This document shows, one piece after another, positions 1-64,000 of a stretch of DNA of 64,000 bases. This DNA is from an uncultured delta proteobacterium (GTDB lineage Bacteria; Desulfobacterota; Syntrophobacteria; Syntrophobacterales; Syntrophobacteraceae). Both the position numbers and the translations under genes were made by a program. Location of the stretch: contig CAWEHK010000002.1 in the NCBI GenBank assembly GCA_963808625.1, forward strand, positions 1 to 64,000, given 5' to 3'. Below the pieces are notes generated by a model. The model searched no databases. It saw nothing but the letters and a program-made list of their open reading frames with translations, and was not told the origin of the DNA. How positions within the stretch are numbered: the first letter of the stretch is position 1; each line of letters starts with the position of its first letter.

Positions 1-152
1 GCGGCCTTGTCTTCGGAAAAGATCTCTAGGGGAATTGCTGCCTGTCCAAAATTAAGCAGCAACAAGCCAGTATCCCGCAACCTGACCTGCACTACCTTCA
101 CAGAATGCGAACCGATGTCCAAACCGATTAGATTCTCTTTTTTCTTTAACAC
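1..152 (-). CDS. pilM: Type IV pilus assembly protein PilM, N-terminus (runs off window)
   Basis: Manual translation from GTG at 152: MLKKKENLIGLDIGSHSVKVVQV...LLNFGQAAIP. The actin-like 'IGLDIGS' motif is typical of PilM. RBS AAGGGAGGTG lies upstream. Not in the ORF track. Confidence 0.8.
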   Translation of the reverse strand, partial: MLKKKENLIGLDIGSHSVKVVQVRLRDTGLLLLNFGQAAIPLEIFSEDKA

Positions 153-399
153 AGAAACATCACCTCCCTTGCGTAAAAAGACAGTAGTCAGCAGCCAGCA
201 ATCATCGAGATGGCCCGATCATTGCTGGCGCCCATTCTTCATAGTTCATTGCCGGTGCCACGGCACCCACCGAAGGAAGGTTTTGATTGACAACTGCTTG
301 CATTTTTACTTTACCATCCCCGGTTGAAAATATCCGTAAAACCCTTTAGAGTAGGTGCGCCGGTGGCCACTCACCGAAATCCTTCGCAAACAGGAGTCG

Positions 400-1067
400 A
401 TGTTGCAGCTCACAAGCGAGAAAAGTGTGTCAAAAAGCAAGTCAAAAAGTGTCATTCGTGATTATGCCGAAGCCATCATTATCGCTCTTCTCTTAGCTTT
501 AGTGATCCGAGCTTTTGTTATTCAGGCGTTCAAGATCCCATCCGGGTCCATGAAGCCGACGCTGCTTGTTGGGGACCATATCCTGGTCAACAAGTTTATC
601 TACGGGATCAGACTCCCTTACTGGAATGAAGAACTTTTTCACATTAGTCAACCCAACCGCCAAGATATCGTCGTGTTCCGTTATCCGGTCGACCCCTCGA
701 AAGATTTCATCAAGCGGGTGATTGGCCTGCCCGGAGATACCGTGAGAATCCAGGATAAGCAGGTGCTTGTCAATGACCATCCCCTTTCGGAACCCTATGC
801 TGTCTACAGCGACAACAGGATTCTGCCGGCGAGTGCAAGTCCGAGAGACAACATGGGCCCATTGAAGTTCCGCCTCACAGCCTTTTCGTGATGGGGGACA
901 ACCGCGATGAGAGCTACGACAGCCGTTTCTGGAAATTCGTAGATATGGCTGATTTGCGGGGAAAGGCCTTCGTGATCTACTGGTCCTGGAATCGCGATGG
1001 CGAGCTCACTCTTTCCCCGACGCAGAGCTACGTCAGGTGGAACCGCATCGGCAGGTTGCTTCACTGA
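400..1067 (+). CDS. lepB: Signal peptidase I (frameshift near 870)
   Basis: '[19 protein letters not shown]' (catalytic Ser) and '[12 protein letters not shown]' (catalytic Lys); the other frame continues '[16 protein letters not shown]...[11 protein letters not shown]'. Confidence 0.93.
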
Positions 1068-2240
1068 TAGAGAAAGCAATAGCAGACTCCTTCTTTGTAT
1101 TCTTCAAGCTGCTTTGTCCAGCTCGCTTCCACCCTGCTCATATCGTCTCCGTTCTCGAGCCTCTGTCTCAGGGTGCCATCCCCCAGGAGAATGTCTATGG
1201 GCGCTTTCTTCCATTCATACTCATACGGAGGAGGCAACCACGCGAAATCGTTCTTATGAGTATGATAAAGCGCCTGAAGCAATGCCAGCCCTAACCGGTA
1301 AGGCCGGAACTGCTGTCGATCGGTGACGTGAATCTGAAATCCATGACAGGTCTGCCCAGCCCACTTGTCAAAAACAGGTTCAAAGCAAATCGGGCGAAAG
1401 ACTACACCCTCCAGACCAGCCTTTTCCAGACGTCCCAAGAGCTTTCGTTTGTCAATGAAAGGTGCACCAAAGATCTGAAAAGGCAGTGTCGTCCCACGCC
1501 CTTCACTGATGTTAGTACCTTCAAGAAGAACCATGCCGGGATAGAGCAGAGCTGTTTCCCAAGTTGGCATATTGGGAGAGGGGAAGACCCATGCACGGTT
1601 GGTGTCACACATGTAGTTTTCCCTCCTCCATCCTCTCATGGGAATGACGTCCAACTCGCAGTGTATGTTGCATTTTTCAACAATATAGCGCGCCAACTCC
1701 CCCATCGTCAGACCATGACGCATCGGCAGGGGATAGCGCCCCACAAAAGATCGGTAATCCTGACAGAGAATATTTCCCTCGACAGACTCTCCGCTGATTG
1801 GATTTGGTCTGTCCAGCACCACAACTTTGACGCCAATCCGAGCGGCCGCCTCCATGCACAGCCCCATAGTTATGCTGTACGTGTAGACCCTGGTCCCCAC
1901 ATCCTGGAAGATCGACCAAGAGGATGTCGATTTTCTCCAGCATTTCATAGGAGGGTTCCCGCACGGCGCCATACAGACTGAAGATGGGAATACGCAAAGA
2001 AGCATTCCAATTATCCGCTGATTCCTGCATGTTCGCCTGTTTTTCCGCATAGAAGCCGTGCTGCGGAGAGAAGAGGCAGGTGAGCTTTCCGCCATGCCGA
2101 TAAATGAGGCTGCTGGTATGGGTGAATGACCGATCAACGGACGCCTGGTTGGCTAACAATCCCAGGCGTTGAGAAAAAAACCAATGTGGCGCCTCCTCAA
2201 AGAGCACCTCACATCCAAGCTGAATCCCTTCAGAACTCAT
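1061..2240 (-). CDS. DUF1343 / NamZ-family exo-beta-N-acetylmuramidase (frameshift near 1900)
   Basis: 'LGLLANQAS', 'LFSPQHGF', '[10 protein letters not shown]', 'VLDRPNPI', 'PSPNMP', '[10 protein letters not shown]' motifs split over ORFs 1677..2279 and 1061..2137. Confidence 0.88.
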
Positions 2241-2327
2241 TTCTTTTTTTTCACCATTAATCAAAATATGGCAGCCCACATTTTCATGCGCGGCAGTTAA
2301 GGCAATTCTCTATGCCTGATCGAGTTT

Positions 2328-3502
2328 TCAGTCTTTTGCGTTAGCGCAACTCGCGGCAACGGGGAGATGCACCATAAAATTAGCGCCACAGCCGGATTCA
2401 CTGATCACTTCAATTTTCCCGCCATATTGGTGAACCAGTTCTTTGCAGTAGTAAAGCCCGATTCCCATTCCTGCGCTACCCATGATACTGGAGGTGGCGG
2501 ATTTCGTGCTGACGAAGGGTTGGAAGATTTGGTCCTGCAGGTGCCATGGAATACCCGGTCCCGTGTCTTGAATGCTCACATGAATACGCCGAAGCATCAT
2601 GCCAGGACTTAATGGTCAGACGTTTTTCCGACTTGCTCGATCATCGCTTCAGCCGCGTTGCGGAGGATATTCCCGAAAATCTGGTTCATTTCCAGGGGAA
2701 TGCCCCGAAAAAGCGGCAGATTGTCTCCAAGTTCCCACCTTTTTTCAACCTCGTGCTTGAAATAAGGTTGGCATTCAAGGAAAAGAACCTCCTCGCGCAA
2801 GAGTTCATTAATCTGGATCCACTCCAGCCTTCGGCTCTGAGACGACCTCATCCTCTGCATGATTGCCGAGACGATTTCCCTCATCCGTTGCGCTTGCCTT
2901 TGGATAACGCTGACATTCTCGAGGTCCGGATGAAGGATTCGCAGAAACTCAGCCTGCCCCATGATACTCATAAGCGGATTGTTCAAGTCGTGCAATATCC
3001 CGGCAAGAAGCCTCCCCGTTTGAATCAAGGGCTCCACTTCCGAAAACCTTACAATCTGTTCCTGCAATTGGGTTTGAAAGGACATGATCTGTCCCCGAAG
3101 GCACGCCATTTCCTCCTGAACCAGCCGGGTTTCATGCAGGTTTTCCCGTGCCCGATCCAACGTGTCTTTCAGGTAATCCAGATCGATCGGTTTGGTGATA
3201 AAGTCAAAAACCTTCAGGTGAATGGCATCGATCGCCGAACCGAGGGTGCCGTAGCCGGTAAATACAATAATTGCCGTACTCTCATTCAGTTTTCGGATTT
3301 CGCTTATAACTTCAAGTCCCGACATCCCTGGCATCCGCAGGTCGGTCAACACCAAATCCGGCTTCACTGTGCGAAAAACAGTAAGACCCGCGCTACCGTC
3401 CTGGGCCTCGTGTACTTCGTATCCTTCGTCTTCCAGAAATTCTCTTAATCCATCGAGGACTGCCTGTTCATCATCAATGATCAATATTGGAGTACCCTGC
3501 AT
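2328..3502 (-). CDS. Hybrid REC-HisKA-HATPase protein (frameshift near 2610)
   Basis: N-terminal receiver 'ILIIDDE...DLVLTDLRMPGMSG', H-box 'AGILHDLNNPL', N-box 'NILRNAAEA'; G-boxes 'DTGPGI...GMGIGL' in ORF 2328..2600. Confidence 0.88.
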
Positions 3503-3668
3503 TGCGGAGGCCTTTCTAGCTTGCAGATGTTCGCAAATCGTTTCTGCGATTATGCTGTCCTCAAAGGCAAGTTGATGACGCGCCCCGGCTCCGCACCCGG
3601 AGCAGTGCGCCAGCAGATCCAAGCCTATCAATCAACTTGAGATCATCCAGGTCAATTGCTCGCCACGT

Positions 3669-4052
3669 CTAATGCAGCGCGGCACGCGTAATGTCTTCCA
3701 CCTCATCGACGTCAAGAGGTTTCCGAAGGTACTTGTAGACTCCGTATTGTCGCGCCATCTCTTCATGGTGGTCTTGAGGCAATGCCGTAACGATCACCAC
3801 CTTGGTGGGCATTTCCCGGTCATGCATCCACTTCAAAAGTTCCATGCCGCTCATGCCTGGCATCTTGATGTCCAGGAAGAGCAGGCGAGGGCTTTGCTGG
3901 ACGCAGCAGCTGAAGGGCTTGCGTTGCCGCTGTTCACCATCGTAAGCGAATAATCATCTCCCAGCATAGCATCAAAGGAATCCAAGATCCCCTGATCATC
4001 ATCCACCACAACAATGGATTCTCACCTTCCCTGTTCATCTTCTTTCCTCCAT
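3669..4052 (-). CDS. Single-domain response regulator (frameshifted; start approximate)
   Basis: 'IVVVDDDQGILDSF' then 'LLFLDIKMPGMSGMELL...VVIVTA...YLRKP' in another frame. Confidence 0.8.
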
Positions 4053-4347
4053 CTGCTTGGAAGCAGCACAATTTCAACGAGCCTGTTCATGGCTTATCTT
4101 CGATCTGTCATTGGGACATTGTCCCCTCCGGCAGACACTTGGCGGAGGTGGTCGGTAACGCGAGCAAAAGGCCCAGAGATCAACCCCGATAAGAATCAAT
4201 AAACAAAAAGAATGCCAAAACCGGGATCAACGGGAGCAGGACGAGAAAAGGCAAGGATAGGCTGGCACACATCGGGGAAAGAAGATGCCCAAGGAATAGT
4301 GGCGGAATTGCTGCACAGTTTGAAGGGCAAAATATACGCAACCGTGG

Positions 4348-6267
4348 TCAGTGAAGAGCAGGTCGATACTTCTCCCTGCATGCAGGGAGATAGACAACGA
4401 AAGAACTCCCCTCACCGACCCGACTTTCGACCTCAATATGTCCGCCATGTTCGGTGATAACCTTATGAGTAATGGCCAAACCCAGTCCTGTTCCCCTGTC
4501 TTTTGTGGTGAAGAAAGGGTTAAAAATATTCTTCAGCAGTCTCTGGAGCAATGCCAACCCCGGTATCTGCAAAGGTGAGGGAAACCCAGCCATCTCTGTT
4601 GGGATGGCATGGGTTTGTCCGAGACCATCCTCCGTTTGTCGACGTGCCCTCGAGAGTCAATCTGACCACCATTGGGCATAGCCTGGATCGCATTCCTGAA
4701 AAGATTGTAGAAGGCTTTGACGAGCTGGTCCGAGTCAGCAAGAATCGGAGGCAGATCGGGGGACAGATTAGTCACGCAATTGATCTCGTTGATTTGCAGT
4801 TCACCTTCGAAAAATTCGACTGTCTGTACCAGAAGCGGCTGAAGTTCTAGGGCATGGAAAATGGTACTTAGGCGTTCTGGAAAGCTCCAGCAGATCCTCA
4901 ATCAGGACGATTGATCCGATCAAGCTCGCGCGGGACCGTTCGCTGGAATTTCTCCAGAAAATCGGGTTTGCTCACTTTCCTGGGGAGCAACTGCACAAAG
5001 GTTTTGATCGCGGAAAGCGGGTTTCGAATTTCATGCGCCATTCCTGCAGCCAGGGTGCCCAGCGCTGCCAACCGTTCTGCCTGCCGAATGCGCACTTCGA
5101 GGCGCTTTAGCTCCGTAATATCGTGCAGGTTAGTGATCACCTCAAGAGGACGTCCCGCATCGTCTGCAAGCAGGCTCGAATTGGCCAAAATAATCTGCTC
5201 TTCACTCCCATGGCCGATTCGCAGTTCCTGTTGGGTTCGACCCTTTGGGTCCTGCAGCACTTCTTCAACATAGGAAAGCACCATCGGGGCCTGCTCGAAG
5301 ATCATTGATGCATTGCAGTCCTTCGAGACTCCATCCGAGATGCCTAACATGCGGCACGCTGCCGGGTTGATAGCCGCAATGTTGCCACCCTTGTCCACAG
5401 AAAGCAGTCCGTCACTCATGGTGGTCAGCAGTCTTTGAGTGTAGGCCTGCAGGCGCTTGATCTCCGATAGCTGCGACTCGAGTTGTTGCCTTTGGGCAAG
5501 GATTTCTCGCATCATGGTGGAGAAATTGGAGGCCAGTATTTCGACTTCATCACCCGTTTCAACATCGATGTTTTGGGACAAATTGCCTTGCGCAGCCTCT
5601 ACTGGTAGCATTGACCAATGTCCCCAGAGGGCGAGTAATGCGTCGAGCGCCCCAGATAGAGAGCACGATCCCGATGATCAGCGCGACACAGCCAATGCCG
5701 ACAATAATCAATTGTGTCTGGCGAATTTGCTGGTACATGGGCGCCAGCGTCACGGCCACGCGGATCGTTCCCCAGCGGTGATCCGAACCCCGAATGAAGA
5801 CCGGTGCAGCAATATCCATCACGGGCATGCTTTCAGCTCCCCAAGTTGTGGTTTGCGTGGCAGGCTCTTCCGCGGAGAGAGCTTTCAAGCTGACTTCATC
5901 CTCCAACAAGGTGCCTTGCAGATCCGCTCTTCCACTGTACCCCGCAACACGCCCTTCCTTATCATGGATGATCACATAGACAATATCCGGATCATCCCTC
6001 TGAGTTTGATTGGCCGCTTGTTCAAGGGCAATGTAGTTGTACGTAGCCAAGGAGGCCTTCGACGTAGCGGCAAGGCTTCTTGATATGGCCAGGCCTCTTC
6101 GCTCCAACTGTTCTCGGATTGTTACACTTTGGTGGGTGATAAGAATGGAGCCAAGCGTTCCTAAAAGGAAGAATCAATAAGCAGGAAATAATGAAGATAA
6201 AGCGGTAACGCAGGGAAATAAAACGACGCTTATTCAGGGGCCGTTTTCTTGAAGGTCGCTCTGACAT
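4348..6267 (-). CDS. Membrane sensor histidine kinase (TM-periplasmic sensor-TM-HAMP-PAS-HisKA-HATPase; several frameshifts)
   Basis: TM after '[10 protein letters not shown]', periplasmic '[14 protein letters not shown]', TM2 + 'RRITRPL' HAMP, PAS 'DGLLSVD...INPAA', H-box '[12 protein letters not shown]', 'NLFRNAIQA', '[13 protein letters not shown]'. Confidence 0.88.
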
Positions 6268-6285
6268 AAATTGGTTTGAACCAGA

Positions 6286-7931
6286 CATCAGTGTTCGGAA
6301 GGAAGTTCGTAACCACACGCGATGGAAGGAGACAGCCTCTTCCCCAAGTGCGGTTACCTCAATCCCGCGAACCGATGACTGGTAAACACGGTCGACACTC
6401 AAAAAAAAGAGCGGAATCATGGGACAGGACTCCGCAGCCATTTCTTCAATCCGCTGGCACAATTTGGCTCTTTCGGTAAGGTCCACTCTCTGGCTCGCCT
6501 CTTTCAGGGTAGCATCGATTTCCTCATTTCGATAACGCATGTAGTTGACCTGGGAGAAGGATGCAACGAAGAGGCTGCAGAAAACTATCCGGATCAGGCA
6601 TGTCCGCAACCCACGCATACCGATAGATTTGCAGCGAATCAGATTTGAGGTATTGCTCAAATTGCGACCAGTCAGGGATGAACTTCGGCACCATCCGGAT
6701 CCCCAACTGACTCCAGGATTCGCGCACCAGGTCGAGCTCAGCCAGCGCCAGTGGGGATTGGCTGTTTGAAACTACTTCAATGGTTGGCAGGGCATCCTCC
6801 TTTGCTCCGAAGACGCTTTTTCACTAGGCTTTTTGCCAGGTCAAGGTCATAGAACCACAGCTTACTCTGCGGCAGATAACCGGGCATGCCGGGTGGCAGA
6901 AGTGATTGAGCTGCGTCGAACTGACCTTTGTATACCTCCGAAATGATCTTCTGACGATCAATTGCCGCCGCAAGCGCCTTTCTCAACTCCAAATTCCTTA
7001 ATAAAGGATGCTCGCAGTTGAATCCGTAGAACAGAGACTGAGAGACGGTCGGTGCACCCACCGTACGCTCTTTGTTTTCCAGCAGCTTTGTCACGGAATT
7101 GCCAGTAAGCAGGCATCTCCTCAAGCTTGCCGTTTTGAAAGTCAGACAGGACGTCTTCTATGTTGCTGCCTGCATAGATGAGAAACTGGATTTCTTCCAG
7201 ATACGGCGCTCCATCATAATAATCGGCAAATCTTTCGAAGCTGGATATTCCTTTTTTGCTCCCACGAGGACAACTGAAAGGGCCAGTGCCAATCGGATTC
7301 TTGCCGAAGGCTTCTGCCTTAGAGGCTCACTTCCTCCCTGGGGACGATTTTGGCCTGGTACATCCCAAGAGCCGTCAGAAACGGAGTGTAAGGTTCGTCG
7401 AGCCTCACAAGCAAGGTATGGTCATCCTCGGCGCTTAAGCCGGCGACCCGATCACTCTTTTTTTCCATGAAATCCTGCGCACCCGTGATCTTGAGCAAAT
7501 GGGGCAAAATGCTCGGAGGTGGATTCGCCCGAATCAGACGGCTCAGAGAAAATATTACATCTTGAGCGGTAACCGGACGACCGTTATGAAACCGAACATT
7601 CGGTCGAAGGAAAAATCGGTAAAGTTTTCCTTTCTCCTCCACTCGCCAGTTCTGGGCCAGAGCAGGTACGATCAAAAGGTCCGGATTTAATTGCACCAGC
7701 CCATCAAAGATTTGTAGTACTACTGTCATGCTATAGAAGATCTTCGACAAAGGCGGGATCAAGGGTAGGAGGTTCATTTCGCAGAGGGATGCGATAGACT
7801 CCCCCCGAACGAGGCTGCTCTTCAGAAATGCCGTCGTTCGTGGTTTCCATTAATGCTTCGCCATTCGCATGGAACGAACTTAAAAGCAAGAAGGAGACCA
7901 ACACACAGGCATGCAAGCGAAAACAGCTCAT
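6286..7931 (-). CDS. Family 5 (OppA/DppA-like) extracellular peptide-binding protein, no permease genes adjacent (frameshifts; 3' end approximate)
   Basis: Signal peptide, 'RSGGVYRIPLRNEPPTLDPA', 'IFDGLV...PALAQNW...YRFFLRPNVRFHNGRPVTAQDV', 'PIGTGPF', 'LRKALAAAIDR', 'WVADMPDPDSFL'. Confidence 0.87.
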
Positions 7932-8011
7932 CTTTCAGCGCCTCTTACTCTACGGATTAATAAGGTCAGGTGTGATCGGTTGTCATTCTACCCCCTTTTC
8001 CGCCTGTGTAC

Positions 8012-8044
8012 AAAAAGAAAAAGCACGACTCTTTCGACTCGCGC
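8012..8044 (-). terminator. Intrinsic terminator after the tandem micro-peptide genes
   Basis: Minus strand GCGCGAGTC-GAAA-GAGTCGTGC hairpin (one mismatch, one G-U) followed by TTTTTCTTTTT. Confidence 0.7.
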
Positions 8045-8086
8045 TCTCTCCATCCCATAAGGGATTCAGCTTATGCGATTGCCAGA

Positions 8087-8179
8087 CTACGGCCCCCCGC
8101 CACCAGCAGCCAACACCGGCAGGGCATAGGTGGCGACCAGAGCACCAATCACGAACAGTTGAAGAACTATCTTTTTCAT
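8087..8179 (-). CDS. 30-aa secreted peptide precursor A: MKKIVLQLFVIGALVATYALPVLA-AGGGGP
   Basis: Manual translation: 93 nt ATG..TAG, RBS GAGGGG, basic n-region, hydrophobic h-region, P-V-L-A c-region, 6-residue tail. Below the ORF track cutoff. Confidence 0.8.
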   Translation of the reverse strand: MKKIVLQLFVIGALVATYALPVLAAGGGGP

Positions 8180-8216
8180 CATCTTTCCCCTCTTTATTCT
8201 TAAGGGTGCGAATTAA

Positions 8217-8310
8217 CTACGGTCCCCCGCCGCCGTGCAGCCAACACCGGCAGGGCATAGGTAGCGACCAGAGCACCGATCACGAACAGTTGAAGAACTA
8301 TCTTTTTCAT
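8217..8310 (-). CDS. Secreted peptide precursor B, paralog of A (one extra base; likely ...PVLA-xGGGGP)
   Basis: First 24 aa identical to copy A with only synonymous changes. 94 nt to the equivalent TAG. Removing one base in GCAC restores (A/D/H)GGGGP*; as read it gives ...AARRRGTVVNSHP* ending at 8200. Confidence 0.72.
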
Positions 8311-8392
8311 GATCTTTCCCCTTCCTCAGGCTTGATGATTATTATTTGTTGAGAATACCACCCCATTTTTGTCTTGTTTCGTTAAACTTACA

Positions 8393-8408
8393 TGCAAACT
8401 GCATACCA
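8393..8408 (-). promoter_or_regulatory. Sigma54 (-24/-12) promoter upstream of the peptide genes
   Basis: Minus strand TGGTATGCAGTTTGCA with exact GG-N10-GC spacing, ~80 nt upstream of copy B ATG, followed upstream by a very AT-rich tract. Confidence 0.78.
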
Positions 8409-8700
8409 ATAAAGAGTATTATTCTTACTATTAATAAGTACTTAGAAATATTATATTATAATTGAATAGCGTCGGGTCACGGAAAGGCGCCGACTTGAGG
8501 GACTTGCACAGATTTGAGTAAAACAAAGTGAATGGAATACCGGCAGAGAACTAAAGAATATACGCCAGCAGCTTATGTGCCTAGCCATGTGGGCTATTAT
8601 GCACACATTAATATGCAGCTGCTCAGGGAGACCACCACAAGAAGCAGCGTGAACCGGAGAATGGCGCGGCCGACCAGCAGATCTCCCTTGTTCACGAAGG

Positions 8701-10098
8701 CTATTCATCTGTCTGGGAACGCAGTTCCAGTATCTTCATCTTCTGAAGAAGGGTATTGCGATGGATTTTGAGGACCCGTGCCGTATCGGTTTGATTCCAT
8801 CGGCACCGCTGCAAGGCTCGTAAAATATACTGCCGCTCGAACTCTTGTCTTGCGCTGGATAAGGCCCAGGTCGATCGCCGTTTCATCTCTTGTCCGTATG
8901 TTCCCCGGCTTCCTCTCGGATCAAGAGATCAAAAGGAAGGTCATTCTCATGAATCCACTGGTCAGGTGAACCTAACACGACCAATCGTTCAATAAGGTTC
9001 TCCAGTTCTCGGACATTCCCTGGCCATGGATAGGATTCCAGCACCTCCATAGCATCAGGGCCGATTCCTCTCACCCTCTTGTTCAAGACACGGTTAAATT
9101 TCGCTAGAAAAAAGTTAGCCAAGAGCGGCACATCTCCCTTGCGTTGACGCAGGGGCGGGAGTTGAATAGGAATGACATTAAGCCTGAAATAAAGGTCATT
9201 ACGAAATTGCCTTTCCTTGATGAGCTGTTCCAGGGGAGTGCTGGTTGCGGCAATGATCCGGACGTCCACTTTGATTGTCTGATGACTGCCCACTCGCGAA
9301 AACTCTCGCTCCTGAAGCACCCGCAGCAGTTTCGCCTGAAATTCGAGTCTGAGGCTCGATACTTCATCCAGAAAAATGCTGCCCCCGTGAGCATACTCGA
9401 ACTTGCCAATATTTCGAACATAGGCGCCGGTAAATGCGCCCTTCTCGTGCCCGAAGAGCTCGCTCTCTATCAATTCCGGCGGAATAGCCGCACAATTAAT
9501 GGCCACGAAAGGCTTTTGATTGCGAGGGCTATGCGCGTGAAGTGCACGAGCAACCAATTCCTTCCCGGTCCCGCTCTCTCCGGAAATCAGCACATTACTG
9601 GAAGTATCCGCAACCTTTTCGATAATCCGAAACACCGCACCCATATTTTCAGCCTGACTCATGATCTGCATGTGGCCGATATCCAGCCCCGTGCCCCGAT
9701 AAGCTGGCTTTATCTCCCCCTTCATAGACTCGCCTGGTGATGACCTTCTCGACAGCTTCCAAGATTTCGTCAGGCTCATAAGGCTTGGTAATGTAGTCAT
9801 AAGCGCCCGACTTGAGCGACACCGTAGCTTCTCGAGCCCGGTCGGCGCCGGACACCATGATTACCTCAATAGCCTCATCGTAATCCTTAATCCATTTCAA
9901 CACTTCAAGGCCGCTCACCTTGGGCATGTTCACATCCAGGAGCACCAGATCAAAGGGCTTTTCCTGGATTCTGGCCAGAGCACTCATCCCGTCTTCCACG
10001 GTCTCTACGTCGTAATGTTCCTCAAGGATAACTTCAAGGGACTCCCTTGCTCCTTCTTCATCATCCACTATAAGGATGTGTCTTGGTTCCTCACGCAC
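8701..10098 (-). CDS. Sigma54-dependent NtrC-family response regulator (REC-AAA-Fis HTH; frameshifts near 9700 and 8885)
   Basis: REC 'ILIVDDE...DLVLLDVNMP', Walker A 'GESGTGKE', 'ELFGHEKGAFTGA', 'WPGNVRELEN', HTH 'WNQTDTARVLKIHRNTL'. Confidence 0.93.
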
Positions 10099-10368
10099 TA
10101 ATTTCCTCCATCTATCCTCTAATTCCCTGTAAATTGTTATGGTGTTAATAACACAAGGGAAATTATCCGGTCAAGGGGCGGTGTGGGACACTCACCTTTG
10201 CTTTTTGGAACGCTAAGCCAAAATCGCATCAGTTTCCTTTTTGATACACGCAATGCACGGTATAATAATGCTTGAACTCTTTTTTCGGTTCCGTATGCAG
10301 TGCAAGACTGGCAATAATCCTACTATTATGAACCAGTTGAGGGCCTATGTACAGTAACTCGTTGCCTC

Positions 10369-11748
10369 ATGATGAAATCATCTCGGATTGTGGGAAGGGA
10401 AAATACTCTCACTGATCGAGAAGAACTCACCTGTTACGGTTACGATGCCAGCAAACTCAGGGCCTTGCCCGATGTGGTTGTTTTTCCAGGCAGTATGGAG
10501 GAGGTCGCAGCACTGATTAAACTGGCGAATCGTAAGCGGTTTCCGGTCTTTCCCCGAGGGGCAGGCAGTGGCATGGTGGGGGCGGCCGTGCCATGGAACG
10601 GTGGGATGGTCATGGTGCTCACCCGATTGAATCGGATCCTGGAAATCGATCCCGACAATATGGTGGCAGTTTCAGAACCAGGGGTAATAACTGGAGAATT
10701 TCAAAAGGCCGTTTTGCGTCATGGGCTTTTCTATCCACCCGATCCGGCCAGTCTTCAGTTCTGCACCCTTGGCGGCAATGTCGCCATGTGCGCCGGAGGT
10801 CCCAGAGCCGTCAAATACGGCGTCACCCGAGACTATGTACTGGGACTGGAGGCGGTTTTACCGACGGGTTCCGTCATCACCACCGGAACTCGGACCATGA
10901 AGGGTGTGGTTGGATACGATCTTACCCGCCTTCTCGTGGGGTCCGAGGGAACTTTGGGGATCTTCACGAAGATTATTCTTCGCCTGGTCCCCGCACCGGA
11001 AGGCGTGCGCACCCTGATGGCCGTTTTCCCGAATCTGGAAGGGGCGGCAAAAACGGTTTCGGCTATCATCAAGCAGCGCATCGTTCCTTCCACTCTCGAA
11101 TTCATGGATCAGGCCACGATCAAGGTCGTAGAGAACTACCTGCAGATGGGGCTGCCAACCCAGTCTGAAGCGATCCTTCTGATCGAGGTAGATGGCCGTG
11201 AATGCCTCCTCGACGGTGATGTGGAAAGGATCGGAGAAATCTGTCGTCAATGCGGCGCTTCCGAGGTCGAAATCGCCCATACCGAAGCTGAGCGAGAGCG
11301 TCTGTGGCGGGCTCGAAGAGCGGTTTCACCGGCGCTCGGCCAGATCAAGCCAGGGAAAATCAATGAGGACGTGACCGTCCCCCGTACGGAAATCCCGGCA
11401 CTCATTCGCGCGATCCAACAACTGGCAGAAAAATACGCCCTTACCATTGTTTGTTTTGGTCATGCTGGCGATGGCAACATCCATACCAACATCATGCTGG
11501 ACCGAAACAACAGGGATGAGCTCAGGAGGTCTGAGATGGCCGTTGAAGAACTGTTTCGGATTGTGCTTGGACTCGGAGGCACCCTGTCAGGAGAACATGG
11601 GATTGGCATCACCAAGTCCCCCTTCTTGCAGTGGGAGATCGGAGCGGAAGGTTTCGAGGCAATGTGGCGAATCAAGACAGCACTTGATCCCCTAAATATT
11701 CTGAACCCCGGGAAAATGTTCGTCCCCAACCGAGCCTTTTTTAACTAA
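10369..11748 (+). CDS. glcD: FAD-linked oxidase, glycolate/D-lactate dehydrogenase GlcD-like subunit
   Basis: 'PRGAGSG', 'YPPDPAS', 'GGNVA...GGPRAVKYGVT', 'GHAGDGNIH', 'SGEHGIG', 'DPLNILNPGK'. Confidence 0.85.
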   Translation: MMKSSRIVGRENTLTDREELTCYGYDASKLRALPDVVVFPGSMEEVAALIKLANRKRFPVFPRGAGSGMVGAAVPWNGGMVMVLTRLNRILEIDPDNMVAVSEPGVITGEFQKAVLRHGLFYPPDPASLQFCTLGGNVAMCAGGPRAVKYGVTRDYVLGLEAVLPTGSVITTGTRTMKGVVGYDLTRLLVGSEGTLGIFTKIILRLVPAPEGVRTLMAVFPNLEGAAKTVSAIIKQRIVPSTLEFMDQATIKVVENYLQMGLPTQSEAILLIEVDGRECLLDGDVERIGEICRQCGASEVEIAHTEAERERLWRARRAVSPALGQIKPGKINEDVTVPRTEIPALIRAIQQLAEKYALTIVCFGHAGDGNIHTNIMLDRNNRDELRRSEMAVEELFRIVLGLGGTLSGEHGIGITKSPFLQWEIGAEGFEAMWRIKTALDPLNILNPGKMFVPNRAFFN

Positions 11749-11754
11749 TTTTCG

Positions 11755-11892
11755 CTACTGCTGCGAGGCGGCAATCTTTTCCAGAACTTCCAAATTCCTG
11801 CCCAACCGTTTCTGGTTGGTCTTTACATTAGTTTTGTTTGCCCGGGCTTTCCGGGCGCGAACTTTCTCGGTCTTTTGAGTTTTTGAAGCCAT
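11755..11892 (-). CDS. 45-aa basic hypothetical protein
   Basis: MASKTQKTEKVRARKARANKTNVKTNQKRLGRNLEVLEKIAASQQ*, RBS GAGAGGAG. Not in the ORF track. Confidence 0.65.
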   Translation of the reverse strand: MASKTQKTEKVRARKARANKTNVKTNQKRLGRNLEVLEKIAASQQ

Positions 11893-12075
11893 GTTGTTGC
11901 TCTCCTCTCACAAATCGGCTTTTTTCATGTGACGAAGCGCCTATATCATCTTCCGCTTTTCGTTGTCACGAAAAACTTCGGTGAAAGCATTGATTCATCC
12001 GGATTGACAGGCAACGGGTTCGCTCGATCCGATTCACCAGCCTCTGGAGTGCCGGGTAGCTGGCCGCCACAATGA

Positions 12076-13212
12076 TTATGCAGCCAGAAATAGAGCTGCT
12101 TCCAGGCACGAGGAAGATATCGCAGGAAATGGCGTTTTGCCTTTAACCAGCCCGAGATAGCTGTAGGCCCCAAGAACCTGCAGATTTCGGCAGAGGCGAA
12201 GCACGCCATAGGATTTCAGGAAACACCCAAAGGAACCATCCTGATAGCGACGCGCTTGCGACCAGTACAGGGCAAGGGCTTTCCTTTCCATTTCCGGGGA
12301 TATCCGGACATAAGGATCGATCAGGAGCGAGGCGAGGTCGTAAGCGGGAGGGCCGAAGCGCATTCCCTGAAAGTCTATAAGCCGCAACCGGCGCCCATGG
12401 ATCATGATGTTACGGCTTTGAAAATCCCGATGAATGACATGCGACAAAGGTAGTGACGCCGGCAGCTTCGGCGATATTTTCAAAATCATGGCGGAGGTCG
12501 TCAGGACCAATTTCAAGCCCGAGACAACCGTTGAGGAAGCGTTCGCGAAAATATTCCAATTCCCGTTGGTAAACGAAAGCAGAATCGTACACGACGGTAT
12601 CAAAACAGTAGCCTGTTTCAAAACCCTCCCGAGCTCGCCGCTGCATATCCACCAAAAACTGCACGACGCGATGATAGACGGGAAAGAGATCAATTCTGCG
12701 CCGGTTGACAAGGGTTTGCAGATGGAAGTCACCCAGATCTTCAAGCAAAAAGTACCCCTGGGCAAGGTCAGCCCAATAGATGCGGGGCACTGGCACGTTG
12801 CGGCGGCAAGAGATGATTGCCAATAAGGAAATACGAATCGTTTTCGTCGATTCCCTCGGTGCTTCTGCCGGGGAGAGATCAGAGCAATCAGGTGGAAGGT
12901 TCCGTCGCGAACTCGAAAAAACCTTCGTTCAGAACCATCACCCAAAAGCGCGCTCAACTGAACCCGATCCTTAGAAAACCCTGCTGCTCCCGAGCATTTC
13001 TCGAACCAGATTGGAGAATTCTCGATCGAGACAAGCGTTCAAAAAGTCCTCCCCTGGCGTTTCGACTGAAGGCCGCGCCGAGAAAAAGCCTCGAAAGCAG
13101 TTGTTCGGGGCCGGAAGGATCGCTCGCCTTCGGCTCGGAATAGGTCTTCCGGAGAGACCACACGGCTCGCCAAAACTTCACCTCACTGATCCGATGAGAA
13201 TCTCGTTTTCAT
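12076..13212 (-). CDS. Aminoglycoside-phosphotransferase-family kinase, AmgK-like (frameshifts; start approximate)
   Basis: 'GDGSERRFFRV', 'FLLEDLGD', 'HRDFQSRNIM', 'IDFQG...GPPAYDLASLLIDPY', 'RNLQVLGAY'; adjacent to a MurU-like gene. Confidence 0.8.
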
Positions 13213-13227
13213 GGACACCCGCCACCA

Positions 13228-14148
13228 CTACTCCATCGCCACAATGCAATTGCGCAGTTTGCTTTGCGGGTGAACTTCAACATCATCCCAGAGCACCGAG
13301 TCCTCGACTTCTGCTCCGTCCCCAACACGCGTTCCTCTGCCAACTGAAACATATCCTCGCAGGTGGGAAGCGGGGGAAACTTCGGCCTCAGGATCAATCC
13401 AGACCTTTTCTCCGGTTCGCAACGGGGGGATGAGATTCTCTTCCAGGTTGCGAAGTTCCCCATGCAGGAGTTGGTAGCTCTCAAGAGACCCTGTTTCCCG
13501 CCAGAAAAATTCCGGCATCCGCAGGGCGTGAGGCGGCTGCCCGGAGTGGATCATTTTCCTGTAAACCGTCAGGATGTCTTCCGGGTGGCCTGCGGGGAAA
13601 CCTTCCAGAATCCCCGGATGGACAATCTGGATCCCGGTAAAGGCCAGGCATTGTCGATCCGAGCTTTCCCTTGTGAGTCCCCGCGCTTCTTCTCCGAAAC
13701 CCAGAATGCGCCCCTCAGAGTCCACGGCAACATTATTGAATTCCGGGCAATCATGCAGGAGAAGACCGGCGGGAGATCCGGATTCGAAATACTGGTGCCG
13801 GAGGCCTGGAAGAGGAACATTACAGATGATGTCCCCGTTGACTACCAGGAAAGGCTGTTCCTCGAAAAAATCGAGAACATTTCTGATGCCTCCGCCCGTG
13901 CCCAAGAGTACGGGCTCGACTCGAACCTGCACGGGGATTGGCCAGCGCTTCCTTCGGACTGCTTCCGCCAGTGGCTCATGGAGATGATAGGCGTTGATCA
14001 CAACCGCTTCAAACCCGGCGTGATGAAGGCGCCAAATCCAAAAGTCAAGGACGGTAGTCCCGGCGATGGGCACCAGGACTTTGGGGCGAACCAGGGTCAG
14101 CGGGCGCAGCCGGGTTCCCAGCCCCGCAGCAAGTATCATCGCCCTCAT
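13228..14148 (-). CDS. NDP-sugar nucleotidyltransferase (MurU/GMPP-like) with C-terminal hexapeptide repeats
   Basis: 'MILAAGLGTRLRPLT..RPK', 'LGTGGG', 'VVNGD'. Confidence 0.85.
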   Translation of the reverse strand: MRAMILAAGLGTRLRPLTLVRPKVLVPIAGTTVLDFWIWRLHHAGFEAVVINAYHLHEPLAEAVRRKRWPIPVQVRVEPVLLGTGGGIRNVLDFFEEQPFLVVNGDIICNVPLPGLRHQYFESGSPAGLLLHDCPEFNNVAVDSEGRILGFGEEARGLTRESSDRQCLAFTGIQIVHPGILEGFPAGHPEDILTVYRKMIHSGQPPHALRMPEFFWRETGSLESYQLLHGELRNLEENLIPPLRTGEKVWIDPEAEVSPASHLRGYVSVGRGTRVGDGAEVEDSVLWDDVEVHPQSKLRNCIVAME

Positions 14149-14204
14149 GATCGTGATTCAGGGCAAGCGATTGAAGACATCGTGGTTAATCAAACATTTT
14201 CTCG

Positions 14205-16958
14205 TTAATCAAATACCTTAATCACGACTGCGGCCCCCAGCGCTGACTGGTAGAGGATCTGGACCCAGTCTTTCAACTCTCTCATCCAGGCGATTCTCTC
14301 AATCTCTACCGGTACGACTATCGTATCTCCTGGCTCAATCAGACCGGGGGACCCGGATTCCCATTGACGATTGCCGCTATTCCAGAACAGGCCCCAGCCC
14401 GGTCTAATCGTCGAGCCATCCACCTTGACGATGTAAAGTTGACTCTTATCGGCTGCTCTACTGAATCCGCCGGCGCGATCAACGTAGTAGGAATAGTCCT
14501 TGGTGGGCTCGAACACGAAGTTGGCTTGGCTGTACACCGCACCGATGACCTGAACGGTTTGGGGATTCATCGGGATCTGCAGTACATCACCATCTTCCAT
14601 CTCTACATCCAGGGCACTGTTTCTGGACTTCCTCGCCTCATCAACGTTGACCACCATTCTGCCGCTCACCTGGAACTGCTTCAAACTGGCCAAAAATGCC
14701 TGCTTTTGTTTCGTTTCGGTCATCTGAATCTCGGCATCCGCCGCACTCAGTGATCCGGCTATATCCGCGGAGGACATGGCCAGCAACTCTTTTTCCAGTC
14801 TCCCGACCATCTCATTGATTTGCTTTTGCTGAGTATCTTTGAGGGACAATCGCGTTAGCGTTGCTCCTCTGAGATAGGCTTTGTCGGTGAATCCTCCCGC
14901 CCGATCAAGGAGAGCGGAAAGCCTTTCTCCCTTTTTCAAAGCGTAGTCCCCCGGAAATTTGACTTCACCGGTGATGTTGACCTTGCGGTAAAGCTGCCAA
15001 TCAGGAACGGCCCTGACAAAAAGGTAGTCGTCCTCCTGCAGGGTAATGTCGGCCTCTGAGTCTCCGGCAAGGGCCTCATCCGGGTTAACTGAAAGTTGCT
15101 GAGTCATGGGTCCGGTCGCCATCGGCGTGACCCTGGTCAGTTCCGCCTTCGAGGTGTACGCAAATTTTCTGAATCCCCCGGCGAGCTTCAACAGATCGGA
15201 GAGCTTCATGTTCGGTCTGAACTCAAATTCCCCGGGCTTGTTCACGGCACCCGTGATCCGGACCTTTTCTTTTTGAACCATCTCCCACTTATTGAAGACG
15301 GTCACGATATCATAGGGTTCGAGTAAAATATTGGTTGTAGCTGTCAGGTCTGAACAGGACCGCCTCCAAATCAAACGAGCGATACTCCTGATGGTAATCG
15401 GGAGGAACCAGTCTGGTCACCAGAGCATAGTTGAGAAAGGTATCCGGGAGCAGACTGCCAACCGCCGGGAGCAGATCTCTGGCGCGCATCCCGGGTTTCC
15501 ATTCATATTCACCCGGCCTTCTGACGTTTCCCTGAAGCACGACTTTGTTGGTTACCTGAGGAACAATGGGGAATATTTTGACAATATCCCCATCCTGCAG
15601 CGGGAATATCATGATTTCCTTTGAAATATGCTCCAGGTTGACATCGACGATAATTTTGGCTCTGTCTTTGGAAGACTCGCTCCACCTGCACCCTCTGCAG
15701 ATATGCGGCAGCAGTCACTCCTCCCGCCAATTTAAGGCCTTCGGACAGCATCGTTTTGCCCTTCAGCTCATAAATGGCTGGCCGCTCGACGTTTCCGGCG
15801 ACTCCCACGATGGGGCCAATCGGCGGGATAAAGATGACATCCTCGGGCAAAAGTCTCATGATCTTTGGTCTTATCACCCCTGATGAGGAAATCGTACAGA
15901 TCCAGATGTCCGACTGTCTCGCCATTCCTCTTCAGTTGGATCCCTCGCATACTGCCGGCCTTACTCGGCCCCCCGGCCACCATGAGGGCGTTGACGATCG
16001 TGGAGAGAGACGACACCGAATAGGCTCCGGGGGCCCGGGCATTGCCAACCACATACACGGTTATGGTCCGGAGTGACCCCAGGCTCACGTTCATTTGGAA
16101 GTCTTTGTAGTACTTTGATAGTTCCTTCAACAGGAGTTCCCTCAGCTCCTGGAAATTCAGACCGGTTACACCGATGGTTCCCACTTTCGGAATGGAGATA
16201 TTTCCATCCCGATCCACAACCGCGCTCCACGAGCCCTCAATGCCTCCCCAGACCGCAATGCGGACCTCATCTCCCGGCCCTATCACATAATCCGGACCCA
16301 CCGGGACATTGGCCGAAGGGTATGCCGAGAGCCTGGATGCGCGGCGCCGGTATTCCCTGAAAAACGGATCGCACCCTGAGGCACGGTCTGGCCACAGGAG
16401 ATGCTCCGCCGCAGCCTTGCCTGAGATAAATTGTTCAAACGGAGCACCAGGCGTGGCCGCCGCTACCTGGCAAGGATGCAGCAGCTCCGCCCAAAAAAAG
16501 ATCGTAACCGAACTGTTTGATATCAAATGAAATGGTTGCGGGAATCATTCCTGACACATATTGCTCAATGGGGGATAGCTCCTGGTCTGCTGGGGAGCGG
16601 GCTGGCATGGAGTAGAGCGCCCCGTCACGCGGAGTTCGGAACCCGCCGGAGGTTGCTGTCCCGGCGTGAGTTGGACCAGTTGAGGATGGGTATGCCACAC
16701 CTGGAAGCCCGGGGATTGAACACCGGGCGGACCAGCAGAAACCGATGATGGCATGCCCGGCGCCGAGGGGCCTTGAACTGCCGGTCCCTGGGCTTGTGGG
16801 GCTGCCCCGTGGGGGGGGTCGCAGCCCCACCCTCGTGGACCACCACCAGGAGCCGGCAATGGCAATACCGGGACAACCTGTGAAAGGCTCAGGCTCGAGC
16901 AAAGAAGGCTGCCGATGAGCAACCCCAAAAAGACCAATTTGATCCTGAAAGTCATACT
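14205..16958 (-). CDS. Polysaccharide export protein with multiple SLBB domains (Wza/KpsD-like; frameshifts)
   Basis: 'PDYVIGPGDEVRIAVWG...VDRDGNISIPKVG' Poly_export motif, repeated 'V.I.G.V..PG.Y' SLBB units, C-terminal 'PGDTIVVP'. Confidence 0.85.
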
Positions 16959-17355
16959 GGGAGCTCCTGCTTGATTGGAATTACTCAAGTAACCGGTTCA
17001 GAGGCGCCAGAGCCAGCAACCAACGATTCCTGCCGTTCGTGGCTTTGGAGCAAGAGCAAGGAACATACCCGCAAATAAGATCTCCTGCCCTGAATCTGCC
17101 ATGATGATGACAAGGCGTATTTATCATTGACAATCGTTCCATTGTCAAGATGTTCAGTATTCCATCAACAATTATCGATTTCAGGAAGAACGCTCCTCTG
17201 CTGTTTGCCAAAGGGGGAATCTCATGAGAGAAGTCCGTCTGCAGAGTGGAAAATCATTAACTGTTTTTTAGAGTGAAGAGGGAAGGTCAGAGTACAACGG
17301 TCAGCCAAAAATGAGAACAGCTGCATACCGCCCTCACTTGACACTTCTAGCCAGC

Positions 17356-17384
17356 TTGACACTCGCTCAGGTACATGGTATTAG
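17356..17384 (+). promoter_or_regulatory. Sigma70 promoter of tRNA-Thr
   Basis: TTGACA-17 nt-TATTAG with extended TG, 15 nt before the tRNA. Confidence 0.7.
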
Positions 17385-17399
17385 CCTCTCAAGATTTAA

Positions 17400-17474
17400 G
17401 CCGGCGTAGCTCAGTGGTAGAGCAGCTGATTCGTAATCAGCAGGTCGCGGGTTCGAATCCCATCGCCGGCTCCA
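17400..17474 (+). tRNA. tRNA-Thr(CGT), integration target
   Basis: GCCGGCG acceptor stem, anticodon arm GCTGA-TTCGTAA-TCAGC, GGTTCGAATCC T-arm, encoded CCA. Confidence 0.96.
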
Positions 17475-18589
17475 ATAATTCCAGCTAGTTGCAGTTTGCC
17501 AGTTTCCCCGTCACAGCCCGTTGTGACGTTTTGTGACAAATCCGATCCGTCAATCCACGCCGCACAACCCGTTAGATCATTCAGCAGGTCAATCGTCTCC
17601 CGCTTGTGCTCCTGGGAAAGGTGGGCATATCTTAAGGTCATGGTCATTGTCTTGTGACCGAGAATTTCTTGAACCTCCTTCAAGCTCGCGCCACGCATGA
17701 CTAAATGGCTCGCAGCCGTGTGACGCAGGTCGTGAAAGTGGAAATCCCGAATCCCTGCGCGCTTCAGAGCAGCGTTGAAAGCCGTCTTGCAATCTTCAAC
17801 TGGCTTCCCCTGGTAAGTGAACACCCAAGGTGATTTGAGGCCCTGTTCCTTCCGAATCTCCATGAAGAGCTCTGCCAGGCGACCGCATACCGGGATCTGC
17901 CGGGCCTCGTCGGTCTTGATATGTTGCTGTAGATAGATGAACCCGTTTCGGATCTGCTCCCATTTTAGGGGAAGAATTTCGCCCTTCCGCATCCCGGTGA
18001 GCAGGGCCGTTTCCACAATGCGCTGCAAATACGTTGGGCACTCCCCGAGGAGTTTTACGATTTCATCTTCAGTCAGGAACCGGAACCGCTTGTTATTCTC
18101 CTTCATGAGCAGGCTTTTCTTGCCGGTGAACGGCGACTTCTCGACAAGCTCCCACTCGACGGCCTTGGTGAAAACGTGGTGTAGTGCGGCTGTTTCCCGG
18201 TTCGTGCTGGCAACAGTCCGGATCGTCCCGTGCTGTGTCATGCTCCTGAGCAGTTGGTTGCGGTAGCTTTCAAGGTCCACATAGCGGATATTGGAAAGCA
18301 GCGTTTCTTTCCCGAAGTGTTCCTTCCAGCGCTCGATGCAAAACACCTTCCAGTTGTTGAAACTGCGCTGCTGCCCGTAGTTTTCCTTGTACTTCTCAAT
18401 CAATTCGCCCAAGGTAACCCGCGAGTCCTTCTTAACGTCCAAGTATCGGTTTTCAGCGATCAGACTAACCCGTTTTGCAAGCTCGGCTTCCGCGTCCTTC
18501 TTCTTGTCGAACGATAGCCTAATGCGCTTGCCACTTGGGTCGGCGTAGTCGATCTGCCACGCATCGCCTCTCTTCCTGAGCTTCGCCAT
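17411..18589 (-). CDS. Tyrosine recombinase/integrase
   Basis: 'TGMRKGEI', 'HFHDLRHTAAS', 'ILGHK...TLRYAH'; N-terminal arm-binding region. The ORF runs through att into the tRNA antisense. Confidence 0.93.
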   Translation of the reverse strand: MAKLRKRGDAWQIDYADPSGKRIRLSFDKKKDAEAELAKRVSLIAENRYLDVKKDSRVTLGELIEKYKENYGQQRSFNNWKVFCIERWKEHFGKETLLSNIRYVDLESYRNQLLRSMTQHGTIRTVASTNRETAALHHVFTKAVEWELVEKSPFTGKKSLLMKENNKRFRFLTEDEIVKLLGECPTYLQRIVETALLTGMRKGEILPLKWEQIRNGFIYLQQHIKTDEARQIPVCGRLAELFMEIRKEQGLKSPWVFTYQGKPVEDCKTAFNAALKRAGIRDFHFHDLRHTAASHLVMRGASLKEVQEILGHKTMTMTLRYAHLSQEHKRETIDLLNDLTGCAAWIDGSDLSQNVTTGCDGETGKLQLAGIIGAGDGIRTRDLLITNQLLYH

Positions 18590-18781
18590 TATTTATTTAC
18601 CTCCTGGTCAGCCCCGGGCCCCCACAACACGGGAGCCCTGGGGATGTTTCTGTCAACTATGCTCTCCCGATAGGGGATACTCTTCACCAAACACCCCCGC
18701 AGGCGTGCCCATTCCCCACAATTCAAGCGTTTTGTGCTGCCAAAGACCTTCTATCCAGGCCGTGTACTTGTCGCCGTATCC

Positions 18782-19222
18782 CTAGATGCTCAGCGCTTTA
18801 CGCCATGAATCCCGCCACACCTGCCAAAACACCCGCGGCATGTTCGCGTAGCGTAGGGCCCCGATGATCCCAGTAACGCTGTCGATGAGAAGAAAGCTCA
18901 CCATGTTCGACTTGTCCCACAGCTCGACCCGATTTCCCCACTCGATGGCTGGGTATTTTGTTGGGTCGTAAACAAGCTCATAAATCAGGGGCGAGCCCTT
19001 GAACCGGATCATTGCGAGCACCATGGCGCCGCTCTCGTCGGTGAGATACCGGGTCAGGATCTCGGCTTTTCTGACAAACTGCCGCTCCTCTTTTGACGGA
19101 TCCCTCATGTACATCACAATGAACCAGTCACCCTCTGCCCCCTGCTCGAACCTCGCGCCGTCGACGGATGTTGTGGGCCAGAACGGCACCGGCGCCCGCT
19201 GTCCTACTGCAAGCGTGAACAT
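18782..19222 (-). CDS. Hypothetical protein (probably extends to ~18655 across a frameshift)
   Basis: 146-aa ORF coupled to the upstream gene; no motif recognised. Confidence 0.55.
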   Translation of the reverse strand: MFTLAVGQRAPVPFWPTTSVDGARFEQGAEGDWFIVMYMRDPSKEERQFVRKAEILTRYLTDESGAMVLAMIRFKGSPLIYELVYDPTKYPAIEWGNRVELWDKSNMVSFLLIDSVTGIIGALRYANMPRVFWQVWRDSWRKALSI

Positions 19223-19225
19223 GGC

Positions 19226-19537
19226 TTATGCCTCCTCGAGGTCGTCTGCAAAGTGCTCTTCAAGCTCGTCGGTAAAGTCTTTCTCTTCAAGCCATTGCCG
19301 CGCCACAGCCGCGCTGATCGGTTCCAGACCATCACCGCCACTGCTCCCATTGCCGACGGGACGCGCATACTTGCTCAGCGCTCCACCTTCCCCGGCAATA
19401 AACCAGCTCCCTTTCTTAGTGCGGTAAAGACCTTCCTCGCAGTAGTGAAAGTCGTTTGGGAAATAGTGATTGCTCCAGAATGCAATGCAATCCGCCGTCT
19501 CGGTGTCGTACTTCTTGCCGTCGATGATTCTTTTCAT
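19226..19537 (-). CDS. Phage/plasmid-type hypothetical protein
   Basis: MKRIIDGKKYDTETA...LYRTKKGSWFIAGEGG resembles a common mobile-element protein of unknown function; RBS GGAGGTG. Confidence 0.7.
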   Translation of the reverse strand: MKRIIDGKKYDTETADCIAFWSNHYFPNDFHYCEEGLYRTKKGSWFIAGEGGALSKYARPVGNGSSGGDGLEPISAAVARQWLEEKDFTDELEEHFADDLEEA

Positions 19538-19694
19538 GGTGGCACCTCCAAAAAAAATAGCGGGTGCTCTCAAGGTCCACTTAAAGACCTCCCCGGCCCT
19601 TGCGGAATCCGGGACACCCGCTAATTTGATTGTCGGTCCAATAAAAATAGCCATTTCGGTGGCCTTCCGTTAAGTGATGTTTTGAGAGGGTTTC

Positions 19695-19722
19695 AGCATA
19701 CAGGAATCACCATGATTGTCAA
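19695..19722 (-). promoter_or_regulatory. Internal sigma70-like promoter with palindromic operator
   Basis: Minus strand TTGACA-16 nt-TATGCT; palindrome AATCA-CCA-TGATT overlaps the -35/spacer. Confidence 0.55.
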
Positions 19723-19782
19723 CTAAAAAGCACCTGATTGTGCCTCAGAGGTCGAAACTTTTATTGCTGTGATGCCAAGGCC

Positions 19783-19965
19783 TTACGAACTGCCAGTGAC
19801 GGCAAGTGACGGTTCGGTGCTCACGTCTGACCATTGGACGAATAGCGTTCCGGCTGGCGCGTCCGGTGGCGGCGGCTCCCCTGGTTCGAGCCACACTAAT
19901 TGCGGCTTGCCCCGGCCGGAGAGCTCTTCAAGCTTGGCGATGCGATCACTCAGGCTCTTTGCCAT
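19783..19965 (-). CDS. Small hypothetical protein with RIAKLE coiled-coil motif
   Basis: MAKSLSDRIAKLEE..., RBS AAGGAG. Confidence 0.6.
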   Translation of the reverse strand: MAKSLSDRIAKLEELSGRGKPQLVWLEPGEPPPPDAPAGTLFVQWSDVSTEPSLAVTGSS

Positions 19966-19975
19966 GACTTGCTCC

Positions 19976-20176
19976 TTACGCTAAATGGCTCAGCATCACC
20001 TCATGTGTGCGGGGTCCGCCTTCGCCCTGAACTTCCCGGATGAATGCCTCTCGCTCGGCTGCTGACAGAACCTCACCGCTGAGTTTGATGAGGTCATCGA
20101 CATAGGAGCTGCAATCCGGTGAGTAGCCGCCCGACCTTTGTTCAAGCTTACAAATGCGTTGCAAAAGGGTTGCCAT
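19976..20176 (-). CDS. Small hypothetical protein with RICKLE coiled-coil motif
   Basis: MATLLQRICKLEQR..., RBS AGGAGG. Confidence 0.6.
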   Translation of the reverse strand: MATLLQRICKLEQRSGGYSPDCSSYVDDLIKLSGEVLSAAEREAFIREVQGEGGPRTHEVMLSHLA

Positions 20177-20226
20177 GCCCCCTCCTGATGGACCCGGGGC
20201 CCCCAATCTGAAGGCCCCGAATCGGT

Positions 20227-20445
20227 TTAGCCGCGTTTCAGATGGACCTTTTTCAAATTCCTGGCTCTCTCAACCAGAAAGTCCGCTGAAATTTCCAGGT
20301 CACGGGCCACTAGCTGTGGGACGGCCCCACCGCCTGCATCTTTAACGATTTGCTGGTCCATCAATGCGTCAAAGGCTATCAAAAAATTAGTCCTGGCAGT
20401 CGCCAGCCCCGCTAAACTCGTTGTCCTATCTGTTGCATTGCTCAC
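20227..20445 (-). CDS. Hypothetical protein
   Basis: 72-aa ORF with AAGGAG RBS in a co-oriented array. Confidence 0.5.
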   Translation of the reverse strand: MSNATDRTTSLAGLATARTNFLIAFDALMDQQIVKDAGGGAVPQLVARDLEISADFLVERARNLKKVHLKRG

Positions 20446-20462
20446 TTATTTCTCCTTTGAGG

Positions 20463-21134
20463 TTACAACCTGGGTATTTTCATGTTCTTCGCCAGGCCAT
20501 CAGACGATATATCGTAGTCCTCCCATCGCCCCGCATCGAAGCTGGCAGGATACCCCGCGTTGAATTTGGCGGAGCGGTAGAAGTCGAAACCATTTCTTTG
20601 AGCCGAGAACTGGTTTTCCACAGCACGGCAATAGGCGGATCGTGCCTGCTCCCGAGCCGAGACTTTTTCCCCGCACTCATCGCCATGCCAGTCAAGCAAT
20701 TTGTCTTTCGCCTGACCCACGGCGGCACGGAGCTCCTGCAGCTTCTCAGACTCACGTTTCGGCCATTCCCCCACAATTCGGATCTGCTGTTCCATGCGCC
20801 CGAGTTTGACCCTTGTGTCCATGATCGCCTTATCCAGTTTCGCTACAGCATCCTGGTTGTTGGCATAGACATGGTCATTCCACTCCGCCTGCAAGGTTTC
20901 CAGTTCCTTTAAGAAGACGGCCTTTTCCTTTTCAAGATCATTGATCCGGACCATGAAGCCGGTCTCGAAGGTTCTCAATTCGTGCTTGGCCGATTCCCAC
21001 GCAGCCTGACGGGCGCCCCGTACCGCCTCCCATAGCTGGCGAGCTTCGGTAACCGCAGAGTCTCGCTGTTCGTCAATGGTTGAGAGCTTGGCAAGAACAC
21101 CATCCAGGCTTTCAAAGAGTTTCTGTTCGCTCAT
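20463..21134 (-). CDS. Coiled-coil hypothetical protein
   Basis: Heptad-rich E/K/R/A/L sequence from MSEQKLF. Confidence 0.6.
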   Translation of the reverse strand: MSEQKLFESLDGVLAKLSTIDEQRDSAVTEARQLWEAVRGARQAAWESAKHELRTFETGFMVRINDLEKEKAVFLKELETLQAEWNDHVYANNQDAVAKLDKAIMDTRVKLGRMEQQIRIVGEWPKRESEKLQELRAAVGQAKDKLLDWHGDECGEKVSAREQARSAYCRAVENQFSAQRNGFDFYRSAKFNAGYPASFDAGRWEDYDISSDGLAKNMKIPRL

Positions 21135-22205
21135 GACTTCAGTCCTTTCTGCTGACGCCATACGAGCTCTTTGCGAAACCGGTGGTGCTCGTTCCAGCGG
21201 TGCTTTGTGACTGCCTCTTTGAAAGCGGATTCGGCATTTCTGACCATGACATCACCCATGCTCCCATTATAGTCCGCAATCTTGCCCTGCCTTCCGCCTC
21301 CGAGTTGCTTCTCGTAAAAATTCTCGAGCTTCGGGTGCTGGCTCGGGAACGAACCAATCGGTCCTTGGTGTTGGTTTCGTTGGATCGAGATCCTGGGTAT
21401 TCCTCGTCTTCCATGATTATTCTCCTTCCTGCGAAAATGCGCCGGGAAACGCGCCTCGATGGCGTGCCGCAGATCAGCGCCAAAGCGGAGGAGCCGGTGA
21501 AAATTGCGTTTAAGTGGGCGTGATTGTACGCCGATCTCCTCCGCAAACGATCCTGTTGCCGCCTGCATCTTGTGATGATGTCTTTGCAGTTCTTCGTTGA
21601 CCACTGATTTTTGTTCCATCGTTTTTTGCTCCTTCTTGGTTTGATAATAGGTTAACTTGATGCGTGCCACAACAATGGATCTTGGTGCCGCTCTCGTTGC
21701 CATATTGCATCGCTTTCCCGAATCGCATTGGCCTCATGCCGCTCACCCATCTTGGCGGCTCAGGAATGTAAATCACAGGCGGCGGGTCGAAAACCGAAAA
21801 GCTTCCATCCGCATTAAGCCGGTATCGTGGCGCCGGTGGGAATGGCGCCGGTGGCCCTGGCTCTGACTTGTCGACCACTGAGTCCGACAAGATGGCCTCT
21901 TCCGCCTCAACCAATGCAGCCCCCGGCGCCGGTTCATCCTGAGCAACCAGCGAAAGCCATGAGAGCGGCACAAGCGGTTCCGGTGCGACCTCTGGTGTAT
22001 TCGGTGCTGCGTCTGGTTGAGTTATGGTCAAGACCGGCAAATTTGCCGGTCTATCTTTTCTGACACCCGGCGGGATCTCCACACCCATTTCCGGGATAAG
22101 GTCCAACATCGAAATAGGTTTTTCTGCCTGCTCCATGCGAGGGCGTCGCGGTCGCTTCTTTTGGAGCGGAACACGCCCGAAGGTTCTTAATCCATCAAGT
22201 CTCAT
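21131..22205 (-). CDS. Two to three hypothetical genes including a Pro-rich protein; boundaries blurred by indels
   Basis: Overlapping ORFs 21510..22268, 21131..21703 and 21139..21546; RBS-backed ATGs near 22205, 21619 and 21414. Confidence 0.35.
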
Positions 22206-22564
22206 GACCACCTCCGGCCGCCCGTTCAAGCGCCTCGATTCGACTTTCCAAATCTTGCAACTCGACAATCCGCACGCTGGTTTCCAAAATGCACTTGGCC
22301 GCGCTCACCTTCGCCGTTGCCGGCGCGTCTGGATCGTCAAGAACCTGCTCAAGTGCCGCTACCGCTTTCCCGCACACTCGCTGAACCTGCGCGAGGGCGA
22401 TCTCAACTACCTGGCGCCGCGCATCACTGTAGGCAGCCCGGAAGTCTTCGTCGTTCCCCAGCCATCTCCAGAGTGTGGCATCGCTAACGCCAGTGATCTT
22501 TGCGGCTTCTTCAACGGTCTTGGAACCAAGTAAGGCCGCTATGGCCCTGTCTTCCGGTCTTCAC
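22195..22564 (-). CDS. HTH protein, small-terminase-like (start frameshifted)
   Basis: Manual translation: RPEDRAIAALLGSKTVEEAAKITGVSDATLWRWLGNDEDFRAAYSDARR...KVSAAKCILE...DLESRIEALE; N-terminal HTH plus helical oligomerisation region. Confidence 0.6.
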
Positions 22565-23067
22565 TATTTCACCTCACTTTCTGAGACGCTATGCGTTGAA
22601 ACGTTACTCCCGGCCGTTTTTCCGCCTGCTATGAGCTGGTGACGCTTTTCAAGTTCCCTGGCATACTTCAGGAGCAGGCTTTCAGTCACCCGCGCGCCAT
22701 AGTTCCTATTCTCCGCAAAGAAGATGGGAAGCCCATATCGGATGCTGAACGTCAGTAAGCTTTGAATCATCGCCTTCGGGTGCGCCTGGGACTTGTAACG
22801 GCCATTTGCCAGGTCACTCAGGCTCGCCTCGATCACCAAGGCGAAGTAATCCAGGGACCTCCCCCGGTACAGCTCGCGCTCGAAGCGGTCCCGTTCGGTC
22901 GTCAGGCACTGAACCAAGTCGTCAACCGTCTTGCGCTCGACCGCCACCAGGCTTTCACCACCCACAAGCGAATAGTCGCCCACGTCCAGCTTGCCGGGCT
23001 CGGCGTCGGTCTCGAACTGGTAGGGGAGCTGCTCGCGGGTGTCGATCAGTATTTTCATTTCATCCAA
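22564..23067 (-). CDS. ERCC4 (XPF/Mus81-type) nuclease domain protein
   Basis: 'ILIDTREQ', 'GDYSL', 'VAVERKT..DL' (GDxnERK signature). Confidence 0.85.
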   Translation of the reverse strand: MDEMKILIDTREQLPYQFETDAEPGKLDVGDYSLVGGESLVAVERKTVDDLVQCLTTERDRFERELYRGRSLDYFALVIEASLSDLANGRYKSQAHPKAMIQSLLTFSIRYGLPIFFAENRNYGARVTESLLLKYARELEKRHQLIAGGKTAGSNVSTHSVSESEVK

Positions 23068-23161
23068 CCACCTGATTTACTGTCAGTTGCCATGCCTGAA
23101 AAACCTTGCCCTGTGTGCCTTCGTGCTTACCTTGTGACATGATGTGTCATTCAACCGCCTT

Positions 23162-24040
23162 TCAAGCGTTCGGCTGCTGTTGCCAATACCTACCAGCAAT
23201 CTCTTGAAATGACTCTCGCTCGGCTGTTTCAATCGCAAGCACTCGTTCACGTTCTTCCTGTGGTAAGTGCTTTTCGATCACCCAACGGCACAGATCGCGC
23301 AAACGATCCGGGAGAATGGCGTCAACCTCCACACTCTCTCCATGGAAATTATGAGCCCTACTGTCTGTTTGCTTAGTCGGTCTGGTCGGCAGGTCCCACT
23401 CGTCAACCTGTTCTGAATTGACAGCCACACGCTCAAAATAAATCTCTGCTCGATTGGCAAACTCCCGGATACCCCGCTCGACCACTCTCGAAATGTCCAC
23501 GCCGCTTGGGTCCAAGTCGCCAAAGTAATAGAGATATGTGGGATCTTGCCGGCCTCGAATCTGTTGCCCGGAACTATGCAAGAAAGACAAGCTCGGGTAT
23601 CCCCGGGTCACATATAGAGGGACATCCCATTCATGCGTTACGTCAAAGAGCACTCCTGCCAGTGCCTCTTTTTCAAGCCATATTTCAACGTAAGCAGGCA
23701 CTTCGGACCACAGTGACCGTCGGTAATGTCTTGCCCCCCACTCTAAAGCGTCATGCACAGAATTGTGAGTTCTTGCCTGTCTCACCCATCGCGTATTGTC
23801 TGCAATCCATCGGAAAGGCAACTGGCCTTCCCGCCGCATATCACCAAGGAGGCGCACCACTGTTGTTTTATACTCGGCCTCTGTCTTGTTTATGGCTCCC
23901 ATAGTGACGAGGCGATAGAAGACCTGGCGGACGGTCATCGGTTCGTCTTGTTCCACCACGGAGTAAATGATTGACCGAAGCTCTGACATATCCGATTTCG
24001 TTCGGCGCTGTTTTATCGGTCTAGACTCATTAATTCTCAT
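23162..24040 (-). CDS. wHTH + Toprim protein (Topo VI-A/JetD-like Toprim)
   Basis: 'MTVRQVFYRLV', 'VEIWLEKEAL', 'YFGDLDPSG', 'VEVDAI'. Confidence 0.75.
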   Translation of the reverse strand: MRINESRPIKQRRTKSDMSELRSIIYSVVEQDEPMTVRQVFYRLVTMGAINKTEAEYKTTVVRLLGDMRREGQLPFRWIADNTRWVRQARTHNSVHDALEWGARHYRRSLWSEVPAYVEIWLEKEALAGVLFDVTHEWDVPLYVTRGYPSLSFLHSSGQQIRGRQDPTYLYYFGDLDPSGVDISRVVERGIREFANRAEIYFERVAVNSEQVDEWDLPTRPTKQTDSRAHNFHGESVEVDAILPDRLRDLCRWVIEKHLPQEERERVLAIETAERESFQEIAGRYWQQQPNA

Positions 24041-24051
24041 GTTGCGACCTT

Positions 24052-26996
24052 TTAGTTCACGACTCGCTCGAAGCCCGAACAGTCGCCGCCGTCGGTCGGT
24101 AGCTTGGCAAAGCGTCCGTCGTGGGGTGTCTCACACGTGCCGGGTCCGTTTCGAGGGTCAAGAGCATTCGGGTTAAAATTGGTGCATGACTCGCAGGTAA
24201 GGTTAGTTTGGCGAGTTTCGAGGGTGTTTTCACCCTGCTCTATAAAAGTGTCACTCTGCCAATTTTCACGCGTAGGCCGAAATGAGCCTTGAAACTCGCC
24301 AAACTCACCGGATTGCACTATCCACAAAACCGCGCTCTTGTAGGTTCCGCATCTACTAAAACGGCTTCCATCAACAATCCGGCTTTCGTGCCGCGCAATC
24401 CAGTTTCCCAAACGCCGGGGGGGAATCTTCCTTTTTCGCCTGCAACCTCATTCAAAATGTCAAAAAATGCTAAATCCGGCTTCTCCCTATCCGTTGCCCG
24501 CCGAATGGCGTCTGCTACCGTTCCGCCGCGCTCGCCAAAAACACGTTTCCACTCATTTTGCAGTGCTTTTAAGCGGTTTGTTTCGGGGTCAACTGCAAAA
24601 CTTAAATCAATTGAAGTCGCCGGGTCCGCAACTTCAAGCCACCTGTTCTTTCCTACCCAAAGCACAGCGTTTCTTATGAAGTCACTCCAAACCTCAAAGC
24701 TCGCCAGTCTCCCGCCGTCATGCTTAAAGCCGCTCGCCAGCGCCGCCTTGAGAATAACAAGTCCCGCACGCACCATTGAAAGCCGATGTTCATGCACATA
24801 CGCCAGCGGGTCGAGATCAAAGCGCCGGTCAAACGGTTTCTCACATGCCGGGTCTATGGTTACGCGAAGCAAGCGCCTATTCAAGTCGCCAATGATTGTT
24901 GGATTGTTCCCGGTGATGATCACCGCGGACACGGGTCGCCCGGCAATTTGGAGGTTAGAGCCAAGCAAGCGGCCTGCATAATACGGTGTGCTCAAGTATG
25001 CGCAAAGGCTTTCTGACTCAAGCGGTCGTGCCAGGTTGTCGAGGATTATGCAGCGGGAGAAGTAACGAAGTTCTGTCAGCAGACGTTTTTCAAGCTCCTC
25101 CTCGTCACGTCCTGCAGAAGACACGCCCACAATCACGCCGGCAAGTGCAGCCACGCAAAGCGCGAGAAGGGTCTTTCCCGAGCCGGCCACGGGTGCGGAA
25201 ATGAGGTAACCGGGTGCGGTCGGTAAGAGCGGTCGCACAAGCGCCGTCAGCAGAAGTGCCAAGAAGCCGCCGCGGTCAACGGGTGAGACAAAGGGAAACC
25301 TTTCAAACGCTCGCCATAGAAACGCCAAAGCAGTCTTGACGGTTTGAGGGTCCGGGTGTTCCGGTATGGTCGGCCATGACTCGTTCTTCGGAAAATGTAG
25401 GTAAAGGCCGCAGTGAACGTCGAAACCGTCTTCTTGAATTAACCGGCCTTCCGGTGTCATGCTTGGTGCGGTCAGGACACCTTCAAGCGTCGGTAGACTC
25501 CATTGTCCAGTCATAGCGCATAAGGTCCGCGCCAGGGTCAACGGACAATCTATGATTTTCCATTCCTCAGAGCGCTTGTCCCATTTTTGAAATTGCAGCA
25601 GGCCGGTTAGGTACCATGCCAACCATTCGGGGCTTACGGGAAAGGCCTTGCCGTCGCATAGTCTCACGAGCTCGCCTTCTCGTGCATAGACGGTGCCGTC
25701 CAGGCTCATGAGTTCAAGGCATTTCGCGGTAAGTTCCTGCAATTCGCCGCCTTGAATCTGCACGACTTGCACAGCGCGGTGGAGGGTAAAGCGGGTTCCC
25801 CAATGGGCGTGGGAATAAAGATAAGGCCTGCCAGCGGTGCGTAGATTTACCCAGGCAATGCGATGATCGCCGCCGGAGTATTCCGGTTCAAGTGGGTCAG
25901 CGAACCGCGCACCATGGAACTTGTCCGGGTTGTTGAGAACCTGTCCGACCGTTACGGTTCCGTATTTTTCACTCAGGAGCGGAAAGTCGCTGTAAAGCCG
26001 CTTCTGTGTAACGGCTCTTTCCAGTAGGTCGCGCAGTTCGGCTTCTTTTCCTTTGGACTTGCTACCTGATTTACCCTTCAGTTCCGCTAATCGTTCGTTC
26101 ACCCATCTTTTTTGTTGCTCGCGGGCTTCAGGTTCTTTCGCCTTCCGAGCCTCATCAAGCAATAGGTCAAGCTGCGACTGTTCTTCGGGTGACAGGCCCG
26201 CCAACTGCCGAGAGTCGATAAAAGGCGCCTCCGGGTTGAACAGCTTCGGAATACCTCGCCGCTGTTCCAGTCCCGGTCCGCAAACCGCTCCCGCAGCAAA
26301 GTCAAACCGCTCCGGTTGCCAGACACAACCGTCAAGCAACGTGCGCTTTAACAGCCTGCCGCTCGTCGACACGTCATAGCGACCATGCCCTAGCAACCAC
26401 AAACGACAAAACAGAACAGCGCCCGCCCTCGGTATGTCCGAAGCGTCACGAATCGGTATGTAAAGTCGTTGCCCCGACAAACCACGCAGTTCTGCGCCGG
26501 TGTCCGTCCGGTGAATGCAACTTGAAGCAGTAGGCACCCAAATGTGCGGTGCATCCTCAAGGCCAGGCCAAGTGGTATATAGCGCCGTGCGTAATTGCTC
26601 CTGGCTTAACGGTTTCTTCCCTGGTTGTGGATCATAGTCCACCATGAAGGCGCCGGCTCCGGTCGGCCATGAGAAGTGCTCACGATCTCGCGCGACAACT
26701 GGAAGTTTGCCTTTTGCCTGTTTCGGGAGGTTTTCTTGAGTAACAACTCTCGCCCGTTCATGCTCAGGTACCCCAAAGGTAAGCGCCTGGTTGGGCTTCA
26801 ACGCTGGCACCAATTCGCGGAATTGCGACAGTGAGAGGGTTAGCCTTTCAGCTATGCCGTCCACAAGCTGTCCGCCGTTTTGCTTACGCAAGGTGCCGTC
26901 GTCGGCCAACGTGAATTGCTTTGATACACACGCAGGCTTAGAAGCTGTCATGAGGGTGAAGGTTATTTCCTGCTTGACTTCGTTCGCGGGTTTCAT
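24052..26996 (-). CDS. Primase-helicase-like replication protein (frameshift near 24420)
   Basis: N-terminal 'FMVDYD' DxD (AEP-like), Walker A 'APVAGSGKT', Walker B 'IILDN', 'ITGNN..I.GDLNRR'; C-terminus continues in ORF 24052..24411 'LGNWIARHESRIVDG' with a Cys cluster. Confidence 0.75.
24201..24309. repeat. Inverted repeat, putative replication origin
   Basis: GGTTAGTTTGGCGAGTTTC (24201-24219) and GAAACTCGCCAAACTCACC (24291-24309) are 18/19 reverse-complementary; internal palindrome AGGGTG-TTTT-CACCCT. Confidence 0.65.
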
Positions 26997-27027
26997 TTTA
27001 ATGAAAGTACCTTTTGTAAGTTGGTTT

Positions 27028-27402
27028 TCACCCTTGAGAGCCCGTGTTGCAAGCGCGGGCTCTCCCATTCTTGAGGTCATCCCGAAACCCATTTGCCCAA
27101 CAAAGGACCTCGTGAGCGTCCTGGTGGCCGCCGTGCCGGTCCGGGTGAGCGAGTTTGACGAGGAGCGGGAAGATCCGTAGGAACTCGGTGCCGTGGCCCC
27201 GGTCCGTCAACATTGGTTGGTGCTCCACCTGACGAAGCCGGTCAGACAGCACTTGGTTTTGCCATTCGAGATATTCAATGCGATCCTGCATGTCCTCAAC
27301 TTCGGCTTTCTTGGTGGCTTTCCAGCAGTCCACACACAAAGTCTTCCAACGCTCCGTTCCCCTTCGAGTGAACCACTCGCCGCATTCTTGGCAGTAGGCC
27401 AT
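27028..27402 (-). CDS. Zn-ribbon + coiled coil + J-domain-like (HPD) protein
   Basis: 'YCQECG...LCVDCW' and 'LVKLAHPDRHGG'. Confidence 0.65.
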   Translation of the reverse strand: MAYCQECGEWFTRRGTERWKTLCVDCWKATKKAEVEDMQDRIEYLEWQNQVLSDRLRQVEHQPMLTDRGHGTEFLRIFPLLVKLAHPDRHGGHQDAHEVLCWANGFRDDLKNGRARACNTGSQG

Positions 27403-27510
27403 GCTAAATCCCCTCATCCAGTGGGTTACAAGCACCTGATTGAGACTCAGATTCAGCCTTGCAAGTCATTGAAAATTCATGCCATTTTTAAGATGCTGTG
27501 CCAGCATGTG

Positions 27511-27729
27511 TCATCGCCGGTGACTCCTTACGAACTCGATCACGTCCGAGCGCAGGAATCTGACAAGGGTCTTGTGACGTTTGCCCTCTGAGCCATTGCA
27601 CGGCAACCGGATGCAGGACAGAACACCCGAGTCTGCCAGCTTGTAGGCAAAGGCCAGCGAGCAGCGCAGAGTCCGCGCCAACTCTTTCGGCGTCATAAGC
27701 TCAAGGTCAGGAGTGGCGTTTCCTATCAT
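27511..27729 (-). CDS. Excisionase/AlpA-like HTH protein
   Basis: 'LMTPKELARTLRCSLAFAYKL...VRFLRSDVIEF'. Confidence 0.75.
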   Translation of the reverse strand: MIGNATPDLELMTPKELARTLRCSLAFAYKLADSGVLSCIRLPCNGSEGKRHKTLVRFLRSDVIEFVRSHRR

Positions 27730-27736
27730 CTGAAAA

Positions 27737-27931
27737 TCAGACTTCCTGGACCGGGAGTTGGTCTTTGGGAACCCCTAAAGCTCGCGCCCACTTGGCGCCC
27801 GCCTCTGGTGTGAGATACCGGCGCCCGCGCAGCACTCGAGATACGACCGATTCGTCGACGCCAATCTTTACGGCAAAATCCGCCTGGGTTCCGTACCGCT
27901 CGACGATCTTCGCTTTGAGCTTGTTGTCCAT
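27737..27931 (-). CDS. Cro/XRE-like HTH protein
   Basis: 'GTQADFAVKIGVDESVVSRVLRG'. Confidence 0.78.
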   Translation of the reverse strand: MDNKLKAKIVERYGTQADFAVKIGVDESVVSRVLRGRRYLTPEAGAKWARALGVPKDQLPVQEV

Positions 27932-27977
27932 ACAGTCACCTCGTTCTATAGAATATAGATTAAGAGGTTAAAAAAAA

Positions 27978-28463
27978 TTACACGACCTGACTGACTACCT
28001 GCTCGACGATAGCGGTTAAATTAACAACCGTCAGCAGTCTCAGACTACCTATTTTTGAATAGACACTGTTCCACTCCACCCTATTGGCCGCATTAAAACC
28101 ATGGATGGAGCCGTCTGCCTCCTGAAAAAAGAACATCATGTAGGGGTCATGTTTCATTGTTCCGCCCAGCAGAGTCGGAATCGGAGTAAGCAATTGGCTT
28201 ATCGCAGCTTCAAGCATGAGAGAACCGGATGATGGGGCTTCAGGAAATACGATTGCTGAGGCTTGAAATCGCGAGATCCCAGCCTTCGCCAATTCATTGA
28301 AAAGAGCAATCTTGATAATGTCCTCGAGGCCGTATTCTGTTTTGCTACCATGCCCCCTGCCCTGCCTGGCAGGGACGATTAGTTTACGATCCACCCATTG
28401 CGTGAGCAACTTCTGAGAGATTCCCAACGCTTTCGTTACTACTGCACCTGTGTATGGTCCCAT
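27978..28463 (-). CDS. MerR-type HTH regulator
   Basis: 'VTKALGISQKLLTQWVDRKLIVP...YGLEDI'. Confidence 0.7.
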   Translation of the reverse strand: MGPYTGAVVTKALGISQKLLTQWVDRKLIVPARQGRGHGSKTEYGLEDIIKIALFNELAKAGISRFQASAIVFPEAPSSGSLMLEAAISQLLTPIPTLLGGTMKHDPYMMFFFQEADGSIHGFNAANRVEWNSVYSKIGSLRLLTVVNLTAIVEQVVSQVV

Positions 28464-28742
28464 AATTTTGTCTCCGCATAAACTTCATACTATGGTACGT
28501 AGTTAAAAGTCAACAAGAATTTTGATGCAGTACCAAAAGAAAAGCAGGGCCATGGTCCGACCCTGCTCGTTGTCCTTTCAGATTGTTTTTCCGGGAGTTC
28601 TCAGGCAGTCAACAGTCTGTGACAAATTGTGACAACCACTATTGTTTCTGCTTTTTTCGTTTCCATAGTTTCTACCGACAAACCAAAAAAATATCAATAG
28701 GTTAAGTGTCTATGCGCTTTTACGGGAACCGGCCTCCTCCGT

Positions 28743-28787
28743 TTCGTAATCAGCAGGTCGCGGGTTCGAGTCCCATCGCCGGCTCCA
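28743..28787 (+). repeat. att repeat 2 (tRNA-Thr 3' half)
   Basis: 44/45 identity to 17430-17474; 5' half of the tRNA absent. Confidence 0.93.
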
Positions 28788-29178
28788 GTTTTTCAAATAC
28801 TTACGTGTGTCCGGAAGCGCTGATTTTCCGCTTATGAGTAATTTTATGAGTAAAGTATCATTAATTGTTTGTATTCCCAGATAGTTATAGTTTCCCAAGT
28901 TCTATTTATCTTTTGAGCCCCATGACATCTGCCGCTGTTCAGCGGAATAATGAATATTTTTAGGTGCTCCCGGAATCTTCCTCGACATACCAAATGTCAA
29001 AACCGCTCTCTTGGCGACTCTAACCAAAAGATGTTCATTGACAATTGCGATTTCCTGTGCTTAGCCTTCGACCTACCTGGCTCGAATCACGCAATCAGGA
29101 TGAAAGCAAGAATAGTCTTCGGTTGGGCTGGCCATAAATCGGACTGACCTTTATTGCCGCCGTAGGACGGACATAGTC

Positions 29179-29406
29179 ATGACCGAATGCACCATACCTT
29201 CTCCTGATACTGTGCTTGGCACGGGCGACCCTGGCGACGAAACAGCGCGTCGTTACCGCTACCAATGGACTTATGCCGCCATCGTTTGCTGCATACTTTT
29301 GGACGACACGGAGGATGCGGAAGAAGTGTTCTGTGAGCACCATGAAGATGTTGTCAGCGCTACAGTTCCTTCTGATCGACTCGGATATAGTCCGGCCGAC
29401 AGCTGA
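29179..29406 (+). pseudogene. Truncated DUF4297/Cap4-like dsDNA nuclease N-terminus
   Basis: 'DPGDETARRYRYQ...EEVFCEHHEDV' resembles the DUF4297 start; the sequence breaks off before the expected QxK motif. Confidence 0.6.
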
Positions 29407-29597
29407 GCTACCCGGATTTCTGGAAAGCCGGATGGCTGGCGAGCCTAATGCCCCGAGCTTGATTCCGTACTATTCAGGACCATAAGTAGGAAAAAGCGTT
29501 CGCTCCCTTTTTCCCGGTGTGATGATTCGATGGACGGATTGCAAAAAACAGTATATACGCTTGAATTGAATGCTATTATGAGCTTGTGAGGTGCATA

Positions 29598-30749
29598 ATG
29601 TCCTATACCATTCGACAGATCCGAGAAAACTTGATCGGTTACCAGTTGGCTTCCGCAGCACGGTATGCTGGCATTTCTGTCGAGAGACTTAATGAAATCG
29701 AGAATGGCGTGGAGCCCAGCTTTTACGAGATCGAGGAGTTGGCGCGCATCTATGGTATCGATTCAGAGACATTGGATCAAGCTCAAATCGATCTCAAGAT
29801 GGGCGATAGTGTCCGAGTTCTAGCGAGCCAGGAGGAATTTAGAGACCTAGACGATGCGATTCGCTTGAGAGTTGTGCAGGCTGCTAACGCCGCAAAAGAT
29901 CTTGCAACGCTTAGAGCGATTACCGGTGCTCAAGCTTCTGGCTTTGCCACCAAATCCGAGTTTCCAACCGCTGCAAGGCCTTCCGAACCATGGGCTCAGG
30001 GAAAAGAGATCGCCAAAGTATTGCGGACAAAGCTCGCTATCGGGACCAGTGAAATCGCTTCAATGCGAGATTTCGTCATCAATTGTCTCCCGGAGATATC
30101 CCTTCTTTATGCGCGTTTAGGGCGAGAAGGCCCAGCAGGGATCACTTTTGCCGACGAACTGCGGGGCCAGTGTATCGTCATCAATTTGGACGGAAAGAAT
30201 ACAAATCCTTGTGTCAGACGATTTAGCATTGCCCATGAATTGTGCCATATTCTGTACGATTGGCAACGAACAGAGCCTTTGGCGGTTGTTTCTGGCTATC
30301 TAGGAGAATTGGGGCGTGAGCGAGAACAGAGAGCCAATTCTTTTGCTGTCCGGTTTCTGTGTCCCGAATCAAACCTTACGTCCTCTCAAGATCCGTTAAA
30401 TCTCGCAAGGAACCTGACCGAACAGTTCGGCATTCATTATGGGGCTGCTCGTTTGTATATTTTCAATGTTTTGCAGCAAGAACTGCCAATTCAACCTCCT
30501 CCGAATCTCAGGGATTTCGGCGTTCATCCTCGCTGGACAGCTGCGGAAGAACCAATTGGCATTGAGGGGTTTCCTCTTCAGTCCGTACCTCCGGAACGAC
30601 GCACTTCCACTGCAGAACTTGCCGGTAGTCTGTACTCTCGAGGACAAATCGGTAGAGACCGATTTGCAGGTTTGCTTGGGGTCACTCCTGCGGAGGAAGT
30701 CGAGGTTGTTCTTGATTATTTCGGGCTTGATCTGCCTGATGCCGCCTAA
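29598..30749 (+). CDS. XRE-HTH + ImmA/IrrE Zn-metallopeptidase
   Basis: N-terminal HTH 'AARYAGISVERLNEIENG'; 'RRFSIAHELCH' HExxH; 'EQRANSFA..FL.P'. Confidence 0.9.
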   Translation: MSYTIRQIRENLIGYQLASAARYAGISVERLNEIENGVEPSFYEIEELARIYGIDSETLDQAQIDLKMGDSVRVLASQEEFRDLDDAIRLRVVQAANAAKDLATLRAITGAQASGFATKSEFPTAARPSEPWAQGKEIAKVLRTKLAIGTSEIASMRDFVINCLPEISLLYARLGREGPAGITFADELRGQCIVINLDGKNTNPCVRRFSIAHELCHILYDWQRTEPLAVVSGYLGELGREREQRANSFAVRFLCPESNLTSSQDPLNLARNLTEQFGIHYGAARLYIFNVLQQELPIQPPPNLRDFGVHPRWTAAEEPIGIEGFPLQSVPPERRTSTAELAGSLYSRGQIGRDRFAGLLGVTPAEEVEVVLDYFGLDLPDAA

Positions 30750-31291
30750 TGTCAAAGTACCTGATTGATTCAGACGCTTGGCTCGCTCTTCGAAAGTTGT
30801 CCGTTCTCGATCTGATGATAACTGCCACGACATTTCCCAGACCATTACTCATGTGTGAATATGCTGCGCGCCACGAGCTTTCCTCGATTTCTGGCGAGTT
30901 GTCAAACCTCGAGCGCCAGACCCATCTGACTATTTGCAGTGTCCATGCAAAAGAGAAGAAGCTAAAGATCCGCAGTTTGATTAGAGAAGGAACTGACAAG
31001 GGTGAAGCAGAGGCGATTGTTTGGTCTTTGGCTCAAGATAACGATTGCCGCCCGTGTTTCGTCTCCGTCGATAGAGGGGCGAGAAGGATAGCAAGGGAAG
31101 AAGGTCTTGTCGCAGGCGATGTCTTTGATTTGATTGTCGACCTACTTGTCAGGAGTATACTTGATGCTGCGGAGGTCCAAATTAAGCTGCTTGTCTGGGA
31201 AGACCGGAGGCAACAACTTGGTCGTCCTTCTGACTTCACTAACTTCGAAGAGACGCTGAAGAAACGCCAGCGTAAACCGTGGTCAGGATGA
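30749..31291 (+). CDS. PIN-like domain protein
   Basis: 'YLIDSD', 'DKGEAEAI', 'VSVDRGARRIA'; TAATG coupling to the peptidase gene. Confidence 0.78.
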   Translation: MSKYLIDSDAWLALRKLSVLDLMITATTFPRPLLMCEYAARHELSSISGELSNLERQTHLTICSVHAKEKKLKIRSLIREGTDKGEAEAIVWSLAQDNDCRPCFVSVDRGARRIAREEGLVAGDVFDLIVDLLVRSILDAAEVQIKLLVWEDRRQQLGRPSDFTNFEETLKKRQRKPWSG

Positions 31292-31453
31292 GTGTCCGCC
31301 CAAGCTGTCATGCCTGCCCGGGTATATAGCATGAGTAAATTTATGCGTAAAACTCCATAAGACAGGGTAAAATTGGCACTCTGGATACAGAGAGTACAGA
31401 GAAGAAGCTATATTTTATGCGGTTTTGCGGGGTTTATCGTGCCTGCTCTCTTT

Positions 31454-31498
31454 TTCGTAATCAGCAGGTCGCGGGTTCGAATCCCATCGCCGGCTCCA
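31454..31498 (+). repeat. att repeat 3 (tRNA-Thr 3' half)
   Basis: 45/45 identity to 17430-17474. Confidence 0.93.
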
Positions 31499-32040
31499 AT
31501 AAAATCAAGGAGATGCACTTTTTGCAGGTCGCATCTTTTTTGACGCTGGAGACATTCGCTCACCGGTCACCACAGAAACAGTTTGTGCTAAAACCAGGGC
31601 AAACACCCTCTTTCACCCCCCGAGAAGGAAGAGTTCCTGCGTCAAAACGAATTTGCCCCGAGCCGACCATGATTCCCGCCAACAGGGGGTCACATCACGT
31701 GGTTCTTATCGTCACTTCCCGGAGAATCGCCACTCAAAGGTCCTGTTTCTTGTTGTCTTTTCCACCGATTTGAGAGTATCCTTTTCCTGTTCCCGCCCGC
31801 CAAAGGGGTGTTCCCTGGTTTTGTGTCAATTCCCCCTTGCCTCGCGGGAATGACGCCATACGCTTTTGTCTTTCGTCGAAACCACCAGGTCACGGAGGGA
31901 CGGCGCGAGATCAGATCAGCATTTAGCAGACAAGCAGTCTCCTTTTTATCAACAACCATCGTGAACGATTAATCTTCGGAGCAAAAAGCAAAAGAAGCGA
32001 TTGCAGCCGTTGTTTCTTTTTCGGAAGGGGGCGATTCGGA

Positions 32041-33663
32041 ATGAACCAGGGCTCTTTTTCAAAGCTTCGCGTTGCTATTGTGGTCCCGGCCAAGAAGTTT
32101 CTGAGCCTTGGAGGGTTGCTGTGGACGCAGCGGTATGGCCCTTTGCAGGTCGCGTCGGTGGTTCGGGACGCGGGCTACGTGGTGCGACTCTTCAATGAAG
32201 AACTGGGCCTTCGGGTCTCTGCCGAACAATTGGCGCAGGAATTTGATGTCGTTGGTTTCTCCTGTAAGAGCTCAGCCCTCACCCGAGCGGAAGAACTGGC
32301 CGAAGCGGTCAAAAGCGTGGCAAAAGAGCAAGGGCGCCGTGTGGTGACGGTGCTTGGAGGCGAACATGTCTCCATGGGCGGCGACAGCCGCCTTTCCCCG
32401 CAGTTTGACTACATGCTGTGCGGTGAATCGGAGGAAGCCTTTGTCGCTCTGCTGAAGGCGATAGAATCAGCGGAAAGCAAAGCAGGGAAAGTCTTCCATG
32501 CCTCTCTCGAAAACCATCACACCTGTGGATGTTTCAATAACATTCCCGATCTATCACTGGTCGTGGGCTACGATGGGACCGCCCAGGGATTCTTCTTCAG
32601 GCATCTTCCCCTGCTCTGGACCTTGAAGCAAAAGCAACTGCCCGTGCTCACCTTCCAAGGGACCAGAGGATGTCCTTACAACTGCGCGTTTTGCCCCACG
32701 CCGCGCTACCTGCAAGGCAATGGCTATCGCCGGCGAAGCATCGAAAGTGGCCTTGCCTATCTTCAGGAGCACATCGCGAGGTCGGGCCTTCGTCGGGTGA
32801 TGTTCGAGGACCCAACCGCCGCTCTTCCCTTCGACAAGGAATGTCACCGATTTTTCGAGGCGCTTGCCCGGAGTCCTCTTTCGATGAAAGCCTCGGTGTT
32901 CGTGCGGGCGGACTTATGTGAGGACCGTCGACTGCTGGAGCTCATGAGGGCTGCCGGGGTGGCCAATCTCAGTATCGGGATTGAATCCCTCAGCGACCGG
33001 GCCCGGCATGATTTCAAGAAAAGAACGTCCTATGACACCATCAGGAAGTCGGTGGACGTCTTTCATGAATATGGGTTTACTCTTACAGCCCTCTTTATCG
33101 TCGGGTATGACACCGACGATATGGACAGTTTTCAAAGAATTCATGACTTCATCAACGAGTCCGGCATCGAAAAATGGAAGGCCTCGCCATTATCCCAGAT
33201 GCCCGAAGCGCCCGATCAATTCTTGCCTGCGCACCGTTACTTTCTATGGGATGAATTCAGTCGTTTTGGTCGAGAGGTGGTCGATTACGCAAACGGAGAA
33301 TACGCTATTTTTTTCCCGAAGCACATGAAGCCGTCTACCCTCCAGAAAAAGATCATGGAATTTGACCGCTCGGCCACCTCTTTCGGGGACTTGGTCAGGC
33401 TTTTCGGAAAACGCAGAAATCTCCGTTCAGCGTTTAGCCGACTGGGCAATAATCTCGCCCAAAGAATCGTGCAAAGCGAGATCGCGGCTTCGAAGTATTT
33501 CGAAATGGTGCAGGAAGTGGAGACACCCTTTTATCTCAACAGCAACGGGAAGGAAACATTGCGGGAAGAGCTCCTGCTGAGACGCTACCAGAAACGGAAA
33601 GAGCGCCGCAACCTGATCAATGACCAACAAGCCCCGAATCCTTTGTACAGATCCACACAATGA
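32041..33663 (+). CDS. B12-binding-domain radical SAM protein
   Basis: 'VLGGEH', 'TRGCPYNCAFC', 'IGIES', 'FIVGYDTD'. Confidence 0.85.
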   Translation: MNQGSFSKLRVAIVVPAKKFLSLGGLLWTQRYGPLQVASVVRDAGYVVRLFNEELGLRVSAEQLAQEFDVVGFSCKSSALTRAEELAEAVKSVAKEQGRRVVTVLGGEHVSMGGDSRLSPQFDYMLCGESEEAFVALLKAIESAESKAGKVFHASLENHHTCGCFNNIPDLSLVVGYDGTAQGFFFRHLPLLWTLKQKQLPVLTFQGTRGCPYNCAFCPTPRYLQGNGYRRRSIESGLAYLQEHIARSGLRRVMFEDPTAALPFDKECHRFFEALARSPLSMKASVFVRADLCEDRRLLELMRAAGVANLSIGIESLSDRARHDFKKRTSYDTIRKSVDVFHEYGFTLTALFIVGYDTDDMDSFQRIHDFINESGIEKWKASPLSQMPEAPDQFLPAHRYFLWDEFSRFGREVVDYANGEYAIFFPKHMKPSTLQKKIMEFDRSATSFGDLVRLFGKRRNLRSAFSRLGNNLAQRIVQSEIAASKYFEMVQEVETPFYLNSNGKETLREELLLRRYQKRKERRNLINDQQAPNPLYRSTQ

Positions 33664-33729
33664 AGTGACCATGATTCTCACGCGTCGACCACCTCCTCCG
33701 CCACCGAGCGAGAAAACCCATGTTGCCGC

Positions 33730-36700
33730 TCATATGCTCTTCATCGATGCCAATGCCTCCTGAGCCTGGTTGAGGAAAACATCGGCGTCACACTCTTCAA
33801 AGGCCTCAATTGCGTTGGTGATGCACTCACGGGCTTTCTCCGTCCTGCCTCTGGCCTTATGCAGACGACCCAACTCAAGGTAAGCCTGTCCAAGAACACT
33901 TTTAGCCCCAATCTCTCCTGCTGTCTCGATGGCAATATTCAGGTTTTCCTCCGCCTTCTTGTGGGCAAAAGGATAAGTCCGCATCAGAAAGCCGATGTTC
34001 TTAGCGAGAAAAGAGAACCCCTTTTTCTCTCCGTCGCCCCGGGAGATCTTTGAGTACACCATCCCCATCAAACAGCTTCCGGCAGCGTAGCGATAAAGGC
34101 TCTTGCGTTCGAGCCATACCCGCATTGCATTTTCATAGAGACCTATTCCATGTTTCAGATCACCCTTAGCGATCAAAACTATTCCCTTGGCTGCCTGAGA
34201 GGCTGTCCCAAGATGTTCATAACCTGACTTTTCGCTATGCTCGATGACCTCCTCAAGAGTGCTTTGGGCTTCCTCCACCTGGCCGGCGGAGAGGCAGCAC
34301 AATCCGAGCACGAATTTTGCCGCATAGGATGTCGCTGGACTGGGTGAAACCTGGATACTCTTTCTGCAAAATTCAATTGCTGCGAGGAAGTCACCCGCTA
34401 TCGAACGGCTATGGGCCATTGAAATATAATGGTAGGCGATGGAATTAAGTATCAGCGTGTTTCCTGCCGTGGTCTAAAAGAAACTGGCCTATTTCAGCAG
34501 TCTTTTTAACATCGCCTTTGAAATAATAGGCATAACCGGAATTAATTAAAGCGATTGAAAACAGATAATGGTCTGATCCAAAACGATTCGCTGCCTCCCT
34601 TGCCCTTTCCCCGTAAATAGTCGCTTCGTCGAGAAGTCCCAAATCAGCTCCGATCGTCGCGAGCCATGCACAACTGTAACCCATCACCTTTAATATCGCC
34701 GATTTTCTCGCCTATTTGCAGGGCCTTCTGTAGATATTGATAACCCTCTTGTAGTCTTTCCCTCCGTTGAAGTGCGAAGCCAAGCCAGTTATAGAACATC
34801 ACAAGCTGTTCCTTGTCGGCATCAGACTCCGCCAGAGCTTCATGTGCCTTAAAGAGATCAATGAGGCCCATATAATCAGCACGAAAATGGTACGTATAGC
34901 CCCATTTTATGATAAGGTCGATCAGGAGTTTCTCTTCCTTCCTTGTTCTATCGGGCTTGCCCGATAACAGGTCATAGGCTTCTTTGAAATAGGAGTCACA
35001 TTCATCGAGGGCATATCTCTGGAGACTCTTTTCACCTGCTTTCGTAAGGTAGTCCACGGCCTTAAGGAGAGATTGCCCCTGCCTGTAATGATAGGCAAGG
35101 GTTTCGTAAAACTCGGGCAATCTGTCGTGGAATAACTGTTCCATCACAAGGCCGATGCGTTCGTGCAAAGCCTGACGCTCCTTTTTGAGCAGACCATTAT
35201 AGACCACTTCCTGGGTCAGGGCATGTTTGAAGATATATTCGAGGTCGGGCTCAATGGTTCTCGCCCTGATGAAATCAAGCCTCTCCAGCCCAACGAGGGA
35301 TTTATCAACAACGGCATTGAGGTCGGTGATCCTCGTTAGAATCTCGTAGAGGAAAGCCCTCCCGATAACGGATGCCTCCTGGAGAATCCGTTTTGCCTCC
35401 CACTCCAATCGGTCAAGCCTCGCCGTAATAAGCCCCTGAACCGTAGAGGGGATGACCGTTTCACTGATCCGCGTCGTCAGTTCCCAACTCCCACTTTCCC
35501 GAATGAGCGTTTCCGATTCGATCAGAGCGTTGACAGCCTCTTCGAGGTAAAAGGGATTCCCTTCGACCCTGGCCTGGATAAATCGCCTGAGATCGGAGGG
35601 GATGACCTCTGTCTTGAGGAGAGATTCCACCATGGTCTCAGCTTCCGAGGTAGAGAGGTCCTGGAGTTTGATCTCATTGTAGAATTTGCTCAGCCCCGTT
35701 AATTGATGAGAAATCAACAGACTGAAAGGAGGCCTGTAGGCGCAGATAAAAACGGCTGGAAGCTGAAAATCCTTCAGGATGAAACGCAGAAATTCTATGG
35801 ATGAACTATCCGACCAATGCAGGTCTTCAAAGCAGATGACCGTCGGCCCTCGCCTCGTGAGCGCTGAAAGGATCGATTGAACCCCAGCATAGAGCCTTGA
35901 TTTCCATAACTCGGGGCTGACTCCTTCGATCTCCTGGTAGTTCAATGAGTAGAGCGTGCCGATATAAGGGATCACGCCTTCCTCATTCCCAAGCAGATGC
36001 GTGATCCCGGATTCGACTTTACGCCTCACTGTCTCCGAGGAGTCGCCTTCCTCAATCTGCCAGGCTCTGCTGAAAAGATCGATAAGCGGATAGTAGGGAA
36101 TGTTCTGGGCATAGGCATAACAGTGCCCCTCCCGCCACTGGATGTCCTGTGAACTCAGGGTACGTCTGAACTCCTCAATGAGGCGGCTCTTGCCTGTACC
36201 GGCATCACCAACAATGGAGAAAATAAACCCCTTGCCCTGCTTTAGGTTTGCGACGGCCTCCTGCAGCTGGGCCATCTCCGTTTTTCTTCCGATCAGTTCC
36301 GCCCTCATACCGGAGAGCCGGTGAGTCTTGGTGGGTTCCTCTCTGGGCGACAGGACTTTGTACGGCTTTATAGGTCTAGCTTTGCCTCTTACGGTGATGG
36401 GTTCCAGAGCTTCAAAGGTGAAGTATCCCTCTGCCAGGTGATAGGTGTCGCGATTGACCAGAATTTCACCGGGCTTTGCCAAATCTGTAAGTCTTGAAGC
36501 GACATTGATGGTGTCCCCTAATACTCCAGGAGATCCCTTTTCCAGATCGGCCTCACCCGTAAGGACAAGACCGGTGCAAATGCCAGTGTGCATGGCCAAC
36601 GGCTTACCAACTGGCCTTGTATATCTTGGGCTAAGGGATGAGACTATTTCGTGGATATCTCGGGCCGCTTTAATTGCTCTGATGGGATCATCTTCGTGAG

Positions 36701-37106
36701 CAGCAGGAAAACCGAACAGGGCCATAGCAGCATCACCGAGAAACCTCTCGATGAAGCCTTCGTATTTGGCAACTACCCTGGATATTTCCCCGAAGATCTT
36801 TCCCATAAGCTCCTCAACTTCTTCGGGGTCTAATTTCTCCGTCATGGCTGTATAGCCGGACAAATCGGAGAAAAGCACGGTGATAAACTTGCGTTCGCTG
36901 TCAGATACGGGGATTGGCTTTGCTTCCGAGGTCCGGAATTCTTGAACGGTGGGTGTCCTTAATTGATGTCCACATTTACCGCAGAATTGATCCTCCGGAA
37001 GGTATTCACAATTACATTGAGGACAAGTCAATAACAGCTTTTCCCCACAACCTCGGCAGAAGCTATTTGTCTCTGGATTCTCCGTGTGGCATTTACAGCA
37101 TTGCAT
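33730..37106 (-). CDS. Double Zn-ribbon - class III adenylate/guanylate cyclase - AAA (STAND) - TPR protein (frameshifts)
   Basis: CxxC repeats, 'TVLFSDLSGYT', 'FLGDA', 'GDTINVASRL', 'GDAGTGKSRL', 'FEDLHW', 'GNPFYLEE', 'FKHAL'. Confidence 0.9.
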
Positions 37107-37241
37107 CCTTTAATCTCCTTAAAAGAATGGTGGCAAGAGGTGATAAAGGATCGCATTTCAAGATATTCCTGAATACCAGATGCTCCGGCAACGGTCAAGA
37201 AAGTGTTGTTCCCAATTTCCGGAAAGACATGATAAGAATTT

Positions 37242-37860
37242 TCACAGCATCCCACTGCTGGCCAAACGATTGCGGTGCGGGATGATCATCTGGTCGCAAT
37301 CGGAGTGCGCGGCACTGGAATACCCCACGTCCTCGGCGCTCATGATTTCCATGGCGCTGTTCTCGCGTTTCCTCGGTTGGGCCTTGAGAACCACGGGGAC
37401 TTCCATCTCTTCGGCGAGGAGCTTGAAGGCAGGAGTCGCCTGCGCGATCTGCTCGTTTACCCGGTTCGAGCGGCAGGGGAGATGAAGGCTGTCAAAGACG
37501 ACGGATTGAATGCCGTATCGCTGGATGGCTTCCCGGATAAGGCCCAGGACGTCTTCGATTTGGTGATGCTCGTAAAAATAGCCGAAGTGGAGCGGGGTAT
37601 TCTCGAAGAGCACCCGAACATTCCGAATGTCCTGGAGCGTGGGGTGTTCCACCCGGTATTACGCCTGAATGACCATGCGGATCAGTCGTTCCGGGCGCAT
37701 CTCCAGGCAAAAGAAAAGGACCGGTATCCAACACCGGACGGGGCGCCGGCTGGTATCGAGCATCCATGTGGTTTTTCCGGTTTTGCGGAGGGCCGTGACG
37801 ATCATGAGATCTCCCGGCTTCCAGCCACGGATGATGTGGTTGACGTTCTCCCATGGGGTC
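37242..37860 (-). pseudogene. DnaB/SF4 helicase C-terminal remnant
   Basis: 'GWKPGDLMIVTA.RKTGKTT', 'FFCLEM', 'VVFDSLH', 'FKLLAEEMEVPVV..AQPRK'; broken into two frames with no proper N-terminus. Confidence 0.7.
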
Positions 37861-37881
37861 TGGAGACTCCGTATCGCTGGC

Positions 37882-38598
37882 TCAGTGGAGTCTTCCACCA
37901 CCATCAACATCAAGCACCGCACCGGTCGTGTAACCATTCGTAACAAGATAGAGAGCTGCTTCGGCGATTTCATCCGGCTTGCCGACCCGGCCTACAGGCA
38001 GATTCCCGCCCATCTGTTGGTAGAAGCCTTGCTTTTCTTCAGGGGACATCCAGTCATAGGCGGGGGTATCCACCAAACCGGGGGAAAGGATATTGACGCG
38101 GATTGGCGCGAGTTCCTTTGCCAGGGTGAATGCCATGCACATGATCGCGCCGTTGACGGCAGCCAGACCGGCCGTGCCTGGTATCGCCGAGCGCGCCGCG
38201 CCACCGATGGTGAAGAGGATGGAACCGTTCTTGCGCAAGTAGGGTGCCGCATATTTCGCACAAAAGAAATAGCCCCAGAACTTGTTTCTGAAGGCACTTT
38301 CGAGGGCAGCGGTCTGAATTTCCTGGAAGGTTCCCCAAGCGGGCAAACCTGCACCCATCAAGACGAGATGGTCGAAAGGACCAACCGATTCAAAGAAACT
38401 GCGCACGGATTCTTCGTCCGTGAAATCAAGAGATTTCGCCTCGGCCTTTCCTTCAATCTCGGCCAGCGCAGCTTTCAGCTTTTCTTCGGATCGTGACGCC
38501 ATCACAACATCGGCGCCTTTCCGTGCCAAAAGCTTTGCGGTGGCAAGCCCCATACCCGAACTTCCTCCAATCACCACAGCCTTTTGTTGTGTCAACAT
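37882..38598 (-). CDS. SDR family oxidoreductase
   Basis: 'VIGGSSGMG', 'IRVNILSPG', 'TGAVLDVDGG'. Confidence 0.9.
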   Translation of the reverse strand: MLTQQKAVVIGGSSGMGLATAKLLARKGADVVMASRSEEKLKAALAEIEGKAEAKSLDFTDEESVRSFFESVGPFDHLVLMGAGLPAWGTFQEIQTAALESAFRNKFWGYFFCAKYAAPYLRKNGSILFTIGGAARSAIPGTAGLAAVNGAIMCMAFTLAKELAPIRVNILSPGLVDTPAYDWMSPEEKQGFYQQMGGNLPVGRVGKPDEIAEAALYLVTNGYTTGAVLDVDGGGRLH

Positions 38599-38979
38599 AT
38601 AAACCTCCTGAATTCGACCTTCCTAAAGACCGCCGACGTGGCGGAAGAGACTGGCAACGCATACCGGCCACCCCGACCATCTATATCACATGGTTGCTGT
38701 TTGGCAATGTACAGCTCCTGAATGGAAATCAATGAAGAGGTTATTCAGGATGGTCCACTGTTCAATCAGATTCCATTTAGCCTCTCGAAGTGATAAATTA
38801 AGTGCGGCCCTCCGTCTTTCCCATGAACTGGGTATCAAAGGCTGAACAGCCAGGGTTTCCCGCTTCGGTGCCTCTTGAAGGGGGCGGTCTAAAGGGCATT
38901 GTTATCTGGAACGTTCTCGTCAATGGCATGGCACTTTTGACCTCTCCGGGGCTGCCTTGACGAAAAGGAGGATTTATCG

Positions 38980-40632
38980 ATGGCGATCCATGAACTGGCA
39001 GGAAAGCCGGCGCCCCGATCGATGCTCGTTAACATTCCGCGCTTGGTAACCGCTTACTACGTGAACCACCCCGAGCCGGGAGACAAGTCCCAGCAAGTGG
39101 CATTCGGCACCTCCGGACACCGGGGCTCTTCGTTGAAATCGAGCTTCAACGAAGATCACATTCTCGCCACAACTCAGGCAATCTGTGACTACAGGACGGC
39201 AAACAGCATCACCGGTCCGCTCTTTCTCGGGAAGGACACTCACGCCCTCTCCGAGCCCAGTTTGGTAACCGCCCTGGAAGTGCTCGCCGCCAACGGGGTC
39301 GAAGTCATGCTGCAGAAAGGCTTTGGCTATACCCCGACGCCGGTCATTTCCCACGCTATTCTCACCTATAATCGCGGGAAATCATCAGGTCTTGCCGACG
39401 GCATTGTGATCACGCCTTCCCATAATCCGCCCGAAGATGGCGGCTTCAAATACAATCCTCCCAATGGTGGTCCCGCCGACACCAACACGACCCGCTGGAT
39501 AGAAACTCGCGCCAACGACCTGCTGGCCGCCAGAAACAACGGGGTGAAGAGGATCAGCTATGAGCGGGCCTTGGCTGCTTCCAGTACGCACCTTTACGAT
39601 TATCTCGGACCCTATGTCAGGGACCTCGAAAATGTCATCGACCTCGAGATCATTGCTTCCGCGGGATCAAGATCGGCGTAGACCCCCTGGGAGGGGCCTC
39701 CGTAGCCTTTTGGGAACCGCTCGCGGAACATTACGGACTTGCGATTGACGTCGTCAACCCGGCAGTTGACCCCACCTTCGGTTTCATGACCGTGGATAAA
39801 GACGGCAAAATCAGGATGGATTGCTCATCTCCCTATGCCATGGCCGGCCTCATCCGCCTGAAGGATAAGTACGACATTGCCTTCGGAAACGATCCCGACT
39901 GCGACCGCCACGGTATCGTAGCCCCGAGCGCGGGACTGCTGAACCCCAATCACTATCTTTCCGTGGCCATCTGGTACCTGTTCCAGCACCGCTCTGGTTG
40001 GCGACCTGACGCCGTCATTGGCAAGACCTTGGTGAGCAGCAGCATGATCGACAGGGTGGCCGGGCATCTCGGACGGAGAGTCTCCGAGGTCCCCGTCGGG
40101 TTCAAATGGTTTGTGGACGGCCTGATCGACGGCTCTTACGGGTTCGGAGGCGAAGAAAGCGCGGGGGCGTCGTTCCTGCGAAAGGATGGCGTGCGTCTGG
40201 ACCACGGACAAAGACGGCATGATTCTGGACCTGCTGGCAGCGGAAATCACGGCCCGCACCGGACGCGATCCCGGTGAGCACTATCAGACCCTGACCGGGA
40301 TGTTCGGCAGTCCCCTGTACGAAAGGATCGATGCCGCAGCTACCCGCGACCAAAAGGCGGTCCTGGAAAAACTTTCCCCCGAACAGATTACCGCCTCGAC
40401 CCTGGCGGGAGAGACGATTCTCGCGAAGCTGACGCATGCTCCGGGAAACAGGGCTCCCATCGGGGGTCTTAAAGTGATCACCGAGAACGGTTGGTTTGCC
40501 GCCCGCCCCTCAGGCACGGAAGATGTTTACAAAATCTACACGGAGAGCTTCAAAGACCGGGAACACCTCAAGCGAATTCAGGATGAAGCCCAGGAAATGG
40601 TGAGCGCGGTGTTTCGCATGGCCGGTGTGTGA
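38980..40632 (+). CDS. pgm: Phosphoglucomutase (frameshifts)
   Basis: 'FGTSGHRG', 'TPSHNPP', 'NDPDCDRH', 'GGEESAG', 'ARPSGTE'. Confidence 0.93.
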
Positions 40633-40636
40633 ATAG

Positions 40637-40714
40637 TGGTTGATGGTTGATGGTTGATGGTTGGTGGTTGGTGGTTGATGGTTGATGGTTGGTCGGTTGA
40701 TGGTTGGTCGTTGA
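40637..40714 (+). repeat. Heptamer tandem repeat (TGGTTGA/TGGTTGG)n
   Basis: About 11 imperfect units directly after the pgm stop. Confidence 0.9.
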
Positions 40715-40853
40715 TGAAGGGGGTTGCTTTTGGCTTTTGGAGGGGGCTGTAGGGTTTGATCAATTATCATCATGGAGCGTTCGTGAGGGGGGCTTGGGAC
40801 TTCCGGTGATTCTGGACTCTGCTATTGGAGCGCGTCCAAAGGGATCCTCCAGT

Positions 40854-40933
40854 CGTCACCCCCGCATGCTTCTGGCGGGGGTCCAGGGATCGGAAGGCAC
40901 CTGGATTCCCGCTTAAACCATGCGGGAATGACG
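40854..40933. repeat. REP/RPE-like palindromic element, copy 1
   Basis: CGTCACCCCCGC..GCGGGGGTCCAG ... CTGGATTCCCGC..GCGGGAATGACG. Confidence 0.75.
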
Positions 40934-41028
40934 ATCTCGGACTGTTTACGCTGTCATGGCGGCTCGCGGCAATCACTACAGCGGCGTCTTTTCAGCCTTT
41001 TGGGACACCCTCTTAGAGGAAACAGCCA

Positions 41029-41876
41029 TGACTGATGCGCTGTTTGCACAGATTTTGACCGAACTCTATTCCTTTCAAGCCCTTGACCTGCTGACGATTG
41101 CCACGCTGGCGGTGCTCGAAGGGATCCTGTCGGTCGATAACGCCCTCGTTCTCGCCATCCTCGTCCGCACCCTGCCGAAACATCAGCAGAAGAAGGCGCT
41201 GGCCTACGGCATCGTGGGAGCCTTCGCGTTCCGGCTGATTGCCCTGCTGCTCGCTGCGTACCTGATGCGCCTCGTGATCTTTAAGCTCATCGGCGGCGCC
41301 TACCTCCTCTACCTTGCGATGAAACACATGTTCTTCTTTCACAAGGAAGAGGCTCACCAGCCGAGGGCATCGGTTGCCAGCAATTTCTGGAAGACCGTCT
41401 TTTTTGTGGAGCTGACGGACATCGCCTTTTCCATCGACAGCATCACCACGGCTGTTGCCATGAGCAACAAACTGCTGATCGTCTGGATCGGAGGAATCCT
41501 GGGGATCATCTCGTTGCGCCTCGTCTCGGGCGTCTTCATCCGCTTGCTCGAGAAATTGCCCAAGCTGGAAGACCTCGCCTACCAACTCATCTTCTTCATC
41601 GGCACGAAGCTCACCCTCGAGGCCTTCCATGTCGAGATCGAGCCCGACGCGTTCTGGCTGATGATGGGAGTGATCATTGTCCTTGGGTCGGCCCTGGTCT
41701 ACCGCGACCATTACCAGCGCAAAACTCAGAACAAATTTCACAACCTGCTGCTGAAACGCATACGCGAAGGCGATATCACCCTGGAGGAACTGCTTGCCCT
41801 GGATTACCTTCCGCGAGAAATCATCACCTACCTGATGAAAGAAGAATTGTCTGCAGGTCCAACTGCCTCCAAGTGA
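41029..41876 (+). CDS. TerC/YkoY-family membrane protein
   Basis: 'LEGILSVDNALV', 'VELTDIAFSIDSI'. Confidence 0.88.
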
Positions 41877-42015
41877 TCAAGGAATTGATCCACCCAGGCC
41901 CCTGGAATAGCCCTTTCATGTCAATGAAGATGGTAAGTCCTGAGGCGGGTTGAAAACCCGCCCTCCGTTAACCCGGAATAGTCCTCATCATGTTAGTGGA
42001 GAATTCAAGGTTGTC

Positions 42016-43540
42016 ATGAGGAAGCTCTCAAAATCATTGCTTCGTCTCGCCATTCTGCTGCTTTTGACCGTGCCTCTCTGCGCCTGCGCGACCGTCGACG
42101 GTGCGGCTCACCGTGCTTCATGTCAACGATCTTCATGGACATCTGCTGCCATCCCTTGACAAGAGCATCAGCGAGACCACGCCGATCGGCGGCGCCGCGA
42201 CGCCTGGCCAGGATGATTGCCGAGGAAAGAGCGAAGGACCCCGATGGCGCCGTGCTGCTCTCGGCCGGCGATATGTTCCAGGGAAGTCCTGTCTCCAACC
42301 AATTTCGCGGGCAAAGCGTCATCGCGGTCATGAACTATTTGAAGTTTGATGCCATGGCCATCGGCAACCACGAATTCGACTGGGGCCTGGACGTTCTCCA
42401 TCAACTTGCCGAGGCTGCCGCCTTCCCGTTTCTTTCGGCCAATATCCAGGACAAGCACGGCCGAGCCCTGCCCCTGACCAAACCTATGATCATTCTGACA
42501 AGGAAGAACCTGAAGCTTGCCATCATCGGCGTGACCACTCCCGATACCGCTTTTACCACCAAACCCGATCACGTTTCGGGGCTCACTTTTCGCGAACCAG
42601 CGAAGATCCTGCCGCAATTGATTAGAGAAGCACGACGCAGCGGAGCGGATCTCATCGTGCTCCTGTCGCATTTGGGGTTGGATGCGGACCAGCAAATCGC
42701 CGAGCAGATTTCGGGCATCGATGTGATCGTCGGCGGGCACAGTCACACTGCCGTAACCCATCCGCTTCGCGTCAACGAAACCATCATTGTCCAGGCCGGT
42801 GCCTACGGCGTTTACCTGGGAGTGCTCCAGCTCACCGTCGACCTCGCCTCCCACAGGATTGTCGATTATTCCAGCGACAACGAGCTCGAGACGGTGTTTG
42901 TCGGCCCCAACGATCCCTGTTGACGAGGATGTCGCGGGAATCGTTGACCGCTACCACGATCGGATCAAGACCGAATTTGCCCGCGTGATTGGCGAGACCT
43001 CCGTGGACCTGGTGAGAAACGCCATGGAGGAATCAAACGTGGGCGACCTCGTTGCTGATGCGATGAGGGAAGCCTCCGGCGCCGACATGGCCTTTCACAA
43101 TGGCGGAGGGATCAGGGCCAACATCCCCCGAGGCAAGATCACTCTCGAGCAGATCTACACCCTGCTCCCCTTCGATAATACCCTGGTGGTCATGGATTTG
43201 ACGGGCGAACAAGTCAGGCAGATCCTCGAGCAGAGCGCGCAGTTTCGAGCATAGTATTCTCCAGGTTTCAGGCATCACGGTGCATTATGATTTAGCAAGA
43301 CCAGTCGGCTCCAGGGTCATAAAGGTGGATGTCGGAGGCAACGCCCTCGAACCATTGAAAACTTACCGGGTGGCCACCAATGATTTCCTCGCTGCGGGCG
43401 GCGATCATTACGCAACCTTCAAGGAGGGAAAAAATTTCGCTCTATGGGAATTCGCTGGTGGACGCATTCACCGCCTACCTGGCGAAACACTCCCCGTCCA
43501 CCCTGAGCGCGAAAAGCGCATCGTTCTTCTCAACCGATGA
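42016..43540 (+). CDS. Bifunctional metallophosphatase / 5'-nucleotidase, probable lipoprotein (frameshifts)
   Basis: 'LHVNDLHG', 'SAGDMFQG', 'GNHEFD', 'GGHSH', 'NGGGIRA', 'FLAAGGD'. Confidence 0.88.
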
Positions 43541-43753
43541 CCGAGCAGATTACTGTTTTTGTAGACGGCAAGCCAGTAAAGATCTATCGGGGTATGCAGG
43601 TGAAGCACGCCTTGATTGCCTCGTGATTACGGTCTTTACGAGGCCGCAGTTGCTGGTGAAGTGGTGGTGGTGGACCATCATGGATTCAGGCTCGGCCTCG
43701 AGGGGGCGCTGCTGGAGGGTTCCATGGTTTTCACGAGACCGAAAAATGAATGA
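43537..43753 (+). CDS. Small hypothetical protein (frameshift near 43620)
   Basis: MTEQITVFVDGKPVKIYRGMQVKHALIA / DYGLYEAAVAGEVVVVDHHGFRLGLEGALLEG..., ATGA overlap with the nucleotidase stop. Confidence 0.55.
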
Positions 43754-43922
43754 CGGGGAGAGGGGGTAAGGGAGGGGAAAGGGTGAAACGGGGAAAGGGA
43801 GAGAACGGGACACGGAGACGGGAGAGAGGGAGATGGGGGATTGGAACTTGGGCATAAGTAGCATTCAGCTTCTCATCTCCGTGTCTCCCGTCTCCGCGTC
43901 TCCGCGCTCCCTTCTCCCCATC
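43754..43922. repeat. Degenerate purine-rich octamer tract and complementary pyrimidine tract between convergent genes
   Basis: ACGGGGAG/ACGGAGAC-like units, then TCTCCGTG/TCTCCCCG-like units. Confidence 0.65.
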
Positions 43923-43926
43923 TTGC

Positions 43927-46610
43927 TCAAGGCTCCAGACTGCCCAGGTACGCCCGGGCCTGGCTGTGGATGGTCGGACTGGCCTCTCGGAAACCTGCTG
44001 CACAATAGCACCCAGGGCCTGTTTCACCTTTTCCTGCAGGCCCGGTTTCAGGCTCCGGACGTGCTGAAAGGTGTTCAACAGGCGGCTGGCAGTAGTGGCG
44101 TTGATGTCGGCAAGCTCGATCACGGAATCCACAACCCACTGGATTCCCTGGTCAGTCCACACCATTTTGTTGTTGGCGGCCATCGGCAAAAAGAGGGCGC
44201 GGCACCAGGTAGGCTGCGTGATATCAAAAGTGGGACGTCCTTTTTCGATCTCTATCATGGAAAAGACATCCTCTCGCGTGCCACTGGAGATGATGCGAAG
44301 ATAGTTGGCGTAGCCGCTGAGGTGTCCATGCCACGCCTCATATGTTGCCTCAAGCAGGTCCGCCTGGCGGGAGAGGAACTGCGGTTGAGCGCCAGCAGCG
44401 CGGCCACCCGATCAGTGGCGGTAGTGGCTTTACGGTAATGGTCGAGGAGCAACTGGTGGCTTTCCGCCGAATCGTCAATCGCAATCAAATCCAGCAGGAC
44501 ATTCTTGAGCAGGCGATCTTCAATGCCATATTTGGGGGAGCGACCAGCAGGCAGAGTATAGGTATCAATCTTTTCAAATTGCACAAGGAGACCGTCCCGA
44601 TGCATCCGGTTTGCGGCCAGCATGAGTTTTTCCCGCGCGGCAACCAGTTCCTGGTACCAGGTGCAGTACTGGCGCTCCAGGGGCTGTTCGTCAATGCGCA
44701 GGAAGTATGCCTTCAATGCCCGTGGCAGGTGCTCATCTCCCAAGATCTCGCCAAAGACTGACAGCCATTCGGGATCAATCGCCGCATCCGGATCTTCCAG
44801 TAGCCTGATCCGCTGCCGGTCCGTCAGTTGCCGCATGGCCTCAACCCGGTTGTAGGCGTTGGGGTCGAGGAGGATCTGCTTTACAAGGGTTTCGGAAGTC
44901 ACATTCTTGACCTGGAAGGTCCCGTAAAACGAGTAGTCGCGATTGATGGAGGCAAAGGCCGGGGGCTTCGGCAGATTTTCAAAAACCAGGTCCGCGGCGG
45001 CTTCCTTGAGCTGAAAAACCTGGGCGCTATCGGCCAGTTCCCCGCCTTCCTTATCCACCAAAGCCAGTTGTATGGGCACATGAAAGCAGGGTTGTCCCGG
45101 CGGGCAATGCTGTTCAAAGTGGATTCGGAAACCGCTCTGCAGCAGGTTCGTAGAAGGTTTCTGCGGTAACCTTCGGATAGCCGATATGATACAGCCATCC
45201 CAGCTTGAAGCGCTCCAGAGAAATTCCCGACGATTCCTCGAAGCATTGGAAGAATTGGTCGGTATTGGCGTTCCCGTGGTGATAGCGGGAAAAATAGCGG
45301 GTCTTTCCGGTATGAAAGGCTTCGTCGCCAAGGACGAGACGCAGCATGCGGATGACCTCTGCCGCTTTGACATAGGTCACGCTGTCAATCAGCTCGTCCG
45401 GATGGTTGAAACCCTCGCGCACAATGCGCCCCACATGCCCCGCATCTTCCATGGCCAGAGGCCCGAGCAGAGGATTGCGAATGCCGTCCACCTGGTTCAA
45501 GCGAATGAACGAAGGATTAAAGAGGGTGGCCATGAATTGACGCTCCACGTCCACGGTGTAAGCCTCGTTGAGCCACACATCAAAAGGGGTCTCCATGGTG
45601 GTCTCGCTGCCGCACTGATTGTGCTCGAATTCGTGGACGATCACGGCATGAGCATAAAGCAGCCCAAGCATCGAGGGTATGCTCCGTAATCAGCGCAGCA
45701 TCGGTTAGAATGGTCGTATTCCCGACATTTTCCATACCCCCGAAATTGGACTTGGTCATGCAGATGGTGCGGTAGGTGTCACCCGTATACTCATACCCTT
45801 GTGTTCTGCGGACCCAGAGGATGGCCTCCTTGAGGATTTCCATGGGAATGCGGGCGCCATCAGCCGTTCCCGGCGGCACCAGGTACTCCAGGCGCACCGT
45901 GCGACCCGAATCATACGTGACCTCATCACTCAGAGGTGTCCCAAGTCCCGACACAAACCAGGAACAGGTAAGGCGCCATCGGGACGGGGTTCTCATAGGT
46001 AATGATCTGCCTTGAAGGATCTCCCGGTTTCGGGACCGGTCTTGCCGTCAGGGTTGGCATGGCGGCTGATGTTGCCATTGCTGATAAGATGGGTATAGGC
46101 GGCATCCGCTTCGATGGTCGTTGTCATCGTGCATTTGGCGCGACAATCATCGAAAATCGGCATGATGCGCTGAAATCCCCATTGCTGACACTGCGACATG
46201 TACTGCTGCGGCGCTCCCGGAGGAGTGGCATCCTTGTAAATGCCTTCGAGGATGTGGTCTGAGGGAAAGCAGTGCGTTACCGTCCTCACTCGGAAGCTCT
46301 CCCCGCCCTCACCATCCGGGGCAGCTTCACGATCAGCTTCTGCCGCTCGCGCTGGTAGTCGTAAGTCCAATGGCAGGGGGCCATCTTGCCGGCCGTCTCG
46401 GGACCTGAAAGCCACTCGACAACCCGGATTTCAAGATCGTCAGCATCCAGCTCAATGACATCGCAGTCGTTCTCTGGCCGTCATTTCGAGCAGGTTGCTT
46501 GCTTCCACCCGGTCCTCGAGGAAATTCAAGTGAATCGTCAGATGTCGCAGGACGACCGGCAGTTCCCCGAAATCTTCCCGCATATATTTAAAACGCCGAC
46601 CACCGGCCAT
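43927..46610 (-). CDS. pepN: M1 aminopeptidase N (frameshifts)
   Basis: 'SQCQQWGF', 'GGMEN', 'HEFEH..(18)..E', 'YVKAAEVIRM', DUF3458-like C-terminus. Confidence 0.85.
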
Positions 46611-46657
46611 GTTTCGCTCCCCTTTCACCCTTACCCACGAGTCTCAAAACGTTCCTG

Positions 46658-46697
46658 CTTCCTTGTGTTCTTCGTGTTCTTCGTGTCCTTCGTGGTT
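46658..46697. repeat. Nonamer tandem repeat (CTTCGTGTT-like)
   Basis: About 4 units; related units in both orientations at 57978-58064. Confidence 0.7.
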
Positions 46698-46699
46698 CT

Positions 46700-47242
46700 T
46701 TCCGAATCTGCCGGGCTTTCGGCAAACAATCTGCGCTATGGCCCGTGTGGGATTTTCCTTTATACCCTCAAAATAATGGATAACCTCCCAGTTCTCAAAC
46801 CATTCAAGAGTTCGCCTTCCTGCAGCAGGAAATGGGGGTTGTGGGGTTTGCCAAACCTGGCCTGGGCCGCAGTAAACGTCTCATAAAACAGCAGACCCGC
46901 CCTGACGAAGCGCCTTCTTGATCAAGGGGATCAAGGGCCGATGCAGGTAGCGAAATACCAGAATCGCACCGAAGCTGTCTTCCGGCAGAGGATTCCCTCC
47001 CGGGATTTCCAGGTCCACCTTCCAGGTGGTGATGCTAACCCCATATTCACCGGCAATTCTCCGCGCTTCCTCCAGGCGCTCTGCGGCCTGATCACAGCAG
47101 ATCACTTCGATCCCTCTCTGCGCAACGAAGATACCATTCGGCATTCGCCGCAGGCCAGGTCCAGGACCGGCCCCGGCAGCTTCCTGCCTTCAAAAAGGTG
47201 GAGATTTTCCACAAGGAGTGAGGATGGAGAGGACTCAAACAT
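46700..47242 (-). CDS. Class I SAM methyltransferase, TehB-like (frameshifts; end approximate)
   Basis: 'PVLDLACG', 'FGAILVFRYLHR', 'YETF'. Confidence 0.7.
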
Positions 47243-47307
47243 TTGCACCTGAATTGAGAGAAAACATCGGAGGGGCTTGGGCGCGGCTGGTCAGGGCAGG
47301 CAGACGC

Positions 47308-47871
47308 TCACTCCAGCCAAAGGTTCCCAAGCTCGATCTCCACTTCCTGGAATGGTTCGGCCCGCACCTTATCGTTTTCGATAAAAGTTGCCAGCAACAC
47401 CCACCGGCCCGATTCCAGCCTGAAAACATCAAGGGTTTTGGCAGCAGGGTCCACCAGCCAGAGATGCCCGACAGCGTGTTCTGCATAAATCGGCATCTTC
47501 CGTACTTTATCGACGCGCACCGTTGCCGGAGAGAGAATCTCACAAACCCAGTCCGGACCGACCGAAATCCAGTTGGTTTCCTCGGAAGCGGGGAACCGCT
47601 CTCTTCGCCAGCCAGCCAGGTCCGGAACCAGGATGTGAGCCCCGAGATAGATCTCAGGTTCGTCGATAATGATCCAGCCGCCCGGGCCACCCCCACGTCC
47701 CAGTTGATATGGCGGCAGGATCTCGCTTCCCAGCACCGATGCGGCAACGCCATGCCTTCGGGAAGGCCTGGGAGTAGCGATCAATTCACCGTCGATGATC
47801 TCTCCCACCACATTGTCGGGGAGACTGAAAAGATCGTCATAGGAAGCCTGCTTCTTTGCGCTCAGCGCCAT
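47308..47871 (-). CDS. Uma2 family endonuclease
   Basis: 'EIIDGEL', 'VPDLAGW', 'PDWVCEILSP', 'WLVDP'. Confidence 0.9.
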   Translation of the reverse strand: MALSAKKQASYDDLFSLPDNVVGEIIDGELIATPRPSRRHGVAASVLGSEILPPYQLGRGGGPGGWIIIDEPEIYLGAHILVPDLAGWRRERFPASEETNWISVGPDWVCEILSPATVRVDKVRKMPIYAEHAVGHLWLVDPAAKTLDVFRLESGRWVLLATFIENDKVRAEPFQEVEIELGNLWLE

Positions 47872-47945
47872 TTCCACCCCTCCAAGGGCTCGGTTCAACA
47901 GTGCTTACCCAAAATTCATCCGCAAAACCTTCACCGGCATAATTT

Positions 47946-49642
47946 CTAATAATCGATCGCTTCGTCGATGCCCTTTCCCGGCCAGCACCATGGGCATAAC
48001 ATTCTCGTCGCGCGGGCATCAGGCAATTCACCAGGGCCGGTCCCGGCGCTGACAACGCCTGCGGCAGGAGCTTCATGACGTCTTCTTCGGTCTCGAGCGT
48101 GTAGCCGGGAATCCCATAAGCCTTTGCCAAGTGCATAAAGTCGGGATGAAACTTGAAGTTGTATCGCGATATACCGGCCTTCACAGTAGAACTCCTGCAA
48201 CTGGCGCACCATCCCCAGAGACTGGTTGTTGAGGATCAGGATCTTCACCGGTAATTCCTGTTCCATCATCGTGCCCAGTTCCTGCATGGTCATCTGGATG
48301 CTGCCATCCCCGGTAACCAGGACCACCATCTGTCCGGGACGACCAATGCTGGCCCCGATGGCCGCCGGCAGCCCAAACCCCATGGCGCCGAGGCCGCCCG
48401 AGGAGATCAGGGTTCGCGGCTTTTTGAAGCGGTAGTATTGCGCGACCCACATCTGGTGCTGCCCCACATCGGTGGCGATGATGGCGTTCCCTTCAGTGAA
48501 CCGGCTGAGCTGTTCGATGACGAACTGCGGTTTCAGCCCGCCTTTCCGGTTGTATGACAGGGGATATTGTTCCTTCATTTCCCGGATACGGGCCAACCAG
48601 GGAGAGCGGTCAATTTTTTCCAGTTGCTGAACGAGGGTCTTCAAGATCAGCTTCACGTCTCCCACAAGGGGCACGTGCGTGATGACATTCTTGCCGATTT
48701 CGGCGGGGTCGATGTCGATGTGGACGACGGTGGCTTCGGGAGCAAAGGACTTGAGGTGCATGGTCACCCGGTCGTCGAAGCGCGCTCCCAGGGCCAGCAG
48801 CATGTCGCATTCCGTCACGGCGAGGTTGGCGTACCGGGTGCCATGCAGGCCCAGCATCCCGAGAAACAGCGGATGGTCCCCCGGAAAACTGGCCAGCCCC
48901 ATGAAGGTGTTGGTTACCGGCGCGGAAATCATTTCCGCCAGTTGCAGCAGTTCATCCGCCGCATGGGAACTGAGGATGCCACCGCCGGCATAGATCACGG
49001 GCCTTTGGGATTTCTTGATCAAGCCCGGCAATTTCGGTAATCCTCGTCGGGTGGCCGCGGTAGGTCGGTTTGTAGCCTTGGAGGCGCACGCTGGCGGGAT
49101 ACTTGAACTCGATCAGCGATTGGGCCACATCCTTCGGCAGGTCAATCAGCACCGGGCCGGGGCGACCCGTGGCGGCAATATGAAAGGCATTCTTCACGAT
49201 GCCCGGGAAGCTTATTGGGGTCTTTCACGAGGTAGTTATGTTTGGTAATCGGCAGGGTGATTCCCGTGATATCCACTTCCTGAAAGGCATCAGTCCCGAT
49301 CTGTGTGGTTGGCACCTGCCCTGTAAACAGCACCAGGGGAATAGAATCCATGTAGGCGTTTGCAATCCCGGTGACGAGATTGGTGGCACCGGGTCCGGAA
49401 GTGGCCATGCACACGCCAACTTTCCCGGTAACCCGAGCGTACCCGTCGGCAGCATGAGCGGCGCCCTGTTCGTGGCGCACCAGCACGTGTTTAATGCGGG
49501 AAGAATGGTACAAGGCATCATAGACAGGGAGGTTAGCCCCACCCGGATAGCCAAAGATTACTTCCACATTTTCCTTCTCGAGACATCGGACCAAAGCTTC
49601 AGCTGCGGTAATCTCCAATCTTACTCCTCCCATCCCCTTCAT
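47946..49642 (-). CDS. ilvB: Acetolactate synthase large subunit (frameshifts)
   Basis: 'FGYPGG', 'RHEQGA', 'TSGPGATN', 'DVGQHQMW', 'GDGS'. Confidence 0.93.
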
Positions 49643-50163
49643 TCATCATTGCTGTTGCTTTTCCCAGCGCCACGGGTACCGGCAAATCTGCTGCCACGCA
49701 GCATGGCGACTTTTCCGGTACGCACGAGCTCCCTTATGCCATAGGGCCGCAGGGATTCCTCGAAGGCATTGATCTTCCCCTCGTTTCCCGTGCACTCGAG
49801 GGTCATGGTTTTGGGACCGAGGTCGACGACCCGCGCTCGGAATACTCCGGCCATCTGCATGATTTCCACTCTCTGGCTCGGCTCCGCATTGACCTTGATC
49901 ATCACCAGGTCCCGGTCCACGTATTCTTCCTTGGTGATGTCGCTGATCTTGATCACATCGATAAGCTTGTGGAGCTGTTTGGTGACTTGTTCAATCAACC
50001 GATCATCGCCGTCGACTTCAATGGTCATGCGCGAAACATCGTGATTTTCCGTGCGCCCGACGGTCAGACTCTCAATATTGAATCCCCGCCGACTAAACAG
50101 TCCGGCCACCCTGACCAGGACCCCGGGCCGATTCTCCACCAACACAGCAAGCGTGTGTTTCAT
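49639..50163 (-). CDS. ilvN: Acetolactate synthase small subunit
   Basis: '[24 protein letters not shown]'. Confidence 0.95.
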
Positions 50164-50202
50164 TCGTTCAAAGCCTCCCCCAACAGCATCTCTCGCCAGG
50201 AC

Positions 50203-50901
50203 TTACTCGCTCATCCCCTCGCAAATCTCGCGGTGATTGTCGCGATGGTCAACCACGTAGATCATCTTCGCCTTCTTTTGCAGCTCCGCCTGCAGATTGG
50301 GCAGATCTCCCCCCGGCAGGTCATAGATGCGGATGTAAACGTTCCGAAAGCCCGCCGGCACGCCTTCATAGCTGCTCAGAATGCTGGCAATCTTGCCCTC
50401 GTGGTTGCGAATGATGTCGGTAAGTTCTTTGATCGATCCTGCACGGTCCTCTATCTGAAAGGCAAATTGAATGCCGTGCTTGCCAAGACCGCTCAAGGTT
50501 ATCAGCACCTTGAACAAATCGTCACGGGTGATGACCCCGACCACTCTCCCGTCCGCGCTAACTACCGGCACCCCCGAAATCTTGTGTTCCATGAGGAGCT
50601 CAGCCGTTTCCTCCACCGTGTAATCCGGAGGCACGGTCAGAGGATTCTTGGCCATGATGTCTTTCACCTTGATCTTGGAAATCAGATAAAGCATCTCATG
50701 CACGTCCAGCATCGTCGCGTCTGAAGCCGATGCTCTTTTGAGATCGATATCGGAGACGATGCCGACGAGTTTGCCTCGCTGCAATACGGGCAGCATGCGA
50801 ATTTTGTGCTCCTTCATCAGGCTCATCGCCCGCTGCATCGAATCCTTCGCTTCAATCGTAACGACGTTCTTGCTCATCCAGTTCTTAACCAGCATCTTCA
50901 T
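50203..50901 (-). CDS. CBS-pair + ACT protein (AcuB-like)
   Basis: Two CBS repeats and ACT 'EDRAGSI'. Confidence 0.85.
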   Translation of the reverse strand: MKMLVKNWMSKNVVTIEAKDSMQRAMSLMKEHKIRMLPVLQRGKLVGIVSDIDLKRASASDATMLDVHEMLYLISKIKVKDIMAKNPLTVPPDYTVEETAELLMEHKISGVPVVSADGRVVGVITRDDLFKVLITLSGLGKHGIQFAFQIEDRAGSIKELTDIIRNHEGKIASILSSYEGVPAGFRNVYIRIYDLPGGDLPNLQAELQKKAKMIYVVDHRDNHREICEGMSE

Positions 50902-50945
50902 CCTCCTCTCGGGCTGCTCTCGAGCCCTCCGACCTTTATTTCCAG

Positions 50946-52519
50946 CTCAAATTTTATATGATACTCTTTTACGAGAAAATCCATAAGAATTTTGGGCTCG
51001 ATTCAGGGCCGGGTCTTCCAGGACTTGCCGGTGGAGGCTTCTGCAGCAACTGACCCACAAGGGGACCGGGCTTGAGGCTGAGGATTCGCATGACGTCGCG
51101 ACCGTCGAGTGCCAGGTCCTGAATCCGCAGGGGCGGTTTCCGCTCCAGTTCCTGAGAGATCCTGACATGGAGGCTTTGGAGCGCCTTCAAACCAAGGAAA
51201 TCATCGTTTCTTGCCTTGCGCTCGGCATAGGCAAGATCCATCACCTCCCCAAGAAGATCGTCCCCAACCTCGGCCAGAAATTGTCTCAGCTCCGCCTCCG
51301 TCCAGGCTTCAGCGCCGTCGGGAACCTGCTTTTCCACAAGGAAAGCAACTTCCTGCTCTTGTCTTCGTGAGGTACGCAGGCGCCTCATAATCTGGATCGC
51401 CAAGACAGCACTTTCGTGAAACCGGGCGTGGTCGGGCAGAGGTTCCCCCTGCGACGTCCACCCACCTGGTACACTGCCGCGTAAATGAGTGTCCGGATTC
51501 ACATCGTCATACCGGCGAAAGCCGGTATCCAGACGGTGTTCTGGATTCCGGTTTTCAGCCGGAATGACGCATCAGGTCCATGGTAACTTTGTTCTGATGT
51601 GCTACATTTAGTTCACTAAGATTATGAAAGAGCGCAGCCAGACGAACCCTGAGCCGCGGTGGACTGCCTTGCACCGTATTGACGGTGTGCTCCAGCGCTC
51701 CCCAGGAGTGCGCTCGCTGGTCTATCTTGCCGGGCAATTCAACCAATTCGGGAAGGTCCTCTTGCATGCCCCCGCCAGCGCTTCGACTACCCCCTGGGAA
51801 CCGCCGCAAATCACACCCCGACCCCGTGAGCTCCGGGAGAATCGCCCGGATGACCCCACCGCGCATCATCCACTCAAAAGCTTCGGAAAAATACTCACCC
51901 AGCAGCATCTTGAAGACCTCTTCGCGGATGCGCTCCCGGGCACCCGGTGAAGTTCCGGCGCCGTATCTTTGAGCGCCGCAAAGGTTTCGGGATCGAGATG
52001 AAAGCCATAGACACTTATGAACCGGCCTGCTCGGAGAGTCCGCAGGGGATCTTCGCGGAAGCGGGAACGCGCATCATCTACGGCCCGCAAGGTATACCGA
52101 AGAAGGTCCTTTTGCCCGCCGAAGGGATCGATCAGCTTTCCTTCGGGATAGGAGAGCGCAAGGGCATTGATCGTAAAATCCCGCCGTTTGAGATCGGCAA
52201 GGATTCCTTCACAGACCAGCCGCCGGACAGGAGGTGACTTCGATGATCTGTTGCCCGGTATGGATTTGCACGGTGCCATGGCGGAGCCCGATCGCGATGA
52301 CGCGCGGAAAAAGCTCCATTACCTGCTGCGGCGAAGCACTGGTTGCCAGGTCCCAATCTTTGGGGATCCCTCCCCGCAGGAGATCACGAAGCGCCCCCCC
52401 CACCAGCCAGACATCCGATCCGATGGTCGATGAAGCGATCCAGGACTTGCTGCAGATCGTCCGGAATAAAGTCCAAAGAAAGTCTTTCGTCTGTGCTTTT
52501 CATCTTCGGCTGCGTCATG
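50946..52519 (-). CDS. CCA-adding / poly(A) polymerase family nucleotidyltransferase (frameshifts; contains palindromic insert)
   Basis: 'VGGALRDLL...DWDLAT', 'DLKRRDFTINA', 'EDPLR', 'LALDGRDVM...PGPLVG'. Confidence 0.82.
51505..51569. repeat. REP/RPE-like palindromic element, copy 2 (intragenic)
   Basis: CGTCATACCGGCGAAAGCCGGTATCCAG..CTGGATTCCGGTTTTCAGCCGGAATGACG. Confidence 0.88.
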
Positions 52520-52614
52520 TGGTCATTTATTTCTTGATCTTTCCTCCATGGCTAATATAATTCCAACCGTTAAGGTGATCGATACAAAAAATGAATCGGC
52601 ACTTTGAGGCATTT

Positions 52615-52767
52615 ATGAAAATCGGGATCGACACACCTGAAGCAGACCGCGTAATGGAGGAATCAAACCGAATCATCGAGGATTTCGCGACGACGAAGTA
52701 TGGGCTTTATGCTCTGCTTTTCCTTGCGGAAATCGCGTTGTGTTTTTGGATCGCTTCGAAGCTTTAG
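52615..52767 (+). CDS. 50-aa protein with C-terminal TM helix
   Basis: MKIGIDTPEADRVMEESNRIIEDFATTKYGLYALLFLAEIALCFWIASKL*, RBS GAGG. Confidence 0.55.
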   Translation: MKIGIDTPEADRVMEESNRIIEDFATTKYGLYALLFLAEIALCFWIASKL

Positions 52768-52821
52768 GGCTCAGGTTCCCGAATAAGCACCAACAAGGAA
52801 ACAGACGTGCAAGGAACAGTC

Positions 52822-52899
52822 ATGTGCTTTCCCTTCCTACTATTGCTGGCGCTAGGTCTGCGGGATCAGACCCGGGGGGAGCTCATGCCGTTCTTTTAA
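52822..52899 (+). CDS. Leucine attenuator leader peptide
   Basis: MCFPFLLLLALGLRDQTRGELMPFF*; codons CTA CTA TTG CTG GCG CTA; RBS AAGGAA; upstream of leuA. Confidence 0.8.
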   Translation: MCFPFLLLLALGLRDQTRGELMPFF

Positions 52900-52932
52900 G
52901 AGTGCCATAAGCATTTTAAACCGAACGTAAAC

Positions 52933-52971
52933 AAAGGCCATGGGTTCTTCCCATGGCCTTTTTGTTTTTTG
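52933..52971 (+). terminator. Attenuator terminator before leuA
   Basis: AAAGGCCATGGG-TTCTT-CCCATGGCCTTT followed by a T-rich tail. Confidence 0.88.
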
Positions 52972-53030
52972 TGATCTGTTGTGAGGGAATTTTGGGGGCC
53001 TTGGTATTAACCACGAGGAAGGAGAGAACC

Positions 53031-54545
53031 ATGAGTCGTAAGATCCATATTTTTGACACCACCCTGAGAGATGGCGAGCAGGTCCCAGGGGCCAAGCTGA
53101 ACAAGAAGCAAAAAATCGAGATCGCCGAACAACTGGCCAAACTGGGAGTCGATATCATTGAAGCTGGTTTTCCGTGCTCTTCCCCGGAAGATCTCCAGGC
53201 CGTCAAGGCGATCTCGGAGGTGGTTAAAGGCCCGGTGATCGCCGGCCTGGCAAGGGCTGTGAAAGAGGATATCGATGCCGCATGGGAAGCCGTGCGCCGT
53301 GCGGAACGTCCGCGCATCCATGCCTTCCTCGGGTCTTCGGACATTCATCTGCAGAAGAAACTGCGCCGCGATCGCGGAAAATGCCCTGGAGATGGCGGTT
53401 CGGGCCGTACGCTACGCAAAGCAATACTGTGAGGATGTGGAGTACTCCACGGAAGATGCATCCCGCACGGATTTCGACTACCTCTGCCGGGTCATCGACG
53501 CCGCGATCAAGGCCGGCGCTACGGTTATCAATGTTCCTGACACGGTGGGGTATGCGGTTCCCGATGAATTCGGCCAGCTCATCAGGAGACTCAAGGAACG
53601 GGTCCCAGGACTGGATCAAGTCGTCCTCAGCGTGCATTGCCACAACGACCTTGGTCTGGCGGTGGCAAATAGCTCTGGCGGCAATCCACAATGGCGCCAA
53701 CCAGGTTGAGTGCACGGTCAACGGGGTCGGTGAAAGGGCAGGAAATGCTTCGCTGGAAGAAATCGTCATGATCCTGAAAACACGCCAAGTTTCATTCCAG
53801 GCTCATACCGATGTAAAGATCAATGAAATCTATCGCACCAGCCGGCTGGTCAGTCGCGTTATGAACATCCCGGTCCAACCCAACAAAGCTATCGTCGGCT
53901 CCAATGCCTTCGCCCATTCTTCAGGGATTCACCAGGACGGGATTCTCAAAGACCGGGCCACCTACGAGATTATTCAAACCGGAAGACCTCGGCATCCGCG
54001 AGCACAAGCTCATATTGACGGCGCGTTCAGGGCGGGCGGCGTTGCGCCATCGCCTCACGGCGCTGGGATATGATCTCCCCCCGGCCGATTTCGAAAGGGT
54101 CTATGCCCGATTTCTTAACGTTGCCGATCGCAAGAAAGAGATCTCCAGCAAAGATCTCTCGTCGATTGTGGAAATCGAGCTGACCAAAGTTCCCGAGACT
54201 TTCGTGTTTCACGACTTTCAGATCATGAGCGGCAGTTCCATGACGCCCCTGGCCGCAGTAACCCTCATCAAGGACGGCAAGGAACTCATCGATGCCGCCA
54301 CCGGTAATGGCCCCGTTGACGCAGTTTTTAATGGTATTGAAAGGATTGTGGGGCAGCAGGGCATCCTGCGCGATTACGACCTGAAGGCCGTGACCATGGG
54401 CAAGGACGCCCTCGGTGAGGCCATGGTGCGCGTGGAAATTGCCGGGACCGTTTATTCCGGGATCGGCACCAGTCCGGATGTCATCGAGGCAAGCGCACGC
54501 GCCTATTTGAACGCCTTCAACCGCTTCTTTGCTAATTCTCATTGA
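53031..54545 (+). CDS. leuA: 2-isopropylmalate synthase (frameshifts)
   Basis: '[10 protein letters not shown]', 'HCHNDLG', 'GERAGN', 'HSSGIHQDG', regulatory domain 'GNGPVDA'. Confidence 0.93.
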
Positions 54546-54693
54546 TGCGAAACTGATGCTTGACAGCCAGCAGTCTTAGGATATTCTAGCGGGGTGAACG
54601 AGAACGTTCTGCATCCCTTTTGGAGGACAGGGGGCTGAGTTGGCCATTGGTCCTCCTGAGACCCGGCCCCTCAACACAAATGGAGGCAGCGGC

Positions 54694-56130
54694 TATGGAT
54701 CTGCTCAAGAAGACCCTGATTCTGAGCCAAATTCCGCTCTTTGCATCCCTCCCACCGAACGGCATCAAGTTTCTGGCAAAGACCCTGCAGCAGCACGATT
54801 TGCCTCCCGACACCCTGCTCCTGCGAGAGGGGGACCAGGGGGATCGCTTCTATATTGTCCTGGAAGGGCGCCTGGAGATCATCAAAGGGTTGGGCACCGA
54901 TGAGGAAAGATTGCTCTTTGTGCGGGGACCGGGTGATTTCATTGGCGAGATGAGCTTCCTTCTCCCCAGCGGGCTGCGCACGGCAAGCGTCCGCACCCGC
55001 ACCCATGTCAAGCTTCTGGAAATGACTCGCGAGGCTTTTAACCAACTCATGCAGCGATGGCCCGAGGTCGCAATCGAGATGGCCCGGACGCTGAGTCTCA
55101 GGCTGCGCGATTCCGACAATGCCAGAATCCAGGAGATGCGCAAGCGACGGCGCCAGGTTTCGAAGGTCCTATCAGAGCTCCAGACGACCCTGAATCACGT
55201 TGTCGAGAATGGCGCCGAGCCGGATTTCAAACGGGATGAAAGCCTCCGGCTGCTGACCGAATTCGCGAAGTTCCAGACCGCCATGGTGAGCGAGGACGTG
55301 GTCTCGGATCCGGAAAAGAAAGTCCAGGAGGTAAAGCGGGCTATTCATCGTTCGAGTATTCCCCAGGTCCACATCAAGACCCTTGGAGGGTTCCAGGCTA
55401 TTCCGTGACGAAACCCCGGTGGAGGAAAGCGAATGGGAGGCGAACCAGCCAAAACTCCTCCTCAAAGCGATCATTGCCCATCGCCCCCGCGGGGTGCCAA
55501 AAGATGTTCTGATCGAAGCCCTGTGGCCGGAGGTGTCTCCGGTCTCGGGAGAAAGGAACTTCAAGGTCATCCTCCACCGCTTGCGAAGGACCCTCGAACC
55601 TGAAATCGATAAGGATTTCGGATCATCCTACGTCCACCTCAAAGCCAACCTTGTCTTCCTGGATGAGGAACTTTGCCACGTCGACCTTGACGATTTCCTG
55701 TCCTGCCGTCGACGAGGGGAGAAAAAGGACGAAGAGGGGGATATCAAGAGCGCCATCGTCCTGTATAAACAGGCCATCGATCTTTACGCCGGCGATTTCC
55801 TGCCGGAAGACCTTTATGTCCCATGGGTCGCCGCGAAACGGGAAGAGCTCCAGACGCTCTATCTCAACCTCCTGTTCCGGATCGCCGAACTTTATGAAAA
55901 GACGAGGCAATCTCAAGAGTGCCACGGACTATTACAGGAAAGTCCTGCAAAAAGACCCCACCTCGGAGCCGGCCTACCAGCGCCTGATGTTGAATTATAC
56001 CAATCGAGGGATGCGAAACGCCGCCTTGAAAACCTATGAAGACTGCGTGAAAGCCCTTCGAAAAGAGCTTGACACGGAACCTGACACCCTCACCACATCG
56101 CTTTATAAAAAGCTGATCGAGTCCTCCTAG
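54694..56130 (+). CDS. cNMP-binding + SARP/BTAD transcriptional regulator (frameshifts)
   Basis: cNMP 'GDFIGEM...RTASV'; 'IKTLGGF'; 'LIEALWPE', 'LYAGDFLPED', 'DPTSEPAYQRLM'. Confidence 0.82.
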
Positions 56131-56248
56131 CAAACCTGTTCCGAGGCTAGCCGGGAGCTCCGCATTAACCTTTTTTCAACCCGCCACATGGTAGAAGATT
56201 GCAGCTTGAGATGGATGCTCTTCACAGTCTTACCAAGGAGGTGCAGCC

Positions 56249-56689
56249 ATGTGGCGGGAGCTCACCGAACACCAACACGCAGCAACGGGCGTGCTTGACG
56301 ATTGGGATGATGGCTTCGAAGTATTGGCCCCCGATTATTTCCGAGATCTCCTGGGGGATGAGGCCAGCAGGAGGAAAATTCTGAAGCCCTTGTGGGGAAA
56401 CGGTCACACTCGCCTTGATCCGGTCAGCCGTTACACGCTGGTTGAGCTGGCATGGTACTATGATCCGGCAAAAATCGAGGAAATCACTCTATGGGACGCG
56501 AAGGCCCTGCGCAAGATGCGGACCCCCTGGTCGGATTCAGCCACTACCGGGTTAGCGCAAAAACTATGCACCTTCTGTTCGAAATGGCGTGGTTTCAGGA
56601 AAGCCTGCTGCACGATGAGTGAGAATTGGAGCACAGAGTACGAGCACGGCAGAATAAAGTTACCATATCCTGCCGCGTCATTCCGGTGA
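56249..56689 (+). CDS. Hypothetical protein
   Basis: 146-aa ORF with AAGGAGG RBS; ends inside palindromic repeat copy 3. Confidence 0.55.
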   Translation: MWRELTEHQHAATGVLDDWDDGFEVLAPDYFRDLLGDEASRRKILKPLWGNGHTRLDPVSRYTLVELAWYYDPAKIEEITLWDAKALRKMRTPWSDSATTGLAQKLCTFCSKWRGFRKACCTMSENWSTEYEHGRIKLPYPAASFR

Positions 56690-56740
56690 AAACCGGAATC
56701 CAGAAAGATTGCCTGGATGCCGGCTTTCGCCGGCATGACG
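56676..56740. repeat. REP/RPE-like palindromic element, copy 3
   Basis: CGTCATTCCGGTGAAAACCGGAATCCAG..CTGGATGCCGGCTTTCGCCGGCATGACG. Confidence 0.88.
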
Positions 56741-56809
56741 ATCTCACTTCTGACAGTCATTTATGGGGAGCTGTACTCAGCTGAGTGGGCAGCGCTTTTG
56801 GTCGGGCCT

Positions 56810-56898
56810 GATCACTCATCACCACCCATTCACCGCTCGTCACTGTTCTCTGACCACTGACCACTGTTCACTCTTCACTTTCACTCTTCACTGCACTG
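56810..56898 (+). repeat. Degenerate 6-7-mer tract (TCACTGT/CCACTGA/TCACTCT)
   Basis: Repeated xCACTx units upstream of the DUF72 start. Confidence 0.6.
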
Positions 56899-56907
56899 GA
56901 GGATACG

Positions 56908-57926
56908 ATGCTGGCAGAGATGATCTTGATATCCCAAGCTACCGTTTCCGCGGTCTTCACCCGGATATTTTGCTGGGAACCGCGAGTGACCGGTATGCCG
57001 GCTGGATCGGACAGATCTATTCGGAAGATCATTATCGGGATCGGATAACCAGCCGCAGCAAAAAAGTCGGAGGAAAGACCTTCAAGGAGATGGTTCTCCC
57101 GGTGGATAGCCTGACGGAGTATTTCGACCATTTCCGGGTTCTTGAGATCGATTACACCTTCTATCAACTGCTGCTCGACCGGAACGGCACGCCTACCCAG
57201 GCCTTTCACGTTCTGAAAAGCTATCGGGAGCACATGGCAGCGGGTGACGCCGTGATTCTCAAAGTCCCGCAGGTCGTCTTTGCTCAGAAGATCCGGCACG
57301 GCAGTGCTTATACCGCCAACGAAACTTACCTCGATCCCGAGGTCTTCACCCACCAGTTTTATCTGCCGGCGACCGAGCTCCTGGGCTCGCACCTCGAGGG
57401 GTTCATTTTCGAGCAGGAATATCAGCGCAAGGACGAACGCCTGCCGGCGTCCGAACTGGCAAGGGCATTGGCGGGGTTCTTTGAAGCGCTACCGACCGAT
57501 CAGCGTTACCATGTTGAATTCCGCACGGAGTCTTATCTCAGCAAAGCAATTTTCGCGGTCCTGGAAAACTTCGGCGTCGGTCAGGTGCTCTCACATTGGA
57601 CCTGGCTGCCTCCCCTCGCGGCGCAATTGGCAAAGGCGGGCGGGCGCTTTTTCAATTCCGGACGGCAGGCAATTATTCGCCTCATGACCCCCCTCGGCAC
57701 CCGGTACGAAGACGCTTACGCCCAGGCCTTCCCTTTTGATCGACTGGTTGCGGGCATGCTCCAGCCCCGGATGATTGACGAAACGGCACAACTTATGAGA
57801 GAGGGGATCAGGCAAAACGTGCAGATGAATATCATGATCAACAATCGCGCGGGGGGAAACGCACCCCGGATTGCTCAGCTCCTCGCAGAGCGTTTTCTTT
57901 CCATACAAGCCGACGGAGGGCACTGA
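56908..57926 (+). CDS. DUF72 family protein (start approximate, likely indel near 5' end)
   Basis: 'LGTAS..Y.GW', 'LEIDYTFY', 'LKVPQ', 'VEFR', 'INNRAGG.AP'. Confidence 0.8.
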
Positions 57927-58098
57927 TCCTCGGGGCTCGTCCAAAAAAAACCTGTTCTCATTTCGATCCTCTTTCAAACCACGAAGGACATGAAGAGGAC
58001 GAAATAATGACTTCTTGTCTTTTGTCTCTCTTGTGTTTTCCGTGTCTTCCGTGTGTTCCGTGGTGAAAGAGGTCATCTCATTCCGGGTCAAATCTTCA

Positions 58099-58992
58099 TC
58101 ACCGACCTTGCCGGTATCCAAACTCGGAACGCGCGCGCGGGTCCTTGCGCCAGTTCTTCTGCACCCGCACGAACAGCCCCAGGAACACATGACATCCGAG
58201 AAGAGCTTCCACGTCGCGGCGGGCCTGTTTGCCGATTTCTTTGAGCATCCGGCCTTGTTTGCCGATAATGATCCCCTTCTGGGAATCACGCTCCACGTGG
58301 ATGGTCGCCTCAATATCAATCCGCTCCTGTTCCGGTCTTTCGGTAAATTTCTCCACCGTGACCGCCACGGCATAGGGCACTTCCCGGCTCAGCAAACGAA
58401 ACACCTTCTCCCGGATCAATTCCGCCACCAGGAAGCGTTCCGGCTGATCCGTCAGCTGCTCTTCCGGGAAATAGCGGGGCCCTTCCGGCAGCAGTTGCCC
58501 GATCTCGCCGAGGAGATGGTCGACGCCATCCCCGGTGAGCGCGGAAATGGGCACAATGGCGTGAAATGGCAGGGTCTGACTGTATTCATTGATCAAGGGA
58601 AGCAAATCGCGCTTGTCCCGCACCAGATCGGTCTTATTGATGGCGAGAATGATGGGCGTCTTGAGGTATTTGAGACTTTCCAGGACGACCCCGATTTCTT
58701 CCCGGCAGGCCTTGAGTGCGTCCACCAGGAAGCAGACCACGTCGACCTCGCTCAACGTGGCAAGAGCGGCATCCACCAGAATCTTGTTGAATTCATCGTG
58801 CGCTCTGATGATTCCCGGGGTGTCCACAAAAATGATCTGCGCCTCAGCATCGGTTAGGATCCCAAGGACCCGGTTGCGGGTCGTCTGGGGTCTCGGCGCG
58901 GTAATGGAAATCTTCTCCTTGAGGATCTGGTTGAGGAGCGTCGATTTGCCGACGTTCGGAGGTCCAATGAGGGCCACATAACCTGATTGCAT
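58099..58992 (-). CDS. era: GTPase Era
   Basis: 'GPPNVGKSTL', 'DTPG', 'NKTD', KH 'IIGKQG'. Confidence 0.96.
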   Translation of the reverse strand: MQSGYVALIGPPNVGKSTLLNQILKEKISITAPRPQTTRNRVLGILTDAEAQIIFVDTPGIIRAHDEFNKILVDAALATLSEVDVVCFLVDALKACREEIGVVLESLKYLKTPIILAINKTDLVRDKRDLLPLINEYSQTLPFHAIVPISALTGDGVDHLLGEIGQLLPEGPRYFPEEQLTDQPERFLVAELIREKVFRLLSREVPYAVAVTVEKFTERPEQERIDIEATIHVERDSQKGIIIGKQGRMLKEIGKQARRDVEALLGCHVFLGLFVRVQKNWRKDPRARSEFGYRQGR

Positions 58993-59005
58993 CGTTCATC
59001 TTTCT

Positions 59006-60051
59006 TCAATTCAAAGAAATGTCAAAGTCTCCGGGAAGCTGTTCGGCCCTGCCCTTCACCGTTACCCCGTTGAGGCGCCATTTCTCCTGCCAGTGTCTGA
59101 GATTGGATTTCCCCGGACCGATCACTTCGCTCCGGGACCGATCCGCGACCCAGAGCGTCAGCTCTCTGCCCAGGAAGAGCCCAGGGCTCACCCGGATATG
59201 CCGATCGAGCCGCTCCCGCCACCAGTGGACCTTTACCAGGTGCCCAAACGCCGGGTGGAAGGGTCCCGCAAGGACGCTTCCCGGTTTTTGCAGCTCCGGA
59301 TCAGGATGGAGACCCAGGCGGGCGATCGGGATATTTGCCTGAAAGAGAAACTCGTAGGCCGGAACGCACCAGGAGATTGCTTCCTCGAGAGACAGCGGCA
59401 CATAGGAGCCTTCCCGCCACCACGCGGCGAGTTCGGTCTCCGCCAGGACCAGGGTGGGATAGATCCGCACAAAATCTGGCCGTAGCTGAACCGCCGCAAC
59501 AATCGAATCCAGGAACTGCACGCGAGAGTCCCCCGGCAACCCGAGCATCAACTGAAGACCCAAGCGCCATCCTTTTTCACGCACAAGGGCCGCAGCCCTT
59601 TTCACGGTTGCTACGGAATAACCGCGCCGGCTTTGAAAGAGCACCTCATCCGCCAGACTCTGCACTCCCAGCTCGATGGTTGCAACCGGATAATTGCTCA
59701 GGAGCGAACCGATGTCTTCGGTGATGCCATCCGGGCGCGTAGAAAGGCGAAGGCCGCTGAAAACTCCGGCGCGGACCCATGGGGTAACGGTTTCGAGGAT
59801 CTCCCGCATGACCTCCGACGGCAGGGCGGTAAAAGTCCCGCCATAAAAGGCAAGCTCCCCCGCCATCGTGCTTCTCCCGAGCGTGCTCCAGAAGGTGGCC
59901 GAATTGCTCCTGGAAGCAAGCAACAATACCGTCTGCGGATGCGGCATATGATGGACTTGAGGTCACCGCCCGCTGATTACAGTAGACGCATTGAAAGGGG
60001 CAGCCCGCATGAGGCAAGAATACTGGGATAGATTAAATTTTTGTGAGTCAT
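59006..60051 (-). CDS. Elp3/YhcC-like radical SAM protein (frameshifts)
   Basis: 'PHAGCPFQCVYCNQ', 'AFYGGTFT', 'STRPD', 'ELGVQS', 'GPFHPAFG'. Confidence 0.85.
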
Positions 60052-60489
60052 TGGCCCATAGTCTTTCCGGTCGTTTTCCTCAAGATTGCAGCTTATGCTT
60101 AATGCCGTCGAAAGTAAACGACTACACTCCGGATATTCGATGCGGAAAGCCGCCCGTTCCCCCGGCGCTCAGTTGCTAAAGTCCCATACGAGAACATTGC
60201 ATGGAAGTGCAATTGACAAGCGTTCCCAATCGCTCGTGCTTTGGATATTCGACATAAGGTGAGCTGAGGAGAGGAGGAACGTCTAGGATGCCCCGTGTGA
60301 GTGCGAGGTAGGGGTTCAAGAGCGATCAAGAATGAGGGACGTACCCAAGGAATGGCAATGCTGAAAGGGAAAAGTAGGGGTGTTTGGGCGGAAGATGAGA
60401 GACCGAGCAGAAACTGGTGGCGCACCTGTCGTGGGAGAAGCGAGGTGGGCGCCAACGGATGGGTGTCTCAATGCGGCAAGGGTGTGAAG

Positions 60490-62167
60490 TTACTCGATCA
60501 GCACCCGATATTTGCGCAGGATGTCTGATTTGGTGATCAGTTCAGCAACGCCGCTTGGCTTGCGCACATTGGTTCCGCATAGAATGAAGACCTCATAGGT
60601 GTCAAAGATGGCGTAGCGGTCCTCGTCGAAGACGATGAGTTTGTTGCCGTTTTCCTGTCTGACTTTCTCACGGAACTTGCGGATTCCCGTTTCCTGCCCT
60701 TTTTGTGCGAGTTCATCCTGTCGATCCATCCAAGTTTGGAAGGCAACGGTGAGGGCCATCATCACAAGCGTGAGGTAGACATGGGATCGAAAGGCATCGG
60801 CATTGTTTCGTGGCGCCCTCTGAATGAACCATCCCTGCTTTGCCTCCCGGAAGAGCCCATTTCCGATTTCACTGCGGGCATCATAGCCATCATAGACCAT
60901 GAAGGGTTTGGTGACAGGACCATGGTGAGGATGACGAGAGTATCGGAGTTGGGGTTGTTGCGTTTGTAAGGATCGTCGAGAACACGACGGCATTGATGGG
61001 ATTGGCGATGAAGTCTTTGCGGTTTTCGTGGCTGCCGCTGCCGAGCTCTCCGTAGAATCCGGCCGAGGTGAGTGCTCGATGCCCACAATGTCCCAGTGAT
61101 CCACGACGAGGTCTTATTCTTTCCGTTCCAACCGAGCGGGTCTTATCCCTGGTTTCTCGGATGCCGTTATCAATCAGCGAGAGGGCATCGGTGTAAACGT
61201 GCATGTTGGTTTTGGCCGGGATATAGAAAATGATGTGCATGGTCTGCAGCCACCACAAGAACTTGCCGTCGGTAAATCCGCGATCCACCGCCAGAGAGGC
61301 GATTGTCGCATGAGCTGCCAGGTTGTTGATGGCCTGTTCAACCACTTCACGAGCGAGATCGATGTCGCTGATCTCAATGGTGGCAAAACGCAAGGCAAGA
61401 GGGAGACGACTGTTAGGGTCCCAAACGACCCAGATCTTGAAGCCAAAGACGGTTTCCAATACCTTTCGAATACGTTTCCTGCGTCGCCGCAGTTCGGGCG
61501 CTTTTTCCTTGGAGACCTTGCCGCACCCCGAACATTGCTCGGTGGACTGAATTTCCGAGGCATCTAAAAGGGCATGGATCTTTTTGGGAAAGAAGGAATG
61601 GGCAGCCAAGATCGTGATAACCGCATTGAATAGACGTTCCAGAGCGGTAGCCGTGATCAATTGGATGTAAGCAGCGATAGAATCAGGACAATAGGGACCG
61701 CGAATCGGAGAGGGTTCGGATTCTTCATGGGCTTGATCGGAATCGGCGCAGGTCTGCGGCACAGGAGGTTGCTTTCCCCTGGCGGAGGTGCCTTCGCGAA
61801 TCTGCCTGCCATTGAAGCCCACCAGTCGCATCAGGGGCTGAGAGGAAAGGATGACCGGGGCAATATGCCAAAAGAAGCGCAAGCCGGCGACGATACGCAT
61901 GAGATAGATCAGGATCACGGCCTCGAACCTCACGTTGCTGGCTCGCTTTATCCTGCCGGGATCAAGACGCTTGAAATGGTGCATTATTCCCAGCTCTTCA
62001 AGGAAGCAGAAGAACTCGTCGAAAAGCCCGGCTTCACCAAGCCCATAAACCTCGGAAATCTCTTTACCTTCCGCAAGGTCTTGGGTGATTCCAGCCTGGT
62101 CTCGGCATGCGGTGCACCACGCCAGTCCTTCCGTAATCTTCTCAGACGCCTCAGTGATCAGTTTCAT
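60490..62167 (-). CDS. DDE transposase, IS4 superfamily-like (frameshifts)
   Basis: 'LLDASE', 'FGFK', 'AVDRGF', 'YDARSEIGNGLFREAKQ'. Confidence 0.8.
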
Positions 62168-62231
62168 GGGAAAACCTCCTGTTCAGAGTTCTTCCCATGG
62201 TTATTTATACGGTTTTTGCGTGAATCTCCAG

Positions 62232-63416
62232 CTCAAAGTTTGCACACCCTCCCAGGTTGCAGTCAGTGAGTGAATTCTCAAGTACGTCAAGGAAATAGAA
62301 GAACTCTTCTGAGTCTGATTTACCCAAAAATAGTTGACTTGACAGCATCATGATCTGTCGGATTCGAGAGCAGAAAGATTGAACGAGAGCCAATTCAAGG
62401 TGCTCTCGGGCAAGTTCCTGGAAAAGAGGTCCGATGGGTCCCGTAAGCTGCCTTTTTCAAGGATATAGACGAGAATGAGATAGCGAATCATGACAATCGA
62501 CGCCCAGGCTACCACGGCATCAAAAGTTTCGCTCTGGCCCTTGCCCAACCCCAGAAGCCGTTTACAGTCCTTGAAGTAGCACTCGATTGCCCATCTACGA
62601 GAATAATAGTCGAGAATCTCTGGGGTCTCCAGGTCGGCTTCGGTACACAGGAAAGCATGCCAGTTCTCTTGCTCCATCGGACAAACACAATGCTCACCTT
62701 TCCTGTGAGAGGCAGCTGGACATTGAGAATGGCAGCCTTCACCTGCCAGGAGCTCACCCAGCGCAGCGCGTGCCTGGCCAATTGTGCCAGAGCTGCAACA
62801 AAGTCATGGATTGACCCCGATAGGAGTAGCGAGTCTTGCCGCGCTTGAGCCGACAGATGACGCCATAACCAATGTCAAGGATCTTGGAGATGACCTTGTT
62901 CGAGGCAAACCAGGAATCAAAGAGCACAAAGCGGGCACTGATCCCATTTTGCCAGCACCTTTGGATCATTTGGACAAGAAGGATTGAAGCACGGGTGATT
63001 CAAAAACCGGCAGTAAGTGCCCTTGTGAGCTTGGATGAGTTCTCAAAAAACTGCCCAGACCATAGCGCTGAAAGGGATTGCCTGATCACGGGCAGAACGA
63101 TCAGAGCAAAGAGCAGAGTAACGGTTGAGTAACCCTTCTCCTTTTGGATGCCGGACTGATGCAGTAAAGCCCTTATCCCCAGCTCACTCATGGATTTGTT
63201 CACCTCTGATTCCATATTGAGCTGCGTTTCTCGATTTCCTTTTAAGGGAGAGAGAAAATACGATATTCTTCTTCATGGCAGCTCCTTTTTTTGTGTAGTT
63301 GTGATGACTTAGCAAAATCAACACTACTGCATTTGGGGCTGCCTTACCGCCAAAAATGACGATATGTCAGCTACTTGCCATCACCTAACTCTCCCAGATG
63401 GTGTGCGAAACTTCAG
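62232..63416. mobile_element. Inner IS (IS4/IS701-like), internally deleted
   Basis: Imperfect IRs CTCAAAGTTTGCACACC / GGTGTGCGAAACTTCAG; 7-bp duplication TCTCCAG at 62225-62231 and 63417-63423. Confidence 0.8.
62274..63276 (-). pseudogene. Fragmented DDE transposase
   Basis: 'VLFDSWF', 'YSRRWAIECYFKDCK'; the N-terminal piece joins the mid part with no first catalytic Asp region evident. Confidence 0.75.
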
Positions 63417-63644
63417 TCTCCAGAAAATAATGAACCATCAACCAGTATTTTTCACCCCGGATTGCCCATGACCTGCTCCCCCTCAATTTCTCCTCCCAGT
63501 TCTCGCGCATCAGGTCCGGTTGTTATATCGAATATCCAGAAGTCATCTTACGGCGATAAGCCGTTGTCTTCTTACCTGATAGTTGGTAAAAGGCGAGTCT
63601 CATTAAGCGTTGCAGTATGACCATGGCCGGGGGTTGTGAATGCA

Positions 63645-64000
63645 ATGAAAAAGCGACGTCAGGTTTCAAACCAAAGAGCAAAGCCATCCAAAGCCTCAGA
63701 GCAATCCCCGGCGGTTTCGCCGAGCAAATCGGTTCAGGAACTTTCTCCCCAGAACGGCGGTGCAGCACCATCCCGGTCTGCCCGCAACCGGCTCTGGATT
63801 CAGCTTTGGCGCTGCTATTCGTGGTTGCGGTGGGTCTCTGGGTGCGCCTGGAAGATCTCGTTTCCTGGGACAGGGAACCTGGAAGGGCCTACTACGCAGG
63901 ACAACCTTTGTTGACCGCCCTCGATGGTTATTTTTACCTCACCCTTGCCCGTGATCTCGTCGAAGGAACGTACCTGCTCATCGATGAAAAGAGGGCGGTG
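63645..64000 (+). CDS. STT3/PglB-like oligosaccharyltransferase, N-terminus (frameshift near 63805; runs off window)
   Basis: After the shift: LALLFVVAVGLWVRLEDL...PLLTALDGYFYLTLARDLVEG; TM1-R followed by the 'D.Y.Y' motif. Confidence 0.6.

Follow-up and report, generated by a model that had tools for sequence, protein, structure and literature searches.

A conserved micro-gene module of the Desulfobacterota and a candidate self-made peptide loop

Analysis of a 64,000-nucleotide stretch of DNA from an uncultured delta proteobacterium (the window) identified a conserved, unannotated gene set of the Desulfobacterota that is, judged from its components, a signalling module. The most likely reading is a loop based on a self-made peptide. 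Loops of this type are not known from sulfate-reducing and syntrophic bacteria, and a search of the literature did not find a description of such a module. In the window the module runs from 10098 to 2328 on the minus strand and comprises six units, namely an activator, a sigma-54 promoter with two micro-genes, an orphan binding protein of the SBP_bac_5 family (SBP), a sensor kinase, a REC protein and a REC-kinase hybrid. The initial annotation had proposed six co-oriented units, and each of them is present.

The micro-genes and their transcription unit

The micro-gene family consists of genes of 29-33 codons (30 for the tandem pair of the window) that encode a Sec-type signal peptide and a glycine-rich tail of 5-7 residues. 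Micro-ORF 2 (8182-8087, minus strand), recognised from its open reading frame, the family alignment and the coding signature, encodes MMKKIVLQLFVIGALVATYALPVLAAGGGGP, in which MKK is followed by a hydrophobic stretch, by P-V-L-A and then by the hexapeptide AGGGGP. The open reading frame of micro-ORF 1 (8310-8200, minus strand) has the same signal part (89% identity over residues 1-28) and the assembled end ...VLAARRRGTVVNSHP, where one extra base within a G/C-rich run shifts the frame; in the consensus frame the stop would be at 8219-8217. This frameshift is probably an assembly indel.

Single-base codon differences across the family are 16539 synonymous and 4245 non-synonymous in frame, compared with 2020 and 16817 in one shifted frame and 2023 and 16820 in the other. 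All four codons are in use at each of P21, A24 and G27. A micro-ORF lies upstream of the SBP orthologue at 25/25 related loci, in 1-3 copies each, and this recurrence together with the strong coding signature places the arrangement far beyond chance. The micro-genes are genuine conserved coding genes; conservation and coding signature bear out the earlier claim of two micro-genes for a signal peptide plus hexapeptide, with the tail of micro-ORF 1 out of frame as assembled. The peptide gave zero matches to Pfam and NCBIfam models, and the family is unannotated and absent from both. With this absence, and with genes at the lower size limit of gene callers, the family clearly illustrates how functional micro-genes escape annotation.

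A DNA pattern scan of species genomes matched 97 loci, 54 of them with true family members, and a profile search gave ~68 micro-gene clusters. Record names among the 54 loci are, where given, of Desulfobacterota type, with one labelled Tectomicrobia; the carriers are sulfate-reducing and syntrophic bacteria, at least three of them cultured. Desulfocicer vacuolatum DSM 3385, Desulforhabdus sp. TSK and Desulfoferrobacter suflitae DRH4 are among the carrier strains. Flanking sequence was usable at 43 loci, the other 11 having <=300 nt per side. At 40 of these 43 a match to the SBP and/or the kinase lies directly downstream; the remainder are two loci lacking downstream sequence and L140, whose genome has an 11-copy micro-gene array without an SBP in the surrounding 5 kb. 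At most of the 43 loci the activator lies either upstream in the same orientation as the micro-genes or downstream in the opposite one. Tandem copy number ranges from 1 to 11 across the family (2, 3 and 11 were seen), each copy with its own ribosome-binding site, and in the source genome the micro-peptide matches no locus but that of the window (E<0.01). Clusters of SBP, kinase and NtrC-type genes lacking micro-ORFs, which the initial annotation had named as evidence that would speak against it, were looked for, and micro-ORFs were found in every cluster examined.

The micro-gene products begin with an MKK n-region (MKKAKR in one clade) and ~17 mostly hydrophobic residues (31/31 aligned sequences), and share an invariant P-(V/I)-x-A followed by x-GGGG-x. 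All 55 distinct micro-genes have P at -4, V/I at -3 and A at -1. Position +1 is the most variable column of the alignment and is never Pro, in the 55 genes as in ~68 library representatives. By von Heijne's rule, a signal peptidase I site calls for a small or aliphatic residue at both -3 and -1 and for a helix-breaking residue within -6 to -4, and Pro is excluded from +1. With their charged n-region, h-region, residues at -1, -3 and -4 and non-Pro +1, the products carry a near-ideal predicted signal peptidase I site. A lipoprotein signal peptide was considered and rejected: Cys is at +1 in only 17/55 micro-genes, the window's peptide has Ala there, and the PROSITE-type lipobox pattern is incompatible with an invariant Pro at -4.

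Micro-gene copies that share one genome differ at 83/504 residues of the signal part and at 0/126 of the tail. Among the tail bases of these copies 35/378 differ, every change being synonymous, including those at positions 1 and 6 (TGC/TGT, TCA/TCC, AAT/AAC, CCT/CCG, GAT/GAC). Since the copies diverge in the signal part and never in the residues of the tail, we conclude that the tail is under selection. Tails vary between species, and their G-x-x-G core is kept across orders. The hydrophobic part is conserved at Q7, F9, G12 and Y18, above what ordinary signal peptides usually show.

Reading of the sequence located a sigma-54 type -24/-12 element, TGGTATGCAGTTTGCA (TGGTAT-N5-TTGCA), at 8408-8393 on the minus strand. 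In a family-wide scan an element with <=2 mismatches to TGGCAC-N5-TTGCW was found <=300 nt upstream of the first micro-ORF at 49/52 loci, compared with a background of 0.05 sites per 300 nt, and this conservation confirms the sigma-54 promoter that had been placed before the micro-genes. It is the only recognisable one of the locus. The upstream activator region (8605-8505, minus strand) has TGTGCA half-sites at 8605-8600 and 8510-8505, followed by an AT-rich tract at ~8470-8415. Family-wide counts found the TGCACA/TGTGCA hexamer in 32/38 distinct upstream regions, compared with 8.4% of random 220-nt windows, typically ~-100 and ~-200 relative to the promoter; the half-sites are the putative binding site of the activator.

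An intrinsic terminator with hairpin and U-tract lies at 8045-8011 (minus strand). Its fold (8052-8008) has -22.3 kcal/mol and a z of -4.84, with 0/200 shuffles as stable, and a simple consensus terminator scan of the region did not list it. An equivalent hairpin (<=-13 kcal/mol) with a T-run is found at 45/53 loci compared with 10/200 random windows (5%), 20-70 nt past the micro-ORF and at a varying distance from the stop. A weak sigma-70-like promoter match before the SBP gene (8012-7985, minus strand), which a hexamer scan found with 9/12 positions, is a lead only, such sites being no commoner in the region than in shuffles. The micro-genes hence form their own sigma-54 transcription unit of promoter, 1-11 tandem genes and terminator.

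The binding protein, the kinase and the regulators

The activator gene (10098-8701, minus strand) matches Pfam models for REC (Response_reg, 3.9e-31), the AAA+ sigma-54 interaction domain (Sigma54_activat, 4.8e-72) and HTH_8 (6e-14), and its intact orthologue has 471 aa and the same domains. The kinase gene (~6300-4348) encodes a membrane segment, sCache_3_2, a second membrane segment, HAMP, PAS, HisKA and HATPase. It is followed by genes for a single-domain REC response regulator (~4030-3669) and a REC-HisKA-HATPase hybrid (3538-2328) in which REC precedes the kinase core. All three lie on the minus strand and were assigned from Pfam matches and orthologue mapping; their intact orthologues have 653, 120 and 401 aa, respectively. 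ZraR and ZraS are among the NCBIfam neighbours, below cut-offs. Pfam and orthologues agree with the initial annotation on an NtrC-type activator, a REC protein and a REC-kinase hybrid, and on a HAMP-PAS kinase behind the SBP; what it had missed is the sCache_3_2 domain of the kinase, which lies between the two membrane segments and is periplasmic.

The SBP gene (~7931-6290, ends approximate, minus strand) encodes a protein with an N-terminal signal peptide, assigned from SBP_bac_5 fragments in the window and orthologue mapping; intact orthologues have ~550 aa, with PF00496 matched at 1.9e-77. Its nearest solved relatives are the peptide binders DppA, HbpA, OppA and MppA, to which Foldseek gave a probability of 1.00 with TM-scores of up to 0.82 on the target, and its structural neighbours include 8are, B. 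subtilis OppA with a PhrE-derived pentapeptide. D408 of DppA (1dpp), which we take to be the residue that salt-bridges the alpha-amino group of the ligand, aligns with D466 of the SBP at locus L034, invariant in 17/17 orthologues. The position aligned to DppA R355, presumably the residue that binds the dipeptide carboxylate, is Asn; the loss of this Arg argues against a DppA-like dipeptide binder and is compatible with a longer ligand. The BPD_transp_1 permease has 12 matches genome-wide and 0 on the contig of the window, in line with the earlier description of a family-5 SBP without permease; genes for a cognate permease and ATPase do not lie alongside, and in relatives the kinase gene directly follows the SBP gene. 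By its sequence, the SBP is predicted to be an Opp/Dpp-type peptide binder without permease.

In five relatives the kinase gene begins -28 to +73 nt from the SBP stop, and an SBP gene adjacent to and co-oriented with the gene of a kinase with a periplasmic domain is the arrangement of SBP-dependent kinase pairs. Activator, REC and REC-kinase genes stay with the pair even where the gene order is rearranged. A sister SBP (36-38% identical) adjoins an sCache_3_2-HAMP-GAF-HD-GYP protein in two of three further genomes, the contig of the third beginning just upstream of the SBP, which suggests that the SBP pairs with an sCache sensor regardless of its output domain.

A candidate peptide loop and its alternatives

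These features are compatible with a model in which the NtrC-family activator drives the short sigma-54 unit of tandem micro-genes and the precursor would be exported and then cleaved by signal peptidase I. The adjacent permease-less SBP of Opp/Dpp type would bind the released peptide, and the loaded SBP would dock on the sCache domain of the kinase, with which it is co-transcribed, and alter the output of that kinase. A phosphate signal would then return to the activator via the REC and REC-kinase proteins, such that the cell would sense a peptide of its own making. All of these steps are putative, from export and cleavage through binding of the peptide to the SBP and contact between SBP and kinase to the route of phosphotransfer, as are a positive sign of the loop and a peptide that leaves the cell, and 'quorum sensing' would be an interpretive label for the circuit. 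Of the autoinducing peptide circuit put forward in the initial annotation, the micro-genes, promoter, permease-less SBP paired with a kinase and linkage of the six genes stand; that the SBP-kinase pair has the exported and cleaved peptide as its ligand, and that this peptide feeds back on its own promoter, we consider an even call. A more tentative extension, possible but less than probable, is that x-GGGG-x is an unmodified, ribosomal, Sec-exported linear hexapeptide that serves as a diffusible autoinducer in double-membraned anaerobes and has as its extracytoplasmic reader an orphan OppA-like protein coupled to a kinase and a sigma-54 activator, its positions 1 and 6 diversifying between species like pherotypes.

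Several points weigh against the peptide loop. With six residues, the mature part is unusually short for a Sec-exported product cut by signal peptidase, and we know of no precedent for one; a core made of glycines alone offers little on which the specificity of a signal could rest; and Cys at +1 (17/55 genes) could mean lipidation or a disulfide instead of a free amino end. The unusually conserved hydrophobic part may have a function of its own, the module of the window is frameshifted throughout, and the 11-copy array of L140 has no SBP nearby. A look for RNA runs that contain the stretch found none.

The best-placed alternative, to which we give a modest chance, is that the SBP-kinase pair senses exogenous peptides from extracellular proteolysis or cell-wall turnover, and that the micro-gene product is a regulated output, a bulk envelope or periplasmic effector, and not the ligand. 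The one recognisable sigma-54 promoter of the locus drives the micro-genes, which are therefore an output, and amplification to as many as 11 tandem copies suggests a bulk product. The nearest solved relatives of the SBP import environmental peptides, and the sister module joins the related SBP and sCache sensor to a secreted subtilase, without a micro-gene. However, the micro-gene occurs only beside the SBP-kinase pair and the kinase form of the pair only with the micro-gene, the tails are identical within a genome and different between species as for a receptor-matched ligand, and a free glycine hexapeptide has no evident effector role.

It is unlikely that the 30-residue product stays uncleaved, as a single-helix small protein of the inner membrane whose short periplasmic glycine tail modulates the kinase directly, in an MgrB/PhoQ-like feedback on its own two-component system. 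A hydrophobic stretch of ~21 residues with unusual conservation (Q7, F9, G12, Y18) would suit such a protein, and expression under the system's own regulator resembles known small-protein feedback, but the invariant P(-4), V/I(-3) and A(-1) with a free +1 suit signal peptidase I and not a membrane anchor. Moreover, paralogues of one genome diverge in the helix and never in the tail, the SBP retains the Asp for a free peptide amino end, and 3-11 gene copies would be needless for a stoichiometric kinase modulator.

Mapping against intact orthologues revealed frame changes in every large gene of the cluster, with three frames in the activator, at least three in the SBP, at least three in the kinase and two each in REC and REC-kinase. 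Together with the break in the first micro-ORF, these would fit a module that has decayed in the source genome, with real frameshifts and pseudogenes. We consider this improbable, as flanking genes for LepB (signal peptidase I), NamZ and a kinase-like protein are broken at similar density, those for GlcD and a nucleotidyltransferase near the cluster have intact frames, the genome is 84.6% complete in 54 contigs, and the aligned pieces of the broken cluster genes are 50-80% identical to orthologues with no internal loss. Since flanking housekeeping genes are broken too, the data point to assembly indel errors as the source of the frameshifts in the window's cluster.

Very unlikely is an active product derived from the cleaved signal peptide, or from its C-terminal Y-A-L-P-V-L-A as for the enterococcal sex pheromones, with the glycine tail as a throw-away stub. 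Conservation is strong at the end of the signal peptide, residue +1 is freely variable and often Cys, and the solved relatives of the SBP include PrgZ (4faj, 2.6e-52), an OppA-family binder of a hydrophobic pheromone derived from a signal peptide; against this, it is the signal part that differs among copies of one genome (83/504 positions versus 0/126 in the tail, where base changes are synonymous), and the G-x-x-G core is kept across orders. Least likely is a leader peptide whose four Gly codons sense glycyl-tRNA supply and control terminator read-through into the SBP-kinase operon: a short ORF with four consecutive Gly codons, a terminator 20-70 nt on and then an operon is what it predicts, but strong purifying selection acts on the residues outside the Gly run too, in a signal-peptide pattern, and not at regulatory codons only, the genes come in 1-11 copies each with its own ribosome-binding site and not singly, the hairpin lies at no fixed distance from the stop, an enhancer-dependent promoter is dedicated to the unit, and Rfam gave no leader or riboswitch match there.

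Comparison with known systems

The proposed self-made peptide loop shares with CBP-ChiS, LuxP-LuxQ and TorT-TorS a periplasmic SBP beside a membrane kinase with a periplasmic domain, with no transport role here. The CBP of CBP-ChiS belongs to SBP family 5, and LuxO, downstream of LuxPQ, is likewise a sigma-54 activator. The ligands of these three systems are sugars, AI-2 and TMAO, enzyme-made or environmental and none a gene-encoded peptide, and their loci have no ligand gene, unlike the present module. In Vibrio, ligand binding to the SBP controls the kinase, according to a paper on CBP-ChiS (PMC7564644).

In ZraP-ZraS-ZraR, an envelope stress system, a sensor kinase feeds an NtrC-type activator, this activator drives a sigma-54 promoter, and the small exported accessory made from it feeds back on the kinase (PMC4987338, in which the repressor role of ZraP is named by the title of a reference). 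The module has in common with it both the NtrC-type activator and the sigma-54 promoter before an exported accessory gene. As a folded periplasmic protein, ZraP is unlike the 30-residue precursor, the Zra system has no SBP, and the micro-peptide has no ZraP/CpxP/Spy family match in Pfam or NCBIfam. In MgrB-PhoQ a two-component system induces a tiny hydrophobic product that presumably feeds back on the kinase; the micro-gene products differ in their invariant signal peptidase motif, six-residue periplasmic part, multiple copies and SBP, and have no sequence likeness to MgrB.

The Gram-positive systems of exported linear peptide pheromones Phr/Rap, PapR/PlcR and NprX/NprR resemble the module in a short precursor that is made on ribosomes and carries a Sec signal peptide, an active C-terminal penta- to heptapeptide, peptide recognition by the OppA family (8are) and species-specific peptides. 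Their peptides are re-imported by Opp and act on a cytoplasmic RRNPP receptor, whereas the present module has an SBP-kinase pair and no permease or such receptor; moreover, its hosts have two membranes, its tail starts directly at the signal peptidase site with no pro-region, and its transcription is of sigma-54 type. RRNPP-type quorum sensing was rejected, there being no TPR-type receptor gene among the annotated cluster neighbours and no permease on the contig.

Even if the loop were homeostatic and not social, its design would be new, in that an SBP-dependent kinase would have a ligand encoded by a gene. The module is compact and defined by sequence, with a peptide gene, an extracytoplasmic receptor pair and a transcriptional activator, and the hypothesis is directly testable since the predicted ligand, a plain hexapeptide, is commercially obtainable. 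The carriers of the module inhabit biofilms, granules and dense consortia, settings in which sensing of density would be of use. Peptide signalling between cells is regarded as a hallmark of Gram-positive bacteria, double-membraned bacteria being known mainly for small-molecule signals; if the peptide is indeed a diffusible autoinducer, the module would be to Gram-negative bacteria what peptide quorum sensing is to Gram-positive ones, with other components.

Organisation of the cluster and its reading frames

The initial annotation described a co-oriented cluster containing micro-genes, each encoding a signal peptide and a hexapeptide, and this was confirmed, with all units lying on the minus strand between 10098 and 2328. 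An NtrC-type activator starts at 10098 (Response_reg 3.9e-31, Sigma54_activat 4.8e-72, HTH_8 6e-14) and is followed by an intergenic region with an AT-rich tract, two TGTGCA sites (8605-8600 and 8510-8505) and, judged by sequence, a -24/-12 element, TGGTAT-N5-TTGCA (8408-8393). Two tandem micro-ORFs come next, each preceded by a purine-rich ribosome-binding site. Micro-ORF 2 (8182-8087) translates as MMKKIVLQLFVIGALVATYALPVLAAGGGGP; micro-ORF 1 (8310-8200) shares its first 25 residues and then runs out of frame, with one surplus base in a G/C-rich run, and without this base its tail would match that of micro-ORF 2. A strong hairpin with a U-tract follows at 8045-8011 (-22.3 kcal/mol, z -4.84); it emerged by folding, a simple consensus terminator scan of 7600-8800 having found none. 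On the 3' side of the hairpin lie the gene for a family-5 binding protein (SBP_bac_5) with a signal peptide, behind it the kinase (sCache_3_2, HAMP, PAS, HisKA, HATPase), then a single REC protein and a REC-HisKA-HATPase protein, with which the cluster ends at 2328. A contig-wide domain search found no PF00528 ABC permease on the window's contig; a second binding protein paralogue, on contig C1 of the same genome, adjoins permeases.

Each large gene of the cluster shifts frame one to three times in the window. Frame changes also occur outside the cluster, in signal peptidase I, NamZ, an AmgK-like kinase and polysaccharide-export-like ORFs (examples within 1-16500 are 355-1064, 1064-2240, 12015-12987 and 14205-16526); GlcD and a nucleotidyltransferase have intact frames. 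Since flanking genes are broken too and the genome, in 54 contigs, has a completeness of 84.6%, we infer that the shifts are assembly indels and not gene decay. The broken frames could also mean that the module has truly decayed in its own genome, whatever its function, which the damage to its neighbours makes very unlikely. A gene-level reading of this genome requires orthologues for guidance. With the binding protein fragment as query, intact orthologues (about 550 residues) were recovered from 24 of the 36 genomes in the same taxonomic family and from members of some other families.

The micro-gene family, its neighbourhood and its transcription signals

The 31 aligned micro-peptides have the consensus MKKxxxQLFVxGxxxAxYALPVLA-x-GGGG-x. 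Among 55 distinct genes, base differences number 27166 at third, 13972 at first and 7431 at second codon positions, and single-base codon differences are synonymous in 16539 and non-synonymous in 4245 cases when read in frame, a ratio that is inverted in both shifted frames (about 2020 versus 16820); the genes were collected with a regular expression that fixes a few positions, which inflates conservation there and leaves the frame contrast unaffected. The third-position excess and the in-frame synonymous excess, inverted upon shifting the frame, constitute a coding signature. The peptide matches no Pfam or NCBIfam model, there is no match in Rfam, and a protein atlas search returned unnamed clusters only, of 29-33 residues. 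A full-text literature search, with subscription-only papers outside its scope, found no account of the micro-peptide family or of the architecture. The signal part shows a weak similarity (60% over 25 residues, E 0.02) to the N-terminal end of an open frame of 373 residues at another place in the genome (G000:C22:15947-16021), which may be chance or may hint that the micro-gene arose from an exported protein by truncation.

A profile of the micro-peptide alignment gave 73 matches (E up to 0.001) among 1.84 billion representative proteins. About 68 of these are family members as judged by eye, three long repetitive proteins and two doubtful matches having been set aside, and in every member the match reaches the protein's exact C-terminus. 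Tail variants among them include EGGGGP, GGAGP, GGSGP, DGGGY and GGGGPW. The profile was also run on 401 genomes sampled evenly across the phylum and was positive in nine, from four families. A degenerate DNA pattern matched 97 loci when a single genome was taken for each species, and an HMM divided these into 54 true members and 43 chance matches in unrelated taxa; because the pattern is blind to variants such as SEGGGL, GGAGP or GTG starts, 54 is a lower bound. Records of the true loci name Syntrophobacteraceae, Syntrophobacter, Desulforhabdus, Desulfobacula, Desulfobacterium and Syntrophaceae, some carry generic labels such as 'uncultured bacterium', and one MAG is labelled Tectomicrobia. 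Desulfoferrobacter suflitae DRH4 and Desulfocicer vacuolatum DSM 3385 are further carriers. Both are cultured, as is Desulforhabdus sp. TSK, and the predicted tails are CGGGGR in Desulfoferrobacter suflitae DRH4, TGGGGP in Desulfocicer vacuolatum DSM 3385 and CGGGGN in Desulforhabdus sp. TSK. The pattern-scan loci hold one to three copies, apart from one MAG (CAWANO010000001.1, locus coordinates 5001-6693) with 11 tandem copies at a 160-bp period, in four distinct DNA versions with the tail RGGGGL. This array has one sigma-54 element before it and an IS-like ORF after it, with no binding protein or kinase within 5 kb downstream, and could be a true amplification or else an artefact of repeat assembly.

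The micro-genes and their neighbours form a fixed module. Its genes run, in relatives, from the activator (471 aa) through the micro-gene(s), the binding protein, the kinase (about 650 aa) and the REC protein (120 aa) to the REC-kinase (about 400 aa), the kinase starting between 28 nt before and 73 nt after the stop codon of the binding protein gene. In all 25 orthologous loci one to three such micro-ORFs lie immediately 5' of the binding protein gene, and a scan for binding protein-kinase-activator clusters without micro-ORFs found none, so that the proposed conservation of the micro-ORFs beside this gene pair held. Usable flank was available for 43 of the 54 true pattern-scan loci, and 40 of these have a binding protein and/or kinase match directly downstream of the micro-genes; two of the remaining three lack downstream sequence and the third is the 11-copy array. 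On the opposite strand in Desulfobacterales-type loci, the REC and REC-kinase genes lie upstream and the activator downstream of the micro-genes, and all six genes remain together despite this rearrangement.

A link of the module to the cell wall was also considered. Cell-wall recycling genes (NamZ, AmgK-like, MurU-like) and signal peptidase I (LepB) flank the module in Syntrophobacteraceae-type genomes, at 355-2240 and 12015-14148 in the window and at 2259-4345 and 13875-15817 in L034, a relative with an intact binding protein orthologue. Within flanks of up to 5 kb of the pattern-scan loci, LepB and NamZ were found at none, AmgK-like genes at three and MurU-like genes at one; the link was dropped, and these genes are probably lineage synteny outside the module.

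In 49 of 52 loci, the 300 nt preceding the first micro-gene contain a sigma-54 element (at most two mismatches to TGGCAC-N5-TTGCW; background 0.05 sites per 300 nt), usually 60-130 nt away from that gene's start codon. Farther upstream, 32 of 38 distinct regions contain TGCACA/TGTGCA, versus 8.4% of random windows; the hexamer clusters near -100 and -200, often as inverted repeats resembling NtrC-type enhancer sites. Syntrophaceae-type loci have other palindromes in its place. Past the last micro-gene, 45 of 53 loci have a hairpin of -13 kcal/mol or stronger with a T-run inside 160 nt, as against 10 of 200 random windows. Together these signals mark the micro-genes as a short, enhancer-dependent transcription unit of their own, and the binding protein and kinase genes stand behind its terminator. 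A weak sigma-70-like match 5' of the binding protein gene in the window is a lead only to its promoter. A search of the whole genome for a sigma-54 element with upstream TGTGCA gave four sites, one of them the micro-gene promoter and the other three without convincing downstream genes. A sequencing-run search with 7300-8700 listed seven DNA runs, with 5-7% of the sampled words, and no RNA run.

Binding protein, peptide tail and the candidate circuit

In all 55 genes the signal part ends with an invariant proline at -4, valine or isoleucine at -3 and an invariant alanine at -1. Variability is greatest at +1 (21 codons), a position never occupied by proline in these genes or in the library representatives. 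Signal peptidase I requires such a pattern, with small or aliphatic residues at -3 and -1 and no proline at +1. Cysteine is the commonest +1 residue (17 of 55 distinct genes, in several lineages); a proline at -4 does not fit the lipobox pattern, and lipidation, disulfide formation or a disulfide-linked dimer, or metal binding may be the reason for the cysteine.

We propose that the micro-gene product would be exported and cleaved, that its tail would be the ligand of the binding protein-kinase pair, and that the ligand-bound pair would feed back on the micro-genes' own sigma-54 promoter. We give this circuit an even chance; the narrower claim that the tail acts between cells is put forward tentatively, as a possibility.

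The binding protein orthologue matches SBP_bac_5 as a full protein (1.9e-77), and the solved proteins closest to it, in sequence as in fold, are peptide binders (DppA, HbpA/GbpA, OppA, MppA and PrgZ). In the 401-genome sample the binding protein scored 350 bits or more, taken as orthologue level, in 12 genomes, and 223 bits in the next best; nine of the 12 are those with micro-genes. At the binding protein locus of the remaining three (36-38% identity), micro-gene, kinase and activator are all absent. Two of them, L170 (G317:C1 6384-12181) and L171 (G126:C74 5370-10903), encode an sCache_3_2-HAMP-GAF-HD-GYP sensor followed by the binding protein, with a secreted Peptidase_S8 subtilase alongside, and may form a peptide-sensing input to c-di-GMP turnover; the third, L172 (G088:C111, binding protein 331-1956), has the binding protein and a class IV aminotransferase only, on a contig that begins just upstream of the binding protein gene. 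The pairing in this sister module suggests that binding protein and sCache sensor are an older pair with an exchangeable output domain, which supports a role of the binding protein as co-sensor. The same pairing without a micro-gene also leaves room for the reading that the binding protein-kinase pair senses exogenous peptides and that the micro-gene product is an output only, which we consider rather unlikely.

An AlphaFold model of the orthologue has a mean pLDDT of 77.8. A HMMER alignment with E. coli DppA (1dpp) places D466, invariant in 17 of 17 orthologues, at Asp408 and an asparagine at Arg355. We take Asp408 of DppA to bind the ligand's free alpha-amino group and Arg355 to bind the dipeptide carboxylate. 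If these roles are right, the retained D466 and the asparagine point to a site built for a peptide longer than a dipeptide with a free amino end, which would suit the cleaved hexapeptide and not an uncleaved, membrane-anchored form. We consider it quite unlikely that the micro-gene product is an uncleaved small membrane modulator of the MgrB kind. A co-fold of the mature binding protein (residues 52-569 of its alignment) with the 30-residue precursor, for which the mark was 0.32, scored 0.32, 0.13 and 0.25 and weighs neither way on binding.

When copies within a genome are compared, 83 of 504 residues differ in the signal part and 0 of 126 in the tail, and tail DNA differs at 35 of 378 bases, every change being synonymous (TGC/TGT and TCA/TCC at position 1; AAT/AAC, CCT/CCG and GAT/GAC at position 6); the copy pairs are few and related, so these counts are descriptive, without a formal test. 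Between species, tail positions 1 and 6 vary widely, and within the genus of the window A, N, G and F all occur at position 1. Selection thus appears to hold the whole tail uniform in each genome while permitting differences among species, which points to the tail as the active part, matched to a receptor, and argues against a throw-away stub. The uniform tail likewise argues against an active product derived from the signal peptide, which is highly improbable, and against an attenuation leader, which is barely credible.

Collectively, the coding micro-genes, their sigma-54 unit and their fixed linkage bear out part of the peptide circuit first put forward for this cluster, and the feedback loop itself stays an inference. 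The proposed circuit is directly testable with a synthetic hexapeptide and cultured carriers.

Comparison with known systems

LuxPQ and TorTS are binding-protein-dependent kinase systems, and the proposed circuit would work as they do; its ligand, unlike those of this design, would be gene-encoded. Gram-positive exported linear peptide pheromones work in a like manner, whereas the window circuit would have no re-import and no cytoplasmic receptor. CBP-ChiS (PMC7564644) is a further binding-protein-dependent kinase system. In ZraPSR (PMC4987338), sigma-54 feedback likewise runs through an exported accessory component; the window circuit has no ZraP-like protein. The circuit resembles three known designs at once and belongs to none of them.

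Follow-up and report, generated by a model that had tools for sequence, protein, structure and literature searches.

The window (the whole 64,000-nucleotide stretch of DNA analysed here) carries two tandem micro-genes on its minus strand. They lie among the following genes and elements, given in order of position.

2334..4021, minus strand: a gene for a single REC domain and a gene for a REC-HisKA-HATPase hybrid, conserved downstream and both frame-broken
4375..6243, minus strand: a sensor histidine kinase gene (sCache_3_2-HAMP-PAS-HisKA-HATPase), frame-broken in the assembly
6290..7931, minus strand: an orphan gene for an OppA/DppA-like SBP_bac_5 binding protein, frame-broken in the assembly
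8005..8051, minus strand: an intrinsic-terminator-like hairpin with a U-run (-22 kcal/mol), between copy A and the binding-protein gene
8087..8182, minus strand: micro-gene copy A, with the tail AGGGGP and two possible ATG starts, at 8179 (30 aa) and at 8182 (31 aa)
8200..8310, minus strand: micro-gene copy B, the first of the array, 36 aa as assembled
8393..8408, minus strand: a sigma-54-type -24/-12 element, TGGTATGCAGTTTGCA, 98 nt upstream of the ATG of copy B
8504..8510, minus strand: a candidate activator site, TGTGCAA, that lies ~100 nt upstream of the promoter
8701..10098, minus strand: a gene for an NtrC/AtoC-type sigma-54 activator (REC, AAA+, HTH_8), directly upstream and frame-broken

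Copy A is translated as MKKIVLQLFVIGALVATYALPVLAAGGGGP, in which MKK is followed by a hydrophobic stretch, the block YALPVLA and the tail AGGGGP. The first 25 residues of copy B are identical to those of copy A and are followed, as assembled, by ARRRGTVVNSHP. Without base 8236, copy B has 30 residues ending in VLA-AGGGGP, with the stop codon at 8219..8217. In a DNA alignment, the two reading frames differ only at ATT/ATC, GCC/GCT, GGT/GGC and GGG/GGA and by the single additional base of copy B. Both copies share a purine-rich Shine-Dalgarno block of 11 nt, and the outer flanks diverge. The alignment thereby reproduces the synonymous-only differences, diverging flanks and purine-rich ribosome-binding sites that an earlier note on this DNA had described. 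Both 30-codon genes are overlapped by a long antisense ORF.

The two tandem micro-ORFs claimed in that note are indeed present on the minus strand, and an ORF of ~30 codons recurs far beyond chance in related genomes and in a profile search. By protein search, it was found in 28 of 60 related genomes, often in 2-4 tandem copies. A profile built from 22 members gave 65 matches at E <= 0.001 among 1.84 billion representative proteins, one of them spurious (a 979-aa protein). Nearly all the others consist of MKK, ~17 hydrophobic residues, ...LPVLA, one variable residue and a Gly-rich run, so that the proposed division into a 24-residue signal-peptide-like part and a short tail (six residues in the window) holds for nearly all family members. 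The Gly-rich run comprises 3-5 residues after the variable one and is followed by 0-3 more before the stop, which falls 0-6 residues past the Gly run in nearly all members; the tails measure 5-11 residues in total.

Of 400 genomes sampled from the phylum, 8 carry the micro-genes, and these are concentrated in a few families. A degenerate DNA pattern, run against named genomes, recovered true members in the Syntrophobacteraceae, in the Desulfobacterales (including Desulfobacula) and in unclassified "Deltaproteobacteria" MAGs; 50 of its 69 matches were chance hits in GC-rich genomes. Desulfoferrobacter suflitae DRH4 is a cultured carrier (locus L027). Arrays hold 1-11 copies, the largest being found in a MAG with 11 tandem copies at a period of 160 nt. 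Searches of Pfam and NCBIfam with the peptides returned sub-threshold matches only, the ESM Atlas returned only unnamed clusters of 29-33 aa, and Rfam had no match within 7700-8900. A literature search covering titles and the openings of abstracts returned nothing on the micro-genes, with 0 matches for the motif strings. We conclude that the micro-genes form a conserved family without a name in sulfate-reducing and syntrophic bacteria.

The analysis of selection drew on 34 loci with 36 unique coding sequences. Differences at synonymous sites are saturated (pS 0.74), versus a pN of 0.21 (pN/pS 0.29); the entropies at the three codon positions are 0.80/0.34/1.55, and each Gly position uses all four Gly codons. 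The YALPVLA block has a pN/pS of only 0.08. P21, A24 and most Gly-run positions were preset by the pattern used to harvest these sequences, and conservation at these positions is therefore partly built in; the same conservation is also present in the unconstrained searches (the 60 genomes and the profile). Synonymous saturation, low pN and the use of all Gly codons place the constraint on the peptide rather than on a DNA or RNA motif, which bears out the suggestion that the peptide itself is under selection. It is virtually certain that these are real, translated genes.

All aligned members start with MKK or MKR, followed by ~17 hydrophobic residues. Position -1 is Ala in every member seen, -3 is V, L, A or I, and -4 is Pro; P21 and A24 were preset in the harvested set, and the profile matches are free of that constraint. 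In the members seen, Pro never occurs at +1, where the residue is A, C, S, E, G, R, N, D, T, F, H, M, V, Y, W or Q. The signal peptidase I site put forward in the earlier note is thus present as a motif, and the cleavage itself stands as a prediction. We rate cleavage and release of the tail as fairly probable. Within the hydrophobic part, Q7, V10 and Y18 are nearly invariant, and F9 and G12 are also conserved. This degree of conservation exceeds the need of a plain signal peptide and would suit a membrane-resident micro-protein too. A double-glycine leader was also considered and rejected: the Gly run lies at the C-terminal end, behind a hydrophobic signal peptide, and no ABC exporter occurs in the 10 loci scanned.

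The tail behaves differently from the leader. Wherever two copies of an array differ in sequence, they end in the same tail (11 of 11 such pairs). Five of these pairs, which come from four arrays, two of them in related genomes, differ at 9-12 of the 24 leader positions. Between loci, the tail is common to 8 of 334 pairs with 7-11 leader differences and to none of 271 pairs with at least 12. In locus L118, all six tail codons differ between the copies, and all the differences are synonymous. Identical tails written in differing codons point to selection and not to gene conversion. One genome (G033) contains two loci with different tails, each with its own binding-protein gene beside it. Tails that vary from genome to genome and not within one show the behaviour expected of a receptor-matched ligand. 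As judged from these sequence comparisons, the tail and not the helix appears to be the part that bears the specificity.

The earlier note had also raised the possibility that copies A and B encode two signal variants. The constancy of tails within arrays speaks against this proposal, as does a 151-nt contig of a relative that covers copy B (depth 2, ~88% identical). The contig was obtained from three wetland DNA runs, which contain relatives only (word shares 0.04-0.15). It lacks base 8236 and reads Ala at the tail position in question, and in the restored frame the changes at 8220, 8232 and 8235 are all synonymous. Moreover, 6 of the 8 neighbouring genes compared with intact orthologues are frame-broken in the window, with at least two frame changes in the activator gene, at least three each in the binding-protein and kinase genes, and at least one each in the REC gene, the hybrid kinase gene and an unrelated APH-type kinase gene; the FAD oxidase and nucleotidyl transferase genes are intact. 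ORFs of at least 400 aa cover 17% of the window and 35% of 0.78 Mb of the genome, versus 61% of control loci, which are biased to long genes. Because the neighbours are frame-broken and the relative's contig lacks the base, the extra base of copy B is likely an assembly indel, and the peptide from copy B is most likely the same as that from copy A. A Gly-to-Arg frame slip of the same kind was seen in a metagenomic family member (P0042).

Alternatively, base 8236 could be real in the organism, and copy B would then be a true pseudogene or a gene for the longer tail ARRRGTVVNSHP. The base is present in the assembly and lies outside any homopolymer, and the wetland runs used for comparison hold only relatives, which leaves room for this reading. 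We consider it unlikely in view of the six broken neighbours, the low long-ORF coverage across the genome and the relative's frame, which is kept through synonymous changes; copies with differing tails occur in no other array. Whether the indel is an error or real, a second signal variant is not supported.

Transcription of the array is predicted to depend on sigma-54. With the strict pattern TGGYAY-N5-TTGCW, a sigma-54 element was found 74-135 nt before the first copy in 32 of 37 loci, and a relaxed pattern recovered it in all 37; four of the five variants lie in the same range and one (L065) at -209. The element precedes the first copy only: none was found before inner copies, and none before copy A. 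The whole 4.8-Mb genome contains 47 such sites and encodes rpoN (on contig C42). About 100 nt upstream of the promoter, TGTGCA[AC] recurs, and in 26 of 38 regions the upstream part contains the exact TGTGCAA, which mostly lies some 200 to 220 nt before the ATG. This motif is a candidate binding site for the activator. Genome-wide, the combination of promoter and TGTGCA was found at 2 of the 47 sites, which is about the chance expectation.

Behind the last copy, a custom scan detected a GC-rich hairpin between an A-tract and a U-run in 35 of 38 loci versus 20 of 98 control coding pieces; in most loci the terminator lies 55-100 nt past the stop codon. A simple consensus terminator scan of 7700-8800 gave no hit, and the hairpin of the window came from folding and the custom scan. 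Sigma-70-like sites before the binding-protein gene were not above chance (2 versus 1.6 expected). With a promoter before the first copy and a terminator behind the last, the micro-genes are predicted to form a short sigma-54 unit of their own, which precedes the genes for the binding protein and the kinase.

The neighbourhood was examined by Pfam searches of the ORFs within +/-6 kb at 10 loci. Nine of the ten contain the same module, which consists of the micro-gene or micro-genes, an SBP_bac_5 protein (~550 aa), an sCache_3_2-HAMP-PAS-HisKA-HATPase kinase (~630 aa) and a sigma-54 activator. The kinase gene immediately follows the binding-protein gene in 9 of the 9 loci that have both. The REC-AAA+-HTH_8 activator is encoded upstream on the same strand, or, in Desulfobacula-type loci, after the kinase on the other strand, and many loci add a REC protein and a REC-HisKA-HATPase hybrid. 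The gene order of the window is the module order of the other loci. The tenth locus is the 11-copy array, which adjoins a DDE transposase gene; the orthologous binding protein is encoded 0.58 Mb away. No ABC permease or ATPase gene was found within +/-6 kb in any of the 10 loci, and the binding protein is therefore considered an orphan. Within the same range, no conserved TPR receptor or other candidate cytoplasmic receptor was present (a TPR protein occurs at L059 only), and metal transport or metal-enzyme genes were not conserved in the neighbourhood of the 10 loci. Activator, kinase and binding protein reached no equivalog cut-off. It is very likely that the micro-genes are functionally tied to this module.

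A link to the binding protein had been hinted at in the earlier note, and the conserved adjacency, docking and covariation all speak for it. The closest solved relatives of the binding protein are the peptide binders HbpA/GbpA, DppA, OppA and MppA (E 7e-45 to 3e-31); nickel binders gave far weaker matches, around 1e-14 to 1e-16. The proteins carry a signal peptide and, in some orthologues, a lipobox. D452 aligns with D408 of E. coli DppA and R400 with R355, which we take to be the anchors of the amino and carboxyl ends of the ligand, respectively. Of 32 orthologues, 31 have Asp at position 452 and the remaining one has Glu.

For docking, residues 50-554 of the intact L078 binding protein (8-row alignment) were combined with its own 30-aa pre-peptide (20-row alignment). 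The three runs reached ipSAE values of 0.54, 0.61 and 0.61, versus 0.00 for all three controls; 116 of 157 solved complexes attain this ipSAE mark, as do 2 of 215 mismatched pairs. At least 65% of the contacts are common to the runs. The partner's own fold is uncertain, since its pLDDT is ~50. The surest contacts are formed by tail residues 25-30 with 447-450, 398-404, 430, 433 and 309, and peptide residues 18-24 are also in contact in the model. The peptide was docked as the uncleaved 30-mer, and the model may have passed by drawing on memorized structures of OppA-peptide complexes. The docking model thus supports binding rather than demonstrating it.

In all 32 distinct pairs, Pro as the sixth tail residue goes with Leu or Phe at column 309 of the binding protein, and tails without this Pro go with Gln or Arg. 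The column was first spotted by eye among 45 contact-region columns, and all 499 scorable columns were scanned afterwards; 309, one of the 44 contact columns scored, was the only perfect predictor. With columns 265 and 309 left out of tree building, column 309 and the tail residue each change 6 times on the tree. Of the independent contrasts, 4 of 4 were concordant when supported branches were used and 6 of 6 when all branches were used (sign test p = 0.125 for n = 4, a sample that cannot reach 0.05). As a control for shared ancestry, the co-inherited kinase had no perfect predictor among 606 columns in 25 sequences, the best scoring 0.81. Out of sample, the rule fits L093, L120, L038, L113 and the window's own broken gene; it does not fit L116 (tail WGGGGGD, Leu) or the 11-copy genome (tail RGGGGL, Met), whose orthologous binding protein is the one encoded 0.58 Mb away. 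The earlier note had suggested a test for covariation of the first mature residue with the pocket of the binding protein. None of the contact columns follows this residue (acidic or Cys), and it is the last tail residue that covaries. As far as the aligned sequences can tell, the tail covaries with the binding protein, and the tail probably binds it directly.

From the conserved genes, module, promoter and terminator, the constant tails and the covariation, we infer the following circuit. The adjacent NtrC-type activator would switch on the sigma-54 promoter, giving a short, abundant transcript of 1-11 copies that would stop at its own terminator. Each micro-gene would yield a 30-residue pre-peptide composed of a Sec-type signal peptide (MKK, hydrophobic core, ...YALPVLA) and a Gly-rich tail of 5-11 residues. 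The pre-peptide would be exported and cut by signal peptidase I after ...VLA. The free Gly-rich 5-11-mer, AGGGGP in the window, may then be held in the peptide pocket of the orphan OppA/DppA-like protein, and the loaded binding protein would act on the neighbouring sCache histidine kinase. Phosphorylation of the sigma-54 activator by the kinase would close the loop on the peptide promoter, with a feedback sign that we infer as well. To the circuit as a whole, an exported and cleaved Gly-rich peptide sensed by binding protein, kinase and sigma-54 activator, we assign a probability of roughly 0.55. Feedback on the peptide's own promoter is, on balance, slightly favoured. Use of the peptide between cells is a tentative suggestion. 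Equally speculative is the view that Sec-exported Gly-rich pheromones with lineage-specific tails (pherotypes) mediate peptide quorum sensing in syntrophic and sulfate-reducing Desulfobacterota.

The main rival to this circuit is that the product stays uncleaved as a 30-residue single-pass inner-membrane micro-protein, N-in/C-out, which shows the binding protein its Gly-rich tail or acts on the kinase via its helix, in the manner of small membrane regulators of sensor kinases. Such a protein would account for the near invariance of Q7, V10 and Y18, for the low pN/pS (0.08) of YALPVLA and for the docking contacts at residues 18-24, and the covariation between tail and binding protein is equally compatible with it. 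Yet the best-conserved block matches a signal peptidase I site exactly (-4 Pro, -3 Val, -1 Ala, never Pro at +1). Furthermore, copies within arrays differ at up to 12 of 24 leader positions while their tails are identical; leaders that diverge while tails stay the same make the helix the less constrained part. The Asp aligned with the presumed amino-group anchor of DppA, kept in 31 of 32 orthologues, also argues against an uncleaved product. We therefore regard the membrane micro-protein as improbable, though the most serious of the alternatives to a cleaved and sensed peptide.

Two further explanations accept the released peptide and assign it another fate, and both are very improbable. In the first, the X-Gly-Gly-Gly... 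peptide would act as a nickel or copper ligand through its amino terminus and backbone amides, and the binding protein would sense the metal complex. Its family does include nickel and metallophore binders, as weaker matches, and in terms of oligoglycine chemistry an invariant Gly run would suit backbone-amide coordination. The nearest solved relatives nevertheless bind peptides (E on the order of 1e-45 to 1e-31, versus ~1e-14 to 1e-16 for nickel binders), the tail has no conserved His, and conserved genes for metal transport or metal enzymes are missing from the neighbourhoods scanned. In the second, the binding protein would pass the peptide to a general oligopeptide permease for reading by a cytoplasmic receptor, after the fashion of Phr/Opp and pheromone/PrgZ systems, and the kinase would sense something else. 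Orphan binding proteins of the SBP_bac_5 family can borrow a general permease, and the link between peptide and binding protein, which this explanation also requires, is supported. The sCache kinase gene, however, directly follows the binding-protein gene in 9/9 loci with the sigma-54 activator gene beside it, and neither a permease nor a cytoplasmic receptor candidate is conserved within +/-6 kb.

Least probable of all is that the ORFs are a neutral DNA repeat, a type I toxin or a glycine-codon attenuator leader peptide. A run of four Gly codons ahead of a terminator would suit an attenuator, and tandem small hydrophobic ORFs are typical of type I toxins, but arrays of up to 11 copies, amino-acid-level selection along the whole ORF, a tail that covaries with the binding protein and the absence of an Rfam match in 7700-8900 speak against all three. 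An attenuator is further disfavoured by the distance of 55-100 nt that separates stop codon and terminator in most loci and by downstream genes for signalling instead of glycine biosynthesis.

Peptide pheromones are a hallmark of Gram-positive signalling, and to our knowledge well-supported ribosomal peptide signals are rare in diderm bacteria. The locus represents a compact and complete candidate circuit, comprising signal array, periplasmic receptor, kinase, sigma-54 activator and target promoter, and this candidate circuit is conserved across several families of anaerobes living in tight syntrophic consortia. If true, peptide signalling of this kind would be unusual among Gram-negative bacteria. 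The proposal lends itself to direct testing, since the hexapeptide predicted as the signal is cheap to synthesize and at least one carrier is in culture. The micro-genes are also an example of how genes escape annotation, being 30 codons long with a long antisense ORF over them.

Among known systems, the proposed circuit resembles the Phr/Opp system of Bacillus (RRNPP-type) in its tiny pre-peptide with a Sec-type signal peptide and a C-terminal oligopeptide, in the OppA-family binding protein as the recognizer and in tails that vary by lineage. Unlike Phr/Opp, it has no permease and no conserved cytoplasmic TPR receptor within +/-6 kb at the 10 loci; instead, the partners of its orphan binding protein are a membrane kinase and a sigma-54 activator. 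The hosts are diderm Desulfobacterota, and no trimming beyond the signal-peptidase cut would be needed. An orphan binding protein beside a sensor with a periplasmic domain, with no dedicated transporter, is likewise found in LuxP-LuxQ, TorT-TorS and DppA-Tap. Here, in contrast, the candidate ligand is a ribosomal peptide of the same locus, and the binding protein belongs to the peptide-binding clade of SBP_bac_5; the coupling to the kinase, which we liken to LuxP/LuxQ, is proposed from gene adjacency. MgrB-PhoQ and ZraP-ZraSR share the principle of a small envelope product fed back on the two-component system that induces it, and ZraSR also works through sigma-54. Searches of Pfam and NCBIfam gave no sequence relation of the micro-genes to such modulators, and in the present case a dedicated binding protein would intervene and the variable tail would carry the specificity. 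By analogy, the circuit thus appears most like Phr/Opp joined to a LuxP/LuxQ-style kinase with a sigma-54 output, and is a member of neither family.

A long antisense ORF overlaps the micro-genes in the window (7828-8352 on the plus strand, 174 aa), and at the related locus L055 an antisense ORF of 185 aa (5932-6486, minus strand), which has no Pfam match, likewise runs across the micro-genes. Gene-calling software is likely to favour such a long ORF over the micro-genes, and this preference may be the reason why the micro-genes lack annotation.

Frame changes, at least one per gene, were found in six of the eight genes between positions 2300 and 14200 of the window that were compared with their orthologues. 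The frame-broken genes of the window include an APH-type kinase (12127-12796) with no relation to the module. The stated completeness of the genome is 84.6%. Given how many frame breaks the assembly contains, caution is due for any single-base anomaly in this genome. Within the micro-gene family, reading continues beyond the usual stop in two metagenomic members, P0041 and P0042, and P0042 carries Arg/Gly in place of the Gly run, resembling a frame slip. The Gly codon run of the micro-genes seems susceptible to indels or sequencing errors.

A GlcD-like FAD-linked oxidase (10369-11748, plus strand) is transcribed divergently from the activator gene in the window. The same divergent pair occurs in L027 (Desulfoferrobacter suflitae DRH4) and at the related loci L055, L064, L069, and L078, and is absent from the Desulfobacula-type loci. 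The position of the oxidase beside the activator probably reflects synteny; a functional link is possible.

In the periplasmic part of the histidine kinase, alignment column 119 (L/T/M versus I/V) predicts the Pro/non-Pro tail class with 0.81 of the maximum. This signal could stem from an additional contact or from phylogeny alone. The N-termini in the alignment of orthologous binding proteins revealed a lipobox Cys in L027, L047, L049, L059, and L070, whereas others have a plain signal peptide, indicating that membrane tethering of the receptor differs by lineage.

The related locus L080 (5997-7686, minus strand) comprises 11 tandem micro-gene copies with a period of 160 nt and the tail RGGGGL. 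The array is headed by a single sigma-54 element and adjoined by a DDE transposase. The orthologous binding protein of the same genome (L121) is located 0.58 Mb from the array and has no micro-gene before it. The related genome G033 contains two separate modules on two contigs (L106 and L107), each with its own binding protein beside the micro-genes and with differing tails, CGGGGN in three copies versus SGGGGM in a single copy. The two modules could represent orthogonal channels.
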